Shown here one piece after another: positions 1 to 64,000 of a stretch of DNA of 64,000 nucleotides. Where the stretch lies: assembly GCA_046160485.1 (NCBI GenBank), contig JBJXGV010000063.1, forward strand, positions 19,326 to 83,325. Reading direction: 5' to 3'. This DNA comes from a bacterium. Lineage in GTDB: Bacteria > Orphanbacterota > Orphanbacteria > JBJXGV01. The position numbers and the translations under genes were made by a program. Under the pieces are notes generated by a model, which was not told where the DNA came from, did no database searches, and saw only the letters and a list, made by a program, of their open reading frames with translations. The first letter of the stretch is position 1. The number at the start of each line of letters is the position of its first letter.

Positions 1-2201
1 TCAATCTCGCCGCGCTCTGCTACGCGCGCGGCGACACCGCGCGCGCGCGGACTCTCTACGACGACGCGCTCGCGACGCGCGAGCGCAAGTTCGGTCCGAA
101 CCACCCGCAACTCGGCGAGGTGCTGGCGCCCTACGCGGCGTATCTCGCGCTCGCGCGCGCCGACGCGACGGCCCTCGACCTCGCGTTGCGCGCGGAGAGA
201 ATCGGCCGCGACCATCTCCGGCTTGCGGCGCAGACGCAACCCGAGATCGCCGCCCTCCGCTATGCCGCGGTGCGCGCGTCGGGCCTCGATCTTGCGCTCG
301 GGCTGGCGGCGTCGGGCCGCCTCGACCCGCGCGGCGCGGAGCGCGCTTGGGACGCGCTCGTCGCGTCGCGCGCGCTCGTCCTCGAGGAGATGGCGACGCG
401 GCGCGAGTTATTCGAGTCGGCGAGCGACCCGGTGTTGCGCGCGTTGTGGGACCGGTTCGGGAGCGCGAGCCGCGATCTGGCGCGCGTGCTCCTCGAGGAA
501 GGAGAGGGCGCGTCGGATACGCTGCGTGCGCGGATCGAAGCGGCGCGCTCGACGCGCGACGGCGCGGAGCGCGAACTCGCCGTGGCGAGCGCGGGGTTCC
601 GACGCGGCTCGCAGTCGCGCGACGTGACGCTCCGCGAGGTTCTCGCCGCCTTGCCGCCGGGGTCGGTTCTCGTGAGCTACGCGCGCTACCGCGATCTGCT
701 TGCGCACGCCGGCCCGGCGAGCCTGCTCGACATCGCGTGGGACCCGCGCGCGAGCGGCACGCCGCGCGACGTCGTTCTCGTCGCGCGCGGCGGCAAGATC
801 GAGGCCGTCGTCGATCTCGGGGACGCCGCGGCGATCGATCGCGCGGTCGCGCGCTGGCTCGACGAGTCGTCGCGCGGCGCGCTCGTTCGCGGGCGCGGCG
901 AGGGAGAGGCGCTCGCGGCGTACGCAGCGGCGGGCGATGCGCTGCGGCGCGCGATCTGGGATCCGATCGCGCCGCATGTCGCCGGGGCGAGCCGCGTGTT
1001 CATCGTTCCGGACGGGCCGCTCGCGCTCGTCAGCTTCGCGGCGCTGCCGCTCGCACCGGAAAGCGCGCCCGGTCGCGCCGAGAGCGGCCTGCGCTTTCTG
1101 ATCGACGGTGAGCCGGCGCTGCACATGCTCAACAGCGAGCGCGAAGTCGTCGAGTGGGACGCGCGCGCAGCCGCCGGCGACGGGCTTCTTGCGCTCGGCG
1201 GCGCCGCGTTCGACCGGCCGGGCGACGAGAGACTCGAGGCGGGCTCCGGGAGCGCGCGCGATGGCGCGTCGCCGCGTGCCTCGGGTGCGCCCGCCGGCGC
1301 GCGCGACCCGCTCGGCGAGAGCGGCGTCTTCCGCGGGCAGCGCGCGGGATGCGCGCCGTTTCGAGAGCTTCGATTCGCGGAGCTCCCCGCGTCGCGCGGT
1401 GAAGCGGAAGAGGTCGCGCGGCGCTGGGCCGCGACCGTCGCGCGCGCGTCGAGCGCTCCGCCGTCTTCGACGGGCGGCGCCGCGACGCTCTTGACGGGGG
1501 AGCGCGCGAGCGAAGCGTCGGTGAAGCGCCTGGCGCCGGGCCGCCGCGTCGTGCACCTCGCGAGCCACGGGTTCTTTCTGCGCGCCGATTGCGAGATCGG
1601 CGATGCAGGCCCGGCCGGCGAAGCGGGAACACGCGGCATCGGAGGGCTGAGCCCGTCGGGGCGGGCCGCCGCGAAGGTGGACGCCGCGGCGGCGGGCGTG
1701 CACGGCGCCGCCCGCGAAGCGGCGACGGCGCAGCAACCTCCTCGCCCCGCGCGCGCCGCCGCGGCGAACCCGCTTCGCCTCTCGGGGCTCGCCCTCGCCG
1801 GCGCCAACCTCCGCGCGACCGCGGCCCCGGCGCACGAAGATGGGATTCTCACCGCGGAGGAGGTTGCGGCGCTCGATCTGCGCGGGGTCGCGTGGGTCGT
1901 CCTCTCCGCGTGCGACACCGGCGTCGGCGATCTCGGAATCGGCGAGGGAGTCTTCGGATTGCGCCGCGCGTTTCAGATCGCGGGCGCGCGCACTGTGGTC
2001 TCGAGCCTCTGGGCTGTTCGCGACGACGTTGCGGCCGGGTGGATGAGTGCGCTCTACGAAAGTCGCTGGAGCGGCGGCGACGACACAGCGAGCGCTGTGC
2101 GCTCGGCGAGCCGCCGTCTGCTCGAGGCGCGGCGCGCCTCCGGCGCGAGCGTCCATCCCTTCTACTGGGGAGGCTTCATCGCGACGGGCGACTGGCGCTG
2201 A
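1..2201 (+). CDS. TPR repeat and CHAT (caspase-like) domain protein, 5'-truncated at window edge
   Basis: Reading frame is open from position 3 and the N-terminal part shows TPR-like periodicity (NLAALCYARGDTARARTLYDDALATRERKFGPNHPQLG). The C-terminal part carries CHAT hallmarks: VHLASHGFF (His site) and VVLSACDTGVGD (Cys site). ORF track 120..2201 is the in-window portion. Confidence 0.75.
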   Translation, partial: NLAALCYARGDTARARTLYDDALATRERKFGPNHPQLGEVLAPYAAYLALARADATALDLALRAERIGRDHLRLAAQTQPEIAALRYAAVRASGLDLALGLAASGRLDPRGAERAWDALVASRALVLEEMATRRELFESASDPVLRALWDRFGSASRDLARVLLEEGEGASDTLRARIEAARSTRDGAERELAVASAGFRRGSQSRDVTLREVLAALPPGSVLVSYARYRDLLAHAGPASLLDIAWDPRASGTPRDVVLVARGGKIEAVVDLGDAAAIDRAVARWLDESSRGALVRGRGEGEALAAYAAAGDALRRAIWDPIAPHVAGASRVFIVPDGPLALVSFAALPLAPESAPGRAESGLRFLIDGEPALHMLNSEREVVEWDARAAAGDGLLALGGAAFDRPGDERLEAGSGSARDGASPRASGAPAGARDPLGESGVFRGQRAGCAPFRELRFAELPASRGEAEEVARRWAATVARASSAPPSSTGGAATLLTGERASEASVKRLAPGRRVVHLASHGFFLRADCEIGDAGPAGEAGTRGIGGLSPSGRAAAKVDAAAAGVHGAAREAATAQQPPRPARAAAANPLRLSGLALAGANLRATAAPAHEDGILTAEEVAALDLRGVAWVVLSACDTGVGDLGIGEGVFGLRRAFQIAGARTVVSSLWAVRDDVAAGWMSALYESRWSGGDDTASAVRSASRRLLEARRASGASVHPFYWGGFIATGDWR

Positions 2202-2246
2202 CCCATCGTGTGTGTCGCGCGCGCGGCCGCCCGACGCGCGGCGGTC

Positions 2247-3611
2247 CTAGCCCGCGATGAGCCGGCGCGCCGCGGCGCCGTGCCGCGCGACGAGCGCGTC
2301 GAGATCGAAGTCGACGAACGCGCCGCCGCGAATCCGCACGCGGCCGTTCACGATGAGCGTGTGCACGCGTGTCGTCGTCGCGAGCAGGAGTGCGGCGAGC
2401 GGATCGTGGCAGCCGGAGTGCTCGATGCCTCCGAGCGAGAAGAGCGCGATGTCGGCGGCGAATCCCGGCGCGATGCGGCCGATGTCGTCGCGGCCGAGGC
2501 ACGCGGCGCCTTCGCGAGTCCCCATCCGAAAAACTTCGTCGACCGCGATCGCGTCCGCACCGTGCGCGACGCGCGTCAGCAAGAGCGCCTGCCGGCACTC
2601 GGCGATCATGTTGCCGGAGTCGTTCGACGCGCTGCCGTCGACGCCGAGGCCGACCGGCGCGCCCGCCGACCGTAGCGCTTGCACGCGCGCGATTCCCGAG
2701 CCGAGACGCATGTTCGACGACGGGCAATGCGCGACGCCGACGTGCGCGCGACCGAGGCGCGCGACCTCCGCGTCGTCGAAGAAAATCCCGTGCGCCAACC
2801 ACGTCCGCGGCGCGAGCCACCCCGCGTCTTCGAGGTAATCGACAGGCCGCATCTTGTAGCGCGCGAGCGAGTAGTCGATGTCATCGAGATTCTCGGCGAG
2901 GTGCGTGTGGAGTCGTACGTCGAGGGACGCCGCGAGCGCGGCAGTGTCGCGCATCAGCTCCGGCGTCACGGAGAACGGGCTGCACGGCGCGAGCCCGACG
3001 CGGCACATCGCGAATCGCGCCGGATCGTGATGCGTTCGCACCGCGCTTGCCGAACGCGCCATGATCTCGTCGTGCGTCTCGACGACGGCCTCGGGCGGAA
3101 GCCCGCCGTCTTTCTGCGAGAGCGACATCGAGCCGCGCGTCGCGTGAAGACGAATCCCGATCTCGCGCGCCGCCGCGATTTCCGCTTCGAGTCCGCCCTT
3201 CGCGCGCTCCGGATAGATGTAGTGGTGGTCGCTCGTCGTCGTGCAGCCGGAAAGCATGAGCTCGGCCATCCCCGCGAGACACCCGAGCCGCACCGACTCG
3301 TCGTCGAGGCGCGCCCACACCGGATAGAGCGCCGAGAGCCACGGGAAGAGCGAGCAATTCGCCGCGGGCAACCAAGCGCGAGTCAGCGTCTGGAAGAGAT
3401 GATGGTGCGTGTTGACGAGGCCCGGGATCGCGACGAGCCCGCGCGCGTCGATCGTCTGCGCGGCGTGCGCGTGCTCCGAAGGCGGCGCGCCCGCGCCGAC
3501 CGCGATGATCGCCGGGCCGTCGATCGCGATCCATCCGCCGCGGATTTCGCGGCGCGCGTCGTCGAAGAGACCGATCGCATCGATGTTCGTGATGAGAAGC
3601 GTCGCTGCCAC
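2247..3611 (-). CDS. amidohydrolase family protein (nucleobase deaminase / chlorohydrolase-like)
   Basis: 454 aa. N-terminal metal-binding HxH (LVNTHHHLFQT), a later HTHLAE segment and a C-terminal CPSSN region, as in the cytosine/guanine/8-oxoguanine deaminase branch of amidohydrolases. Confidence 0.8.
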   Translation of the reverse strand: MAATLLITNIDAIGLFDDARREIRGGWIAIDGPAIIAVGAGAPPSEHAHAAQTIDARGLVAIPGLVNTHHHLFQTLTRAWLPAANCSLFPWLSALYPVWARLDDESVRLGCLAGMAELMLSGCTTTSDHHYIYPERAKGGLEAEIAAAREIGIRLHATRGSMSLSQKDGGLPPEAVVETHDEIMARSASAVRTHHDPARFAMCRVGLAPCSPFSVTPELMRDTAALAASLDVRLHTHLAENLDDIDYSLARYKMRPVDYLEDAGWLAPRTWLAHGIFFDDAEVARLGRAHVGVAHCPSSNMRLGSGIARVQALRSAGAPVGLGVDGSASNDSGNMIAECRQALLLTRVAHGADAIAVDEVFRMGTREGAACLGRDDIGRIAPGFAADIALFSLGGIEHSGCHDPLAALLLATTTRVHTLIVNGRVRIRGGAFVDFDLDALVARHGAAARRLIAG

Positions 3612-3706
3612 GGCGCGCAGAATAACACGAGGCCGGATGCTATACTGCCGCGCTGCGCCGGCACCGTCGGCGGGCGATGCGACGTCGTGCAGCGTGAGGA
3701 GACGCG

Positions 3707-4759
3707 ATGAAGGCGATCGTGATTCGAGAGCATGGCGGGCCGGAGGCGCTCCGGCTCGAGGAGGTCGCGGACCCCGCGCTCGCGCGCGGCGAGGTGCTCG
3801 TGCGCGTTCGCGCGTGCGGCGTCAACAACCTCGATACGCAGATTCGCCGCGGCATTCCCGGAGTGCCGATCGCGATGCCGCACATCCTCGGCTGCGACAT
3901 CGCGGGCGAGGTCGCCGCGGTCGGCGAGCATGACGCGCCCTTAGCGCCATCCGCGCCGCCCGCCCTCGCTCTCGGCGATCGCGTGATCGTCGGGCCCGGC
4001 GCGGGCTGCGGCGCGTGTTCCGCATGCCTTGCGGGCGACGACAGCGCGTGCGCGCGCTACGTCATGCTCGGCTACCAGCGCCACGGCGGCTACGCCGAAC
4101 TCGTGCGCGTGCCCGCGCGCAGCGTCGTCCGCGTAAGCGATCGCTGGTCATTCGAAGAGTGGGCGTCGGCGCCGCTCGTGTTTCTGACGGCCTGGCACAT
4201 GCTTATCACGCGCGCGCGCGTCGCGCCCGCGGAGACGGTGCTCGTACACGCGGCGGGGAGCGGCGTCGGCATCGCGGCAATTCAGATCGCGCGCCGCGCC
4301 GGCGCGCGCGTCATCGCGACGGCGGGGAGCGACGAGAAGCTCGCGCGCGCGCGCGATCTCGGCGCCGACGCGGGCGTCAACTATTCCGCGCCCGGCTGGC
4401 ACAAGGAAGTGCGCCGCATCGCTGGGGGCGACGGCGTCAACGTAGTGGTCGAACACACGGGCGCCGCGACGTGGGCGGGCAGCCTCGCGTCGCTCGCGCG
4501 CGGCGGCCGCGTCGTGACGTGCGGCGCGACGACCGGCTACGACGTCGCGATCGACATTCGCCATCTCTTCGTGAAGCAACTCTCGCTGCTCGGCTCGTAC
4601 ATGGGAGCGCAGCGCGAACTCCTGAGCGCCGTCGCGCTGCTCGAACGCGGCGAGCTTCGCCCCGTCATCGACACGGTCTTCCCACTCGCGGACGCGCGAG
4701 CGGCGCACGAAAAAGTTGCCTCGCGCACCCTCTTCGGAAAACTCGTTCTCGTACCGTAG
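3707..4759 (+). CDS. zinc-type/MDR alcohol dehydrogenase family oxidoreductase (quinone oxidoreductase-like)
   Basis: 350 aa. MKAIVIREHGGPEALRLEEV N-terminus and GAGSGVG Rossmann motif. Confidence 0.8.
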   Translation: MKAIVIREHGGPEALRLEEVADPALARGEVLVRVRACGVNNLDTQIRRGIPGVPIAMPHILGCDIAGEVAAVGEHDAPLAPSAPPALALGDRVIVGPGAGCGACSACLAGDDSACARYVMLGYQRHGGYAELVRVPARSVVRVSDRWSFEEWASAPLVFLTAWHMLITRARVAPAETVLVHAAGSGVGIAAIQIARRAGARVIATAGSDEKLARARDLGADAGVNYSAPGWHKEVRRIAGGDGVNVVVEHTGAATWAGSLASLARGGRVVTCGATTGYDVAIDIRHLFVKQLSLLGSYMGAQRELLSAVALLERGELRPVIDTVFPLADARAAHEKVASRTLFGKLVLVP

Positions 4760-4782
4760 CGCGTCGACTCGCCCAAACCGTT

Positions 4783-4800
4783 CGCCGCGGGGGAGCGGCG
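4783..4800. terminator. weak hairpin between convergent genes (CGCCGC-N6-GCGGCG)
   Basis: 6-bp inverted repeat seen between the 3' ends of the oxidoreductase (+) and the lipoprotein (-). No U-tract. Confidence 0.2.
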
Positions 4801-5610
4801 CTAGTTCTCGAAGAGTGCTTCGGCGCGGCGCTGAAGCTCCGTCACTAGTGAGCGGAATCCTTCCGGCATCGCGAGGTCGTCGGCGATGACGCGCGTCGCG
4901 CGTTCGCCGCTCAAGTCGACGAGGTCGTAGAAGAAGAGGTCCGCGGCGTTCTCGGTGATGTAGCTGGGCTCGAGCTCGTTGAGCCGCGCGGCGTCGCGCG
5001 CGGCGCGAATTGCGCTCATCTCGTTCGCGCCGAGTTGGCCGGTCGCGTTGCGGCCGTCCATCGAGCGTTGCGCGAAGATCGCGCCGTCGCTCGCCACGGT
5101 CACGCGCGTGCGTATGCCCGCGATGCCGCCGGTGATTTCGAGATCGAGGAACGCGCCGTTCGCCACGACTTCGACCTCGCGGCGAATCGTCTCCTCCGCG
5201 CTTGACCCGCGTACTTCGATCGTGCGCACCCCGACGGCTCCAGCGGCATCGATTCGTGCCTCGCCCTCGAACGGCACGAGAACTTGCGGCACCGCCTCGC
5301 CTGCGCCGAGCGTGTAGACGATGAGCGGCTTCACGATGGTGACGGTCGTTCCATCGCGCTCCTCAACGCGCACATCCCACTTGAGAAACTTCCATCCGGG
5401 ATTCGGGAGGTTGCCTTGCACGCCGAGAATGATCGGATCGTTCGCGCGCACGACGCGCGGCGCATCGACGCCGCTCAGGTAGAGCCCGCGCACCTGGGGC
5501 TCCGGAGTCGCGGGGGATTTGTTCGATCCGCCCGACGGACCGATGATTCCGAAGCAGCCGACCAACAGACAGGACGCAGCCACGATCCCGGTGACGATGC
5601 GCGCTTTCAT
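4801..5610 (-). CDS. hypothetical lipoprotein
   Basis: 269 aa. Signal peptide with lipobox LLVGC. No recognisable catalytic motif. Confidence 0.55.
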   Translation of the reverse strand: MKARIVTGIVAASCLLVGCFGIIGPSGGSNKSPATPEPQVRGLYLSGVDAPRVVRANDPIILGVQGNLPNPGWKFLKWDVRVEERDGTTVTIVKPLIVYTLGAGEAVPQVLVPFEGEARIDAAGAVGVRTIEVRGSSAEETIRREVEVVANGAFLDLEITGGIAGIRTRVTVASDGAIFAQRSMDGRNATGQLGANEMSAIRAARDAARLNELEPSYITENAADLFFYDLVDLSGERATRVIADDLAMPEGFRSLVTELQRRAEALFEN

Positions 5611-5652
5611 CGCATACCTCCTTGGGGCGATCCTATTCGTGCCGATTCGTGG

Positions 5653-6591
5653 CTAGGCGTGTCCCTCGAGAAAGCGTTCCGCCTCGAGCGCCGCCATGCA
5701 GCCCGAACCCGCGGCCGTCACGGCCTGACGATAGTACGAGTCTTGAATGTCGCCTGCCGCGAAAACGCCGGGAATGTTCGTCGCGGTCCGCCCGGGCGTC
5801 GTGACGAGATAGCCCTTCTCGTCCATGTCGAGCTGTCCCTCGAAGAGTTGCGAATTCGGCTGATGCCCGATCGCCATGAAGACGCCGTCCGTCGCTATCT
5901 CGCTCGTCGCGCCGGTCTTGAGGTTCCTGAGCACGACGCCGCGCACTTTCTTCTCCGGCACGCCGAGAATCTCGATGATCTCCGAGTCCCAAACGAACGC
6001 GATCTTCGGATTGTTGAGCGCGCGGTCCTGCATGATTTTCGACGCGCGCAGCGTGTCGCGCCGGTGAACGAGCGTCACCTTCGTCGCGAACTTCGTAAGG
6101 TATGTCCCTTCTTCCATCGCCGAGTCGCCGCCGCCGACGACCATCACTTCCTTGCCCTTGAAGAAAAACGCGTCGCACGTCGCGCACGCGGAGACGCCGT
6201 GCCCCATCAGAAGTTTTTCCGATTCGATGTTGAGTAGCTTCGCCGACGCGCCGGTGGAGATGATCAGCGTTTCCGCGAGCATCTCGCGCTCTTCCGCGAC
6301 GACGCGAAACGGGCGCTTCGAAAGATCGACCGAGACGACGCGCTCGTAGACGCACTCCGCGCCGAAGCGCTGCGCCTGCGCGCGAAACTTCTCCATGAGT
6401 TCGGGGCCCATGATGCCTTCGGGGAAGCCGGGGTAGTTCTCGACGTCGGTCGTGATCGTGAGCTGTCCGCCGGGCTGCAGTCCTTCGAAGACGAACGGCG
6501 CGAGATTGGCGCGCCCCGTGTAGAGCGCCGCCGTGAGTCCCGCCGGTCCCGAGCCGATGATGACGACCTTATGCGTTTTCACATCCGCCAC
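5653..6591 (-). CDS. trxB: thioredoxin-disulfide reductase
   Basis: 312 aa. GSGPAG FAD site, redox-active CATC, GGGDSA NADPH site. Confidence 0.9.
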
Positions 6592-6625
6592 GTGTTTGAT
6601 CTCCTTCGTGTTTCGCGAACCGCGC

Positions 6626-8221
6626 TCATCCGTTTTTCTTCGCCCATGAATCGATCACGCGCAGAAGAAGCCGCACGCCGTAGCCCGAAGGCCCGCGTGG
6701 CGAATAGTGTCCTTCCTTGTCGCCCCACGCAACGTTGGCGATGTCGAGATGCGCCCACGGCGTTTTGCCGACGAACCGCTTGAGGAACGCCGCGCCGATG
6801 ATCGCGCCCGCGCCGACGTTGCCGTTGGCGATGTTCTTTACATCGGCGATGTCGCTGCGCACGTGTTCGTCGTACTCCTCCCAGAGCGGCAGGCGCCAGG
6901 CGCGCTCGTTCGTCTCGCGCCCGGCACCCTCGATTCGCGCGGCGAGCGCGTCGTCCTCCGTGAAGAGCCCAGCCGCGTGTACGCCGAGCGCGGTGCCGAC
7001 CGCGCCGGTCAGCGTCGCGAGGTCGATCATCGCCTCGGGCTTGAAGGTCTGCTCGACGTACGACAGCGCGTCTGCGAGCACAAGGCGTCCTTCGGCGTCG
7101 GTGTTGAGAACCTCGATCGTCTTCCCGGAGTGCGAGCCGATGACGTCGCCCGGGCGAACGGCGGAACCACTCGGCATGTTCTCGGTCGCCGGGATCACGC
7201 CGACGACGTCGACCGGCGCGCCCGATTCTGCGAGTGCGCGAAACACACCGAGCACCGCGGCGGCGCCGCACATGTCGTACTTCATCTCTTCCATTCGCTG
7301 CGCGGGCTTAATCGAGATGCCGCCAGAGTCGAACGTGAGGCCCTTGCCGATGATCGCGAGGCGCCGCGCGCGCGGGCGACCCGATGCGTACTCGAGCACG
7401 ACGAAGCGCGGCGGCAGGACGGAGCCGGCGGCGACGGCGAGGATCGCGTCCATCTTTTGCGTGGCCATCCACGCGGCGTCCTCGACGCGCACGCGAATCT
7501 TTCCGCGCGACGCCAGTTCGAGCGCCGCGTCCGCGAGTCCGGCGGGTGTCAGCCGGTTGGGCGGCAAGCAGGCGAGATCGCGCGCGAGGTAGACGCCCGC
7601 GGCGATCGCGCGCGCGCGCGCATGTCCCGCATCCGCCTTCGACTTCGAGGCGGCCCTCGGCAGCGCGAGCGAAATGCTCTCGATCGGTTTGCTCTGCTTC
7701 GACTTCGGCGCGGGCTCCGTCTTGAGCGAGAGGTAGCTGTAGGCGCCGAGGAGGGCGCCCTCGAGAACGGCCTGCGTGAGCGCGCCCGCGTCGAGATCGC
7801 CGCGCGCGATCTGCGCGAACGCGGGGACCGCGATCTCGAAGCGCGTGGCGCCGACCGCGCGCGCGCGGCGGACGGCGAGTCCCGCGGCGCGCCGCACGCG
7901 CTCCGCCGTTAACGCGTCGCGTTTTCCGAGCCCGACGACGAGAACGCGTCGCGCTCCGCCGCTCGTGTTCGCGAAAACGCTCGCGCTCTCGAGCAGCTCA
8001 CCGGAGAAACTCCCCGCCTCGAGAATCGACGCGATGCACCCGCCGAGCTGCACGTCGAGCGCCGCGGCCTCTCTGTCCAGCGCGGTCGTTTCCTCGAGCG
8101 CGACCACGAGCATCGCCGCAGTGGGATCGAGCGGCGCGCCAAATCGGACGTCCGAGAGGGGGAGCGGGGTCGACGGGCGGCCGCCGCCAAGAGTTGTCTT
8201 CGCGCGAGGGGTTCGGGGCAT
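6626..8221 (-). CDS. pepA: leucyl aminopeptidase (M17)
   Basis: 531 aa. [15 protein letters not shown]17 signature and C-terminal catalytic domain. Confidence 0.9.
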
Positions 8222-8393
8222 CGCTCTCCTTGGGGAACGAAAGCATTCTCAGAGTTGTCGGGAGGATTCGATTCCGGGCGCCCGCAGTGTAAAGGCCGGG
8301 CGCATACCGCGTCAATCGAGCCGAGTGCGAGAGCGTCGTGCGAGCATGCGCGCGAGATCGCGTGCCCGCGCACCCGCGAGATCAAATTCTGCG

Positions 8394-8422
8394 TTGACGC
8401 TCAAAATGCGCGCGGATACTAT
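8394..8422 (+). promoter_or_regulatory. candidate sigma-70 promoter of the nuo operon (TTGACG-17-TACTAT) in the pepA/nuoA divergent region
   Basis: Seen at 8394-8399 (-35) and 8417-8422 (-10). Direct repeat CGCGAGATC twice just upstream, at about 8350 and 8375. Confidence 0.35.
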
Positions 8423-8489
8423 GTGTCGCTCTTCGTCCGCACGTCTCATCAGCTCGCAAGGCCGCGCTTCAAGAGGGCAGGAGGCCTCC

Positions 8490-8882
8490 TTGCTTTTCGA
8501 TTTCGCGAACGTTCTGGTCTTCGTCGGCGTCGGCATCGGCTTCATCTTCGTGAGTCTTCTGCTTGGCCGTTTTCTGCGTCCGAGCGTTCCCGAAGGCGAT
8601 AAGGGCCTCAGCTACGATTGCGGCGAACTTCCGGTCGGCGACGCGCGGCTCCAGTTCAACTTTCGGTTCTATCTGGTCGCCCTCATCTTCATCATTTTCG
8701 ACGTCGAGATCGCGTTCATGTTCCCGGTCGCGACGGTTTTTCGCTCGTGGATCGCGAACGGCCAAGGGCTCGTCGCGCTGATCGAAATCCTCCTCTTCGT
8801 ACTCATTCTCTTCGTCGGCCTCGTCTACGTCTGGGCGAAGGGCGACATCTCGTGGCAGAAGACGCTCCGCAGCGAGGAATAG
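8490..8882 (+). CDS. nuoA: NADH-quinone oxidoreductase subunit A
   Basis: TTG start preceded by AGGAGG at 8479-8484. Three TM helices. The ORF-track start at 7776 is an Arg-rich extension overlapping pepA antisense. Confidence 0.8.
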   Translation: MLFDFANVLVFVGVGIGFIFVSLLLGRFLRPSVPEGDKGLSYDCGELPVGDARLQFNFRFYLVALIFIIFDVEIAFMFPVATVFRSWIANGQGLVALIEILLFVLILFVGLVYVWAKGDISWQKTLRSEE

Positions 8883-8885
8883 TGC

Positions 8886-9362
8886 ATGTCTCTCTATAGA
8901 ACGATGCCCGACACGGTCATCACCACGAACGTCGATCGCCTCCTCAACTGGACTCGCCTCTCGTCGCTCTGGTATCTGCTCTTCGGGCTCGCGTGCTGCG
9001 CGATCGAGCTCATGCAAACCGGCGGGCCGCGCGCCGATCTCGACCGCTTCGGCTCCGTGCCGCGCGCGACACCGCGCCAGAGCGATCTCATCATCATCGC
9101 CGGCACGATTACGTTGAAGATGGCGTCGCGCATTCGCCGTCTCTACGAACAGATGCCTTACCCCAAGTACGTCGTCTCGATGGGCTCGTGCTCGAACTCG
9201 GGCGGCCTCTTCTCCTACGCGTACTCGGTTCTGCGCGGCATAGACAAGGTGATCCCGGTCGACACGTACGTTCCCGGTTGCCCGCCGCGTCCTGAGGCGC
9301 TCACCGAGTCGCTGCTCTTCCTCCAAGAGAAAATCAAAAAGGAAAAGTTCCTCGCTCGCTGA
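8886..9362 (+). CDS. nuoB: NADH-quinone oxidoreductase subunit B
   Basis: 158 aa. CCAIE and GSCSNSGG with CPP (N2 cluster ligands). Confidence 0.9.
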
Positions 9363-9419
9363 GGCGCACCCCCCTATGACACGCATTCGGCCAACCGAAC
9401 GGATGAGGCGCGCGCCGCG

Positions 9420-9902
9420 ATGAGCCCCGGCGAGATCCACGCGCTCGTGGCCGACGCGTTCCCGGACGCGATCGTTTCGTGGGACGAAGCGGGGCGCGAT
9501 CCGTCGCTCTCGATTCGCCCGGATGCGATACCGCGCGTGATGCGGTTCCTCAAGGACGATTCGCGAACCGCGTTCGACTCGCTCACATGTCTTTCCGGCG
9601 TTGATCTCCTCGACCGTCACCGGGTCGTCTATCACCTCTTCTCGTTCGCGCACCGCCATTCCTTCGTCGTGAAGGCGGACGTGTGGCGCCGCGATCCGCA
9701 TGTGCCGAGCGTGTCGCTCATCTGGCGTGGCGCGCGGTGGTTCGAGCGCGAGGCGTACGACCTTATCGGCATCCAGTTCGACGGCCACCCCGATCTGCGG
9801 CGCATCCTCATGCCCGACGATTGGGAGGGACATCCGCTTCGCAAGGACTTCGTCTTCCCGCTCGAATACGGCGGTATCGACAACCGCAGGAACTACGACT
9901 GA
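9420..9902 (+). CDS. nuoC: NADH-quinone oxidoreductase subunit C
   Basis: 160 aa. NuoC/30 kDa subunit fold (ERE.YDL.GI.F). Confidence 0.85.
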
Positions 9903-9904
9903 CG

Positions 9905-11026
9905 ATGGCGACGCTCCGCACCGAAGAGATGACGATGAACATGGGGCCGCACCATCCGTCGACGCACGGTGTGTTGCGCTTCATCCTGAAGACCGACGGC
10001 GAAATCGTTCACGAGTGTTTGCCCGACGTCGGTTACTTGCATCGTTCGATCGAGAAGATCGGCGAGCTGATGACGTACACGGGATTCGTGCCGTACACCG
10101 ACCGTGTCGACTACGTCGCGTCGATGAATTCCAACCTGGCGTACTGCATGGCGGTCGAGAAGCTCGCGTCGATCGAGGTTCCGCGCCGAGCCGAGTTCCT
10201 GCGCGTGATGGTTTGCGAGCTCAACCGTATCTCGAGCCACTTGATCGCGGTCGGCGCGCTCGCGATGGACATCGGCGCTGTGACGCCGTTCCCGTACGCG
10301 CTGCGCGAGCGCGAGCGCATCAACGACCTGCTCGAGGCGATCTGCGGGGCGCGCCTCACCTACAACTACATCTGGATCGGCGGCGTGTCGTTCGATCTTC
10401 CGCCTGGCTGGCTCGAACGCGTCGGCGAGTTCGTGGCGTCGTTCGAGCGCATCATTCCCGAGTTCAACCGCCTCATCAGCGGCAACAAGATTTTCGTCAA
10501 TCGGATGGGGAACGTTGCGGTGATCTCGCGCGAGATGGCGATCGATTACAGCCTCGTGGGCCCGAACCTCCGCGCTTCGGGGGTCGATTGGGATTTGCGC
10601 CGCGCCGAGCCCTACTCGATTTACCCGGAGCTCGAGTTCGCGGTGCCGCTCGGACACGGCGAGTACGGCACGGTCGGGGATTGCTACGACCGGTTCATCG
10701 TCCGCGTGCGCGAGATGGAGGAGAGCTGCAAGATTCTTCGCCAGTGCATCGCGAGTTTCCCGCACGACCAACCCGATTTCCGCGCGAAGGTCAAATCAGT
10801 GAAGCCGCCCGCGGGCGATGTCTACGTTCGCTCGGAGGCGCCGCGCGGCGAACACGGCTACTACCTCGTGAGCGATGGCACGGCGAAAGCGGCGCGCGTC
10901 AAGATTCGCACGGGCAGCTTTAGCGCCATGGCCGTCACCGAGGAACTGGCGGTCGGGTGCATGATCGCCGACGTGATCGCGATCATCGCAAGCCTCGATG
11001 TCGTCGCTCCGGAGATCGATCGATAG
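9905..11026 (+). CDS. nuoD: NADH-quinone oxidoreductase subunit D
   Basis: ATG 3 nt after nuoC stop. 373 aa, MGPHHPSTHGVLR N-terminus, 49 kDa subunit. Confidence 0.9.
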   Translation: MATLRTEEMTMNMGPHHPSTHGVLRFILKTDGEIVHECLPDVGYLHRSIEKIGELMTYTGFVPYTDRVDYVASMNSNLAYCMAVEKLASIEVPRRAEFLRVMVCELNRISSHLIAVGALAMDIGAVTPFPYALRERERINDLLEAICGARLTYNYIWIGGVSFDLPPGWLERVGEFVASFERIIPEFNRLISGNKIFVNRMGNVAVISREMAIDYSLVGPNLRASGVDWDLRRAEPYSIYPELEFAVPLGHGEYGTVGDCYDRFIVRVREMEESCKILRQCIASFPHDQPDFRAKVKSVKPPAGDVYVRSEAPRGEHGYYLVSDGTAKAARVKIRTGSFSAMAVTEELAVGCMIADVIAIIASLDVVAPEIDR

Positions 11027-11029
11027 CCG

Positions 11030-12226
11030 ATGAGAGCATTCCTCGATAGCATCGTCGCCCGCCTCGGCATCGTCGATCCGACGACGGTGCTCTTCGTGTA
11101 CCTCGTCGGCATGGTCATCTTCTGCGGCGTCGTCTTGATGCTCTTCGTGGCGCCGTTCGCGGGCATCACGAGTTACGTCGAGCGCCGCATCGCGGCGCGC
11201 ATGCAGTCGCGCGTCGGCCCGAATCGCGTCGGCCCGCACGGCGTGCTGCAGTGGCTCGCGGACGGCGTGAAATGCATCCTCAAGGAAGATTTGATCCCCG
11301 ACGACGCGGACAAGCCGCTCTTTCGTCTCGCGCCCTATCTTGTCTTCATCGGTATGTTCGGCGCGTTCGTCGTGTTGCCGTTCGGCTCGCGCCTCGTCAT
11401 CGCCGACCTCGACGTCGGCTTCTTCTATCTGCTCGCGATGTCGTCGCTCGTGTCGGTGGGGCTCATCATGGCGGGGTGGGCGTCCAATAATAAGTGGTCG
11501 CTCCTCGGCGGCATGCGCGCGGCGGCGCAAATCGTCTCGTACGAGATTCCGGCGGGGATGGCGATCCTCACGGTCGTTCTCTTCGCGGGCTCGATGAGCG
11601 TACAAGGCGTCATCGGCGCTCAGGGTTGGTCGCCGCACACGTGGGTCATGTTCCAGAATCCGTTTCTTTTCGCCGCGTACTTCGTCTTCTTCGCCGCCGC
11701 GCTCGCCGAAGGGAACCGCACGCCGTTCGACATCCCGGAAGCCGAGTCAGAACTCGTCGCGGGCTACAACACCGAATACAGCGGCATGCGCTTCGCGCTC
11801 TTCTTCCTCGCGGAGTGGGCGAACCTCTACGTAATCGGCGCGGTGTCGGCCGCCGCGTTCATGGGCGGCTGGCAGGTGCCGCCGGGAATTCCCGAGGTGA
11901 TTCGCCCCGTCGCCGAACTCCTCACGTTCTTCGCGAAGTCGCTCATCGGTGTTTTCTTCGCGATCTGGATTCGCTGGACGTATCCGCGGTTGCGCGTCGA
12001 TCAAATGATGAGCGTCTGCTGGAAGTATCTCGTGCCGATTTCGTTTCTCAACGTCGTCGGAACCGCGATCTGGATGATGATCTTTCCTCAGGGGCAGATT
12101 CCCGCGCTCGCGGCGAGCATCCTGATGGTCGTTCTGACGATCGCGATCCTCGTCCTGTTCGCGCGCAAGGTCGTCGCGAATCTTCGCGCGGTCGGCGGGC
12201 CGCTCAGCTTCAATCCTTTCGTATGA
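11030..12226 (+). CDS. nuoH: NADH-quinone oxidoreductase subunit H
   Basis: 398 aa polytopic protein. RVGPNRVGP, GWASNNKW, EGNRTPFD motifs. Directly follows nuoD. Confidence 0.9.
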   Translation: MRAFLDSIVARLGIVDPTTVLFVYLVGMVIFCGVVLMLFVAPFAGITSYVERRIAARMQSRVGPNRVGPHGVLQWLADGVKCILKEDLIPDDADKPLFRLAPYLVFIGMFGAFVVLPFGSRLVIADLDVGFFYLLAMSSLVSVGLIMAGWASNNKWSLLGGMRAAAQIVSYEIPAGMAILTVVLFAGSMSVQGVIGAQGWSPHTWVMFQNPFLFAAYFVFFAAALAEGNRTPFDIPEAESELVAGYNTEYSGMRFALFFLAEWANLYVIGAVSAAAFMGGWQVPPGIPEVIRPVAELLTFFAKSLIGVFFAIWIRWTYPRLRVDQMMSVCWKYLVPISFLNVVGTAIWMMIFPQGQIPALAASILMVVLTIAILVLFARKVVANLRAVGGPLSFNPFV

Positions 12227-12239
12227 CGGGAGCGCGCGC

Positions 12240-12908
12240 GTGATCACGACCTACGTCGGCAACATCCGCGAAACCTGCTCGACGCTTTTCGAGGGAATGG
12301 CCGTCACGTTTTCGTATCTCTTCCGGCCGCCGATCACGACGCAGTATCCAGATCGTATGCCGACTTCCGTGCAAGACACGCTTCCCGATCGCTACCGCGG
12401 CCATCTCTATGTTCATCTCGACACCTGCATCTCGTGTCTGCTGTGCGAGAAGGCGTGCCCGATCGAGTGCATCAAGATCGAAGACGTCCGCATCGAGAAG
12501 ATCATGATCACCGCGGCCGACGGAAAGCCGACGCCGAAGGTGAAGGAGCCGACGCTCTTCAACATCAACATGTACAAGTGCATGTACTGCGGGCTCTGCG
12601 TCGATCCGTGCCCGACGGGCGCGATTCGCATGACGAAGGAATTCGAGGGGACGACGGAGAACATTCAGAATCTGCACTTCCGTTTCGTTACGCCGGATCG
12701 CAAAACGATGGCCGTGCGTCTCGGTGAGGAGCAGGAGCGCAAGGCGGCGGAGAAGAAGGCGGCGCACGCCGCGCCGGCGGCCGCGGCCCCCGCCGCGCCC
12801 GCCGCGACGGCGACCGCCGCACCCGCCCCGGCGGCAACCGCGACCGAAGCGCCTCCGGCGCCGCCGACGCCTCCCGCGGCGGACTCACCCCCGGCGACAG
12901 AGGCATAG
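12240..12908 (+). CDS. nuoI: NADH-quinone oxidoreductase subunit I with Ala/Pro-rich C-terminal tail
   Basis: Two CxxCxxCxxxCP 4Fe-4S motifs (CISCLLCEKACP, CMYCGLCVDPCP). About 60-aa low-complexity A/P/T tail. Confidence 0.85.
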   Translation: MITTYVGNIRETCSTLFEGMAVTFSYLFRPPITTQYPDRMPTSVQDTLPDRYRGHLYVHLDTCISCLLCEKACPIECIKIEDVRIEKIMITAADGKPTPKVKEPTLFNINMYKCMYCGLCVDPCPTGAIRMTKEFEGTTENIQNLHFRFVTPDRKTMAVRLGEEQERKAAEKKAAHAAPAAAAPAAPAATATAAPAPAATATEAPPAPPTPPAADSPPATEA

Positions 12909-12910
12909 CA

Positions 12911-13417
12911 ATGGACCTTAAGCCCCTCTTCTTCTACCTCTTCGCGGCGATCACGATCATTCCGGCGTTCATGGTCGTCTTCTCGCGCAACCTCGTGCAC
13001 TCTGCGTTCGCGCTCCTCTTCACGCTTCTCGGAATGGCGGCGCTCTACGTCTTGCTCGGCGCGGATTTCCTCGGCATGACGCAGGTGCTCGTCTACGTCG
13101 GCGGCATTCTCATACTTCTTGTCTTCGGCGTTATGTTCACGCAGCGCATCTACGATCTGAAGGCGCGCACGAACGACTTCTTCAATCTGCCGCTCGGCGT
13201 CATCATCGGCGCGATCACGTTCTTCCTGCTCTACTTCGGCATCGGCCTAGCGGTCCCGTGGAAGCTGGTCGCGAATCCCGAGATCAAGCCGACAGCGTCC
13301 GCGCTTGGCGAACTCCTGCTGACGCGATACCTCCTGCCGTTCGAAGTGATCTCGATTCTTCTGCTCGTGGTTCTCGTCGGCGCCGTATTGGTCGCGAAGA
13401 AGGAGCAGCCGGAATGA
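12911..13417 (+). CDS. nuoJ: NADH-quinone oxidoreductase subunit J
   Basis: 168 aa, 5 TM. Confidence 0.85.
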   Translation: MDLKPLFFYLFAAITIIPAFMVVFSRNLVHSAFALLFTLLGMAALYVLLGADFLGMTQVLVYVGGILILLVFGVMFTQRIYDLKARTNDFFNLPLGVIIGAITFFLLYFGIGLAVPWKLVANPEIKPTASALGELLLTRYLLPFEVISILLLVVLVGAVLVAKKEQPE

Positions 13418-13734
13418 TCGGCCTGCCTCACTATCTCTTCGTCAGCTCGCTTCTCGCGGCGCTTGGCATCATCGCGATCACGACGCGGCGCAACGCCGTC
13501 GCGATCCTCATGGGGATCGAGCTCTTGCTCAACGCCGCGGCGCTTAACTTCATCGCGTTCTCGCACTACGTCGTGCCGGCCACTCCGGGCGGCGCGCTCG
13601 ACGGCCAGCTCTTCGCGATCTTCATCATCGTGCTCGCCGCCGCGGAAGCGACGGTCGCGCTCGCCATCATCATCGCGATCTATCACAAGCTCCGGTCGAT
13701 CAACGCCGACGAGCTCGTGCAGATGAAGAACTGA
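13414..13734 (+). CDS. nuoK: NADH-quinone oxidoreductase subunit K
   Basis: ATGA overlap with nuoJ stop. 106 aa, 3 TM. Confidence 0.85.
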   Translation: MIGLPHYLFVSSLLAALGIIAITTRRNAVAILMGIELLLNAAALNFIAFSHYVVPATPGGALDGQLFAIFIIVLAAAEATVALAIIIAIYHKLRSINADELVQMKN

Positions 13735-16016
13735 TGCACTTCACCGAACTCGACATCATCAAGTGGATCGTGATCCTCCCGCTTCTCGGGGCGATCGTAA
13801 ACGGCTTCTTCGGGAAGGCGCTCACCGCTCGCTTCGGGAACAAGCCGGTCTCGATCATCGGCTGCGGCGTCGTGCTCGCGTCGTTCGCCCTCTCGCTCAC
13901 CGTATTCGCGCGGCTGCTCGGCGTCGAAGGCCGCGTCCTCATCGATCATCTCTATACGTGGTTCGATGTCGGCGGCTTCCGCCCCGAAGTGACGTTCCTC
14001 GTCGACTCGCTCTCGGTCGTGATGATCCTCGTGGTCACGGGCGTCGGGTCGCTCATTCACATCTACTCGACCGGCTACATGTCGCACGACCACGGCTACT
14101 ACCGGTACTTCGCGTACCTCAACCTCTTCACGTTCTCGATGCTCACGCTCGTTCTCGGCGACAATCTCCTCCTGATGTTCGTGGGCTGGGAGGGCGTCGG
14201 GCTCTGCTCGTATCTGTTGATCGGGTTCTGGTTCACCGATCGCGAAAAAGCCGTCGCCGGCATGAAGGCGTTCATCACGAACCGCATCGGCGACCTCGGA
14301 TTCGTTGTCGGGCTCTTCGCGCTCTGGTGGTATCTCGGGCGCGAGGGTTATCACACGGTCAACTTCTACGCGCTCGCTCAGATCATCGGCGCGCTCGACG
14401 GCCAAACGATCTTCGGGATCTCGGTCGCCACGTTCGTCGCTCTCATGTTCTTCGTCGGCGCCACGGGGAAGTCGGCGCAGATTCCGCTCTACGTGTGGCT
14501 GCCGGACGCCATGGCCGGCCCGACGCCGGTTTCGGCGCTCATCCACGCCGCGACGATGGTGACCGCGGGCGTCTACATGATCGGGCGCATGAACTTCCTC
14601 TACACGATGTCGCCCACCGCGCTCACCGTGGTGGCGGTCGTCGGTGCGGTCACGGCGCTCTTCGCGGCGACGATTGGCCTGGCGCAAACCGACATCAAGA
14701 AGGTGCTCGCGTACTCCACGGTGTCGCAACTCGGCTACATGTTCCTCGGCATGGGTGTCGCCGCGTATTCGGCCGGCATCTTCCACCTGATGACACACGC
14801 GTTCTTCAAAGCGTGCCTCTTCCTCGGATCGGGAAGCGTGATCCACGGAATGGGCGGCGAGCAGGACATGCGCAAGATGGGCGGCCTGAAGAAGTACATG
14901 CCGACGACCTACAAGACGATGCTTGTCTCGACGCTCGCGATCGCGGGGATCTTTCCGCTCGCCGGTTTCTTCTCGAAGGACGAAATCCTCTGGAAGGCGT
15001 GGTCGTCCGCGCACGGCAGTCCGCTTCTCTGGTTCATCGGTGTCGCGGCCGCGGGGATGACCGCGTTCTACATGTTCCGCCTCATCTTCATGACATTCTG
15101 GGGCGAGTGTCGCGCCGACGAACACACGAAGCATCACATTCACGAGTCGCCGCGCTCGATGACGATCCCGCTCATCGTGCTCGCGGGGCTAGCGGTCGTC
15201 GGTGGCTGGATCGGGATTCCTGGCGCCCTCGGCGGCGGAAACCAGTTCCATCACTGGCTCGCGCCGGTGCTCTCGCCGAGCGAGGCGCACGGCCCGACGC
15301 TCCTCGATTGGGATCTCGCGTCGGAGACGGCGAAGTTTTCGGCGGCCGTGGACGCCGAGGGTGCGAGCCACATGGTGAGCCTTTCGTACATCGGAGGGTC
15401 GGGTGAGGTGACGCATATCTCCGGTGAGGTGCCGCACGAGGCGGTTCACGGCGACGCGGGTCAGGGCGGCGATCACGCTGCCGACGCCGCGCATGGCGAG
15501 TCGCCGCCCGGCGGCGAACACGGCGGCGAACACGCGGCCGGCCACGCGCACGACCCGATGGAGTACGTGCTCATGATCGTCTCGCTCGCAATCGCCGGCA
15601 CGGGCATTTTCCTCGCGCACCGCTTCTACGTGAAGGACCGCGGCGCCCCGGCGCGCATCACGGCGCGCATGCCGCGCCTCGCCGCACTCGTCGCCGACAA
15701 GTACCGCGTCGACGAACTCTACGGCGCCACCGCGATCGGCGGCACGCTCTCGCTCTCACGGTTCCTCTCGGCGTTCGACGGCTTCGTCATCGATGGCCTC
15801 GTGAATCTCTCGGCATACCTGACACGCGTCGTCTCGATGCTCAACGGTTGGTTCGACAGCATGTTCGTCGACGGCGCCGTCAACGGTGTCGGCCGGTTGA
15901 TCGCTTATCTCGGAGCGCGCGCTCGCAGTCTTCAAACGGGCGTCATCCAATACAACGTCGTCGGCGTCTTCGCCGGCGTTCTGCTCATGGTGCTCGTCCT
16001 CGTCGTCTTTCGCTAA
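13734..16016 (+). CDS. nuoL: NADH-quinone oxidoreductase subunit L (760 aa, with internal His/Gly/Glu-rich insertion)
   Basis: TGATG overlap with nuoK. Antiporter-like core. About 100 aa more than typical NuoL. Confidence 0.85.
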   Translation: MHFTELDIIKWIVILPLLGAIVNGFFGKALTARFGNKPVSIIGCGVVLASFALSLTVFARLLGVEGRVLIDHLYTWFDVGGFRPEVTFLVDSLSVVMILVVTGVGSLIHIYSTGYMSHDHGYYRYFAYLNLFTFSMLTLVLGDNLLLMFVGWEGVGLCSYLLIGFWFTDREKAVAGMKAFITNRIGDLGFVVGLFALWWYLGREGYHTVNFYALAQIIGALDGQTIFGISVATFVALMFFVGATGKSAQIPLYVWLPDAMAGPTPVSALIHAATMVTAGVYMIGRMNFLYTMSPTALTVVAVVGAVTALFAATIGLAQTDIKKVLAYSTVSQLGYMFLGMGVAAYSAGIFHLMTHAFFKACLFLGSGSVIHGMGGEQDMRKMGGLKKYMPTTYKTMLVSTLAIAGIFPLAGFFSKDEILWKAWSSAHGSPLLWFIGVAAAGMTAFYMFRLIFMTFWGECRADEHTKHHIHESPRSMTIPLIVLAGLAVVGGWIGIPGALGGGNQFHHWLAPVLSPSEAHGPTLLDWDLASETAKFSAAVDAEGASHMVSLSYIGGSGEVTHISGEVPHEAVHGDAGQGGDHAADAAHGESPPGGEHGGEHAAGHAHDPMEYVLMIVSLAIAGTGIFLAHRFYVKDRGAPARITARMPRLAALVADKYRVDELYGATAIGGTLSLSRFLSAFDGFVIDGLVNLSAYLTRVVSMLNGWFDSMFVDGAVNGVGRLIAYLGARARSLQTGVIQYNVVGVFAGVLLMVLVLVVFR

Positions 16017-16050
16017 TGCGCGAACGGCGGGCCTGGAGGAAGGAATCGCA

Positions 16051-17556
16051 ATGTCCGATCTCTTGACGCTCATCACGTTCACCCCGCTCGTCGGGATGGT
16101 TGCGCTTCTCTTCGTCCCGAAGGAACGCGTTAGCGCGATTCGCTGGCTCTCGGTCGTGGCCACGCTCGTGCCGCTGCTTCTCTCCGTTTACCTCTACATG
16201 AATTTCGATAGCACGAAGGCCGGGATCAACGACCCGACGTCGTTCCAATTCGTCGTTCAAAAAGATTGGATCCCGTCGTTCAACATTCAGTACTACATGG
16301 GCATCGACGGCCTCTCGGTGAGCATGGTGCTTCTCACCGCGCTTCTCTCGTTCATCTGCATCTTCGCGTCGTTCGGCATCGAGAAGGGCGTGAAGGGCTA
16401 CTTCATGATGTTCCTCCTGCTCGAAACCGGAATGATGGGCGTCTTCTGCGCGCTCGACTTCTTCCTCTTCTACGTTTTCTGGGAGTTGATGCTCCTGCCG
16501 ATGTACTTCCTCATCGGAATCTGGGGCGGGCCGCGCAAAGTCTACGCGGCGATCAAGTTCTTCCTCTACACGCTCTTCGGCTCCGTTCTGATGCTCATCG
16601 CGATGCTCGCGTTCTACTTCAAGGCGGGCGGCTCTTTCGACATGGTCGCGATGATGGGAAAGGGGCTCGACGCCGGAACCATCAAGCTGTTCGGAATGCT
16701 CCTCCCGTTCGGGCAGCTCATGTTCATCGCGCTCTTCATCGGCTTCGCGATCAAGGTGCCGGTCTTCCCGTTCCACACGTGGCTTCCGGACGCGCACGTC
16801 GAGGCGCCCACCGCGATCTCCGTCATCCTTGCCGGCGTTCTTCTGAAGATGGGGACGTACGGTCTCATGCGGATCTCGTTCCCGATTCTGCCGGAGGCGA
16901 CGCAATGGTTCGCGCCCGCGCTCGCCGTGCTTGCGGTCATCAACATCGTCTATGGCGCGCTCTGCGCGATGGCGCAGAAGGATTTCAAGAAGCTGATCGC
17001 GTACTCCTCCGTGAGCCACATGGGATTCGTCATGCTCGGCATGGCGTCCGGCACCGTGCAGGGGATGAACGGCGCGATCTTCCAGATGTTCAATCACGGC
17101 ACGATCACCGCGATGCTCTTCCTTCTCGTCGGCGTCGTCTACGATCGCGCGCACCATCGCGAGATCGCGGGCTTCGGCGGCCTCATGTCCCGAATGCCCG
17201 TCTACGCCACGTTCACGACGATCGCGTTCTTCGCGGCGATCGGGCTTCCCGGGCTTTCCGGTTTCATCAGCGAGGCGCTCGTACTGCTCGGCGGCTTCAA
17301 GGCGTTCCCGGCGATCACGATTCTTTCCGCGACGGGTATCGTGCTCGGCGCCGGCTACATGCTCTGGACGTTCCAGCGCGTCTTCCTCGGCCCGCTCAAC
17401 GAGAAGTACGCCGGCATCGCCGAGATCAACCGCCGCGAGATCTTCACGCTCGTACCTCTGACGATTCTTACGATCGTGCTCGGCTTCTATCCGCATCCGG
17501 TGCTCGGACTCTTCGGCGCGTCGGTCGACAAGCTCGTCGCCGTGGTCTGGGGCTAA
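16051..17556 (+). CDS. nuoM: NADH-quinone oxidoreductase subunit M
   Basis: 501 aa antiporter-like. GGAGG RBS. Confidence 0.9.
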   Translation: MSDLLTLITFTPLVGMVALLFVPKERVSAIRWLSVVATLVPLLLSVYLYMNFDSTKAGINDPTSFQFVVQKDWIPSFNIQYYMGIDGLSVSMVLLTALLSFICIFASFGIEKGVKGYFMMFLLLETGMMGVFCALDFFLFYVFWELMLLPMYFLIGIWGGPRKVYAAIKFFLYTLFGSVLMLIAMLAFYFKAGGSFDMVAMMGKGLDAGTIKLFGMLLPFGQLMFIALFIGFAIKVPVFPFHTWLPDAHVEAPTAISVILAGVLLKMGTYGLMRISFPILPEATQWFAPALAVLAVINIVYGALCAMAQKDFKKLIAYSSVSHMGFVMLGMASGTVQGMNGAIFQMFNHGTITAMLFLLVGVVYDRAHHREIAGFGGLMSRMPVYATFTTIAFFAAIGLPGLSGFISEALVLLGGFKAFPAITILSATGIVLGAGYMLWTFQRVFLGPLNEKYAGIAEINRREIFTLVPLTILTIVLGFYPHPVLGLFGASVDKLVAVVWG

Positions 17557-17571
17557 GGCGAGGCGGCGCGC

Positions 17572-19071
17572 ATGGGCAACCTCGATAGCCTGAAGTTCTT
17601 CTGGCCGGAGATTATCGTCGCGCTGGCGTTTATCGCGACGCTCCTCTTCGATGTCGCGACGCGCGGCAAGCGGCCGACCGGCAGCGCGGCGATCGCAATC
17701 GCCGGGCTTGCGCTCGCGGTCGTCGCGAGCATCCCGCTCCTCTCCGCGCCGCCGACGCTTCTTTTCTCGGGAATGATCGCGCTCGATCCCTTCGGCGTTT
17801 TCATCAAGATCTTCGCGGCCGTAGCGTCGATCGTCGTAATCCTCTTCTCGATGGGCTACAAGGAACTCTCGGCGCGGTTCCAGGGCGAGTATTTGGCGAC
17901 GCTCTTAGCGACGATCCTCGGCGCGATGCTCTTCGCGTCGTCGACGAACCTCGTGATGATCTATCTCACACTCGAGATGCTGTCGCTTCCGGCCTACGTG
18001 CTCGCGGGGTTCCTGCGCGGCGATTCGCGTTCGAGCGAAGCCGGCATCAAGTACGCGGTCTTCGGCGCGGCGGCGAGCGGCGCGATGATCTTCGGGTTCT
18101 CGTTCCTCTACGGCATGACCGGGAGCCTTGACCTCTTCGCCATTCGCGACGCATTCCTTACGCGCGGCATCCCGCCGGTCGCGCTCATCGTTCCGACGAT
18201 CCTCGTCTTCGCCGGCTTCGCGTACAAAATCTCCGCGGCGCCGTTCCACATGTGGACGCCCGACGTCTACGAGGGCGCATCGACCCCCGTCACCGCGTTC
18301 TTCTCGGTTGTCCCGAAGGCCGCCGGTTTCGCCGCGATGCTCCGCTTCTTCCTTTCGTCGATGACGACCGACACGCCGAACGGCCTCGTCGCGATCGACG
18401 GCATCGACTGGCCGTTTCTCATCGCGATCGCGTCCGTCTTCACGATGACACTCGGCAATCTCGCGTCTCTGCGGCAGAACAACGTTAAGCGTCTTCTCGC
18501 ATACTCGAGCATCGCGCACGCCGGCTACATGATGATGGGGCTCGTTCTCCTCACCGGCGAAGGGATCAAGGCGGTTCTCTTCTATCTCATCGTCTACGCG
18601 CTCATGAATCTCGGCGCGTTCCTCGTCGTGATCGCGCTCTCTAACGGAAAACCGCGCGAAGAGATCGAAGAGTTCCGGGGCCTCGGCTGGCGCATGCCCG
18701 CGACCGCCGCGGCGATGGCGATCTTCCTCTTCTCGCTGACGGGGCTTCCGCCATTCGCGGGGTTCATCGGCAAGGTCTATCTCTTCAAGGCCGTCATCGC
18801 GAAGGAGTTTTACTGGCTCGCGGTCATCGGCGTTCTGAATAGCGTCGTCTCGCTCTACTATTACGTCCGCATCGTTAAGGTGATGTACCTCGACTCGCCC
18901 TCCGATGCCGCCCCCGCGGGCGGACTCGCGCCGATGCCCGCCGTCGCCGTGTCGCGGCTTCACAGCGTGCTGCTCGTGCTCCTCGCGGTGCCGTCGGTCT
19001 ACTTCGGTATTCGCTTCGGGCTGGTCGACGCGGTCTCCGAACTCGGCCGCTCGATCTTCCTCGGCCGCTGA
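17572..19071 (+). CDS. nuoN: NADH-quinone oxidoreductase subunit N
   Basis: 499 aa antiporter-like. Confidence 0.9.
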   Translation: MGNLDSLKFFWPEIIVALAFIATLLFDVATRGKRPTGSAAIAIAGLALAVVASIPLLSAPPTLLFSGMIALDPFGVFIKIFAAVASIVVILFSMGYKELSARFQGEYLATLLATILGAMLFASSTNLVMIYLTLEMLSLPAYVLAGFLRGDSRSSEAGIKYAVFGAAASGAMIFGFSFLYGMTGSLDLFAIRDAFLTRGIPPVALIVPTILVFAGFAYKISAAPFHMWTPDVYEGASTPVTAFFSVVPKAAGFAAMLRFFLSSMTTDTPNGLVAIDGIDWPFLIAIASVFTMTLGNLASLRQNNVKRLLAYSSIAHAGYMMMGLVLLTGEGIKAVLFYLIVYALMNLGAFLVVIALSNGKPREEIEEFRGLGWRMPATAAAMAIFLFSLTGLPPFAGFIGKVYLFKAVIAKEFYWLAVIGVLNSVVSLYYYVRIVKVMYLDSPSDAAPAGGLAPMPAVAVSRLHSVLLVLLAVPSVYFGIRFGLVDAVSELGRSIFLGR

Positions 19072-19080
19072 TCGGGCCGC

Positions 19081-19269
19081 GTGCCTGAGGACTCCGTTCG
19101 CTGCCGCGCCTGCGGCGCGATGACGCCCGACGAAAACCTGCGCTGCATCTTCTGCGGCGAACTTCTCGCCGCCCGCAGCGGTGCTCTCGGCCGGCTCCGC
19201 TACGGAACCGTCACCCGTTGGGTCGTCGCCGTGGTCGCCCTCTACCTCGTGTGGCGGCTCTTCTCTTAG
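19081..19269 (+). CDS. small zinc-ribbon protein with C-terminal TM helix
   Basis: 62 aa, CRAC...CIFC plus hydrophobic tail. GTG start 10 nt after nuoN stop. Confidence 0.35.
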   Translation: MPEDSVRCRACGAMTPDENLRCIFCGELLAARSGALGRLRYGTVTRWVVAVVALYLVWRLFS

Positions 19270-19290
19270 CGCGGTGCGGCATTTCGAGGG

Positions 19291-19346
19291 TTGACGCGTC
19301 CCGTCCGCGCAGCGTAATCTCCAACCATGACCTATACGTCATGGTT
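19291..19346 (+). promoter_or_regulatory. candidate promoter (TTGACG-18-TAATCT) followed by a perfect 9-bp inverted repeat AACCATGAC-CTATAC-GTCATGGTT
   Basis: Seen directly: -35 at 19291-19296, -10 at 19315-19320, palindrome at 19323-19346, upstream of the MerR-like gene. Confidence 0.4.
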
Positions 19347-19397
19347 CACGGTTTTGCTGCGCGGGGCCAGCGCACTCGGCACGGTGAGGCGCGTCGA

Positions 19398-19973
19398 ATG
19401 AGAGACGGCGCCGAAAGCCTCCGCATCGGAGAGCTGGCCGCGCGCTCGGGCAAGACGATCCGCGCGCTCCACCTTTACGAGCAGATGGGGCTGCTGCCGG
19501 CCGCCGAACGGTCCGAGTGCGGCTACCGCCTCTTCCGCAGCGACGCGCCCGTCCGAATCGAGTGGATCGACGCGCTTCAATCGCTCGGCTTGTCCCTCGC
19601 CGAGATTCGCGAGTTCGATCTCGAGTTCGAGCGCCGGACGCTGGGGCCGCAGGCCGCCGCGCTCGCGCGGAAGCGATTCAAGGAGAAACTCGTCGAAACG
19701 CGGCAGGCGATCGAACGGCTCCGAATGCTCGAATCGGAGTTGTGCGCGGCGCTCGAATACCTCGAGGCATGCCGCGGCTGCATTCCGCCTCAGCCCAGCG
19801 CCGTCTGCCCAGAGTGCGACGTGCCGCGCGAGAAGTCAGAGAAGCCGATTTTGATGAAGGGGTTCTATTCGAAGCCGGGCCCGCCGGCGACGCGGAGCGC
19901 AGCCGCGAAGAGTTCGACGGCCGGCTTTCGTATCGCGCAACGGCGGCGCCGCGCGCGCAAAGGAGCTTCATGA
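19398..19973 (+). CDS. MerR family transcriptional regulator with Cys-rich C-terminus
   Basis: ATG with GGTGAGG RBS. HTH LRIGELAARSGKTIRALHLYEQMGLL. C-terminal C-x8-C-x2-C-x9-C-x2-C. The ORF-track 5' extension from 19218 is probably not translated. Confidence 0.75.
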   Translation: MRDGAESLRIGELAARSGKTIRALHLYEQMGLLPAAERSECGYRLFRSDAPVRIEWIDALQSLGLSLAEIREFDLEFERRTLGPQAAALARKRFKEKLVETRQAIERLRMLESELCAALEYLEACRGCIPPQPSAVCPECDVPREKSEKPILMKGFYSKPGPPATRSAAAKSSTAGFRIAQRRRRARKGAS

Positions 19974-21022
19974 GCACCGCAACAAGCGAAGACCTGCTCA
20001 AGGAATTGAGCCGGATTACGGACACCTATCACAACGAGAACATCGTCGCGCTCGGGATCGTCAAAGAGGCGCGGGTCGAGGGCGCGCGCGCGCGCGTCCA
20101 CATCGAGCTGCCGACGCCGGCGTATCCGCTGCGCGAACGCTTCGAGGCCGAAGCACGAGCCCGCGCGGGCGCTCTCGCCGGCGTTGCGTCGGTCGACATC
20201 GAGTTCACGGCATCGGTCGCCACGCCGCCCGTCCTCCTCGGCAACGCGATGCCCGGCGTGAAGCACCCGATCGCCGTCGCCAGCGGCAAGGGAGGCGTCG
20301 GCAAGTCGACGGTCGCGGTCAATCTCGCCGTGGCTCTCGCCCAGTACGGCGCCGCCGTCGGCCTTCTCGACGCGGACATCTACGGTCCGTCGATTCCGAT
20401 CATGCTCGGCGAACGCCGGCAGCCGAAGCCCTCGCCCTCCGGAAAGATTCTCCCGCTCGAGCGCTACGGCGTTCGGATGATGTCGATCGGTTTCATCGCG
20501 ACCGGCGACACGCCGGTTATTTGGCGCGGCCCGCTCGTCTCGCGGATGCTGCAGCAGTTCCTCATGCAAGTGGAGTGGGGCGAACTCGATTACCTCATCA
20601 TCGATATGCCGCCGGGCACCGGTGACGCGCAACTCACCCTCTCGCAGCAGTGCCCGCTCTCGGGCGCTGTGGTCGTCACGACGCCGCAGGAAGTCGCGCT
20701 CGAAGATGTCTACCGAGCCGTGCAGATGTTCGGCCAGGTACGCGTACCGATTCTCGGAATCGTCGAGAACATGAGCGGGTTCGCATGCCCGCACTGCGGC
20801 GAGGTGACCTCCGTGTTCCGTTCAGGCGGCGGCGCCGCGGCCGCGGAGAAGTCGGGCGTCCCGCTCCTCGGGCGCATCCCGCTCGATCCGGCAATCTGCG
20901 ACGGCGGCGATGCCGGCGCGCCGATCGTGGCCGCACACCCCGAGAGTCCGCAATCCGCCGGCTTCCGCAAGATCGCCGGCGAAGTCGCCGCGCAGCTCGC
21001 CGTTATGTCGCGCGCCGGTTAA
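19970..21022 (+). CDS. apbC: Fe-S cluster carrier ATPase Mrp/ApbC
   Basis: ATGA overlap with the MerR stop. N-terminal DUF59/MIP18-like domain, Walker A GKGGVGKST, CPHCGE CxxC. Confidence 0.9.
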   Translation: MSTATSEDLLKELSRITDTYHNENIVALGIVKEARVEGARARVHIELPTPAYPLRERFEAEARARAGALAGVASVDIEFTASVATPPVLLGNAMPGVKHPIAVASGKGGVGKSTVAVNLAVALAQYGAAVGLLDADIYGPSIPIMLGERRQPKPSPSGKILPLERYGVRMMSIGFIATGDTPVIWRGPLVSRMLQQFLMQVEWGELDYLIIDMPPGTGDAQLTLSQQCPLSGAVVVTTPQEVALEDVYRAVQMFGQVRVPILGIVENMSGFACPHCGEVTSVFRSGGGAAAAEKSGVPLLGRIPLDPAICDGGDAGAPIVAAHPESPQSAGFRKIAGEVAAQLAVMSRAG

Positions 21023-21036
21023 AAAGGAGATTCGAA

Positions 21037-21897
21037 TTGGTTGCTAGCGCGTTTGCGATCGGCCTGAAACAAGATCACTCGCTCGGCGTCTACCTGCGCG
21101 AGATCGGCGAGTATCCGCTCCTGACTCCCGAAGAAGAACGCACGCTCGGGCGCAGGGTACGGACGAAGCAGGACAAGGCGGCGCTCGACCATCTCGTCAC
21201 TGCGAATCTGCGCTTCGTCGTTCACATCGCGAAGAAGTACGCCAATCGCGGCCTCTCGCTCGCGGATGTCATTCACGAGGGGAATCTCGGGCTGATCCGC
21301 GCGGCGGAGGGTTTCGATGAGCGCCGCGGCGTGCGATTCATCTCGTACGCACAGTGGTGGATTCGCCAATGCATCCTGCTCGCGATCGCTAAGCAGTCGC
21401 GCATGATCCGGCTCCCGATGAACAAGCAGGGGACGCTGCACAAGGTCTACAAGGTCGGCGATCAGATGCGCAACACGCTAGGCCGCGAACCGAGCCACGC
21501 GGAGGTCGCGGAGGCGATGAACATTCCGGAGAACGAGCTGTTGGAGACGATGAACCTCTCGACGTTCCATCTTTCGCTCGACGCGGGCGAGTCGTCCGAC
21601 GGCGAGCAGTCGCTCGCGAACGTCATCGCGGACGAGAGCGTCCCGCTTCCCGATGACCGCCTCATCGACGAGAGCATGCGATGGGATGTTCAGCGCGCGA
21701 TCGAGCTTTTGACCCCGCGCGAGTCGGAGATCCTTCGGCTCTATTACGGCGTCGGGTGCGATCGCCCCCACACGCTCGAGGAGATCGGAGCGGTGCACCG
21801 CCTCTCGAAAGAGCGAGTGCGGCAGCTCAAGGAGCGCGCGCTCCAGCGTCTTGCCCGCGGCGCGGACGCGAAGAAACTCCAGTCCTACCTGAACTGA
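21037..21897 (+). CDS. RNA polymerase sigma-70 family factor (regions 1.2-4; short RpoD/RpoS-like)
   Basis: TTG start 14 nt after apbC stop, preceded by AAAGGAGA. Conserved regions 2 (TANLRFVVHIAKKY, region 2.2-like), 3 and 4 (LTPRESEILRLYYG). Confidence 0.8.
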   Translation: MVASAFAIGLKQDHSLGVYLREIGEYPLLTPEEERTLGRRVRTKQDKAALDHLVTANLRFVVHIAKKYANRGLSLADVIHEGNLGLIRAAEGFDERRGVRFISYAQWWIRQCILLAIAKQSRMIRLPMNKQGTLHKVYKVGDQMRNTLGREPSHAEVAEAMNIPENELLETMNLSTFHLSLDAGESSDGEQSLANVIADESVPLPDDRLIDESMRWDVQRAIELLTPRESEILRLYYGVGCDRPHTLEEIGAVHRLSKERVRQLKERALQRLARGADAKKLQSYLN

Positions 21898-22012
21898 CAA
21901 AAAAACACTAATTCTCGCCGTCTAATCGCGTGTGCTAGACTCGACGCGATTTCGAACTGTTTCTGCAACGCAACTCGTCTTCGAAAACCGAACCGGCTGT
22001 GCAGGCGGCCGC

Positions 22013-23932
22013 ATGAGGTCCCCGATGCGAACGAGCGCGACTGCAACTCAGTGCTTTTGCGCCCCGACGCGACGCCGCGCTCTTTGGCGCACTGCGTTCT
22101 GCGTGGGTAGCGCCTCCCTTTGCGCGCTCGCAACGCCACTGCCCACCCTCGCGCTGAACTTCACCAACGTCACGTCTGCGGCCGGATTCATCTACGCCCA
22201 CGGCTACAGCGGCCCTGTCGGGGAGGCGCGCCTCTCGGCCGGCGGCGTCGCGGTCGGCGACTACGATCGGGACGGTTGGGAAGACGTTTACGTCGTGCGC
22301 GGCAATATCGGGCCCAACCTGCTCTTTCGCAATCTCGGCAACGGCACGTTCCAGGAGGTCGGCGCGTCCGCCGGCGTCAACATCAGCGGCGCGTACGGGT
22401 CTGGCCCCACGTTCGGCGACTACGACGGCGACGGCTGGCTCGACTTGATCATTGGCGGGGCGGATCCGACGCAGCCGCGTCTCTTCCGCAACTTGGGCAC
22501 CGGCGCGTTCGCTGATGTCACCCCGACCTGCGGCATCAGCACACTGATGAACACCTTCTCGTGCACCTACGGCGACTACGACATCGACGGCGACCTCGAT
22601 CTCTTCCTGACGCACTGGGGACCGATCGGAAGCCCCGACCATCTTTGGCGCAACAACGGCAACGGATCCTTCACGTCGGTCGACTGGGACGCTGGCCTTT
22701 CGATCCTCGGAGACGAAGGCGCCGACTACTCGTACACGGGAAACTTCGCGGACATCAACGACGATGGTTTTCCGGATTTGCTCGTCGCGGCGGACTTCGA
22801 GCGCTCGAAGGTATTCATCAACGACGGCGACGGGACGTTCACGAACGTGACCACCGGCGTGATCTCCGACGAAAACGGAATGGGCGGCGCGGTCGGCGAC
22901 TACGATAACGACGGCGACCTCGATTGGTTCGTATCGAGCATTTGGGATCCGAACGGCGTGCCGGAGGGGAGCTGGGGCATCACCGGCAACCGGCTCTACC
23001 GTAACGCGGGCGGCGGCGTTTTCCAGGATGTCACCACGGCGACGGGCGTGCGCCAGGGATACTGGGGCTGGGGCTCGAGTTTCGCCGACTTCAACAACGA
23101 CGGGCACCTCGATCTCGTTCACGTGAACGGATGGAACGCGCTCGAATTCGAGCGCGACTCGACGCGGGTTTTTATCTCCGGCGGTGACGCGACGTTCACC
23201 GAGCAGTCGTACGTGCTTGGCGTGCGCGACGTCGGGCAGGGGCGCGGCGTGGCGTGTTTCGATTACGACCGCGACGGCGATCTCGACATTTTCATCGCGA
23301 ACAACGGTTCGGCGCCGTTGTTCTATCGAAACGACGGCGGCAACGCGCTCAAGTATCTGAGCGTCCGCCTCGCGGGGCCGTCGCCGAATACCGAGGGAAT
23401 CGGCGCGAGGGTTTTCGTGACGGCGGGCGGCGTCACGCAGATGCGCGAGATTCGCTGCGGCAGCAACTACGTCTCCCAGGATCCGGCGGTCGCGCACTTC
23501 GGACTCGGTTCCGCGACGCTCGTCAGCGAGCTTCGCGTCGAGTGGCCGGATGGCGTGACGACGGTGCTCAACGGCCTCGCGCCGAATCAACGCCTCGTGC
23601 TCGATCAAAACGTAACCGGCGTTTCTCCGGGCTCCGGTTCCACCCCTTTGGGATCGGCGTTTGAACTCGTCGGAGGTGCGCCCAACCCCTTCGGCGCCTC
23701 GACCACGATCCGGTTCCGGTTGCCGCACCGCGCCGACGTTTCGCTTCGCGTCTATTCGCTCGCCGGCCGGCATGTGGCGACGCTCGTCGACGAGTCGCGC
23801 GAGCCCGGCGAGCACGGCGTCGACTGGGACGGACGCGATGGCGCGGGTCGCCTTGCCGCCGCCGGGCCGTACGTCGTGCGCCTCGAGTCTGCTGCGGGCG
23901 CCGTCTCAACACGCCTCATCCTCGCTCGCTAG
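22013..23932 (+). CDS. secreted FG-GAP/VCBS-type repeat protein (CRTAC1/ASPIC-UnbV-like) with C-terminal T9SS-CTD / FlgD-Ig-like domain
   Basis: Signal peptide. Repeated GDYDxDGxxD calcium-binding propeller motifs. C-terminal about 85 aa (PNPF...WDGRD...) homologous to the C-terminus of the 61270..63492 protein. Start is uncertain (22013 or 22025). Confidence 0.75.
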   Translation: MRSPMRTSATATQCFCAPTRRRALWRTAFCVGSASLCALATPLPTLALNFTNVTSAAGFIYAHGYSGPVGEARLSAGGVAVGDYDRDGWEDVYVVRGNIGPNLLFRNLGNGTFQEVGASAGVNISGAYGSGPTFGDYDGDGWLDLIIGGADPTQPRLFRNLGTGAFADVTPTCGISTLMNTFSCTYGDYDIDGDLDLFLTHWGPIGSPDHLWRNNGNGSFTSVDWDAGLSILGDEGADYSYTGNFADINDDGFPDLLVAADFERSKVFINDGDGTFTNVTTGVISDENGMGGAVGDYDNDGDLDWFVSSIWDPNGVPEGSWGITGNRLYRNAGGGVFQDVTTATGVRQGYWGWGSSFADFNNDGHLDLVHVNGWNALEFERDSTRVFISGGDATFTEQSYVLGVRDVGQGRGVACFDYDRDGDLDIFIANNGSAPLFYRNDGGNALKYLSVRLAGPSPNTEGIGARVFVTAGGVTQMREIRCGSNYVSQDPAVAHFGLGSATLVSELRVEWPDGVTTVLNGLAPNQRLVLDQNVTGVSPGSGSTPLGSAFELVGGAPNPFGASTTIRFRLPHRADVSLRVYSLAGRHVATLVDESREPGEHGVDWDGRDGAGRLAAAGPYVVRLESAAGAVSTRLILAR

Positions 23933-23949
23933 CCGCGCGGGGCACACTC

Positions 23950-24735
23950 TTGTCCGCGCGGCGCCGAGTCGAAGTTTCCGCAGGCGTCATCGAACGCGGC
24001 GGACGGATTCTCATCGCGCAGCGGCGTCCCGGCGATCACCTCGCACTCAACTGGGAATTCCCAGGGGGCAAGCGAAAGCATGGCGAGAGTTGGGAGGACT
24101 GCCTTCGCCGCGAGCTCCTCGAGGAGATCGGCGTCGAGGTGGCGGTGGGGGCATGGCTCGACGCGGTGACGCACGCGTACGACGACCGCGATGTCCATCT
24201 GCGTTTCTTTCGATGCCGAATCACGCGCGGAACGCCGGCGTCTCTCGACTGCCACGACGTTCGCTGGGTCGCGCCGTGTGAGCTTGCGAATTTCGAATTC
24301 CCCGAGGCAGACGCGGCACTCGTGCGCTGGCTTTCGGCGTCACGCACACAGACGAGCGTCCCGGCGAGCTTGACGATCGAGCCGCGGGGCGGCGAATCGG
24401 CGGCGGTGGCGGAAGCGGTCGACGTGCGATGGGGAACGCAGCTCGACGAAGCCATGGCGCGTTGCGGTGTCCGGTCGCGAATGGGTTGCGGGGCCGGGCT
24501 GTGCGGCGCATGCGCGGTCGATGTCGTCGCGGGCGCCGCCAATCTCACGCCGCCGACCGCGGAGGAGCGCGCGTGGTTCGCGCCCGACGCGGCGAGCACG
24601 ACCCGGCCGAGCGATCCGCGCGATCCGCGAACAGCGTCCGAGGTCGCGCGTGTCGGCCGGCGCCTTGCGTGTCAGGCGCGCATCACAGGGAACATCGTCC
24701 TTGCGCTTAAGGAGCGCTCGCTTCTTCACTTCTAG
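23950..24735 (+). CDS. Nudix hydrolase (MutT-like) fused to C-terminal [2Fe-2S] ferredoxin-like domain
   Basis: Nudix box GGKRKHGESWEDCLRRELLEEIGV. C-terminal CGAGLCGACAV...LACQARI plant-type ferredoxin Cys pattern. TTG start at 23950 is the ORF-track start; start is uncertain. Confidence 0.7.
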   Translation: MSARRRVEVSAGVIERGGRILIAQRRPGDHLALNWEFPGGKRKHGESWEDCLRRELLEEIGVEVAVGAWLDAVTHAYDDRDVHLRFFRCRITRGTPASLDCHDVRWVAPCELANFEFPEADAALVRWLSASRTQTSVPASLTIEPRGGESAAVAEAVDVRWGTQLDEAMARCGVRSRMGCGAGLCGACAVDVVAGAANLTPPTAEERAWFAPDAASTTRPSDPRDPRTASEVARVGRRLACQARITGNIVLALKERSLLHF

Positions 24736-24792
24736 CGCCGAGCGCGGCGTCGTGGGGCCGCGTCACGCGTCACGCGTCGCGCGCACCCGCTC

Positions 24793-25530
24793 TTACGCGA
24801 TCGAACGGCCGCCGTCGACGAACACGGTCTGCCCCGTCATGTACGGGGCCCGCGTTGCGAGAAAGACGACCGCGGAGGTGATTTCCTCGGGCGTTGCATG
24901 CCGTCCGAGCGGAACGCGGCCGAGAGGCGGCAGCGGCGCCTCATCGCGCGGACCGTTCGGATCGTCGTCCGCGAACGCGATCCCAGCGGGCGCGAGCGAG
25001 TTGACGCGCACCGCGGGCGCGTAGCGGCGCGCGAGCGCGCGCGTCGCATGCGCGAGCGCGGACTTCGACAGGCTGTAGGCGATGTGGCGGCGATACGGAA
25101 TGCGGCCGCCGACCGAGCCAATGTTGACGACGGCGCCGTGACGCGCCGCGAGTGCCGGCGCAAGCGCCCGCGTGAGCAGGATCGGCGCCAAGAGATTCAG
25201 CCGCGCAACTTGGTCCCAGGATTCCGGACTGAGTTCATCGATCGACTCGGTAGGGAAAAGGGCCGCGTTGTTGATGAGGATGTCGGCGCCGCCGAAGAGG
25301 GCGAGCGCGGCGGCGGCGGCGGCGCGGCAGTCACGGGCGGCGCGCAGGTCGGCGCGCATCGCGTGGGCGCGGCGGCCGAGCTCGCGCGCTTCCGTCACGG
25401 TTGCGTGCGCGCCCGCCTCCGAGGCGCGAAACGTCACGAAGAGGTCGCAGCCCTCGCGTGCGAGCGCGAGCGCGATCTGTTTGCCGAGGCGGCGCCCGCC
25501 GCCGGTCACGATCGCGACCTTTGCGCTCAC
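24793..25530 (-). CDS. SDR family oxidoreductase
   Basis: TGGGRRLG, NNAA, YSLSK catalytic motif. Confidence 0.8.
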   Translation of the reverse strand: MSAKVAIVTGGGRRLGKQIALALAREGCDLFVTFRASEAGAHATVTEARELGRRAHAMRADLRAARDCRAAAAAALALFGGADILINNAALFPTESIDELSPESWDQVARLNLLAPILLTRALAPALAARHGAVVNIGSVGGRIPYRRHIAYSLSKSALAHATRALARRYAPAVRVNSLAPAGIAFADDDPNGPRDEAPLPPLGRVPLGRHATPEEITSAVVFLATRAPYMTGQTVFVDGGRSIA

Positions 25531-25751
25531 GCTTCACTCTCCCTGTCTCGTGGCCGTGGCGATCGCGTGCGCAGCAGGACGCCCGGGTCGCGCCTGGTTT
25601 GTTCGGTGCGCTGACGTGCGGGATTTGAGAAGATCGGCGCGCTCGCTCGCCGCCGCGGCCGCGTGTTTGACGCAGCGAACCGAGCCGGACCGCGAGCAGT
25701 ATAGAGTCGACGATTCATCCTCACAAGACGACCACGCCGGGAGGATTTCAC

Positions 25752-26954
25752 GTGTCCGTTTCGCAGGCGCAGCTTCTCATCTCCGACTCCGGACAGAACG
25801 CGGACATGCTTTACGCCACGCGATTCTGGGCGTACGACCCGTTCGTTCATCTTCGCATTGGGAGGCGGCGCGTGGTCGTGCTCTCCGACCTCGAGATCGA
25901 TCGCGGGCGGCGCGAGTTGCCGGGATTCGAGATCGTGCCGCTCAGCAGCGTGCTCGCTCAGATCGCTGGCGGCGCGGTCGCGAAACGGAATCCGCCCGCC
26001 GGGACCGCGCGGCGCCCCGCGCGCGCGAAGTCTTCGCGCGCGTCGGCGCCCGCGCCGCTACTCGCCGACGTCGCGCTCGTTCTCCTGCGCGGCGCACGCG
26101 TCAAACGCGTCGTCGTTCCCGGCTCGTTCCCGCTCGAATACGCCGACCATCTGCGTGCGCGCGGAGTCCACGTGAGCACCGGCGGCTCCCCGTTCTTCCA
26201 GAGCCGCGTCGTCAAGAGCGCGCCTGAAATCGCGATGATCCGCGAGGCCCAAGAGGCGACCGAGCTCGCGATGGACGCGGCGATCGCCCTTATCCGCCAC
26301 GCCGAAATTCGCGGCGATGCGCTCTTTCACGATGGTGCGCCGCTCACCTCGGAGAGGGTGCGCGAAGCGATCGGGATCGATCTTCTGCGCCGCGGGTTCG
26401 CGGCGGGCAACCCGATCGTCGCGGGCGGCGCGCAGGCGTGCGATCCGCACGAAGCCGGACACGGTCCGCTCCCGGCGAACTCGCCGATCATCCTCGACAT
26501 CTTTCCGCGCTCCGTACGAACGGGATACTTCGGCGACATGACGCGCACCGTCGTGCGCGGACGGGCGTCGGAGAAGGCGCGGCGCATGTTCGACGCGGTG
26601 CTCGAAGGCCAGAACATCGCGCTCGGGATGATTCGCGCCGGCGCGGCCGCGTACAAGATCCACGCGGCGATCACCGCGCGCTTCGACGAACTCGGTTTTC
26701 CGACGGGCCAGATGGACGGCCGGATGCAGGGCTTCTTCCACGGGACCGGACACGGGCTCGGCCTCGAGATTCACGAGCCTCCGCGCATCGGGAAGGTCAA
26801 GACAACGCTTCGCGCGGGAATGGTCGTCACCGTCGAACCGGGGCTCTACTACTCCGACGCGGGCGGCATCCGGCTCGAAGACATCGTCGTCGTGACGAAG
26901 GGCGGATGCGAGAACCTCAACCGCTATCCGAAGGAACTCGAGGTCAACGCGTGA
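25752..26954 (+). CDS. M24 family peptidase (Xaa-Pro aminopeptidase/creatinase-like)
   Basis: GTG start with GGGAGGA RBS. HGTGHGLGLEIHE metal site, pita-bread C-terminal domain. Confidence 0.8.
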   Translation: MSVSQAQLLISDSGQNADMLYATRFWAYDPFVHLRIGRRRVVVLSDLEIDRGRRELPGFEIVPLSSVLAQIAGGAVAKRNPPAGTARRPARAKSSRASAPAPLLADVALVLLRGARVKRVVVPGSFPLEYADHLRARGVHVSTGGSPFFQSRVVKSAPEIAMIREAQEATELAMDAAIALIRHAEIRGDALFHDGAPLTSERVREAIGIDLLRRGFAAGNPIVAGGAQACDPHEAGHGPLPANSPIILDIFPRSVRTGYFGDMTRTVVRGRASEKARRMFDAVLEGQNIALGMIRAGAAAYKIHAAITARFDELGFPTGQMDGRMQGFFHGTGHGLGLEIHEPPRIGKVKTTLRAGMVVTVEPGLYYSDAGGIRLEDIVVVTKGGCENLNRYPKELEVNA

Positions 26955-27036
26955 CGCCGCGACGGTAGAAAACGAGCCGGTCGCCTCGCAAGGCTCCCGG
27001 CTCGATCAATCGCGTTCGTGAATCCCGGAGCGCGCG

Positions 27037-27363
27037 CTATGCGCTAAACGAACTCCCGCAGCCGCATTTCCCGCTCGAGTTCGGATTCTCGATCTTGAAT
27101 CCCGCGCCGTGAAGGCCTTCGACGTAGTCGATCTTCGAACCGATCAGGTAGTTGAGGCTCATCGGATCGACGACCAGGCTGAAGCCGAACGTCTCTTGCG
27201 GATAGACCTCGTCATCGTCCTTCAGGTCGTCGAACGCGAAACCGTACTGGAATCCCGCGCACCCGCCGCCTTCGACGTAGATGCGGAGATTCCGCTGATC
27301 GGGCTTCTCTTCGTCGAGGATTTCCTTGATCTTCAGAGCGGCCGTTTCGGTGATCATCACCAT
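27037..27363 (-). CDS. A-type Fe-S cluster insertion/carrier protein (IscA/ErpA/SufA family)
   Basis: 108 aa. GGGCAGFQY and C-terminal GKCGCGSSF. GAAGGTGG RBS. The ORF-track 262-aa form has an Arg-rich spurious extension. Confidence 0.85.
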   Translation of the reverse strand: MVMITETAALKIKEILDEEKPDQRNLRIYVEGGGCAGFQYGFAFDDLKDDDEVYPQETFGFSLVVDPMSLNYLIGSKIDYVEGLHGAGFKIENPNSSGKCGCGSSFSA

Positions 27364-27398
27364 GCTTATCCACCTTCTTTCTTCAAGATGCCCCGCGC

Positions 27399-28361
27399 CT
27401 ACTGCGACGCGTGAATCTGGTAGCTCCAACCGAGGTCGCGCGGGAACTCCTGCGCTCTCGGCACAATGATCGCCTCTTTGATGCAGACTTGCTCGCAAAG
27501 TTTGCAAGAGACGCACTTTTTCTCGTCGACCACCGCGAGCTTCGTCACGAACGAAAGCGGATCGTTCGTGTCGACGAGCGAGATGCAATCGAACGGGCAA
27601 ACATCGACGCAGTACGCGCAGCCCGTACAGAGTTCGTCGATCACGACCGCCTTCGGGATTTCCTTCGCCTTGATGCGCTCGACGAGCACGGAGCGCTGAT
27701 CGACGATGCAGTCGTACGGGCAGTACACACCGCAGACGCTGCAATTGATGCAGAGGTTCGGGTCGATGATGTAGCGCTCTTTCTTTAGCCCCGTGATCGC
27801 TTTCGTCGGGCACTTGATGTCGCACACGCCGCAGCCGACGCAGTTCTCGAGGATGTAATGCGCGTCCCAGAGCGGCGTTTCGTTCAGCACGATTCCCGCC
27901 GGCAGAGCGCGGATGACGAGTACGTCGCCGATGTAGCGGTGGAAGTACTCGCCGATCTCCTCCTCGAACGCGAAGCGCGTCGTAAACGTGCGCGGGAAAC
28001 TGAGCGTCCCGCCGCAGAGCGAGAGAATCTTTTCATCGTCCGGCGCCGTCGCGGAGACCTTGAGCACGCGACCCTCGACGAGTTCGATTTCGTACCTGTA
28101 CGCGGGCATTCTGTCGGGCAGCCCGAGCATGAACTTCTGCGGGCAATTCGGAATTTTCTCGGGGAACCAGAGGCGGATCATGTACTCGTTGCCGCTGCGC
28201 TCGATCGTGTGGACGAGCCCGTAGCGCTTGTTGCGCTCCGTCAACTCCTCGACGTCATCCTTGTGGCGCGCCCACGCCAGCTCCCATCCCGGCGCGCCGT
28301 CGTCGAGTGCGGTCCCAGCGTCGCCGGCTACCGCGGCATTCTTGGTCGCATCGTCGGCCAT
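27399..28361 (-). CDS. ferredoxin-domain protein: unassigned (possibly Hsp20/alpha-crystallin-like) N-terminal domain + four CxxCxxCxxxCP 4Fe-4S motifs
   Basis: CVGCGVCDIKCP, CINCSVCGVYCP, CTGCAYCVDVCP, CVSCKLCEQVC. The N-terminal 160 aa is not matched to a known catalytic family. Confidence 0.75.
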   Translation of the reverse strand: MADDATKNAAVAGDAGTALDDGAPGWELAWARHKDDVEELTERNKRYGLVHTIERSGNEYMIRLWFPEKIPNCPQKFMLGLPDRMPAYRYEIELVEGRVLKVSATAPDDEKILSLCGGTLSFPRTFTTRFAFEEEIGEYFHRYIGDVLVIRALPAGIVLNETPLWDAHYILENCVGCGVCDIKCPTKAITGLKKERYIIDPNLCINCSVCGVYCPYDCIVDQRSVLVERIKAKEIPKAVVIDELCTGCAYCVDVCPFDCISLVDTNDPLSFVTKLAVVDEKKCVSCKLCEQVCIKEAIIVPRAQEFPRDLGWSYQIHASQ

Positions 28362-28501
28362 TCTGCGAAGACTCCCCCCGAGAGCGCTACTGGCGAGTGT
28401 TTAGATCTTGATCGATTGTCGGATGAGAACGCGTATTCCACGAGAGCGCCGTGATGATATCGGATCGGTATGGGGCGGTCAACCGAACGTCGGGACGCCC
28501 C

Positions 28502-28556
28502 CCTCGGCGGCCGAGGTTCCCGGCGGTTGAATCGGGACGCGGCAGGGTGCTAATCT
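28502..28556 (+). promoter_or_regulatory. inverted repeat CCTCGGC-g-GCCGAGG followed by candidate promoter TTGAAT-18-TAATCT
   Basis: Seen directly in the divergent intergenic region upstream of the HD-domain gene. Same -10 hexamer as the MerR-like promoter. Confidence 0.35.
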
Positions 28557-28598
28557 GGCGCCCGTCCCGCGAATATTCCATCCAAAAGGAGCAATCCC

Positions 28599-29129
28599 AT
28601 GCACAGTGAATTGGAAGCCCTCATACCGGAGTTCCGCGCGATCTCGGACGCGTCTCTTCGCACGAAATGCCTCGATGTTTGGGAAGAGGCGCTGAAGCGA
28701 GGCGGTTTCTCGCTGTCCGACCTGAAGCGAATGCCGTTTACGATTCTCGTCGACGGCGTGCAGATTTCGTTCGTGGAACACGTCCGCACGGTCGCGCGCC
28801 TCTGTATCTCGATGGCGGATATCCTCGTCGATGCGTACGGCACGCGCGTGAAGATCTCGAAGGACCACCTCGTGGCGGGCGCGATGCTCGCCGACGTCGG
28901 CAAGGTCATGGAGTACGAGGAGAAGGACGGCAAGTTCGTGAAGAGCCGTCACGGAAAGTATCTTCGCCATCCGTTCACCGGCGTCGGGCTCGCGTTCGCG
29001 AAGGGCGTTCCCGACGAGGTGATGCACGTGATCGCCGTGCACTCGAAGGAGGGCGACCACTTCAAGCGTTCGCCGGAAGCCATCATTTTTCATCACGCCG
29101 ATTTCACGGACTTCGAGCTGGTGCAGTAG
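28599..29129 (+). CDS. HD-domain phosphohydrolase
   Basis: 176 aa. H...HLVAGAMLADVGK...H...HHAD pattern of the HD superfamily. AAAAGGAG RBS. Confidence 0.7.
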   Translation: MHSELEALIPEFRAISDASLRTKCLDVWEEALKRGGFSLSDLKRMPFTILVDGVQISFVEHVRTVARLCISMADILVDAYGTRVKISKDHLVAGAMLADVGKVMEYEEKDGKFVKSRHGKYLRHPFTGVGLAFAKGVPDEVMHVIAVHSKEGDHFKRSPEAIIFHHADFTDFELVQ

Positions 29130-29602
29130 TGGCGATCGTCCTCACGACGGTTCTCATCGTCGCGTACGTGGCGCTCGCTGCGGCGGGAGTGATGGGATAC
29201 GCACTCGCATACGGCCGTGCGGACTTCGGGAGCCACTTTCATCCGGCGCTCGTCGCGACGCTTCTCGGAATCTTCGGGCACGCGATGACGATGTTTTATT
29301 TCATCGGCACGGGAAAAGCGATCAAGGATGTCGTTCGCGACGAGAAGCTCGACACGTCGATTCTCAAGGAGACGCGCCGCCAAAACATGGTGGCGTCCTC
29401 GTGGGCGACGTTCGCGACGTTGTGCCTCATGTTTCAATTCATCATCGGGGGCGGCGCGCACACGCGGGCTGTACCGGCGCGAGTCCACGAGGTGGCCTTC
29501 TTCGTCACGCTCATCGTGAGCGGACTCGCGACATACCGCGAGATTCGCCTGCTCTCCGAACAGAATGCGCTCGCAGACCGCGTCAACGCGATGGTTTCGT
29601 AA
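29129..29602 (+). CDS. small integral membrane protein (4 TM), uncharacterised
   Basis: GTG start overlapping the upstream TAG (TAGTG). Hydrophobic throughout. Confidence 0.5.
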   Translation: MAIVLTTVLIVAYVALAAAGVMGYALAYGRADFGSHFHPALVATLLGIFGHAMTMFYFIGTGKAIKDVVRDEKLDTSILKETRRQNMVASSWATFATLCLMFQFIIGGGAHTRAVPARVHEVAFFVTLIVSGLATYREIRLLSEQNALADRVNAMVS

Positions 29603-29624
29603 TCCTCAGAAGGAGTGATCTGTA

Positions 29625-31064
29625 ATGCTTGTGAAAACAGCGCAGGAGTTGGAATCGCTCGCCTCCGAGGCGATCGAGGCGGTGTCGGCGACGGACGTCA
29701 AGATCAAGAACGAGAGCGCGCTTCGCGGGAATGTGATCGATGCGATTGCATTGAACGCGGCGATCGGCGCGAACGACGAAGTGAAGAGTCACGCGCGCTG
29801 GTTGATACGCGCGTCGGCGCGAGCGCTGGGCATTCACCTCGCGTCGATCCAGGGTCTCTACGCCGCGATGGGGCGCGGCGACGTTCGCGGCGTCACCACG
29901 CCGGCGATCAACGTGCGCGGGCTCGCGTACGACACGTGCCGCGCCGTCTTCCGCGCCGCGCGCAAGATCGACGCGAGCGCGTTTCTCTTCGAGATCGCGC
30001 GCTCCGAAATCTCGTACACCGATCAGCGGCCCGTCGAGTACTCAGCGATCGTTCTCGCGGCCGCAATCCGCGAGGGCTGGAAGGGCGCCGTCTTCGTGCA
30101 GGGCGATCACTTCCAGATCAACGCGAAGAAGTACAAGGAGAACGCCGAGGCCGAGACCGCGAATGTCCGTAAGCTCATCGAAGAGGGCGTTGGCGCCGGC
30201 TTCTACAACATCGATGTCGACACGTCGACGCTCGTGGATCTCTCGCACGCGACTCTCAAAGAGCAGCAGCGCCTCAACTACGAGCTTGCGGCCGACTACA
30301 CCGCGCTCATCCGCAAGATCGAGCCGAAGGGGATCACGGTTTCGGTCGGCGCCGAGATCGGCGAGGTCGGCGGGAAGAACTCGACCGTCGAGGAATTCCT
30401 CGCGTTCATGGAAGGCTACGTCGAGGCTCTCGCGAAGAAGGCGCCGGGCGCGGCCGGCATCAGCAAGATTTCGATCCAAACCGGGACCTCGCACGGCGGA
30501 GTTCCGCTTCCGGACGGCACGATCGCGAAGGTCGCAATCGATTTCGACGCGCTCGTCGACATCGGCAAGATCGCGCAGAGCCGCTTCGGCCTCTCTGGCT
30601 CCGTGCAGCACGGCGCATCGACGCTTCCGGACGAAGTATTCGATCGCTTCCCGCAGTCGAATACGTCGGAAATCCACCTTGCGACGGGATTCCAGAACAT
30701 CCTCTTCGATCATGAGGCGCTTCCCGCGGCGATGAAGGAAAAGATGTACGCGTGGCTGCGCACGAGCTGCGCCGACGAAATGAAGGCGGGCCAGACGGAC
30801 GAACAGTTCTTCTACAAGACGCGGAAGAAGGCGCTCGGGCAGTTCAAGCGCGAGTTCCACGAGCTTCCGGCCGCGACGCGAGCGGCGATCGGCGCGACGC
30901 TCGAGGCGAAGTTCGACCTGCTCTTCAAGAAGCTCGGCGTGGCCGGGAGCCGCGCCGCCGTCGAGCGCTTCGTGAAGCTCGTCGACGTTCCGGTCGCGCA
31001 GGGTGGCGCGATGGCGGGCGCGCGTGGCCCCTCCGGCAAGGACGAAGCCGACAGCGGCGAGTAG
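29625..31064 (+). CDS. class II fructose/ketose-bisphosphate aldolase family protein (long form)
   Basis: QGDHF (His site), EIGEVGG, YNIDVDTS and GTSHGG segments comparable to E. coli FbaA LHTDH, ELGCTGGEEDG, MNIDTDT, FHGGSGS. 479 aa with C-terminal extension. Confidence 0.7.
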   Translation: MLVKTAQELESLASEAIEAVSATDVKIKNESALRGNVIDAIALNAAIGANDEVKSHARWLIRASARALGIHLASIQGLYAAMGRGDVRGVTTPAINVRGLAYDTCRAVFRAARKIDASAFLFEIARSEISYTDQRPVEYSAIVLAAAIREGWKGAVFVQGDHFQINAKKYKENAEAETANVRKLIEEGVGAGFYNIDVDTSTLVDLSHATLKEQQRLNYELAADYTALIRKIEPKGITVSVGAEIGEVGGKNSTVEEFLAFMEGYVEALAKKAPGAAGISKISIQTGTSHGGVPLPDGTIAKVAIDFDALVDIGKIAQSRFGLSGSVQHGASTLPDEVFDRFPQSNTSEIHLATGFQNILFDHEALPAAMKEKMYAWLRTSCADEMKAGQTDEQFFYKTRKKALGQFKREFHELPAATRAAIGATLEAKFDLLFKKLGVAGSRAAVERFVKLVDVPVAQGGAMAGARGPSGKDEADSGE

Positions 31065-31897
31065 TGCGACTTCCGTTCCGCATCGATAATTCCGACGGCC
31101 ACGCGATCCGCGGCGAGGTGCGCACGCCCCGCCGCGGGATCGACCGCGGCACGATCGTCTTCTGCCACGGTTTCAAAGGATTCTGGGACTGGGGCGGCTT
31201 CCCGTATTTCCTCGATGCCGCCACGGCGGCCGGGTTTTACGCGGTGGCGTTTAGCTTCAGCGGCTCCGGCGTGTCGGAAGGGGATCGCGTCGACGAGCCC
31301 GAGCGCTTCGCCGAGAACACCTACACGCGCCAAGTTCGGGATCTCGAGGAAGTCGTTCGCGCGCTGCGCGGGGGAGTACTTCCTCCGTTCGGGCGGAAAC
31401 CGGGGCGCATCGGGATCGTAGGGCATTCGATGGGCGGCGGCGTTGCGATCCTCTACGCTGCGAACGACCCGCAGATCGGTGCCCTCGTCACGTGGGCGTC
31501 GATCGCGACGGTCGAGCGTTATCCCGACGAAGTGGTCCGCGACTGGCGCGCCCGCGGCTGGACGCTCGTCACGAACGGCCGCACGGGCCAGGAACTCAAG
31601 ATGTCGACCGCGATCCTGGACGACATCGACGCGAACCGGGAGCGTCTCGACATCGTCGGGGCCGCGCGCCGGCTCGCGATGCCGGTTCTCATCGTCCACG
31701 GGCGGGCCGACGAATCGGTGCCGGTCGCCGAGGCGGCGACTCTCGCGGCCGCGGCGAGCGGGCGGGCCGAGCAACTCCTGCTCGACGGCGAAGGCCACAC
31801 GTTCGGCTCGACCCACCCGTTCCGAGGACCCTCGAACGGTTTCGACGTTGTCGTATCCGCAACCATTCGTTGGTTTGGAGCCCACCTCAGCGTCTGA
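31064..31897 (+). CDS. alpha/beta hydrolase
   Basis: GTG overlapping the upstream TAG (TAGTG). GHSMGG nucleophile elbow. HG oxyanion region FCHGFKG. Confidence 0.75.
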   Translation: MRLPFRIDNSDGHAIRGEVRTPRRGIDRGTIVFCHGFKGFWDWGGFPYFLDAATAAGFYAVAFSFSGSGVSEGDRVDEPERFAENTYTRQVRDLEEVVRALRGGVLPPFGRKPGRIGIVGHSMGGGVAILYAANDPQIGALVTWASIATVERYPDEVVRDWRARGWTLVTNGRTGQELKMSTAILDDIDANRERLDIVGAARRLAMPVLIVHGRADESVPVAEAATLAAAASGRAEQLLLDGEGHTFGSTHPFRGPSNGFDVVVSATIRWFGAHLSV

Positions 31898-32178
31898 CGC
31901 GGTGTCCCGTCACATTGTCTTCTGTTCGCTGACAAATCGGCGAACTTACACGGAGCCTCGCGCAATCCCGAGTTGTTCGCGTTGCGCGCACACGCGCACA
32001 CGCGCTTACGGCTGCACCCGTTGTGGCATGCGCCTTGCCGATGCGTTGTCGTAAGACCCGGTGAAGTCGCGGGAACCCACGAAAAGAACCCGGAAACTCG
32101 CGACGAGCAACGGGAACTTCAAAGGTACCGAAGGGGTAGTTGGAGCACATAAACCCCAGAACAAGGAGCGATCAGCAA

Positions 32179-33123
32179 ATGGTAGGTGCAGCGGCGGCCA
32201 TGCGGGTTCAGGAAGAACGCGAAGACGCGATCGAAACGAAGCGCGCCCCCAAGGTTGACACCGTCCCGAGCGTTGTTAAGAACGACAATTCCGACATCGG
32301 TTCGCTCGGCATTTATTTCAGAGACATCGGCCGGATCAACCTGCTCACGAAGGAAGAAGAGGTTCAGCTCGCACGGCGGGTTCGCCGGGGCGACTCCGAG
32401 GCGCTCACGCGTCTCGTCACGGCGAACCTGCGTTTCGTAGTCAGCGTCGCCAAGCGCTACGTCGGCCTCGGTCTCTCGCTCGAAGATCTCGTGGCCGAGG
32501 GCAACGTCGGCATCATTCGCGCGGCGCGGAAGTTCGACGACCGCCGAGGCGTACGGTTCCTCTCGTACGGCGTCTGGTGGATCAAGCAGGCGATGCTTCA
32601 GGCGCTCGCGGAGCAGGTGCCCGTCGTGCGAATCCCGCTTAATCGCAATGGCCTCATGCACAAGCTTCAGAAGACCGCTGACCAGCTCCGCAAGGCGCTC
32701 GAACGCGAGCCGACGTACTCCGAAATTGCGAAGGCCGTTTCGCTCTCGGAAGACGAGGTCGCGAATACCATGGAGCTGACGCGCAGCTACCTGTCGCTCG
32801 ACGGCGGCCCCGAGAGCGACGACGACGCGGTCGGACTCATGGAGTTCATCGAGGACTCTTCGGCGGTGTCCCCGGACGAACGCGTGGCGCGCGCGAATCT
32901 GCGCGAGGATCTCATGGCGGCGATCGACGAACTCCCCCCGCGCGAGGCCGAGGTGCTGCGGCTCTACTACGGCTTCGGGCTCCGCGAGGGAAAGACCCTC
33001 GAAGAGATCGGCGATCGGTTCCACCTTTCGCGCGAACGCATTCGTCAGATCAAGGAAGTGGCGATTCGGCGCCTTCGCGGCGGCGCGAAGGGACAAGCGC
33101 TCGAGTCGTATCTCGCCGGCTAA
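32179..33123 (+). CDS. RNA polymerase sigma-70 family factor, paralog of 21037..21897
   Basis: ATG with AGGAG RBS. TANLRFVVSVAKRY, GNVGIIRAARKFD, LPPREAEVLRLYYG. Alternative TTG start at 32140. Confidence 0.8.
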   Translation: MVGAAAAMRVQEEREDAIETKRAPKVDTVPSVVKNDNSDIGSLGIYFRDIGRINLLTKEEEVQLARRVRRGDSEALTRLVTANLRFVVSVAKRYVGLGLSLEDLVAEGNVGIIRAARKFDDRRGVRFLSYGVWWIKQAMLQALAEQVPVVRIPLNRNGLMHKLQKTADQLRKALEREPTYSEIAKAVSLSEDEVANTMELTRSYLSLDGGPESDDDAVGLMEFIEDSSAVSPDERVARANLREDLMAAIDELPPREAEVLRLYYGFGLREGKTLEEIGDRFHLSRERIRQIKEVAIRRLRGGAKGQALESYLAG

Positions 33124-34157
33124 CGAAGCGGGACGCCGCGCCCGCGACCGGTATGGCCAGCACCGGTAAGTTCGATCAGATACTCGACGCCCGCTTCGAT
33201 CGGAGCGGGCGTTCGTGCAAGAGGTGCGCACGCCCGCGCGCCGTCCGGAACGCGCGCGAACGTGACGGGCGGAAGAAAACCCTCCGGCGAAACGATCTCC
33301 CATCGTAGGTTGCCTTCCGCGAAGAACTGCGTGGAGATCGAGAGGCGCCGAACACGTACGGAATCAGGGCTCCACGCGATGCGAACGCTATCGCCGGATT
33401 CGAACCAAGTGGTCAACGAATCCGGCGTGTTCGTTTCGAGCGGGCTCGCCGGATCGAGGCGGACCGCCCGCGGCGTGCTCCACGCGAGGCGATGAACTCC
33501 CGCGGGAATGACGCGGCGAAGCGGCGCGTCGGGGCGAAACGAATCGACCGGCGCCGAAAGCGCAAGCACGCTGATACTCGCGTCGTTCGATGACAGCCGC
33601 GGCACGGGGATGATCGCCAAACTGCCCTGCGCGTCGCGCGAGCCGAACGCCGCGGTTTCTCCGCCCGCACCATCGACGACGACCCACGCTCCGCCCGCGC
33701 CCGTGAATCGACTCCACTCGATTTCGATCGATCCGCATCCGGTAAGGTCGGCGTTCTCCAACGGCCCAAGAATTCGCGGCCGCTCGGGCACCAGGAGCGT
33801 GTCGCGCTGCGCGAAACTCGGCAGCCGGACCGCGAAGGCCAGCGACTCGAACGGCTGCAACTCGAACGGCGGCGGTAGCTCGTAAAAGTCGCCCCGATCG
33901 GTGAGCGTCGCGCCGTTGGCCGTGACGATCGCATCGCCGATGGGCGCGCCGTCGTGGACCACACTCACGCGTATCGCGTCGCCGTCGGGCCAACCCGCGC
34001 GGCCCGCGTTCCCCGCGATCACCAGAATCCCGACGTCGAATCGATCCGAAGCGCCGGGGCCATCGACGTCAGAGTCCGCGCAACCCGCAAAGAATCCAGG
34101 CGCGGCGAGGATCGCGGCGATCGTGAAGGCGCGTGCGGCGTCTCTAGTGCAGCGCAT
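33120..34157 (-). CDS. hypothetical lipoprotein
   Basis: 345 aa. Signal peptide plus FFAGC lipobox. Confidence 0.5.
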   Translation of the reverse strand: MRCTRDAARAFTIAAILAAPGFFAGCADSDVDGPGASDRFDVGILVIAGNAGRAGWPDGDAIRVSVVHDGAPIGDAIVTANGATLTDRGDFYELPPPFELQPFESLAFAVRLPSFAQRDTLLVPERPRILGPLENADLTGCGSIEIEWSRFTGAGGAWVVVDGAGGETAAFGSRDAQGSLAIIPVPRLSSNDASISVLALSAPVDSFRPDAPLRRVIPAGVHRLAWSTPRAVRLDPASPLETNTPDSLTTWFESGDSVRIAWSPDSVRVRRLSISTQFFAEGNLRWEIVSPEGFLPPVTFARVPDGARACAPLARTPAPIEAGVEYLIELTGAGHTGRGRGVPLR

Positions 34158-35250
34158 CGGATGAATCAGGCCGAGGTGTGTCGACTCGCGCGGGCGGCAG
34201 GGTGGGCTGCTCCGGCTCGGCGAGTATCGTCACGAGCGCGAGGGCGATTGCTCGAGCGGCGACAGCGTGGCCGCGCGATCGCCAGTGTCCGTCGAACTGG
34301 TAGCGCACGGGCCCCGGATCCGCGGCGAGAGCGGGCACGATATCGAGAAACGGAATCCCGAGTTCCGAGCAGATGAGCGCGAGGTTCTTCGTCATCTCCG
34401 CGCCCGACGTTGTGCCCTGGACAACGAGAAGTCGCCCGCCGGTGTCCGCGACGCGATCCCGCAAGCGTGCGATCGCGAGCCTGGTGATACGCCACGCGGG
34501 CGCGCCGGAGTCGCCGCCGGCGCTCTTCGCGTCGAGATCACCCGTTCCGCGCGCGGGGTTTCGTGTGTTTCGCGCCGCGACCAACCGTTCCGCGCGAAAC
34601 CGCAAAAACCGGTAGACGTGAAGATTCTGTTTCGCCCAATCGACGGAAGCGCGCCAGATGCGCGCCGTGTCGCTTAGGCGATGCTCGTGGAACTCCAACG
34701 CGCCATCACGCAGTGTGTAGAGTCGCGCGTCGTTCTCGACGTTATCCGCCGGATCGTTCTGAACGAAGAGATAGATCACGACGTCGGGGTGAAACTTGGC
34801 TCCAAGCGATTCGAATCGAATCGTGGACGCGACCGTGCCGAACCCGCTCACTCCGAAATTGAGTACCTCGACAGGCTGCTCGCGCAGGTTTGCGGCCATG
34901 AGGCGCTCGAGCGTTTGCGCGAGCGTGCTGTCGAACGGAACTTCCTTCGCCTCGGCGAAAGAATCGCCGACGAGCGCAACTCGGAGCGCACCGGATCCAT
35001 TCTCGATCGACCGCTCCCGATCGCGCATCCCAAAGCTGTTGTACTCGACCGGCACGGCAAACTCTTCGCGTTGGTACGTGAATCGCGCGCCGGGAATCGG
35101 CTCGTACCATGTGGCGGGCGAGAATCGATAGCGGAACGCGGGCTGCGGATCAGCGATGCGCACCGCGACTTCCATGGCCGCGATCACGGCGAAGAGTGCC
35201 GCTAACGCAAGTCCGATGCTCGCGAGGCGGGCGCCGCCGGAGGGTTTCAC
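34144..35250 (-). CDS. SGNH/GDSL-type hydrolase, membrane-anchored
   Basis: N-terminal TM. VALVGDSF (GDS block) and a later DGHW block. Confidence 0.6.
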   Translation of the reverse strand: MKPSGGARLASIGLALAALFAVIAAMEVAVRIADPQPAFRYRFSPATWYEPIPGARFTYQREEFAVPVEYNSFGMRDRERSIENGSGALRVALVGDSFAEAKEVPFDSTLAQTLERLMAANLREQPVEVLNFGVSGFGTVASTIRFESLGAKFHPDVVIYLFVQNDPADNVENDARLYTLRDGALEFHEHRLSDTARIWRASVDWAKQNLHVYRFLRFRAERLVAARNTRNPARGTGDLDAKSAGGDSGAPAWRITRLAIARLRDRVADTGGRLLVVQGTTSGAEMTKNLALICSELGIPFLDIVPALAADPGPVRYQFDGHWRSRGHAVAARAIALALVTILAEPEQPTLPPARVDTPRPDSSDALH

Positions 35251-35290
35251 GTGTCGTCGCTGCGGCGCGTTGTGTCACTCGCGAGGCTCA

Positions 35291-35953
35291 TCATTTCTCG
35301 GCGAGGACGAACATGCGGTACTTGCTGCGTTCGATGTTGGCGGCGAAATCGAGGAGCGGATACGCAGGCGCCGCGGACTGCTCGAAGAGCCGCTTGAGCC
35401 GTCGCAGACCCGGCGTGTGCGCCATGCGCGCGAAGAACGTGTGAAAGCGAATCCCGGCGTTCCAGAATGACTCGAATCGAACGCCGCGCCCTTCGAAGAG
35501 AGGAATGATCTCCTCGGGGCGCGGCAGGCCGAACCGAATGTGTTCGTCGAGCCAGTCGGGCGCCGCCTCGCCGCGGCGCGCGAACTCCGCGTGCCAGCGC
35601 GAGTCGGACGCGTGCGCGCGTTCGCCGCACGGACATCCGAGGACGAGCTCGCGTCGCGTGATGCGGAGCATCTCCGCGATCGCGCGCGGCCGCATTTCTC
35701 GCGGCACATGCTCGAGAAAATCGATAGCGATCACGAGGTCGTACGACGCATCGGGCAGCCTGTTGTCGAAGAAATCCGTGCCGACCGGAATCAGGCGCGG
35801 GTGAAGCCCCTCGCCCGCGAGGAGAGGATCGATCGCGTGAATGCGCCGCCGCGTGTACGAGCAGATCCCCGTCGTGCCGCTGCCGATTTCGAGAACGGAC
35901 TCGTGGGATCGAAGCCGCCGGAGCGCCGGGATGTAGCGGATCAGTTCATCCAC
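35291..35953 (-). CDS. class I SAM-dependent methyltransferase
   Basis: VLEIGSGTTG motif I, DLVIAIDFLEH motif II-III. Start chosen at an in-frame GTG (VDELIRY...). The ORF-track extension to 36325 is Arg-rich and overlaps the PTPS gene, so is likely spurious. Start is uncertain. Confidence 0.6.
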   Translation of the reverse strand: MDELIRYIPALRRLRSHESVLEIGSGTTGICSYTRRRIHAIDPLLAGEGLHPRLIPVGTDFFDNRLPDASYDLVIAIDFLEHVPREMRPRAIAEMLRITRRELVLGCPCGERAHASDSRWHAEFARRGEAAPDWLDEHIRFGLPRPEEIIPLFEGRGVRFESFWNAGIRFHTFFARMAHTPGLRRLKRLFEQSAAPAYPLLDFAANIERSKYRMFVLAEK

Positions 35954-36127
35954 GAGCGGGGGCTTCTTTGGGCTGCGAATCGTGACGCACGGAGGCCATG
36001 ATACTCCATATCGGAATGGATTCGATGGAAGCGGAGACGAGATCGGCAGTACACTCGCGCGGTTGCAGGAGCGACGCGGCGTCTGCGCCGCGCGACGCGG
36101 AGCCCGCGAGATTTCAGCGAGGAGTCG

Positions 36128-36481
36128 ATGAGGGTCGCGAAAGAGTTTCGGTTCGAGGCGGCGCACGCGCTTCGGAACTACATGGGTTCCGACGAACCGG
36201 TGCATGGCCACTCGTGGCGCCTCCGCGTGACGCTCTCCGCGCCGGTCGCCGCGAACGGGCTCGCGTTCGATTTCGTCGAACTCGATCGCGTCGTGCGCGA
36301 ACGCGTTATCGCGCCGCTCGACCACACCGACTTAAGCGCGCGCTTCGAACAGCCCTCGACGGAACGCGTCGCGCAGTGGATCTGGAGAACACTCTCGGAT
36401 CTTCCGCTCTTCGAGGTCGCGCTGTGGGAAGGCCCCGACGCGTGGGTCGCCTACCGCGGCGAGGAGGACACGGCTAAGTGA
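36128..36481 (+). CDS. 6-pyruvoyltetrahydropterin synthase family protein (QueD/PTPS fold) with Glu-containing active-site variant (PTPS-III-like)
   Basis: EFRFEAAHAL ... DEPVHGHSW: the HGH zinc motif is present, but the position of the catalytic Cys of QueD (KCGRLHGH in E. coli) is Asp-Glu. Confidence 0.75.
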   Translation: MRVAKEFRFEAAHALRNYMGSDEPVHGHSWRLRVTLSAPVAANGLAFDFVELDRVVRERVIAPLDHTDLSARFEQPSTERVAQWIWRTLSDLPLFEVALWEGPDAWVAYRGEEDTAK

Positions 36482-36768
36482 ACGCACCGAATAATCGGCG
36501 AGACATTCCCGGTCCCGCGCCGGCGACGGCGCCCTCGGAAGTGTTTCAGGGCGAAGAAATCGATGAAACGTTCGACGGGCGCCTCAAGCAAGCGATCGTG
36601 CGGCATTTCCGGTACGCGTGGCGCGAGTTGATCGCGCTGCGCGGCACGCTTCGCGCCGAGAAGAGCGCCAGCGCGCGCGAGTTTCACCGCTCCGGCGACG
36701 AGCCCCCCCCGGCGGAAACGCTCGACGCGGGTGAATCGGGCCCCTCCGCGCCGGGCGCGGGGGCCTAG
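36478..36768 (+). CDS. hypothetical small protein (96 aa), weak call
   Basis: GTG overlapping the upstream stop, and fills the gap exactly to the next gene. No motif. Could be non-coding. Confidence 0.25.
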   Translation: MNAPNNRRDIPGPAPATAPSEVFQGEEIDETFDGRLKQAIVRHFRYAWRELIALRGTLRAEKSASAREFHRSGDEPPPAETLDAGESGPSAPGAGA

Positions 36769-36781
36769 GGCCGAGGCGCAC

Positions 36782-37582
36782 GTGCTGACGCTGATCCTCT
36801 CGCTCGAGCAACTGTCGTTCGGGTCGCTTCTGGCGATCGCGCCGCTTGCGTTGCGCGATCTTCCCGGCGGATTTCCATCGCTCATCGCGCACCTTGCCGC
36901 GGTCTTCTGGGGAATCGCCGGCGCCGTCGCGCTGCGCCTTCCTCCCGGCCAAGGCGGCGAGGCCGCTCCCGTACTCTTCGCGCTCGGCGGCGCCTCGCTC
37001 CTCTTCGCGCGCCTTGCGCTCTGGTCGCGGCACCGAATGGCCACGGCACTCTTGATCGCAATTCTCGCCGCCGGCGCGTGGGTCCTCGTCGCCGACGCGG
37101 CGCGCCTCGCCGCGCGTCTTTCCGAATCGCTGCCGCCGTCGCTCGTCGCCGCCAGCCTCTTCGCGTCGGCGCTCGTTCTCGGATCGGCGCTATCGACAAT
37201 GATTCTGGGCCACTGGTATTTGATTCCGCCGCCGCTGCCGTTCACGCACTTGATTCGCGGCTCCATCGTCTTTCTCGTCGCGTGCGGATTGCGCGCGCTT
37301 GTGACGGTCGTCTGCATCGTGTTCCTCGTCCGCGGCGTCGATCCAGCGATCAGCGAGTCGTTCGCGCGTCTCTTGCGGGTCGAAGGTGATCTCATCTTTT
37401 TCATGCTTCGCGTTTTTTGGGGAATCCTCGGCCCGGTGATTCTCTCGGTTCTCGTCCTGCGCACGGCGCGCCTCCACTCCAATCAGTCGGCGACGGGCTT
37501 GCTCTACGTCTCCTGCGTCTTCGTCCTCATCGGCGAACTTCTCGCGAATTTTCTCCTCGTCGAGAGTTCGCTCCCTTTGTAG
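36782..37582 (+). CDS. integral membrane protein (6-7 TM), uncharacterised
   Basis: Hydrophobic helices throughout. Start is uncertain (GTG 36782 or 36731). Confidence 0.5.
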   Translation: MLTLILSLEQLSFGSLLAIAPLALRDLPGGFPSLIAHLAAVFWGIAGAVALRLPPGQGGEAAPVLFALGGASLLFARLALWSRHRMATALLIAILAAGAWVLVADAARLAARLSESLPPSLVAASLFASALVLGSALSTMILGHWYLIPPPLPFTHLIRGSIVFLVACGLRALVTVVCIVFLVRGVDPAISESFARLLRVEGDLIFFMLRVFWGILGPVILSVLVLRTARLHSNQSATGLLYVSCVFVLIGELLANFLLVESSLPL

Positions 37583-37583
37583 C

Positions 37584-38027
37584 TTGTCCGGGTTGGAGGT
37601 TCGTTACGCCTGTGCGAAGTGCCGGGCGCCCGCGGCGGTACCGATCGGCCGCGCGGTCACCGAGCACCGTTGCGCGGCGTGCGGCGACGTCGCCCCTCTG
37701 CGATTCTCAGAGAGCCTACTCGAGAAGGGCGTCGCGGATCGCTGTGCGCTCTGCACGAGCGAGCACTTCTACATTCAGAAGGATTTTGATCAGCGTATCG
37801 GTTGTCTCGTCGTCGCCATCGGCGCGGTGTTCGTGCCGTGGACGTACGGCCTTTCACTCGGGGTCTGCGCGCTCATCGACTGGTTTCTCTACATGCGGCT
37901 CCCAAACGTGGCGAAATGCTACATCTGCAAGGCGACGTATGTTGGGGGCACCATGAACGCGGAACACACGGGGTTCGACCTTCACATGCTGGAGAAGTAC
38001 GAAGCGGAGGCGCGGAGAAAAGGATGA
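37584..38027 (+). CDS. double zinc-ribbon membrane protein
   Basis: TTG start. CAKC...CAAC and CALC...CYIC pairs flanking a TM helix. ATGA overlap with folE. Confidence 0.45.
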
Positions 38028-38623
38028 AACGAGGCAGCGTAACGAAGCGAAAAGGGGCGAAGTTCCATGGAGGGATCGCGCCGCGCGTGGGCGAGATGTT
38101 GAGTCTCCTCGGGGAGGACCCAAATCGCGAGGGGCTTCTTAAGACCCCCGACCGCGTGGAGAAGTCGCTCCACTTTCTCACGAGCGGTTATCGCCAAAAG
38201 ATCGGCGACATCATCAATGGAGCGGTCTTCGAGGAGGTGTGCGACGAGATGGTCGTCGTGCGGGACATCGATCTCTTCAGTCTCTGCGAACATCACCTCC
38301 TGCCGTTCTACGGGAAAGCGCACGTGGCGTATCTGCCCGACGGGAAGATCATCGGGCTGTCGAAGATTCCGCGCATCGTCGAAATGTTCGCGCGGCGCCT
38401 TCAAGTGCAGGAGCGCCTCACGACGCAGATCGCCGAGTGCATCGAAGCGCATTTGCACCCGCGCGGCGTCGGCGTCGTGATCGAGGCGTACCACCTCTGC
38501 ATGGCGATGCGCGGCGTCCAAAAGCTCAACGCGTTTGCGACGACGAGCGCGATGCTCGGCGCATTCCGGCAAGATCGCGGAACGCGCGCGGAGTTCCTCA
38601 ACTTCTTAAGCGCGCGCCGCTAG
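38024..38623 (+). CDS. folE: GTP cyclohydrolase I
   Basis: 199 aa. CEHHLLPF and HLCMAMRGV signatures. Confidence 0.9.
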
Positions 38624-38681
38624 CAGCGCGGTCGAACGCGCGCGCGGCGTTGCGCCGAGAGCGGATGGAGAGCGGCATTCC

Positions 38682-39524
38682 ATGAAAGTCGGCTCGTACG
38701 AAATCTTCGCGGTCGAGGCCGAGACGTTTCGCCTCGACGGCGGCGCGATGTTCGGCGTCGTGCCGCGCACGCTCTGGGAGAAGACGAATCCTCCGGACGA
38801 CAAGAACCGAATCCGGATGACCACGCGCGTGCTCGTGTTGCGCGGCGACGGCCGCACGGCGATCGTCGATGCGGGGATCGGAGCGAAGGAGACCGAGAAG
38901 TTCCGCGGGATCTACGCCATGGGGCGCGCGGGAAGCCTCGTGGAATCACTGGCGCAGCGCGGCGTCGCCGCCGCCGACGTTACCGACGTGATTCTCTCGC
39001 ATCTCCACTTCGATCACGCCGGCGGCGGGACGCGGCGCGACGGCGATCGCGTCGTTCCCGCGTTTCCGCGCGCGAACTATCACGTGCAGCGCGTCAACCT
39101 CGCGCAGGCGCGGCGGCCCAACGATCGCGATCGCGCGAGTTTCTTTCCCGACAACTTCGAGCCGCTCGCGCTCGCGGGCGTTCTGCGCGAACACGATCCC
39201 GACGCCGAGATTCTCCCCGGTGTTTTCGCGCGCGTGACGAATGGCCATTCGCCCGGACACCAGATGATCGAGGTGATCGACGGACACGATAGTGTTGCGT
39301 TCGTCGGCGAAACCGCACCGATGACGAGCCATCTTCCGACTCCGTACGTGATGGGCTACGACCTCGAGCCCGTCGTCACAATGGAGGAGAAGAAGACGTG
39401 GCTTCCGCGTTGGGCGGAGCGCGGTACCGTGCTCGTGTTCGATCACGATCCCGACACCGGCGCGGCGCGCATCGAACCGGGTGCACGCGGGTACTTCCAA
39501 ATCTCCGAGCGCATCACGCTGTGA
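38682..39524 (+). CDS. MBL-fold metallo-hydrolase
   Basis: HLHFDHAGG (HxHxDH) motif. Confidence 0.8.
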   Translation: MKVGSYEIFAVEAETFRLDGGAMFGVVPRTLWEKTNPPDDKNRIRMTTRVLVLRGDGRTAIVDAGIGAKETEKFRGIYAMGRAGSLVESLAQRGVAAADVTDVILSHLHFDHAGGGTRRDGDRVVPAFPRANYHVQRVNLAQARRPNDRDRASFFPDNFEPLALAGVLREHDPDAEILPGVFARVTNGHSPGHQMIEVIDGHDSVAFVGETAPMTSHLPTPYVMGYDLEPVVTMEEKKTWLPRWAERGTVLVFDHDPDTGAARIEPGARGYFQISERITL

Positions 39525-40399
39525 CGGACGAACGCGCGGGCGCCGCGGCGCGCGTGCCGGTCCTCATCGGCGAGAGGCTCAACCCGTCAGGCAATCCGCG
39601 CCTCGCGATGCGTCTGGCAGCGGGGGAGTGGGACGCGCTCGACGATGAAGCGCGCGCGCAGGCGGCGGGCGGCGCCGAATTTCTCGACGTCAACGGCGTC
39701 CTCGGCGGCGCGCGCGAGCGGGACATCCTCTTCGAGATGATCGAGCGCGCGGAGCGCGTCGCGGCGCTACCGCTCGTTCTCGATTCGCGCGACGCGGCGC
39801 TTCTCGCGGAGGCGAGCGCACGCACACGCGCGCCTGCGATCCTCAGCTCGATTCCCGCGACGCGCGGCGCGCTCCGCGACGTACTGCCACGTGTCGCCGG
39901 CTCGGGTCGCGCGATCGTCGGGCTCGCGATGGGAGACGATGGCGTTCGCGGCTCCGCCGAGGAACGATTTGCATGCGCCGAGCGCTTCGTGGCCGCCGGG
40001 CTCGCGCTCGGTGTTCCGCGCGAGAGTTTGATCGTCGATTGCCTCGCGATGCCGCTCCCTCCTCGCACCGCGGCGCAAGGCGCGAGCGCGATTGCGCCGC
40101 TCGGCGCCACGGTCGTCGCGAACGCCGCCGCGCTCGGCGCGATGCGTCTCGTGGCCGCGCGGCTCGGCGCACCGCTCCTGCTCGGCATCTCGAACGCCGC
40201 GTACGGCGCTCCCAACGCCGCCGAGCGCAGCCGCCGCGCGTGCGAGTTTCTCACCGCCGCGCTCGCCGCCGGCCTCGACTACGCGATCGCGAATCCTCTC
40301 GACGAGCGGATTCGTAGTATCCTACACGCCGCGAAGCGGGACCGCGGGCACGTCGCCCGTCCGATCTCGCCCGTCACACGAAAGGAGAACGCGGAATGA
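39521..40399 (+). CDS. pterin-binding domain protein (dihydropteroate synthase / MtrH-like)
   Basis: GTGA overlap with the MBL gene. VLIGERLNPSG N-terminal pterin-binding TIM-barrel signature. ATGA overlap with lemA. Confidence 0.65.
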   Translation: MTDERAGAAARVPVLIGERLNPSGNPRLAMRLAAGEWDALDDEARAQAAGGAEFLDVNGVLGGARERDILFEMIERAERVAALPLVLDSRDAALLAEASARTRAPAILSSIPATRGALRDVLPRVAGSGRAIVGLAMGDDGVRGSAEERFACAERFVAAGLALGVPRESLIVDCLAMPLPPRTAAQGASAIAPLGATVVANAAALGAMRLVAARLGAPLLLGISNAAYGAPNAAERSRRACEFLTAALAAGLDYAIANPLDERIRSILHAAKRDRGHVARPISPVTRKENAE

Positions 40400-40953
40400 T
40401 CTTTCTCGTGCTCGCGGGAATCGTGGTGCTTGCCGCAGTCTGGGCGATCGGAATCTTCAACGGGCTCGTCGGCCTGCGCAACCAAGTTCAGAACGCGTGG
40501 AAGCAGATCGACGTTCAGCTCAAGCGCCGTCACGATCTCATCCCCAATCTCGTGAACACCGTGAAGGGGATGATGAAGTTCGAACAGGACACGCTGACGA
40601 AGGTGATGGAGGCGCGCGCGAAGGCGGTCGGCGCGACGAGCGTCGGCGCGAAGGGCGCTGCCGAGGGAGAACTCACGCAAGCGCTCGGCCGGCTCTTCGC
40701 CGTCGTCGAGAACTATCCCGATCTGAAGTCCAACGTGAACGTCCTGAAGTTGCAAGAGGAACTCACGACGACCGAGAATCAAATCGGATTCTCGCGCCAG
40801 CACTACAACGATTTGGTGATGCGCTACAACACGCGCCAAGAGGTGTTCCCGACGAATCTCGTCGCGGGGATGCTCGGCTTCCAACGTTCGGAGTTTCTCG
40901 AGATCGCGGAGACGGAGCGCGCCACGCCGGCGGTCGATCTCTCTCTGTCGTGA
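40396..40953 (+). CDS. lemA: LemA family protein
   Basis: N-terminal TM then the conserved LemA core (WKQIDVQLKRRHDLIPNLV ... NYPDLKSN). Confidence 0.85.
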   Translation: MIFLVLAGIVVLAAVWAIGIFNGLVGLRNQVQNAWKQIDVQLKRRHDLIPNLVNTVKGMMKFEQDTLTKVMEARAKAVGATSVGAKGAAEGELTQALGRLFAVVENYPDLKSNVNVLKLQEELTTTENQIGFSRQHYNDLVMRYNTRQEVFPTNLVAGMLGFQRSEFLEIAETERATPAVDLSLS

Positions 40954-41966
40954 GCGCGGCGGCGCCGTCCGCGCGGCGTGATCTCTGGCAGGAGCAGGCG
41001 CGCAATCGACGCAACACGTGGTTCCTCATCGCGGGATTCGTCGCGCTCCTCGGCATACTCGGCTTCGGCGCGGACTTTTTTATCTGGACGCGTGCGGGCG
41101 ACGGCGAGTTCCCGAGCGGCTTCGTGCCGATCGCCACGCCGATCGCGCTCGCCGTCGGATTACTGCAGTCGGTCGGCGGCTACATGGCCGGCGCCAGCGC
41201 CGTGCTCTCGTCGACGCGCGCGCGGCCGGCCGACCCTGCGAATCCGCGCGAGGAGATCCTCCTCAACGTCGTGCAAGAGATGCGCGCCGCCTCCGGCCTG
41301 CCGATGCCGCGCGTCTACGTGGTGCCGGATCACGACCCGAACGCGTTCGCCGTCGGCCGCAGCCCGGAACACGCGGCGATCGCGGTGACGGAGGGGCTTC
41401 TCGATCAACTCGATCGCGAAGAGTTGCAGGGCGTGATCGCGCACGAGATGGCGCACATCCGCAATCTCGACATCCGAACGATGACGCTCGTCGCCGCGCT
41501 TCTCGGCGCGCTCGTGCTGATCTCCGATCTTTCGCTGCGCATGTTGCGCTTCGGCGGCGGCGGCTCGAACTCGCGCCGAAGCAGCCGCGATGGCGGCGGC
41601 GGCGGTGGCGGCCCGCTCGTTCTCGTTTTCCTCGTGCTGTGGATTCTGCTTGCGGTCGTCACGCCGATTCTCGGGCAGATGCTCGCGTTCGCCGTCTCGC
41701 GCTCGCGCGAGTTCGACGCCGACGCGAGTGCGGCGGAGTTCACGCGCAACCCGGTCGGGCTCGCGAAGGCGCTCCGCAAGATCGACGCGGCGGCCGAACC
41801 GACGCGCAGCGTGAAGCGCGGCTCCGCGCACCTCTGCATCGCCGATCCGCAGGGGCGCGCGGTGAACAAATCGGAAGGCGCGCTCGCCTCGCTCTTCGCG
41901 ACGCATCCTCCCATCGCGAAACGGATCGCGATACTCGAGAACATGGCGGGCGTGGGGAACGCGTGA
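40950..41966 (+). CDS. htpX: M48 family zinc metalloprotease HtpX-like
   Basis: GTGA overlap with lemA. HEMAHIRNLD, SRSREFDAD, TM helices. Contains a poly-Gly run (GGGGGGG) from a GGC repeat. Confidence 0.8.
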   Translation: MSAAAPSARRDLWQEQARNRRNTWFLIAGFVALLGILGFGADFFIWTRAGDGEFPSGFVPIATPIALAVGLLQSVGGYMAGASAVLSSTRARPADPANPREEILLNVVQEMRAASGLPMPRVYVVPDHDPNAFAVGRSPEHAAIAVTEGLLDQLDREELQGVIAHEMAHIRNLDIRTMTLVAALLGALVLISDLSLRMLRFGGGGSNSRRSSRDGGGGGGGPLVLVFLVLWILLAVVTPILGQMLAFAVSRSREFDADASAAEFTRNPVGLAKALRKIDAAAEPTRSVKRGSAHLCIADPQGRAVNKSEGALASLFATHPPIAKRIAILENMAGVGNA

Positions 41967-42086
41967 CGCGGTAGACAACTCGCGCCGCTCCGTCCACACT
42001 CGCGCCGGGCGACGAGAGACGAAATACGACATGCGACATCCGACGAAGTGCGGCCGCCGCGATCGCGGCCGCCCCACCGGGAGGCA

Positions 42087-42941
42087 ATGATGCGCTGGCA
42101 GAATCGACGACGGAGCGACAACATGGAGGATCGGCGAGGCGCGTCACCGTCGCGGCTCGCCATCGGCGGCGGCGTTGGCACGCTCGCGGTCGTCGTCATC
42201 GCGCTTCTCTTCGGCGCCGATCCGACCGCGATTCTGCAGCAGCTCCAAGGAACACAAGTTTCGGTCCCGTCGGAGTCGGGCGTGATCGATCCGGCGCAGC
42301 AGGAACTCGCCGAGTTCGTGTCCGTGATTTTGGCGGACACGGAAGACGTCTGGCGTCAGATCTTCGAGTCGAGCGGCGCGACGTACGAGGAGCCGCGCCT
42401 CGTCCTCTTCTCGGGCGGCGTCGAGTCCGCCTGCGGAATGGCGAGCGCCGCGATGGGGCCGTTCTACTGCCCGGGCGACGCGAAGGTCTACATCGACCTG
42501 AGCTTCTACGAGGATCTTCAGAATCGCTTCCAAGCGCCGGGCGATTTCGCGCAGGCATACGTGATCGCGCACGAGATCGGCCATCATGTGCAGAACCAAC
42601 TCGGAGTGATGGAGCGGGTGAACGCGGCGCGCGGACGCGTGAGCGAGTCCGAGTTCAACGAGATTTCCGTGCGGCTCGAGCTGCAGGCCGATTTCCTCGC
42701 GGGCGTCTGGGCGCATCACGCGCGGAAGAGCCGCGATTTTCTCGAGGCCGGCGACATCGAGGAGGCGCTGCGCGCGGCGAGCGCGATCGGCGACGATCGT
42801 CTGCAAAAACAGTCGCAGGGCTACATCGTTCCCGATTCGTTTACGCACGGCACGTCGGAGCAGCGCGTACGCTGGTTCCGCAAGGGGCTCGAGACCGGCG
42901 ACGTCACGCAGGGCGACACGTTTATGGCGAACACTCTGTAG
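42087..42941 (+). CDS. putative neutral zinc metallopeptidase (YpfJ/Zn_peptidase_2 family)
   Basis: GGGAGG RBS. TM anchor. AHEIGHHVQ. Confidence 0.75.
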   Translation: MMRWQNRRRSDNMEDRRGASPSRLAIGGGVGTLAVVVIALLFGADPTAILQQLQGTQVSVPSESGVIDPAQQELAEFVSVILADTEDVWRQIFESSGATYEEPRLVLFSGGVESACGMASAAMGPFYCPGDAKVYIDLSFYEDLQNRFQAPGDFAQAYVIAHEIGHHVQNQLGVMERVNAARGRVSESEFNEISVRLELQADFLAGVWAHHARKSRDFLEAGDIEEALRAASAIGDDRLQKQSQGYIVPDSFTHGTSEQRVRWFRKGLETGDVTQGDTFMANTL

Positions 42942-42953
42942 CGTCGCGAGGCG

Positions 42954-44117
42954 TTACAGCGTCGCGCCGATGTCTCGAATCGGAACGACCGTCCACGACT
43001 GATCGATCGGCTTCCCCGTCACGATCGCGCCGGCCGCGCCGTGCGCCTCCGCGGCGCGCACACGATCACGAACGCTTGCCATCCCCAGATCCCAGCCTTC
43101 GACGACGACCCAGAGTTCCTGATCGGAGTCGTACTCGCGATAGCGGTCGAGCATGGCGCCGACCCACGCGCCTGGCGCGCCGAACGCCGGGTCGTCGCGG
43201 CCGAACGTTCGGTCGAGCGCGAGAAGCCCGACGGCCGGGCGCGCGGCGAGAAGATGAATCAGGCGCGGGTAGGACTCGAGCGCGTCGGGGTGCGTGCAGA
43301 GCATGCGGCCGTAACCGAGCGTCGTCTCCGCATCCGCGACGCCGGCGTGCGCGACGCCCGCCTCGCACTCCTCCGTGATGACGGGCACCGCGGTGAGCCC
43401 GGGGAAACGCTCCTCGATCGCTTCCGCGAAGAGGATCGGCGCGACCGGATCGCCGCCGAACGCGCCTTCGCCTCCGCCGAGTGCGATCTTCTCGCCGATC
43501 GATCCGTCCCACATCCGGCAGAACGCGTTCCCGCAGCCGCATCCTTCGGGCGCGCCGAGGACGTCGTTGAGGAAAACGCGCCGCGCCACGCCGCGCGGCG
43601 CGGCCTCGAGAATGCGTGCGACCTTCTCGACCTCGTAGTCGAAGACCTCTTTGTTGTTGATGCAAACCCACTCGGCGACCGCGACCGGCTCGCCGCCGAA
43701 GAAGATGGTTTTATGCGGGCGATGAAGCCACGCCGCGTTGCTCGCGGCGGCGGCGGGGTCGCGGCCGACCTCGATCCAGTAGTCGACGGCGAGGCCGGCG
43801 TCCTCCGCGCCTGCAATCGCGGCGCGGACCGCGATCGCGGCACTCGAGTCGATGGCGCCTCGATCGTCGCTTCGAACCGGAACGCCGAGCGGCGACAGAT
43901 CGATGACGACTCGCGTGAATCCCTCGTCGCGAAGCCGCGCGAGGTCGCGCGACGCGAGCGATTCCGCGTCGTCGAGAAACGCAGCGGGAAGATGCGGCGA
44001 TCGAGACGTCCGTGCGCGGCCCGCCGCGGAAGCGAGCGCGATGACGAACCCGACCGCCGCGACGAGAAGCAGCGCGAGTCCGAAAAGGTGGCTGGCTCTT
44101 GGTTCTTCGTGCCTCAA
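42954..44117 (-). CDS. hypothetical secreted/membrane-anchored protein
   Basis: 387 aa. N-terminal hydrophobic segment. No motif recognised. Confidence 0.5.
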   Translation of the reverse strand: MRHEEPRASHLFGLALLLVAAVGFVIALASAAGRARTSRSPHLPAAFLDDAESLASRDLARLRDEGFTRVVIDLSPLGVPVRSDDRGAIDSSAAIAVRAAIAGAEDAGLAVDYWIEVGRDPAAAASNAAWLHRPHKTIFFGGEPVAVAEWVCINNKEVFDYEVEKVARILEAAPRGVARRVFLNDVLGAPEGCGCGNAFCRMWDGSIGEKIALGGGEGAFGGDPVAPILFAEAIEERFPGLTAVPVITEECEAGVAHAGVADAETTLGYGRMLCTHPDALESYPRLIHLLAARPAVGLLALDRTFGRDDPAFGAPGAWVGAMLDRYREYDSDQELWVVVEGWDLGMASVRDRVRAAEAHGAAGAIVTGKPIDQSWTVVPIRDIGATL

Positions 44118-44278
44118 CGCGTCTCCTTGCGGGGGCGAGGCGGCGAGTGTAGCACGCGCTCTTCGCGGCGGACTCAGAGCGGAAAGGAACCGATCCCCGG
44201 CGCGCCGAGTTTGCGATAGACTTCGCGGCGGTCATCGCCGATCCCGCGTTCGCCCGAGCAGCCACGTTTGGAGGTCAC

Positions 44279-46465
44279 ATGAAGATTCGCGTTCGCCAGT
44301 CGATCACTCTATCGAGCCGTTTTCGTTTACTTGCTCCCCGCGTGATGACCGTCGCGTTGATTCTCGGCGCGTTCGCCACATTCGCGGCATTCGGCACCGC
44401 CGCGCAGGCCGCCGCGTCGACGCCGGCGGCGCCCGCGTCCGCCGCGCATCCCGCGTGGATGGCGCAGTCGCTGCGCAACGCCGAGGCCGCTCTCGTCGCG
44501 CAGCACGGCGAGGCGCAGCGCGAACGCGCCGCGCGCGGTCTCGCGCAGATCGCCGATTTCTGGCGCGAGGAGGACGGCGGCGCCGCGGACTTCGAAGAGT
44601 TCGCGCGCACGCACTTCGCCGGCGACGGCGAGACGCACGACGCGATGTTCGCCCGCTTCCAATTCCTCCTCGAGCAAGTCGACGGTCACATGAACGAGAT
44701 CGGCCGCGAGCTTCGCCAGCAGTCGGAGCTGACGCTCGGAACGGTTTACCCGTTCGACGAAATCTGCGCCGCGTACGATCCCGGCGCGCATCTCACCGAC
44801 GATTTCTTCGGAAACAAGATCGCGTTCGTCGTGCTGCTGAATTTCCCGCTCACGACACTCGAGGAGCGGCTCAACGATGGGAAGAATTGGTCGCGGCGTC
44901 GTTGGGCCGAAGTGCGGCTTGCGCAGCGATTCTCCAAGCGCATCCCCGCGGACGTGAACCTCGCCGTGAACGAAGCCTACGCTGCCGCCGAGCAATACAT
45001 CGCGTCGTACAACATCTGGATGCACCACGTCCTCGACGACAAGGGGAAGCGAGTCTTTCCGTCGAAGCTGCGGCTTCTGACGCACTGGAATCTGCGCGAC
45101 GAGATCAAGGCGAGCTACAGCGATCCGAAGGATGGGCTCGCGAAGCAGCGCGCGCTCCAGCAGGTGATGGAGCGCATCGTGACGCAGACGATACCGGCAT
45201 GCGTCGTCGACAATCCGCGCTACGACTGGAATCCGACCACGAACGAAGTGAAGCCGTCGCCGAAGAAGGCGATCGAGGACGACGCGCCCGAGAATCGCGG
45301 GGCGCCCGCGACCGGAACGCCGCTCAACGCCCCCGAGCCGGATACGCGCTACGCGATGCTCCTCGGCACGTTCCGCGCGTCGCGGCTCGTCGATCCCTAC
45401 TCGCCGACCGCCCCGACGCTCATCGCGCGCCGCTTCGATGAGGACCGCGAGATTCCCGAGGCGCGCATGGAGTCGATGCTCAAGGCCGTGCTCACGTCGC
45501 CGGTCGTGCCGCAGGTCGCGAAGCTCATCGAGCAACGACTCGGCCGGCCGCTCGAGCCGTTCGACGTCTGGTACAACGGCTTCAAGGCGCGCGGCACGTA
45601 CACCGAAGAGGAACTCGACGCGATCACGAAGAAGAAGTATCCGACGCCCGACGCGTACAAGAGCGACATGCCGCGTTTGCTCGTCGATCTCGATTTCACG
45701 CCGGAGCGTGCCGAGTATCTGGCGAACAACATCATCGTCGATGCGGCGCGCGGCTCCGGCCATGCGCTCGGCGCGCAGATGCGCACGGCGAAGACTCACC
45801 TGCGCACGCGCGTCGAACCCGACGGTATGAACTACAAGGGCTACAACATCGCGGTGCACGAGATGGGGCACAACGTCGAGCAGACGTTCTCGCTCAATGA
45901 TATCGATCACACGCTCTTGAGCGGCGTGCCGAATAACGCGTTCACGGAGGCGCTCGCGTTCGTGTTCCAGGGGCGCGACCTCGAATTGCTCGGACTCTCG
46001 ACGCCCGACGCGAAGAGCCACGCGCTCGCGACGCTCCACGATTTCTGGGGGACGTTCGAGATCAGCGGCGTCGCGCTGGTCGACATGGCCGTCTGGCATT
46101 GGATGTACGACCATCCCGAGTGCACGGCGGCCGAACTGCGCGACGCGACGATCGAAATCTCCAAGCGCATCTGGAACGAATACTACGCGCCGGTTTTCGG
46201 GACTCGCGACGTCGTGCTTCTCGGAATCTACTCGCACATGATCAGCCTCTCGATGTATCTGCCGGACTACCCGATCGGCCACCTGATCGCGTTTCAGATC
46301 GAGGAGAAGATGCACGCCGCCGGAAAGATCGGTCCCGAGTTCGAGCGCGTTTCGAAGATCGGAAGCGTCACGCCCGACATGTGGATGATCGAGGCGACCG
46401 GAAAGCCCGTGGGGCCCGAGGCGCTGCTCGCGGCGACCGAGCGCGCGCTCGCCGACTTGCGATGA
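44279..46465 (+). CDS. secreted HExxH zinc metallopeptidase (728 aa)
   Basis: GGAGG RBS. Signal-like hydrophobic region. VHEMGHNVE. Confidence 0.65.
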   Translation: MKIRVRQSITLSSRFRLLAPRVMTVALILGAFATFAAFGTAAQAAASTPAAPASAAHPAWMAQSLRNAEAALVAQHGEAQRERAARGLAQIADFWREEDGGAADFEEFARTHFAGDGETHDAMFARFQFLLEQVDGHMNEIGRELRQQSELTLGTVYPFDEICAAYDPGAHLTDDFFGNKIAFVVLLNFPLTTLEERLNDGKNWSRRRWAEVRLAQRFSKRIPADVNLAVNEAYAAAEQYIASYNIWMHHVLDDKGKRVFPSKLRLLTHWNLRDEIKASYSDPKDGLAKQRALQQVMERIVTQTIPACVVDNPRYDWNPTTNEVKPSPKKAIEDDAPENRGAPATGTPLNAPEPDTRYAMLLGTFRASRLVDPYSPTAPTLIARRFDEDREIPEARMESMLKAVLTSPVVPQVAKLIEQRLGRPLEPFDVWYNGFKARGTYTEEELDAITKKKYPTPDAYKSDMPRLLVDLDFTPERAEYLANNIIVDAARGSGHALGAQMRTAKTHLRTRVEPDGMNYKGYNIAVHEMGHNVEQTFSLNDIDHTLLSGVPNNAFTEALAFVFQGRDLELLGLSTPDAKSHALATLHDFWGTFEISGVALVDMAVWHWMYDHPECTAAELRDATIEISKRIWNEYYAPVFGTRDVVLLGIYSHMISLSMYLPDYPIGHLIAFQIEEKMHAAGKIGPEFERVSKIGSVTPDMWMIEATGKPVGPEALLAATERALADLR

Positions 46466-47460
46466 CAGACGCGGTCTGGACGCCGGTGCGCGCGCTTCTC
46501 GATCGCCACCGGCGTGTTCTCGTCACGACCCATCTCGGCCCCGACGCGGACGCGATCGGCTCCGAGATCGCGTTCGCTGAAATCCTGCGCGCGATGGGGA
46601 AGGAAGTCGCGCTCTGGAACGCGAGCCCGACACCGCGCAATTGCGCGTTCCTCGATCCGGCGCGCGAGATTCGCGCGTGGAGCGGCCCCGACGCCGCGGT
46701 TCTTGCGTGGGCCGATCTCGCCGTCATTCTCGATGTGAACGCGTGGTCGAATCTCGGCGAGGTCGGCGACGCGATTCGCGCCTCGAGCCTGCCGCGCCTC
46801 CTCATCGATCATCATCGCGGGGGAGACGACGACATCGCCGAGACGCGCGTCTCGGATGTCACGGCCGCGGCGACCGGCGTACTGATCTTCGAGATGGCGC
46901 GCGCGTTCGGCCAGCCGATCACGCCGCGAGCGGCGACGCCACTGTACGCCGCGCTCTGCGGCGACACCGGCTCCTTCCGCTTCGCGAACACGGACGCGCG
47001 CGCGCTTCACGTCGCGGCCGATCTCGTCGCCGCGGGCGCGCTCCCCGACGATATCTACCGCGCCCTCTTCGAGGATCTGTCGTGGGAGCGGCTGCGGCTC
47101 TTGCCTCACGCGCTCGGGAGCTTGCGCGCGGGCGCGGACGGGAAGCTCGCGTGGCTCGGCATCACGCACGCGATGTTCCGCGACGCGGGCGCCATCGAGG
47201 AAGACGCCGACCGTTTCGTGGATCAGATTCGCGGATTGCGCGGCGTTGAGGTCTGCGCCGTTTTTCGCGAACTCGAGAGCGGTGACGTTAAGGTGAGTCT
47301 TCGATCGTCGGGGCGCGTCGACGTGCAGCGCGTCGCGGTGCAATTCGGCGGCGGCGGGCATCGCCTCGCCGCCGGCGCGCATCTTCCTGGCCCTTACGCC
47401 GACGCCACCGCGAAGGTCGTCGCCGCGTTGGAGGCCGGCGTTCGCTCCGGAGGCGCGTAG
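46462..47460 (+). CDS. nrnA: DHH-family phosphoesterase NrnA (oligoribonuclease / pAp phosphatase)
   Basis: ATGA overlap. DHH motifs (THLGPDADAIGS, DHH, GGGH). Confidence 0.8.
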   Translation: MTDAVWTPVRALLDRHRRVLVTTHLGPDADAIGSEIAFAEILRAMGKEVALWNASPTPRNCAFLDPAREIRAWSGPDAAVLAWADLAVILDVNAWSNLGEVGDAIRASSLPRLLIDHHRGGDDDIAETRVSDVTAAATGVLIFEMARAFGQPITPRAATPLYAALCGDTGSFRFANTDARALHVAADLVAAGALPDDIYRALFEDLSWERLRLLPHALGSLRAGADGKLAWLGITHAMFRDAGAIEEDADRFVDQIRGLRGVEVCAVFRELESGDVKVSLRSSGRVDVQRVAVQFGGGGHRLAAGAHLPGPYADATAKVVAALEAGVRSGGA

Positions 47461-47486
47461 CGGGAACCGTCTCTGCGCTGGAAGGC

Positions 47487-47515
47487 TTGCAACGACCGTC
47501 TCGCTGACCTAGAAT
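47487..47515 (+). promoter_or_regulatory. candidate sigma-70 promoter of the ccm cluster (TTGCAA-17-TAGAAT)
   Basis: Seen directly upstream of ccmE. Confidence 0.35.
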
Positions 47516-47561
47516 GCCGGCATTCGACGCCCCCCGCTGACCCCCGAACTTGGAGGTACGG

Positions 47562-47984
47562 ATGTTTAAGAAGAAAGGGAAGTTCGTCATCGGGATCACG
47601 GCGGTGCTCGTCGCCCTCGGCTACCTCGCCGTCTCCGGGTTCGAAGCCGGCAAGGCGTATTACATCACCGCGACCGAACTGAAGGAAATGGGAACGCGCG
47701 CGCACGGTCTGCGGCTCCGCGTCGCGGGCACCGTGGCCGACGGAAGCATCACGCGCGACAGTTTCGTGACGCGATTCACTCTCGAGCAAGCCGGGACCAC
47801 GGTCCCGATAATCTACTCCGGCAAGGAGCCGCTTCCCGACACGTTCATGGACGGGGCGCAGGCGGTTTGCGACGGCGAACTCAACGACGACGGATCATTC
47901 GAGGCGAAAAAGATTCAAGCGAAGTGCGCCTCGAAGTACGAGGCCGGCTACGATCCGGCCACACTCGAACCGAAGAGTTCGTAG
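47562..47984 (+). CDS. ccmE: cytochrome c-type biogenesis heme chaperone CcmE
   Basis: N-terminal TM then OB-fold. LRLRVAGTV pattern. Confidence 0.85.
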   Translation: MFKKKGKFVIGITAVLVALGYLAVSGFEAGKAYYITATELKEMGTRAHGLRLRVAGTVADGSITRDSFVTRFTLEQAGTTVPIIYSGKEPLPDTFMDGAQAVCDGELNDDGSFEAKKIQAKCASKYEAGYDPATLEPKSS

Positions 47985-48017
47985 CGTTCATAGCTCGACA
48001 ACGGGAGGGAGTACGCC

Positions 48018-48479
48018 ATGGCGGTTCCCGTCGGCGCCCTTGTTCGCGGGCGCGAAATCTACTTCGTACGCCCCGAAATGACGGTGCGCGACGCGGTGCG
48101 TTACATGGCCGAGAAGAGCGTCGGCGCCGCTGTCGTTCTCGACGGCGAGCGTGTCATCGGCATCTTCACCGAGCGCGACCTCATGACGCGCGTCGTCCAC
48201 CTCGGCAAAGACGTCGATTCCACGAAGGTCGTCGACGCGATGTCGCGCGATTTGATTCTGTCCGAGGCGGACGAATCGGAAGAGACGTGCCACCGTCGAA
48301 TGATTCGCCACCGCATTCGCCACCTGCCGGTCGTCGAGAAGGGGCATCTGATCGGCCTCGTCTCCCTGCGCGACCTCTTGCTCGAAACTCTGCACCGCAA
48401 GGAAGAAGAACTCGATCAGATGACGCAGTACATCCACTACATTCCGCCGCACGCCGCGTCCGAGAAACGCGAAGGATGA
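48018..48479 (+). CDS. CBS-domain pair protein
   Basis: Two CBS motifs. GGGAGGGAG RBS. Confidence 0.8.
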   Translation: MAVPVGALVRGREIYFVRPEMTVRDAVRYMAEKSVGAAVVLDGERVIGIFTERDLMTRVVHLGKDVDSTKVVDAMSRDLILSEADESEETCHRRMIRHRIRHLPVVEKGHLIGLVSLRDLLLETLHRKEEELDQMTQYIHYIPPHAASEKREG

Positions 48480-48486
48480 CCTGCGA

Positions 48487-50514
48487 GTGAGTGATTTCGG
48501 GAACGCAGCGATCATTCTCGTTTTCGCGGTTTCGATCTATTCGATCATCGCGTCGGTCGCGGGCGCGTGGACACGCCGCGAGGGTCTTGTTCGCAGCGCC
48601 GAAAACGGCGTCCTCTGCATCTTCGGCCTCGTCGTGCTTGCGACCGGCGCGCTCATCGCTCTCTTCCTGACCGACGACTTCGGAATCGAGTACGTCGCCG
48701 GCCACTCCAACCGCGCGCTTCCGGTCTTCTACAAAATCGCCGCCTTGTGGTCCGGGCAGGAGGGCTCGCTTCTCTTCTGGAGCCTGATCCTCTGTTTCTA
48801 CGCGGCGATCGTCGTCGTGCAGAACCGCCGCGAGAACCGCGATCTGATGCCGTACGTCCTGCCGTGCCTTCTCGGCACGATCCTCTTCTTCAACATCCTG
48901 AACGTCTTCGTCGCGAACCCGTTCGCGGCGATCGGGCTCGCCGACGCGGGAGGACACGTTCAGCTCATGACGCCGCCCGACGGCAACGGCCTCAACCCGC
49001 TCTTGCAGCACCCGGCGATGGTGATTCATCCGCCGATTCTCTACCTCGGCTACGTCGGGTTCGCGATCCCCGCGGCGTTCGCGATGGCGGCGCTCTGGAA
49101 GAAGCAACGCGGTAGCCGGTGGATTCAGACGACGCGCCGCTGGACCCTCGTCGCGTGGTTGTTTCAAGGCACCGGGCTTCTCCTCGGCGGACGCTGGGCG
49201 TACGCGGAACTCGGCTGGGGCGGTTATTGGGCGTGGGATCCGGTCGAGAACGCGTCGCTTATGCCGTGGATCACGGCGACAGCGTTCCTTCACTCCGTCA
49301 TCGTCCAAGAGCGCAAGGGAATGCTCAAGGTTTGGAACATGGTGCTCGTCATGCTGACCTACGGGCTCTGCATCTTCGGCACCTTCCTGACGCGCTCCGG
49401 GATCGTTTCTTCGGTGCACGCGTTCGCGCAGTCGACGATCGGGCCGTGGTTCGTCGGCTTCCTCGCGCTCTTCGCGCTGACGACGGGCGGGCTCATCGTC
49501 ATGCGCCTCGAGTACCTCAAGAGCGAGCGCGAACTCGACTCGGTGCTTTCGCGCGAATCGTCGTTCCTCTTCAACAACCTGATCCTGCTCGCCGCGGCGT
49601 TCGCCGTGTTGTGGGGCACGATCTTTCCCGTCATCTCCGAAGCGGTGCGCGGCGTGCAGATCACCGTCGGCGCGCCCTACTTCAACAAGATCAACATTCC
49701 GATCGGCTTGTTCCTGCTCTTCCTCACGGGCGTCGGGCCGCTCTTCGCGTGGCGCAAGACCTCCGTCGCCAGCCTCAAGAAGAACTTCACGATTCCGATC
49801 GCGACCGGACTGGTCACGCTCGCGATCGCGCTCTTGTTCGGCGCGCGCCATTTCTACGGACTCGTATCGCTCTCGATCTGCGGCTTCGTTCTCGCGACGA
49901 TCGTCTCCGAGTTCGCGCGCGGCGTGTCGACGCGAATGGAGACGACGCGCGAAAACCCCCTCGTCGCGCTCGTGAACCTCGTCCGCCGCCACAAGCGGCG
50001 TTACGGCGGCTACATCGTTCACTTGGCGATCGTGATGATCTTCGTCGGCTTCACGGGGCAAGCGTTCGACTTCGAAACGCGCGGCGAGATGCTCCCGGGC
50101 GACCGGATGTCCGTGCGCGGCTACGAACTCGTGCTCGACGATCTGAAGGAAGGCGAAAACGACAACTACACGTTCGGCCTCGCGACGATGACGCTCCTTA
50201 AGGACGGCAAGAAACTCGAAACGCTGCTGCCGGAGAAGCGGTTCTACAAGACGTCGCAGCAGCCCACTTCGGAAGTGTCGATTCACTCGACGTCCCTCGA
50301 GGATCTCTACGTGGTGTACCTCGGAACATCGGATAACGGTCGCGCGCTGATCCAGGTTTATCTCAATCCGCTCGTTTCGTGGGTGTGGACCGGGGCTGTC
50401 GTGATGTTCCTCGGCACGATTCTCACGATCCTCCCCGAGCGGCGAACGACGCGCGCGGATGCGGCCGGCGTACCGGCCTCGCTTGGACTCGAGCGCTACG
50501 GAGTGGAGACATAA
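48487..50514 (+). CDS. ccmF: cytochrome c-type biogenesis protein CcmF (heme lyase)
   Basis: 675 aa polytopic. WAYAELGWGGYWAWDPVEN WWD-type motif. Confidence 0.9.
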   Translation: MSDFGNAAIILVFAVSIYSIIASVAGAWTRREGLVRSAENGVLCIFGLVVLATGALIALFLTDDFGIEYVAGHSNRALPVFYKIAALWSGQEGSLLFWSLILCFYAAIVVVQNRRENRDLMPYVLPCLLGTILFFNILNVFVANPFAAIGLADAGGHVQLMTPPDGNGLNPLLQHPAMVIHPPILYLGYVGFAIPAAFAMAALWKKQRGSRWIQTTRRWTLVAWLFQGTGLLLGGRWAYAELGWGGYWAWDPVENASLMPWITATAFLHSVIVQERKGMLKVWNMVLVMLTYGLCIFGTFLTRSGIVSSVHAFAQSTIGPWFVGFLALFALTTGGLIVMRLEYLKSERELDSVLSRESSFLFNNLILLAAAFAVLWGTIFPVISEAVRGVQITVGAPYFNKINIPIGLFLLFLTGVGPLFAWRKTSVASLKKNFTIPIATGLVTLAIALLFGARHFYGLVSLSICGFVLATIVSEFARGVSTRMETTRENPLVALVNLVRRHKRRYGGYIVHLAIVMIFVGFTGQAFDFETRGEMLPGDRMSVRGYELVLDDLKEGENDNYTFGLATMTLLKDGKKLETLLPEKRFYKTSQQPTSEVSIHSTSLEDLYVVYLGTSDNGRALIQVYLNPLVSWVWTGAVVMFLGTILTILPERRTTRADAAGVPASLGLERYGVET

Positions 50515-50522
50515 CCCACGCA

Positions 50523-51062
50523 ATGTTGGCCGGCCTTTTTTCATCCCGACGCCGCGCGTTGGTTGCGGCGATGTGCGTCGCGGCGATCGCGCTTTTCGTG
50601 GCGGCGCGCGCGGAGGCGCAATCCGCCCAGACGAGCCTGACGGATCGCGGGCAGGTCTATCTTTTCCGCGAAGTTTCCGAGGCTCTCGTCTGCCAGTGCG
50701 GCTGCAACATGATTCTCTATGTCTGCAATCACGTGAATTGCCCCTCTGCGTATCCGTTCCGCGACTCGATCGAAGTGATGATCCAGGCCGGAAAAACGAA
50801 AGAGCAAATCGTGGCGAAGTTCGTCGCGGACCACGGCGAGGTTGTTCTCTCGGCGCCGACGACGGACGGCTTCAACCTTGCCGCATGGGTGACACCGTTC
50901 GTCATGCTGGTTCTCGGCGGCGCGTACCTCGGGTCGTTCCTGCGAGCGCGCAAGCGCCGCGCCGCGCTCCAAGCCGCTGCCGTTGCCGCATCGGCGCCCG
51001 GCGGCCGCAGGGATTCCTACACCGAGCGCGTCGACGAAGAACTCGACAGGTTCCGAGGCTGA
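50523..51062 (+). CDS. ccmH: cytochrome c-type biogenesis protein CcmH/CycL-like with variant Cys motif
   Basis: Signal peptide. MIQAGKTKEQIVAKFVADHGEVV resembles E. coli CcmH LMQEGKSKKEIVDYMVARYGNFV. The Cys motif is CQCGC...C..C instead of LRCxxC. C-terminal TM. Confidence 0.7.
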   Translation: MLAGLFSSRRRALVAAMCVAAIALFVAARAEAQSAQTSLTDRGQVYLFREVSEALVCQCGCNMILYVCNHVNCPSAYPFRDSIEVMIQAGKTKEQIVAKFVADHGEVVLSAPTTDGFNLAAWVTPFVMLVLGGAYLGSFLRARKRRAALQAAAVAASAPGGRRDSYTERVDEELDRFRG

Positions 51063-51064
51063 CG

Positions 51065-51661
51065 ATGACCACCTCTACGATTCTGCTGGTTCTCATGTCG
51101 CTCGGCGTCGTGGCGGCGCTACTGCACCCGCTGCTCGCGTCGCGCTCGCGCAACCGTCGCGTGTCGCGCGGCCCCTCCGAGATCGACGCGCTCCTCCGCC
51201 GAAAGGCCAATCTCTACGCGAACATGAAGGACCTCGAATTCGAGTTTCAGATGGGCAAGCTCTCGCCCGCGGACTACGAACGGCTGCGTGACGACGATCG
51301 CGCCGAGGCCGCGCGCTTGCTCCACGAGATCGAAGCGCTCGAAGATCGCGACGATGTCGACGCGATCATCGAACGCGAGATCGCGGCGCGGCGCGCAAGC
51401 CGCGAACGCGGCGGCGCGCAAGGCGAGGCGCCCGAGCCGAGCACGCGCCGCGCGAGCGACGCGCCCAGCGCGATCGAGAGTGCGGCGGCGGCGATGGCCT
51501 CGACTGCGACCTCGACCTCGACCTCGACCTCGACTGCGACGGCGGCCGCCGCCGCGCCGCGCCCGGTCGCGTTCTGTTCGGCATGCGGAGCGCGCGTCCG
51601 TCCGGCCGATCGATTCTGCTCGGCATGCGGCAGCGCGATCCGCTCGGGTGACGACGCGTGA
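51065..51661 (+). CDS. membrane-anchored protein with coiled-coil, Ser/Thr/Ala low-complexity linker and C-terminal zinc ribbon
   Basis: N-terminal TM. FCSACGARVRPADRFCSACG. Confidence 0.5.
   Translation: MTTSTILLVLMSLGVVAALLHPLLASRSRNRRVSRGPSEIDALLRRKANLYANMKDLEFEFQMGKLSPADYERLRDDDRAEAARLLHEIEALEDRDDVDAIIEREIAARRASRERGGAQGEAPEPSTRRASDAPSAIESAAAAMASTATSTSTSTSTATAAAAAPRPVAFCSACGARVRPADRFCSACGSAIRSGDDA
51505..51530 (+). repeat. hexanucleotide tandem repeat (GACCTC)x4 inside coding sequence
   Basis: Seen directly: cgacctcgacctcgacctcgacctcgac, encoding STSTSTST. Confidence 0.6.
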
Positions 51662-52962
51662 TCGCGATCGCTCGCCGTATCGTTCTCGCGCTGATCATCG
51701 CAGCGATCGCGGCGGCCCTCGCGCCGGCCGGCGCGCGCGCGATCGAAGCCCGCATCGACGGCACGCTCGAGAACGCGACGAGCGGCGGCCCCGCCCACGC
51801 CGACTACGTCCGGCTCCTGCGGCTCAAGACAGGAATGGAGCAGATCGCCGTCATCGAGGACGTCACCGGCTCCTTCCAATTCTCGGGTATCACCGGCGAG
51901 ATCAACGATCCCTACTTGGTGCAGGTCTCGAGCGGTAGCGTCAACTACAACGAAAGCGTCACACTCGACGCGACGGGCATCGCCTCGCTCAACATCGCCG
52001 TGTACGACACGACGAGTTCTCTCGCGGATGTGCGCGTCGTGAAGTACCAGATTGGGCTTGCCGTCGAATCGCAGCTGCTTCGTGTCTTCAAGGTCGCGGA
52101 GATCATGGTCGAAGGAGATCCGCCTCGCGCCGTCGTGATCGAGCCGGGAGCGTTTCGTTTTCCGGTGCAGTCCGCGCTCGTGAAGATGGGAACGGCGACG
52201 GCGCAGTACGCAACGATGCCGCTCTCCGTCGATCCGGTGCGGGTCGGCGACGGGAGCGAGTACGCGATCAGCTATCCGCTGCGTCCCGGCAAGACGGAGC
52301 TTCAGATTCAATACGACCTCGAATACGACGAGGCCGGCACCGTATTCTCGGAGGCGATCGCATACGCGGTCGATGAGATCAACGCGCTCGTCGTTCCCGA
52401 GAGCATCGCGGTCGTCTCTGACGTCCTTTCCGATCGCGGCCTCGATCCGCAGAACGGGATACATCTCTTCTCGGGGCTCGATATCCCCGCGGGCACGGCG
52501 ATCACGCTGCGACTTTCGGGGAAGGGAGCGTCGGCGTCGCCCCACCCGGAGATGGACGAGGGCGCGGGCGAGGGCGCGGGCGCGGAGGGCGGCATGGGCG
52601 GCGAGCGTAGCCGCGGCCGCTCTGGCGGCGGTGGAGATCGAGTCGTTCACGTTCCGAATCGCATGAATTCGATTCGCACTCCCGTGATTGCGGGAGTACT
52701 CGGCACGCTGCTTCTCGGCGCGGCGTACGCGCTGACGCGACCCGCGACGGCCGGCGGCGAGGCGGGAAGCGGTCAGCGCACGAGCGATCCCGTGTTTCTC
52801 GCGCGCCGCGAGCAGATCCTCGACCGAATCGTCGCGCTCGACGCGAAGCACCGCGCCGGCGAGATCTCCGAGTACGCGTATTGGCAGAAGCGTGAAGCGC
52901 TCAAGGACCTCCTCGTCGAGATCATCGAAGAGGCGGCGCGGAGCAAGCGGGTGAAGATGTGA
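51658..52962 (+). CDS. hypothetical exported protein with C-terminal TM anchor
   Basis: GTGA overlap. Signal peptide. C-terminal TM followed by a charged tail. Gly-rich region. Confidence 0.5.
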   Translation: MIAIARRIVLALIIAAIAAALAPAGARAIEARIDGTLENATSGGPAHADYVRLLRLKTGMEQIAVIEDVTGSFQFSGITGEINDPYLVQVSSGSVNYNESVTLDATGIASLNIAVYDTTSSLADVRVVKYQIGLAVESQLLRVFKVAEIMVEGDPPRAVVIEPGAFRFPVQSALVKMGTATAQYATMPLSVDPVRVGDGSEYAISYPLRPGKTELQIQYDLEYDEAGTVFSEAIAYAVDEINALVVPESIAVVSDVLSDRGLDPQNGIHLFSGLDIPAGTAITLRLSGKGASASPHPEMDEGAGEGAGAEGGMGGERSRGRSGGGGDRVVHVPNRMNSIRTPVIAGVLGTLLLGAAYALTRPATAGGEAGSGQRTSDPVFLARREQILDRIVALDAKHRAGEISEYAYWQKREALKDLLVEIIEEAARSKRVKM

Positions 52963-53027
52963 CGAACGCGGCCGCGGCGGCTCTCGACTCCGCGGCGAGC
53001 GCGCGCCGCACGGCGAGCGCGTACGTC

Positions 53028-53762
53028 ATGTCGTGGCGCGGCGTGCGCAAGGAGTTCGGCCGCCATGTCGCGTTGCGCGGCGTCGACCTGAACGTGGCTC
53101 GCGGCGAAATTCTCGCGCTGGTCGGCCCCAACGGTGCGGGGAAGACGACGCTTCTTCGAATCGGCGCCGCGCTCGGACGCGCGTCGAGCGGCGATGTCGA
53201 GGTTGGCGGCGAGGCGCTCGACACGCGCGCCCGCGCGCGTATCGGCTATCTCGGCCACGCCACACTTCTCTATTCCAATCTCACGTCGCTCGAAAACCTC
53301 CTCTTCTACGCGCGCGTGTACGGCGTCGCGCGGCCGCGCGAGCGCGCACTCGAGCTGCTCGAGCGCGCGGGCGTCGCGCGGCGCGCGAACGACTCGATCG
53401 CGCGGCTCTCGCGCGGCACGCAGCAGCGCGTCGCCATCTGCCGCGCGTTTCTCCACGATCCCGAGATTCTGCTGCTCGATGAGCCGTTCACGGGGCTCGA
53501 TCCGCACGGGACGGCGCTCTTGAAGGATTGGCTCCGCGAGCGGGTTGCCGGCGGCGGCGCGGCGGTGATGACGACGCACGACCTCGGCGCGGCGCTCGAC
53601 GTCGCCACGCGCTTCGCCGTGCTCGCGGGCGGGCGCGTCGTGGGCGAACGCGCCGCGGCCGGCATGACGCTCGCCGATCTCGGCGCGTACTACGACGGCG
53701 CGGTCGCCGCCGCCGCGACGGGCGCGCCGGTCGCGCCGCCACGCGCGGAACGCTCCGCGTGA
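53028..53762 (+). CDS. ccmA: heme exporter ATP-binding protein CcmA
   Basis: GPNGAGKTTLLR Walker A, LSRGTQQRVAICRA signature, LLLDEP Walker B. Alternative GTG start at 52959. Confidence 0.8.
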   Translation: MSWRGVRKEFGRHVALRGVDLNVARGEILALVGPNGAGKTTLLRIGAALGRASSGDVEVGGEALDTRARARIGYLGHATLLYSNLTSLENLLFYARVYGVARPRERALELLERAGVARRANDSIARLSRGTQQRVAICRAFLHDPEILLLDEPFTGLDPHGTALLKDWLRERVAGGGAAVMTTHDLGAALDVATRFAVLAGGRVVGERAAAGMTLADLGAYYDGAVAAAATGAPVAPPRAERSA

Positions 53763-54427
53763 ACGCCGTCCGCGCACTCCTCTGGCGTGAGATCCGCGGC
53801 GAGCTTCACGGCCGCGAGATCGTGCCGATGGTGGCCGTCTTCGGCTTGCTCGTGCTCGTCGTCATGAGTTTCACCTTCGAGCCGTCGAGCGAGGAGGCGA
53901 AACTGCTTGCGCCGGGCGTGTTATGGGTGGCGCTCACGTTCAGCGGCATTCTCGGCGTGTCGCGTTCCGCAAGCCGCGACGAAGAGAACGGCGCTCTCGA
54001 CGGACTCCTCGCGTCGCCCGTCGATCGCGGCACGCTCTTCATCGGAAAACTCCTCGCGAATCTCATCTTCATGTTGCTCGCCGACGCCGTGCTCATTCCC
54101 GCGTTTCTCGTTCTCTACGACATGGCGACGTTCGAACAGCTCGCGGGCATCCTTCCCGTCGTCGTCCTCGGCACCATCGGCTTCGTCACGATCGGCACGA
54201 TCTTCGCGGCCGTCGCGGTGAACACGCGCATGCGCGAACTCTTGCTCCCCGTCGTGCTGATCCCGGTCGCGATTCCACTCATACTTGCGTCGGTCGAGGC
54301 GACCGGCATCATTCTGCGCGACGAAGGATCGCGCTACCTCTGGTCGTGGCTGCGAATTCTCATCGTCGCCGACTTCATTTTTCTCGTGCTCTCGTATCTT
54401 CTCTTCGAGTATGTGTTGGAGGACTAG
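53759..54427 (+). CDS. ccmB: heme exporter protein CcmB
   Basis: GTGA overlap. 6-TM ABC-2 type permease directly after ccmA. Confidence 0.8.
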   Translation: MNAVRALLWREIRGELHGREIVPMVAVFGLLVLVVMSFTFEPSSEEAKLLAPGVLWVALTFSGILGVSRSASRDEENGALDGLLASPVDRGTLFIGKLLANLIFMLLADAVLIPAFLVLYDMATFEQLAGILPVVVLGTIGFVTIGTIFAAVAVNTRMRELLLPVVLIPVAIPLILASVEATGIILRDEGSRYLWSWLRILIVADFIFLVLSYLLFEYVLED

Positions 54428-54430
54428 CTC

Positions 54431-55192
54431 ATGAACACGCGCCGCCTGCCATCGCTCATTCTCATTGCCGCGACCGGCGTCGTGATCGCGGTCGCGCTCT
54501 ACGCGGCGTTTCTCTACGCGCCAACGGAGCGCACGATGGGGACGATCCAGCGCATCTTCTACTTCCACGTTCCCGCCGGGATGGTGGGGATCTGGGCGTT
54601 CCTGCTCGTCTTCGTCGGCTCGATCGCGTTTCTTCTGACGCGAAATCTACGATGGGACCGATTCTCGGAGGCGTGCGCCGAGGCTGGGCTTCTCTACACC
54701 ACGATCGTTCTGATCACGGGCCCGATCTGGGCGAAGCCCGTGTGGGGGATCTGGTGGACCTGGGACGCGCGGCTCACGTCGACGCTCGTTCTCTGGTTCA
54801 TCTACTGGGCGTACTTGCTGATTCGCGCGTACGTGGCGCGCCCCGCGCGGCGGGCGCTTCTCTCCGCCGTCGTCGGCGTCCTCGGCGCCGTCGACGCGCC
54901 GATTGTCTACTTCTCGATTCGCTGGTGGCGCACGCAGCATCCCTCGCCGGTGATCGGTGGCGGCAGCGGCTCGGGGCTCGAGCCGCGCATGATGCAGGCA
55001 TTCCTGGTCGCGATCCTCGGCTACATCCTGCTCTTCGCCCTGTTCGTCACGTTGCGCATGCGTCTGGCGCGAATCGAGACCGCGATCGAAGAGGTCTCGC
55101 GCGCGGTCGAGGATGTCGCCGGCGATCCGCGCGCCGCATCGACTATCGCGGCCCCGCCAGCGGTGCCATTGCCGGAAAGGAGTTCGTCGTGA
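54431..55192 (+). CDS. ccmC: heme exporter protein CcmC
   Basis: WGIWWTWDARLTS tryptophan-rich WWD motif. Confidence 0.85.
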   Translation: MNTRRLPSLILIAATGVVIAVALYAAFLYAPTERTMGTIQRIFYFHVPAGMVGIWAFLLVFVGSIAFLLTRNLRWDRFSEACAEAGLLYTTIVLITGPIWAKPVWGIWWTWDARLTSTLVLWFIYWAYLLIRAYVARPARRALLSAVVGVLGAVDAPIVYFSIRWWRTQHPSPVIGGGSGSGLEPRMMQAFLVAILGYILLFALFVTLRMRLARIETAIEEVSRAVEDVAGDPRAASTIAAPPAVPLPERSSS

Positions 55193-55347
55193 AAGGGCTT
55201 GGAAGTGTCTTCGTCGCGTACCTGGTCATCTGGGTGCTCATGATCATCTATCTGTTCCGTCTCGACGCGAAGACCAAGGCGCTCGCGCGCGAATTGGAAG
55301 ACCTCAAACGCGATCTCGCCGAGGCGCGCGGCCGGGGCGAGCGCTAG
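55189..55347 (+). CDS. ccmD: heme exporter protein CcmD-like small membrane protein
   Basis: GTGA overlap with ccmC. 52 aa, single TM, charged tail. Call rests on position and size. Confidence 0.5.
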   Translation: MKGLGSVFVAYLVIWVLMIIYLFRLDAKTKALARELEDLKRDLAEARGRGER

Positions 55348-55394
55348 TCGCTGATGGCGCGCGCGGCATCTCTCGCGGCGCATCGCGTACGAAT

Positions 55395-56549
55395 GTGCGC
55401 GTGACGGCGCTCTCGCGGGGTGAACCGAACGCCACGTACCGCTTCGACACGTTCGTCGTCTCGCGCACCCGCCGCGCGCTCTTCGACGACGGGCGCGAGG
55501 TGCCGCTCATCCCGCGCTATTTCGATCTTCTCCTCTTTCTGCTCGACCACCGTCACGCCGCCGTGCACAAGAATGAAATCTTCGACGCGGTGTGGCGCGA
55601 TGTGATCGTCTCCGACGGTTCGCTCAGCCAAGCGGTGCGCACGCTGCGCCGGGCGCTGCGCGACGATTCGCGCAACCCGCGTTTTATCCGTACCGTGTCG
55701 CGCCACGGATATCAGTTCGTCTATTCGGAGGTCGGGGTCGAGCAAGAAAGCGATGCCGCAATCGCGGCGGACGACGCGACGCACCCCGCCGGCGTAGCGC
55801 CGCGGAGCGGCGTCGGCCGCGACGTCGACCGCCATGTGGACATCGCACGCGGTCGCGATGCCGGGGTGCGTGCGCTGGCGGCGTCGCTCGGCGGCGCGAT
55901 CGCGGGCGCGGTCGCCGGATCGTGCGGAGGGCTCATCATCCACCTCGGGCCGGGCTCGACGGCGAACGCGAATCTCCCCGCGGCGCTCGCGCTCGTCGGC
56001 GCGGCCGTCGGGGGATTGGGCGCGCTCGGCGTCGGGGGCGGTGTGGCGGTCGCCGGGGCCATCGCGCACGCGCGACACGCGTCGCGCCTCGCAGCGTGCG
56101 CGGCGCTCGCGGCGGGCGGCGCGTTCGGCGGCGCACTCGTCGGCGTTTGCGCGCACCGGCTCGCCGTCTGGACGCTCGAAGGGATGTTCGGCCAAAGCCT
56201 CGACCGGATCGGCGGCGGCCTCGAAGGGCTCGTCATCGGCGCCGCTGCGGGGGCTGCCTACGCGCTTCCCTTAAGCCCCCGCGCGTGGCGCTGCGCCGCG
56301 ATCGGCGCGGCGTGCTCGCTTGCGTGCGTCGCGCTCGCGCTCGCTGGCGGCTCGCTCGTCGGCTCGAGCCTCAATCAGATCGCGTCGGCGTTCCAGGGCT
56401 CCCAGGTGGGGTTGGCGCCGCTGGCCGCCCTCCTCGGCGAAGGCGTCCCGGGGCCCGTGACGCGTTTGGTCGTCGGCGCAATCGAAGGCGCGTTCTTCGG
56501 AGCCGGGCTTGCGGTTGGTTTGACGCATCACGGCCGCACAACGACTTAA
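55395..56549 (+). CDS. CadC/ToxR-like transcriptional regulator: OmpR/PhoB-type winged-helix DNA-binding domain + Gly/Ala-rich hydrophobic C-terminal region
   Basis: YRFDTFVVSRTRRALFDDGREVPL...RTVSRHGYQF (trans_reg_C). About 230-aa G/A-rich multi-helix hydrophobic tail. Start is uncertain (GTG 55395 or 55401), with no clear RBS. Confidence 0.55.
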   Translation: MRVTALSRGEPNATYRFDTFVVSRTRRALFDDGREVPLIPRYFDLLLFLLDHRHAAVHKNEIFDAVWRDVIVSDGSLSQAVRTLRRALRDDSRNPRFIRTVSRHGYQFVYSEVGVEQESDAAIAADDATHPAGVAPRSGVGRDVDRHVDIARGRDAGVRALAASLGGAIAGAVAGSCGGLIIHLGPGSTANANLPAALALVGAAVGGLGALGVGGGVAVAGAIAHARHASRLAACAALAAGGAFGGALVGVCAHRLAVWTLEGMFGQSLDRIGGGLEGLVIGAAAGAAYALPLSPRAWRCAAIGAACSLACVALALAGGSLVGSSLNQIASAFQGSQVGLAPLAALLGEGVPGPVTRLVVGAIEGAFFGAGLAVGLTHHGRTTT

Positions 56550-56694
56550 GCGGTCGTTCGCGCATCGGAGCCTACGCCTCAGAATCATCTCACGCATCGC
56601 TCATCGCGCGCTCAAGACTTGCGCGCGCGCAACGCCGATCATCGCGTCGTCCACCGCCCGATCGGTGCGGGCGAAACGCGAAGAGGAGGCCGCG

Positions 56695-57351
56695 ATGAAC
56701 GGATTTCGAATGGATTGGATGCGAGGTGTCGGTGTGGCGGTGGCGATTGCGATCGCGATGACGGTGGGATGCCGCGAGGCGCAGCCGAGCGACGCCATCG
56801 GGATGGCAGCATTCGACGGGCGCACGACGGAAATGACGGCGCTCTTGGACGCGGATCGCGCGGACGGTGCGGAAATCAACGCGCTCGTGTGGGCCGCGCG
56901 CGGGGGGCAGGTCGCCGCCATCGACGCGCTGATCGCTCGCGGTGCGCCGCTCGACGCGCCCTTCGGCGTGAACGACTGGTCGCCGCTCATGCATGCCATC
57001 CACAAGAACCAGGCCGCCGCGGTGGCTGCGCTCGTCGCGGCGGGCGCCAACGTCAACTTTCGCGCGAAGCGCGGCGTCACGCCGCTGATTCTCTCCGCCG
57101 GCCAAGGCGAGGCGTCCATCACGGCGCTTCTGCTCGAGCACGGCGCGGATCCGCGCTTCCGTAACGACGCGGGCGTGACCGCGCTCACGAACGGCGTCGC
57201 CGCGGGCAACGTGGAAGTCGTGCGCGCCATCGTTGCCCGCGCGCCCGAGTTGCGGCTCGGCGCCACGATGTGGGACACGGCGGCACGCTGGCTCGTGCGC
57301 CTCCGCGGAGACGAGGAGATGTCGCGGCTTATGGCGTCGCGGTCGGAGTAG
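56695..57351 (+). CDS. ankyrin-repeat lipoprotein
   Basis: GAGGAGG RBS. Lipobox MTVGC. About 4 ankyrin repeats (TPLILSAGQGEASITALLLEHGADP). Confidence 0.7.
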   Translation: MNGFRMDWMRGVGVAVAIAIAMTVGCREAQPSDAIGMAAFDGRTTEMTALLDADRADGAEINALVWAARGGQVAAIDALIARGAPLDAPFGVNDWSPLMHAIHKNQAAAVAALVAAGANVNFRAKRGVTPLILSAGQGEASITALLLEHGADPRFRNDAGVTALTNGVAAGNVEVVRAIVARAPELRLGATMWDTAARWLVRLRGDEEMSRLMASRSE

Positions 57352-59599
57352 CGCCGCTTTCGGCCGCGGCGGCGGCGCGCGCCGCCGCGAGTCGTTCGGC
57401 AAACTGCGCGTGCCCCGGGGCGAGTGCGAGCGCACGCTCGAAGCGTTCGACCGCACGAGCGGCTTCGTTCCTCTCGAGATCGACCTCACCGCGAAGCGCC
57501 CAGGCGAGCGCGAGCGACGGGCGTACTTCGATCGCGCGATCGAGGAGCGCCGCCGCGCGGGCGAGATCGCCGCTCTCGATGAATCGCAGCGCGGCTTGGC
57601 AGATTATGTCGGCGTCGCGCGGCGCCCAGCGAAGCGCGGCTTCCAGCTCGCGAGCGGCGCCGGCCTTGTCGCCGCGAAACTCGAGCGCCATCGCGAGGTT
57701 CGTGCGCGCGCGCACCTCGCCGGGATACGCCGCGATCGCGTCGCGAAGAAACGGCTCCGCGCGATCGAACAGCCCGACATGCATCAAGAAATCCGCCACG
57801 AGGTGGTAAGGCCGCGGCGATGTCGCGCGATCGAAAACTCCGAGGCTCTCGTATGGTCGGGGCGGCGGCAGCGACGAGCGCAGCCGCGCAATCGACGCAT
57901 CGAAATCCTCTGGCGCGACAAGCCGGCGAATTCGCGGCGCTTCCTCCGGCCGCACGAAGATCGCCGCCGCGGCGTCGAAGTAGACAAGTTCCCATTGAGG
58001 CAGCCGGCGCACCATGTCGATCGTCGCGAGCGATTCGAGCCCGATGAGGGTGGCACGAACTCCGAACTCGCGGCAGAACGCCTCCCAATCGGCGGGGTCC
58101 GCCGTGGCGCGCAGATAGCGCTCGAAGAAAGCGTCGCCGTAAACCTCCAGGCGCGGATCGATCGCCACCGTGAAGCCCTCGGCGATCAGAAACGACGACT
58201 CGCGCATAAGAGCGAAGATCGGTTCCGGCACGCCGCTTTCGCGCGCGAACGCAACCGCCTCGCCGGGCCATGTTTCTGCCGCGACGCCCGTGCCGAACTC
58301 GGCGATCTCGTGTCCATCGAGATAGAAACGGTTCGTCGCGAGCCCTCGAGCCGACACGAGCGCGAACGTTGCGATCGCGACGGCCCCGACGCGGGTGACG
58401 AGCGTCGCCCCGCGCGCGGAGAACGCGAAGCGGCCCCACGCGATCTTTCGCGCGTTGTCGAGGATGAGAGGGATCGCCGCGAGCGCGAAGAGCGGAACGT
58501 TGCGAGACGCCAGCGTGGAAAGGTAGAGCTGCGACGCGGCGACGAGGAGCAAGAACAGATCGACCCGGCGAAAGTTCGCGAGCGTCGTCGCCGCGGCGAT
58601 CGCGATGAGCGCGAGGTAGTAGCGAATCGGCGCGTACTCGCGGATGAGCGAGAACGGACTCACGAACTCCGACATCGCGCTTTTGAATATCGTTCCGCTT
58701 AAGTGGCTGAATTGAACCAGCGGGAACGTGAACGACTTCACGCCGTAGGGGTTGACGAGGCACGCGACGAGCGTCGCGATCAGCACCGCGGCGAGCGTGC
58801 GAAACTCGCGGCCGCTCAGGCGCGTCGCGTTGGGTGCGAGCGCGCCGCGCTCGAACGGCGCGATCGACGCCGCAAGGCACGCGCCGACGAGGCAGGGCCC
58901 CAAGATCGACAGCGCCTGAAAGTTCGTCCAGATCGCTTGCAAGACGGGGAGCGCGAGAATCGCCGCGCCGCCTCGGCGTCGGAAGCGCGTGAGTATCCAG
59001 AGAAACGACGCGATGAAGAGAAACGTGAAGATCTCGGGGCGCGCGTAGAAGCGAATCCGGCCCGCGAGGATCGCGATCGTGACGACCGCGCACGCGATGA
59101 TGGCTGTTCGGCGCGTTGCCGCGATCGCGGCGAGGAGCGCGATGGCGCTTCCGACGACCAGAGGAACGACGATCGTCGCGCCGCGCGCGCCGAACGCGTG
59201 GACCACGTGATGAAGATAGACGCAGTAGAGCCAGTGAAGCTCGATCCACTCTTCGCCCGCGCGCGTGTACGAGAACGGATCCACGCGCGGCGGCCCATGC
59301 TCCAAGACGTATTCGCCGGTCGCAAGCTGCCACCAGTAATCCGGCGGGCCGATCTTTCGGAGCGACGCGGCGGCGAGCAAAATCGCGACCGCGACGATGC
59401 AGGCGACGAGAAGCGCGCGGTCGATGGCGCTCGCGCGGCTCGCGGCGATTACGGCGCCCGCGTCGTTCGCTTTGCGCGCTGCGTTCGCGTAGCGCGCACC
59501 GGGCGCGCTCGGCGGCGCGGCCACCACGTCGCCGTCGTCCGCATTCGTCGTGTCGCCGCCGTGCATGCCGGCCATGATACTCGAAACCCCTCGTCGCAT
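57329..59599 (-). CDS. polytopic membrane protein with C-terminal TPR domain (GT-C glycosyltransferase-like architecture)
   Basis: About 12 predicted TM helices in the first 450 aa, then TPR-like repeats. Start is uncertain (alternative at MAGMHGG). Confidence 0.6.
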   Translation of the reverse strand: MRRGVSSIMAGMHGGDTTNADDGDVVAAPPSAPGARYANAARKANDAGAVIAASRASAIDRALLVACIVAVAILLAAASLRKIGPPDYWWQLATGEYVLEHGPPRVDPFSYTRAGEEWIELHWLYCVYLHHVVHAFGARGATIVVPLVVGSAIALLAAIAATRRTAIIACAVVTIAILAGRIRFYARPEIFTFLFIASFLWILTRFRRRGGAAILALPVLQAIWTNFQALSILGPCLVGACLAASIAPFERGALAPNATRLSGREFRTLAAVLIATLVACLVNPYGVKSFTFPLVQFSHLSGTIFKSAMSEFVSPFSLIREYAPIRYYLALIAIAAATTLANFRRVDLFLLLVAASQLYLSTLASRNVPLFALAAIPLILDNARKIAWGRFAFSARGATLVTRVGAVAIATFALVSARGLATNRFYLDGHEIAEFGTGVAAETWPGEAVAFARESGVPEPIFALMRESSFLIAEGFTVAIDPRLEVYGDAFFERYLRATADPADWEAFCREFGVRATLIGLESLATIDMVRRLPQWELVYFDAAAAIFVRPEEAPRIRRLVAPEDFDASIARLRSSLPPPRPYESLGVFDRATSPRPYHLVADFLMHVGLFDRAEPFLRDAIAAYPGEVRARTNLAMALEFRGDKAGAARELEAALRWAPRDADIICQAALRFIESGDLARAAALLDRAIEVRPSLALAWALRGEVDLERNEAARAVERFERALALAPGHAQFAERLAAARAAAAAESGATPTATP

Positions 59600-59602
59600 T
59601 GA

Positions 59603-61081
<1,479 letters not shown>

Positions 61082-61269
61082 GCCGGCCCCGGCCGTCCCG
61101 ACTGACAAATCAATCGACTTGCTGCGAGGCCGCTGCTACCATCACCGCCACTTGAGCACCTCCAGGTCGTGGCCGCCGCGGCTGCTTTCCCTCCGTCTTT
61201 CTTCTTCGTCCTCTTCGAGCGGCCGCCTCGACAATGGTTCGAACCTTCTTCCGGGGAAGGGAACCTGTC

Positions 61270-63492
61270 ATGTCGCTTCGCGCACCGCGCTTCGTCGTCT
61301 TCGTCGTCGCCTCGCTCGTCGTCGGTCTTACGCTCGTTTCACTCGTGCATTCAGAGGAGTGTGTCGACTACGGCGACTACCTGCACTCCGCCGGCGATCT
61401 CGCTGTCCCCGGGTACAGCGATCGCGTCGCGATCGCGGGGAACCGCTGCCTCGTCACGACGCAGTACGCCCTCGAGATCTACGACGTCACCAATCCCGAG
61501 GCCCTAACATTTCTGGGCGGGGTTGCCCTTCCAAGTCCCGGGATCGGCAGCGGCATCGCCGTTTCGGGGAAGAAAGCATTCATCGCCCGCGGTTCAGGGT
61601 TACAAGTCGTCGACTTCGCGAATCCCACGGCGCCAACTATCGTCGGTACCGCGAACGCGGCCGGGTGGGACGTAGCGCTCTCGGGAAATCTCGCGTTCAT
61701 CCCGGGCGGGGGCCTCGCCGGGGTCCGGATTGTGGACGTGACGAACCCATCATCTCCGTCGGTCATCGGGACGATCGATACTCCGGGTGACGCGGAGGAT
61801 GTCGCCGTCGCGAATGGCTACGCGTTCGTCGCCGATCTCGCTGGGGCGTGCTGCCCGCGCGGCGGTCTTGCGATCTTCAACATAGTGAATCCGATGTCGC
61901 CTGTACTCGTGGCTGTTGTCGACTCCACGATTTACGCCTACGACGTCGCGGTCGCGGGAGACTACGCATACGTTGTCGGTCAGCCGACGACCGGCTCGAT
62001 TGCGACGACACTCCACATCGTGAATGTCGCAAGCCCGAGCGCGCCGTTCGTGGTGAGTGAGCGCGACATTGCCCCCGATTCGCCGACCGATATCGTCGTG
62101 CGCGGCGGCACGGCGTTCGTCACGACGACCTCGTCGGGGCTTTGGACGGTCGACGTCTCCGATCCCGCGGATCCCGTGGTCATCGGACTCGCGCCCGCGG
62201 CGGGCACGGGGATCTCGTTGGGAACTAACCACGCGTATGTCGCCAACGGCTTCGGTCTGCGAATCGTCGATGTCTCGAATCCCTCTTCGGTGTCGACGTC
62301 GGCGACGTTGGACACGCCCGGTAGCGCCGGTGCTGTGGCGGTGTCTGGCACTCTCGCGTTCGTCGCGGACGGAGAGTTCGGGCTCCAGATCATCGATCTT
62401 TCCGCGCCGCTCAGCCCGGTTCTCGTCGGGAGCTTGGACACGTCGGGCTACGCGTGGGATGTGGCCGCGGCGGGGGACTACGCGTACGTTGCGGACGGAG
62501 CGACGGACGGGCTCTTGGTCGTGGATGTCTCCAACGCCAGCTCGCCAACCGTCGTGGGGCAAGTGAACGTGCCCGGCGGCGCCGTCGAGGTCGCGTTGCA
62601 GGGCGGGCTCGCGTACATCGCCGCGTCGAGCGGCGGTCTCCAGATCGTCGACGTGTCGGTCCCAACCGCACCCGTTATCGTCGGGAGCTACCAAACGTCG
62701 CAGGTCGCGTGGAACGTCGCGGTCAGCGGCCAGCATGCATACGTCACGGACGCGTTTCCAAACGCCACGTCGCGGATTCGCGCGGTGGATGTCTCGAACC
62801 CCACGGCCCCGTTTCTCGCGGGCAGTGTTCCCGCCCACCAATTCGGCGGCTCGCTCGCAATCGCGAACTCGCAGCTCTTCTATTCGAGGCCGTCCGTCGT
62901 GCAGGTTTTCGATCTCTCCAACCCGGCGTCACCCGCGCTCGTCGGATCGGTCGGCGCTTCGCCGACTCCGGGCGCCGTCGCCGTGACGGGAACCGCGCTG
63001 CACATGTGTCTGGGCGCATCCGGTTTTCAGGAGGCTGATATCGCGAGTCCGGCGACGCCGACGATTCTCGGAACCGTCGCCACCGACGGGCAGGCGTTGG
63101 AAGTCGCGATATTCGGCGGGTACGCCGTCGTCGCGGACGGACCTGCCGGACTCCAGATCATTCCGATTCATTGCACGAACGCGACGGCTGTGAAGCCCGG
63201 CCAGTCGTTCAGCGAAACGCCGAGTGTTCTGAGCGCACGACCGAATCCCGTGCTCTCGAGCGCGACATTCGGATTTCACCTCGACGCGCCGGGCCGCGTC
63301 GAAGTCGGTGTGTTCGATCTCACGGGCCGCCGTGTTCGCCATCTCTTCGAGGGCGGGATGCCCGCGGGCCCCGCCGCCGTCGAGTGGGATGGCCGCGACG
63401 GTTCGGGACGCCGCGTCTCGAGCGGCATCTACTTCGTTCAGCTCGCCTCCCCATCCGGGCGAATCGCGACGCGTGTCGAAGTTATTCGTTAA
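61270..63492 (+). CDS. secreted LVIVD-repeat (beta-propeller) protein with C-terminal T9SS-CTD / FlgD-Ig-like domain
   Basis: Signal peptide. At least 13 tandem units of about 40 aa (G..AVSG..AYVAD...GL.IVDVSNP..P). C-terminal 85 aa homologous to the FG-GAP protein tail. Confidence 0.8.
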   Translation: MSLRAPRFVVFVVASLVVGLTLVSLVHSEECVDYGDYLHSAGDLAVPGYSDRVAIAGNRCLVTTQYALEIYDVTNPEALTFLGGVALPSPGIGSGIAVSGKKAFIARGSGLQVVDFANPTAPTIVGTANAAGWDVALSGNLAFIPGGGLAGVRIVDVTNPSSPSVIGTIDTPGDAEDVAVANGYAFVADLAGACCPRGGLAIFNIVNPMSPVLVAVVDSTIYAYDVAVAGDYAYVVGQPTTGSIATTLHIVNVASPSAPFVVSERDIAPDSPTDIVVRGGTAFVTTTSSGLWTVDVSDPADPVVIGLAPAAGTGISLGTNHAYVANGFGLRIVDVSNPSSVSTSATLDTPGSAGAVAVSGTLAFVADGEFGLQIIDLSAPLSPVLVGSLDTSGYAWDVAAAGDYAYVADGATDGLLVVDVSNASSPTVVGQVNVPGGAVEVALQGGLAYIAASSGGLQIVDVSVPTAPVIVGSYQTSQVAWNVAVSGQHAYVTDAFPNATSRIRAVDVSNPTAPFLAGSVPAHQFGGSLAIANSQLFYSRPSVVQVFDLSNPASPALVGSVGASPTPGAVAVTGTALHMCLGASGFQEADIASPATPTILGTVATDGQALEVAIFGGYAVVADGPAGLQIIPIHCTNATAVKPGQSFSETPSVLSARPNPVLSSATFGFHLDAPGRVEVGVFDLTGRRVRHLFEGGMPAGPAAVEWDGRDGSGRRVSSGIYFVQLASPSGRIATRVEVIR

Positions 63493-63539
63493 GCGCGCGT
63501 ACTCGTGATGGCAAGAGCAACCGCCCGCGAGACCGGCCG

Positions 63540-64000
63540 TTGAACCTCGGCGCGCACTGCTCGGCGCAGGGCGGCGTGACGCGCGCGCTCGAGCGCGGCG
63601 CGTCGATCGGCTGCGGCGCCGTCGCTCTCTTCACGAAGAACAACAACCGCTGGTTCGAAAAGCCGCTCGACGCCGACGAGGTGCGCCGCTTTCGCAAGGC
63701 CGCGAAGGCGTTTCGCGCGCGCAATCTCATCTCGCACGCGGGCTATCTGATCAATCTCGCCAGCGCGAATCCCGAGATCCTCGAGAAATCGCTTACGTCG
63801 TTCGCCGACGAAGTGCGGCGCGCCGACGCGCTCGGGCTCGCGGGAGTCGTGGTTCATCCAGGCGCGCACATGGGGCTCGGCGAGGAGGCCGGGATCGCGC
63901 GGATCGCGGCGAGCCTCGACGCCGTCTGCGCGGAGACGCCCGGCGCGAAGACTCGCATCCTCCTCGAAACGACCGCGGGGCAGGGGACGGCGATCGGCTA
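63540..64000 (+). CDS. nfo: endonuclease IV (AP endonuclease family 2), 3'-truncated at window edge
   Basis: LGAHCSAQGG...ALFTKNNNRW...SHAGYLINL...VVVHPGAH...ILLETTAGQG match Nfo motifs. TTG start inferred. The antisense ORFs 63489..63869 and 63482..63730 are rejected. Confidence 0.6.
   Translation, partial: MNLGAHCSAQGGVTRALERGASIGCGAVALFTKNNNRWFEKPLDADEVRRFRKAAKAFRARNLISHAGYLINLASANPEILEKSLTSFADEVRRADALGLAGVVVHPGAHMGLGEEAGIARIAASLDAVCAETPGAKTRILLETTAGQGTAIG

Follow-up and report, generated by a model that had tools for sequence, protein, structure and literature searches.

Between positions 36,128 and 40,399 of the window, which is the whole stretch of 64,000 nucleotides that was analysed, all the genes listed in the initial annotation can be seen directly in the sequence, on the forward strand. 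Together with the two genes that follow, they are:

36128..36481, + strand: COG0720/PTPS-family enzyme, 117 aa, with the motif D22-E23-P-V-H26-G-H28 (PF01242, 91 bits)
36478..36768, + strand: 96-aa ORF (orf96), start overlapping the PTPS stop (GTGA), coding-like codon-position GC
36782..37582, + strand: polytopic membrane protein, 266 aa, NrfD/PsrC/CydA-like fold (fold matches), from a large uncharacterised family
37584..38027, + strand: 147-aa CxxC/TM protein (ZnR), four CxxC motifs forming two putative Cys4 sites (Cys conservation), constant partner of the membrane protein
38024..38623, + strand: GTP cyclohydrolase I, FolE (type IA), 199 aa (TIGR00063, 254 bits, cutoff 181.6; PF01227, 244 bits)
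38682..39524, + strand: MBL-fold metallo-hydrolase, 280 aa, distant YtnP-like relative (PF00753, 69.5 bits)
39521..40399, + strand: stand-alone MetH/MeTr-type (methyl)tetrahydrofolate-binding TIM barrel, 292 aa, PF00809 (profile vs PDB, AF2 and Foldseek)
40396..40953, + strand: LemA-family protein, start overlapping the pterin-binding stop (ATGA) (PF04011, 199 bits)
40950..41966, + strand: HtpX-type M48 zinc metalloprotease, start overlapping the LemA stop (GTGA) (NF003425, 276 bits)

The run had been described as overlap-coupled, and overlaps of 4 nt do exist (PTPS/orf96, GTGA; ZnR/FolE, ATGA; MBL/pterin-binding, GTGA), but the coupling does not end at 40399. As the 4-base overlaps reach on into LemA and HtpX, they are no marker of one pathway. 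The order PTPS-membrane-ZnR-FolE-MBL-pterin-binding is present in 5/5 same-lineage loci spanning it, with tight spacing and 51-89% protein identity, which may reflect co-transcription and some functional coupling within the lineage. This order is common to one lineage only, along with about 25 kb of flanking gene order; locus L088, for instance, exhibits the same order from ApbC to DHH, over about 25 kb. LemA-M48 pairs occur in L002, L004, L005, and L088, and a citrate synthase gene lies between the MBL and pterin-binding genes in L004. The synteny is general, not specific to the genes of the run.

The PTPS homologue reads Y-M-G-S-D-E-P-V-H-G-H and exhibits all the zinc ligands and catalytic residues (H13, H26, H28, D65-H66, and E101). 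The signatures of this family are ExxHGH for PTPS-III, CxxxHGH for PTPS-I, and CxxxxxHGH for PTPS-II (PMC5041015). Motif comparison shows that the protein fits ExxHGH and has neither the PTPS-I nor the PTPS-II cysteine, and SDEPVHGH had been read correctly as a motif that lacks the QueD cysteine and keeps the HGH zinc site. The suggestion that Asp-Glu takes the place of this cysteine stands for the Glu, which is found in 15/15 close homologues (14 with DE, one with PE) and is retained in L004 as AE, but not for the Asp, which is not invariant. The best PDB match is PH0634 (2dj6, E 1.5e-15), which has the same ExxHGH motif and whose Glu aligns with Glu23; the validated Plasmodium-type enzyme 2a0s is only a weak match (E 0.0077). 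With the PTPS-III enzymes of, among others, Plasmodium, Chloroflexi, and Acidobacteria (COG0720, PMC5041015), the protein shares the PF01242 fold, the three zinc histidines, the D-H pair, the pterin-binding Glu101, the cysteine-free ExxHGH motif, and the linkage to folE. In contrast to these enzymes, it belongs to a clade that otherwise exhibits CExxHGH, with Asp (or Ala/Pro) at the position of their Cys, and its gene clusters with neither folK nor folP. CExxHGH is the motif of PTPS-I/III hybrids, reported for both queuosine and folate synthesis (PMC5041015), and is carried by the nearest homologues outside the lineage (52-61% identity), including the hybrid enzyme of L086, which retains a PTPS-X-FolE arrangement. 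The window protein has lost the Cys and, with it, probably the QueD one of these two functions. On the basis of its signature motif, the protein looks like a PTPS-III type enzyme. The PTPS-III family is reportedly polyphyletic.

The translation of FolE shows the CEHH and HLC zinc-site motifs and, judged by sequence, this is a bona fide FolE. In the sister lineages of L086 and L087, PTPS and FolE are likewise linked, as PTPS-X-FolE, and the other genes of the run are missing. We propose that FolE and the PTPS-III-type enzyme constitute a first unit, in which FolE would convert GTP into 7,8-dihydroneopterin triphosphate and the PTPS-III-type enzyme, if its chemistry follows its signature motif, would convert the latter directly into 6-hydroxymethyl-7,8-dihydropterin. 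At the Zn(His)3 site, Glu23, which does not vary in the lineage, would stand in for the QueD cysteine. The product would feed FolK and FolP encoded elsewhere in the genome, with FolB being bypassed; a scan of most of the window ORFs revealed neither folK nor folP. A novel pyrophosphatase had been suggested as a candidate function for the other genes of the run, but on general knowledge none is needed in this route, since PTPS-III is said to act straight on dihydroneopterin triphosphate.

As already favoured in the initial annotation, a folate role of the PTPS homologue is more likely than a role in queuosine synthesis, because the protein exhibits ExxHGH without the Cys, scores below the cutoff of the NCBI QueD model (73 bits, cutoff 89.25), shares its motif with PH0634, and is encoded in a region where queC, queE, and queF were not found, neither among the window ORFs scanned (most, not all) nor beside the orthologues. 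It is unlikely that the COG0720 protein makes another GTP-derived product, which could be 6-carboxy-tetrahydropterin for 7-deazaguanines, with Asp22 or Glu23 as base, or a non-folate pterin cofactor reduced by a pteridine-reductase-like SDR encoded 11 kb upstream. The dual-role motif of the closest outgroup enzymes, the reported promiscuity of the PTPS-I family, and the lack of adjacent folK and folP are consistent with such a product. However, the Cys is lost lineage-wide and the residue at its position varies (D, A, P), and thus does not qualify as a conserved substitute in catalysis; the protein also lacks the PTPS-II cysteine, and a search for a preQ1 riboswitch found none. As for the SDR (24793-25530, - strand), its top NCBIfam match is 'pteridine reductase', but with 194 bits it is below the cutoff of 288 and barely above generic SDR models.

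The membrane protein has 266 aa in a public MAG annotation as well, and 8-9 helices rather than the 6-7 TM segments initially described. Its fold resembles that of the NrfD/PsrC/CydA quinol-interacting subunits, i.e., NrfD/PsrC-like subunits (ActC/ActF, PsrC) and cytochrome bd subunits, whereas no sequence match is detectable in the Pfam or NCBIfam models. Just one of its His is invariant, which makes haem binding of the CydA kind unlikely. In ZnR, for which profile searches gave no family matches, the CxxC motifs flank a hydrophobic stretch that we read as a two-helix TM hairpin, and the eight Cys are 87-100% conserved in 70 homologues. An NrfC/PsrB-type Fe-S subunit is present in all described NrfD/PsrC-like complexes (PMC8076601); in contrast, the partner here is a small TM-hairpin protein with two Cys4 sites.

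The membrane protein has 576 relatives among GTDB species genomes, and we examined the neighbourhoods of the best 80 of these. In 67 of these 80 distant loci, mostly from Acidobacteriota, ZnR directly follows the membrane gene. The median gap between the two genes is 13 nt. Near the membrane gene, PTPS is found in one of the best 80 of 576 loci, and MBL, pterin-binding, and LemA genes in none. FolE is near the pair in 3/80 of the same set, in Latescibacterota and Gemmatimonas, always on the opposite strand and convergent. The proposal that these two genes are pterin components conflicts with this distribution, which is that of an independent module, widespread without pterin genes and never with FolE on the same strand. 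The second unit would consequently be an autonomous two-gene module, consisting of an NrfD/PsrC-like membrane protein and a membrane-anchored partner with two Cys4 sites, common in Acidobacteriota and neighbouring phyla and situated in this lineage between PTPS and FolE. From the fold alone, its role is probably quinone- or membrane-redox-linked and unrelated to pterins.

The 96-aa ORF, which has no family matches in profile searches, had been called conserved-looking. It is poorly conserved: the ORFs found in its place in L002 and L004 are 27-32% identical to it and have the core (L/I)(R/K)(R/Q)(E/A)(I/V)VR..R..W in common with it, and it is missing from the same-lineage loci L088 and L089; it appears to be dispensable. 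An LRREV-like motif opens gene X (201-204 aa), located between PTPS and FolE in L086 and L087. This could make orf96 a fast-evolving leftover, perhaps a remnant of the longer gene X of the sister lineages.

The MBL hydrolase exhibits a conserved HxHxDH motif (H107-H109-D111-H112). It shares the MBL fold, this motif, and a full-length alignment with the YtnP-family lactonases (NF047919) and with the Staphylococcus aureus protein 3esh, a PDB match (117 bits, about 30% identity), but with 183 bits against the YtnP model, for a cutoff of 425, it is not a YtnP equivalog. Its relatives were located in 80 metagenome loci, of which about 41-43 extend 2 kb or more beyond the gene on a given side. In these loci, the neighbours are heterogeneous, FolE is near in 1/80, and the FolE-MBL-pterin-binding arrangement is repeated in 0/80; in L119, the MBL relative and a PTPS/FolE group are separated by about 1.1 kb. 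Among these 80 loci there is no recurrent link to pterin genes that would make the MBL hydrolase a pterin component, and we consider it a putative third unit, YtnP-like and separate from the pterin unit.

Based on these observations, we consider it reasonably probable that the 4.3-kb run consists of several independent units, strung together on one strand in this lineage only, with a FolB bypass as unit 1, and is not one pathway cluster. LemA and HtpX would continue the same overlap-coupled string after the PF00809 protein, which would be unit 4. Of the initial interpretation, the FolB-bypass-type PTPS with FolE is retained, but not the single pterin cluster with new components. The bypass enzyme would represent a known folate shortcut, and the surrounding genes would have their own histories rather than be missing folate parts. 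That the whole run is one pterin/folate operon, with the membrane protein, ZnR, orf96, and MBL as new components and a DHPS-like PF00809 protein, is very improbable. Strand contiguity, partial overlap coupling, the order kept in five related loci, the three loci with FolE beside the membrane/ZnR pair, and the proximity seen in L119 fit such an operon. Against it stand the occurrence of the pair in distant loci without PTPS, MBL, or pterin-binding genes, the strand of FolE there, the sister lineages with PTPS-X-FolE alone, the absence of orf96 from L088, the varied neighbours of the MBL relatives, the citrate synthase gene in L004, the overlaps continuing to HtpX, the superfluous pyrophosphatase, and the PF00809 protein itself, which is 100 bits nearer MetH than DHPS.

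This protein, named 'dihydropteroate synthase' in the public record and initially described as DHPS-like, is instead a MetH/MeTr-type barrel according to both profiles and structure. Profile searches against the PDB gave 120 bits for the MetH Fol domain, 104 for MeTr, and 20 for DHPS. With the AF2 model (pLDDT 86.5), Foldseek ranks 1-38 are MtgA, MeTr, or MetH, i.e., methyl-THF methyltransferases, and DHPS chains appear from rank 39 on. It would be even more surprising if the protein were a divergent dihydropteroate synthase analogue using HMDHP(-PP) from FolE and PTPS-III, which would account for its label and position and agrees with the superfamily of pterin-binding TIM barrels common to both, the E of about 1e-8 of the DHPS chains, the adjoining pterin genes in this lineage, and a lineage-restricted, fast-evolving family, but which is contradicted by the profile scores and structural ranks, by the N-terminal GERxN and the D/D/N pterin residues, which it has in common with MeTr and MetH, and by its nearest relatives, the folate domains of ~800-aa MetH-type proteins; the scores, GERxN, and the top 38 structures likewise speak against a DHPS proper. 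Unit 4 would rather be a stand-alone MetH-type methyl-tetrahydrofolate-binding barrel, which consumes or handles folate and does not make it. It shares the TIM barrel of MeTr/AcsE (2e7f), MtgA (4o1e), and the MetH folate-binding domain (TM up to 0.85), and keeps GER(L/I)N as well as D88, D173, and N225, these three being aligned with the residues through which MeTr contacts the pterin. A Ser occupies the position aligned to Asn96 of MeTr. Unlike in MeTr and MetH, the barrel is a protein by itself, and the window encodes neither a corrinoid protein nor Hcy, B12, or activation domains. It also carries a variable insertion, and its fast-evolving family, restricted to this lineage, comprises only two 50%-identity clusters among 1.84 billion representatives.

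The run under study (36128-40399, + strand) had been read in the initial annotation as one pterin/folate cluster with missing or novel pathway components interleaved in it. The individual genes are present as that annotation read them, and for the five genes looked up the public annotation of the metagenome-assembled genome (MAG) gives the same lengths, the exception being the CxxC-rich protein (hereafter ZnR), which is three codons shorter there. The public names are PTPS family protein, hypothetical, hypothetical, FolE, MBL hydrolase and "dihydropteroate synthase".

Genes of the run and of its downstream extension (window coordinates, strand, description)
36128-36481, + strand, PTPS-family gene (117-aa COG0720 protein)
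36478-36768, + strand, 96-aa ORF (orf96)
36782-37582, + strand, 266-aa membrane protein
37584-38027, + strand, 147-aa CxxC-rich protein (ZnR)
38024-38623, + strand, FolE
38682-39524, + strand, MBL-fold hydrolase
39521-40399, + strand, PF00809 protein
40396-40953, + strand, LemA
40950-41966, + strand, HtpX-type M48 protease

Five gene pairs are joined by 4-base start/stop overlaps: PTPS/orf96, ZnR/FolE, MBL/PF00809, PF00809/LemA and LemA/HtpX. The overlap-coupled run extends past the PF00809 gene into two obviously unrelated genes, and in the source genome 4-nt overlaps, however tight, do not mark the boundary of a pathway. A scan for promoters and terminators returned 0 promoters, with terminators at chance level, and an Rfam search of the window found no THF, preQ1 or other riboswitch. 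Between the sigma-70 gene and the PTPS gene lie three minus-strand genes (33120-36325), encoding an unknown 345-aa protein, an SGNH/AlgX-like protein and a methyltransferase, which are missing from three same-lineage loci (L002, L004 and L088). The longest methyltransferase ORF would overlap the 5' end of the PTPS gene, so its true start is probably internal.

With regard to the PTPS homologue, the protein matches PF01242 with 91 bits, and its score against TIGR03367, the NCBI model for QueD, lies under the cutoff (73 bits, cutoff 89.25). The group that defined the subfamilies assigned the motif CxxxHGH to PTPS-I/QueD, CxxxxxHGH to PTPS-II, ExxHGH to PTPS-III and CExxHGH to dual-function hybrids (PMC5041015). 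The window protein exhibits S-D22-E23-P-V-H26-G-H28, which corresponds exactly to the PTPS-III motif, with the glutamate three residues before HGH, and it has neither the PTPS-I nor the PTPS-II cysteine; at the cysteine position of the QueD signature it carries Asp22, and lineage relatives carry Ala or Pro. The motif had been read correctly in the initial annotation (SDEPVHGH, with Asp-Glu in place of the QueD Cys and the HGH zinc site kept). In alignment A10, comprising the window protein, E. coli QueD, PH0634 and bacterial relatives, the Zn(His)3 site and the Asp-His pair are retained, with H13, H26, H28, D65, H66 and E101 being invariant. The best solved relative, PH0634 (E 1.5e-15), shows the same ExxHGH motif with its glutamate aligned. 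This glutamate is kept in 15/15 close homologues and in L004. In front of it, 14 of these homologues have D, the fifteenth (P0143) has P, and L004 has A; as the glutamate is constant while its neighbour varies, the glutamate is the selected residue and the aspartate is incidental.

The next relatives (52-61% identity) mostly exhibit CExxHGH, and a more distant acidobacterial group exhibits PEPVHGH. Loss of the cysteine from a hybrid-type (CExxHGH) ancestor would be the simplest reading for the window protein. Because motif and context define the subfamily, and because the validated Plasmodium-type enzyme matches only weakly, membership of PTPS-III is probable and not proven. PTPS-III/folate is the best-supported predicted function for this one gene. 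If confirmed, the assignment would mean that the known FolB bypass also occurs in an uncultured lineage with Ca. Eisenbacteria among its relatives, and would show the bypass arising by cysteine loss from a dual-function ancestor, which would be a useful annotation rule and no new principle. Other PTPS arrangements were observed as well. A low-GC metagenome contig (L119, 2307-3981) encodes, in this order, a PTPS variant with PDAKVHGH (the Cys and the Glu of the known signatures are both missing from it), a multi-pass membrane protein of 232 aa with a YhhQ-like look, FolE, LipB and LipA. In a Planctomycetes MAG (L090/L091, 8001-8952), the gene of a CExxHGH-type PTPS shares an overlap with a CYTH (triphosphate tunnel metalloenzyme) gene, and a histidine biosynthesis operon follows directly.

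FolE is the only folate gene that adjoins the window PTPS gene, and folE is common to all GTP-derived pterin and deazapurine pathways. Pfam scans that covered most of the plausible window ORFs revealed no FolB, FolK, FolP, QueC, QueE or QueF. No folK or folP was found among the neighbours of PTPS relatives in L086, L087, L090 and L092, and no queC, queE or queF was seen beside those in L002, L004 and L086-L088; a PP-loop gene upstream in L086, considered as a possible QueC, is LarE (289 bits). PTPS-III acts directly on dihydroneopterin triphosphate, and the pyrophosphatase role suggested for the interleaved genes is therefore not required.

The same gene order recurs in L002, L004, L005, L088 and L089, which belong to one lineage (sigma-70 about 70% identical). 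The gene order around the run is common to them as well over about 25 kb, which begins with ApbC and continues by way of FBP aldolase to the DHH and Ccm genes. Even there the run varies, with a citrate synthase gene lying between the MBL and PF00809 genes in L004 and orf96 missing from L088 and L089. Of the lineages outside it, the nearest, L086 (Ca. Eisenbacteria) and L087, have the order PTPS, a gene that we call X, and FolE, with no membrane, ZnR, MBL or PF00809 gene nearby. The FolE-PTPS association is the only one that survives outside the lineage. The PTPS gene would add a member to a known class. The proposal of the initial annotation that the interleaved genes are missing pterin-pathway components finds no support; they are separate units joined by lineage-specific synteny.

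Gene X (8326-8940 in L086, 8326-8931 in L087) overlaps the PTPS stop codon and encodes a protein of 201-204 aa for which only a weak DJ-1/PfpI match was obtained. It was also compared with ZnR, to which it has no similarity. An LRREV-type motif at its N-terminus resembles the core of the window orf96, which hints that orf96 may be a remnant of X. As a candidate for an unknown gene linked to pterins, X has stronger contextual support than the genes flagged in the initial annotation.

The MBL hydrolase exhibits an HxHxDH site and is a distant YtnP-like protein (117 bits to 3esh), its score of 182.8 bits against the YtnP lactonase model NF047919 being below the equivalog cutoff of 425. Its relatives (36-51% identity) were examined in 80 metagenome loci, and in about 41-43 of these the flank on a given side reaches 2 kb or more. 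FolE is near the MBL gene in 1/80 of these loci, namely L119, together with the divergent PTPS variant and the YhhQ-like gene. "Pterin" matches near MBL relatives proved to be full-length MetH, about 2 kb upstream in 3/80 loci, and not a stand-alone protein, and were discarded as a pterin link. Genes found most often nearby encode RNase T, an MTAP-like phosphorylase, MeaB, QueG, a Rieske protein and arginine deiminase, none of them in more than 10 loci. No recurrent pterin link is present among the 80 loci. Separately, the MBL relatives (L098, L129, L139, L097 and others of L094-L173) are repeatedly near cobalamin-linked genes (MetH in 3 loci, QueG in about 7-8, MeaB in 8), and in the window the MBL gene abuts a MetH-type folate-binding barrel; this proximity could be due to chance.

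The 292-aa PF00809 protein had been described as DHPS-like. A profile of eight homologues gives 120 bits for the MetH folate domain and 104-106 bits for MeTr/MtgA, versus 20 bits for true DHPS, and the protein is not closer to DHPS (FolP) by structure either. The AF2 model (pLDDT 86.5) is a TIM barrel with a TMt of up to 0.85, for which the 38 best Foldseek matches are methyl-THF methyltransferases, DHPS appearing from rank 39 only. In alignment A5, the residues G17-E18-R19-x-N21, D88, D173 and N225 do not vary, and they line up with the residues of MeTr that contact the pterin, giving the GERxN plus Asp/Asp/Asn arrangement of the MeTr/MetH clade. The position of MeTr Asn96 is occupied by Ser in the window protein and by Asn in its homologues P0006 and P0008. 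An exhaustive search of 1.84 billion representatives returned only two clusters of the protein's own family, the next matches being the folate domains of roughly 800-aa MetH-type proteins. A full-length MetH query matches the window only at 39557-40345, with no Hcy, B12 or activation domain in the window. The window ORFs scanned include no member of a B12-binding family, and no corrinoid protein or domain was seen among them, in cis or nearby. Homology and the structural model indicate a lineage-restricted, fast-evolving, stand-alone protein that is predicted to bind methyl-folate and to use folate. The practical value of these findings is corrective, with regard both to the reading of overlaps as pathways and to the public "dihydropteroate synthase", which corresponds to a MetH-type folate-binding barrel.

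The most interesting item lies outside the claim of the initial annotation, namely the membrane protein and its ZnR partner, the only part with real discovery potential. The membrane protein has no Pfam match at E<=1 and no NCBIfam match, and its family is large (at least 873 matches), with invariant motifs that include G-H-W-Y-L and Q-x-A-T-G. It has the NrfD/PsrC-like core, with eight TM helices arranged in two bundles of four. Across GTDB, scanned at one genome per species, 576 relatives were found; about 66 of the best 80 loci are from Acidobacteriota, the rest being from Verrucomicrobia, Latescibacterota, Planctomycetia, Omnitrophota, Gemmatimonas and Polyangiaceae. A first ORF clustering of these neighbourhoods was noisy (all-frame ORFs in GC-rich DNA) and served only to choose representatives for Pfam. 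ZnR lies immediately downstream of the membrane gene in 67/80 of the best loci, with a median gap of 13 nt (69 pairs, two same-lineage loci included). Among the same 80 loci, PTPS is nearby in one, 9 kb off and on the opposite strand, FolE in three, and MBL, PF00809 or LemA in none. All three loci with FolE come from Latescibacterota or Gemmatimonas and have it convergent, which looks like synteny inherited among related phyla and not like an operon. Judged by the best 80 loci, the membrane protein and ZnR form an autonomous module and are not a pterin transporter.

In ZnR, the eight cysteines of the four CxxC motifs are kept at 87-100% in 70 homologues, and the motifs stand on either side of a hydrophobic stretch that is read as a TM hairpin of two helices. 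An Fe-S subunit is present in every described NrfD-type complex, NrfD/PsrC-like subunits being adjoined by an NrfC/PsrB-type poly-[4Fe-4S] subunit (PMC8076601). The window pair has instead the 147-aa 4xCxxC protein as its constant neighbour, and no Fer4 gene lies beside the membrane gene in the window. The module is probably linked to quinones or membrane redox, a mechanism suggested by the predicted fold. We tentatively propose, while regarding it as rather doubtful, that the pair may constitute a widespread module of two subunits that is so far undescribed and occurs in at least 576 GTDB species genomes, in which an NrfD/PsrC-like quinone-interacting scaffold would be combined with a small membrane-anchored protein with two Cys4 sites (Zn or rubredoxin-like Fe) replacing the Fe-S subunit. 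It is very unlikely that the module was recruited into a folE-PTPS operon in this lineage, where it would link the quinone pool to pterin redox chemistry. The pair, an NrfD/PsrC/CydA-like protein with a 4xCxxC TM-hairpin protein, is covered by no Pfam or NCBIfam model and has no Fe-S partner. Genes often found beside it in Acidobacteriota encode a UPF0227 hydrolase, glutamate dehydrogenase, Nuo/Mrp antiporter-type subunits, an MqnC-like radical SAM enzyme and NadA. The window also has an alpha/beta hydrolase gene upstream, which was considered as a counterpart of the UPF0227-type hydrolase situated before the membrane gene in Acidobacteriota; the similarity is at fold level only and this equivalence was dropped.

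Elsewhere, the Pfam scans, which covered most of the plausible window ORFs, identified a complex I operon, ApbC, two sigma-70 genes, a NUDIX-Fer2 protein, an SDR, ThiC and others; for the cytochrome c maturation (Ccm) genes at 47550-55192, the names come from Pfam-annotated syntenic loci and not from a direct scan. In the complex I-type operon (8886-19071), the 49-kDa subunit is followed directly by NuoH, NuoI, NuoJ and three antiporter-like subunits, and NuoE, NuoF and NuoG were not seen among the ORFs scanned there. Next to the SDR gene (24793-25530, - strand), a gene on the + strand (23950-24735) encodes a fusion of a MutT-like NUDIX protein with a 2Fe-2S ferredoxin domain. The top NCBIfam match of the SDR is pteridine reductase (194 bits, cutoff 288), and this gene pair is also present in L088.
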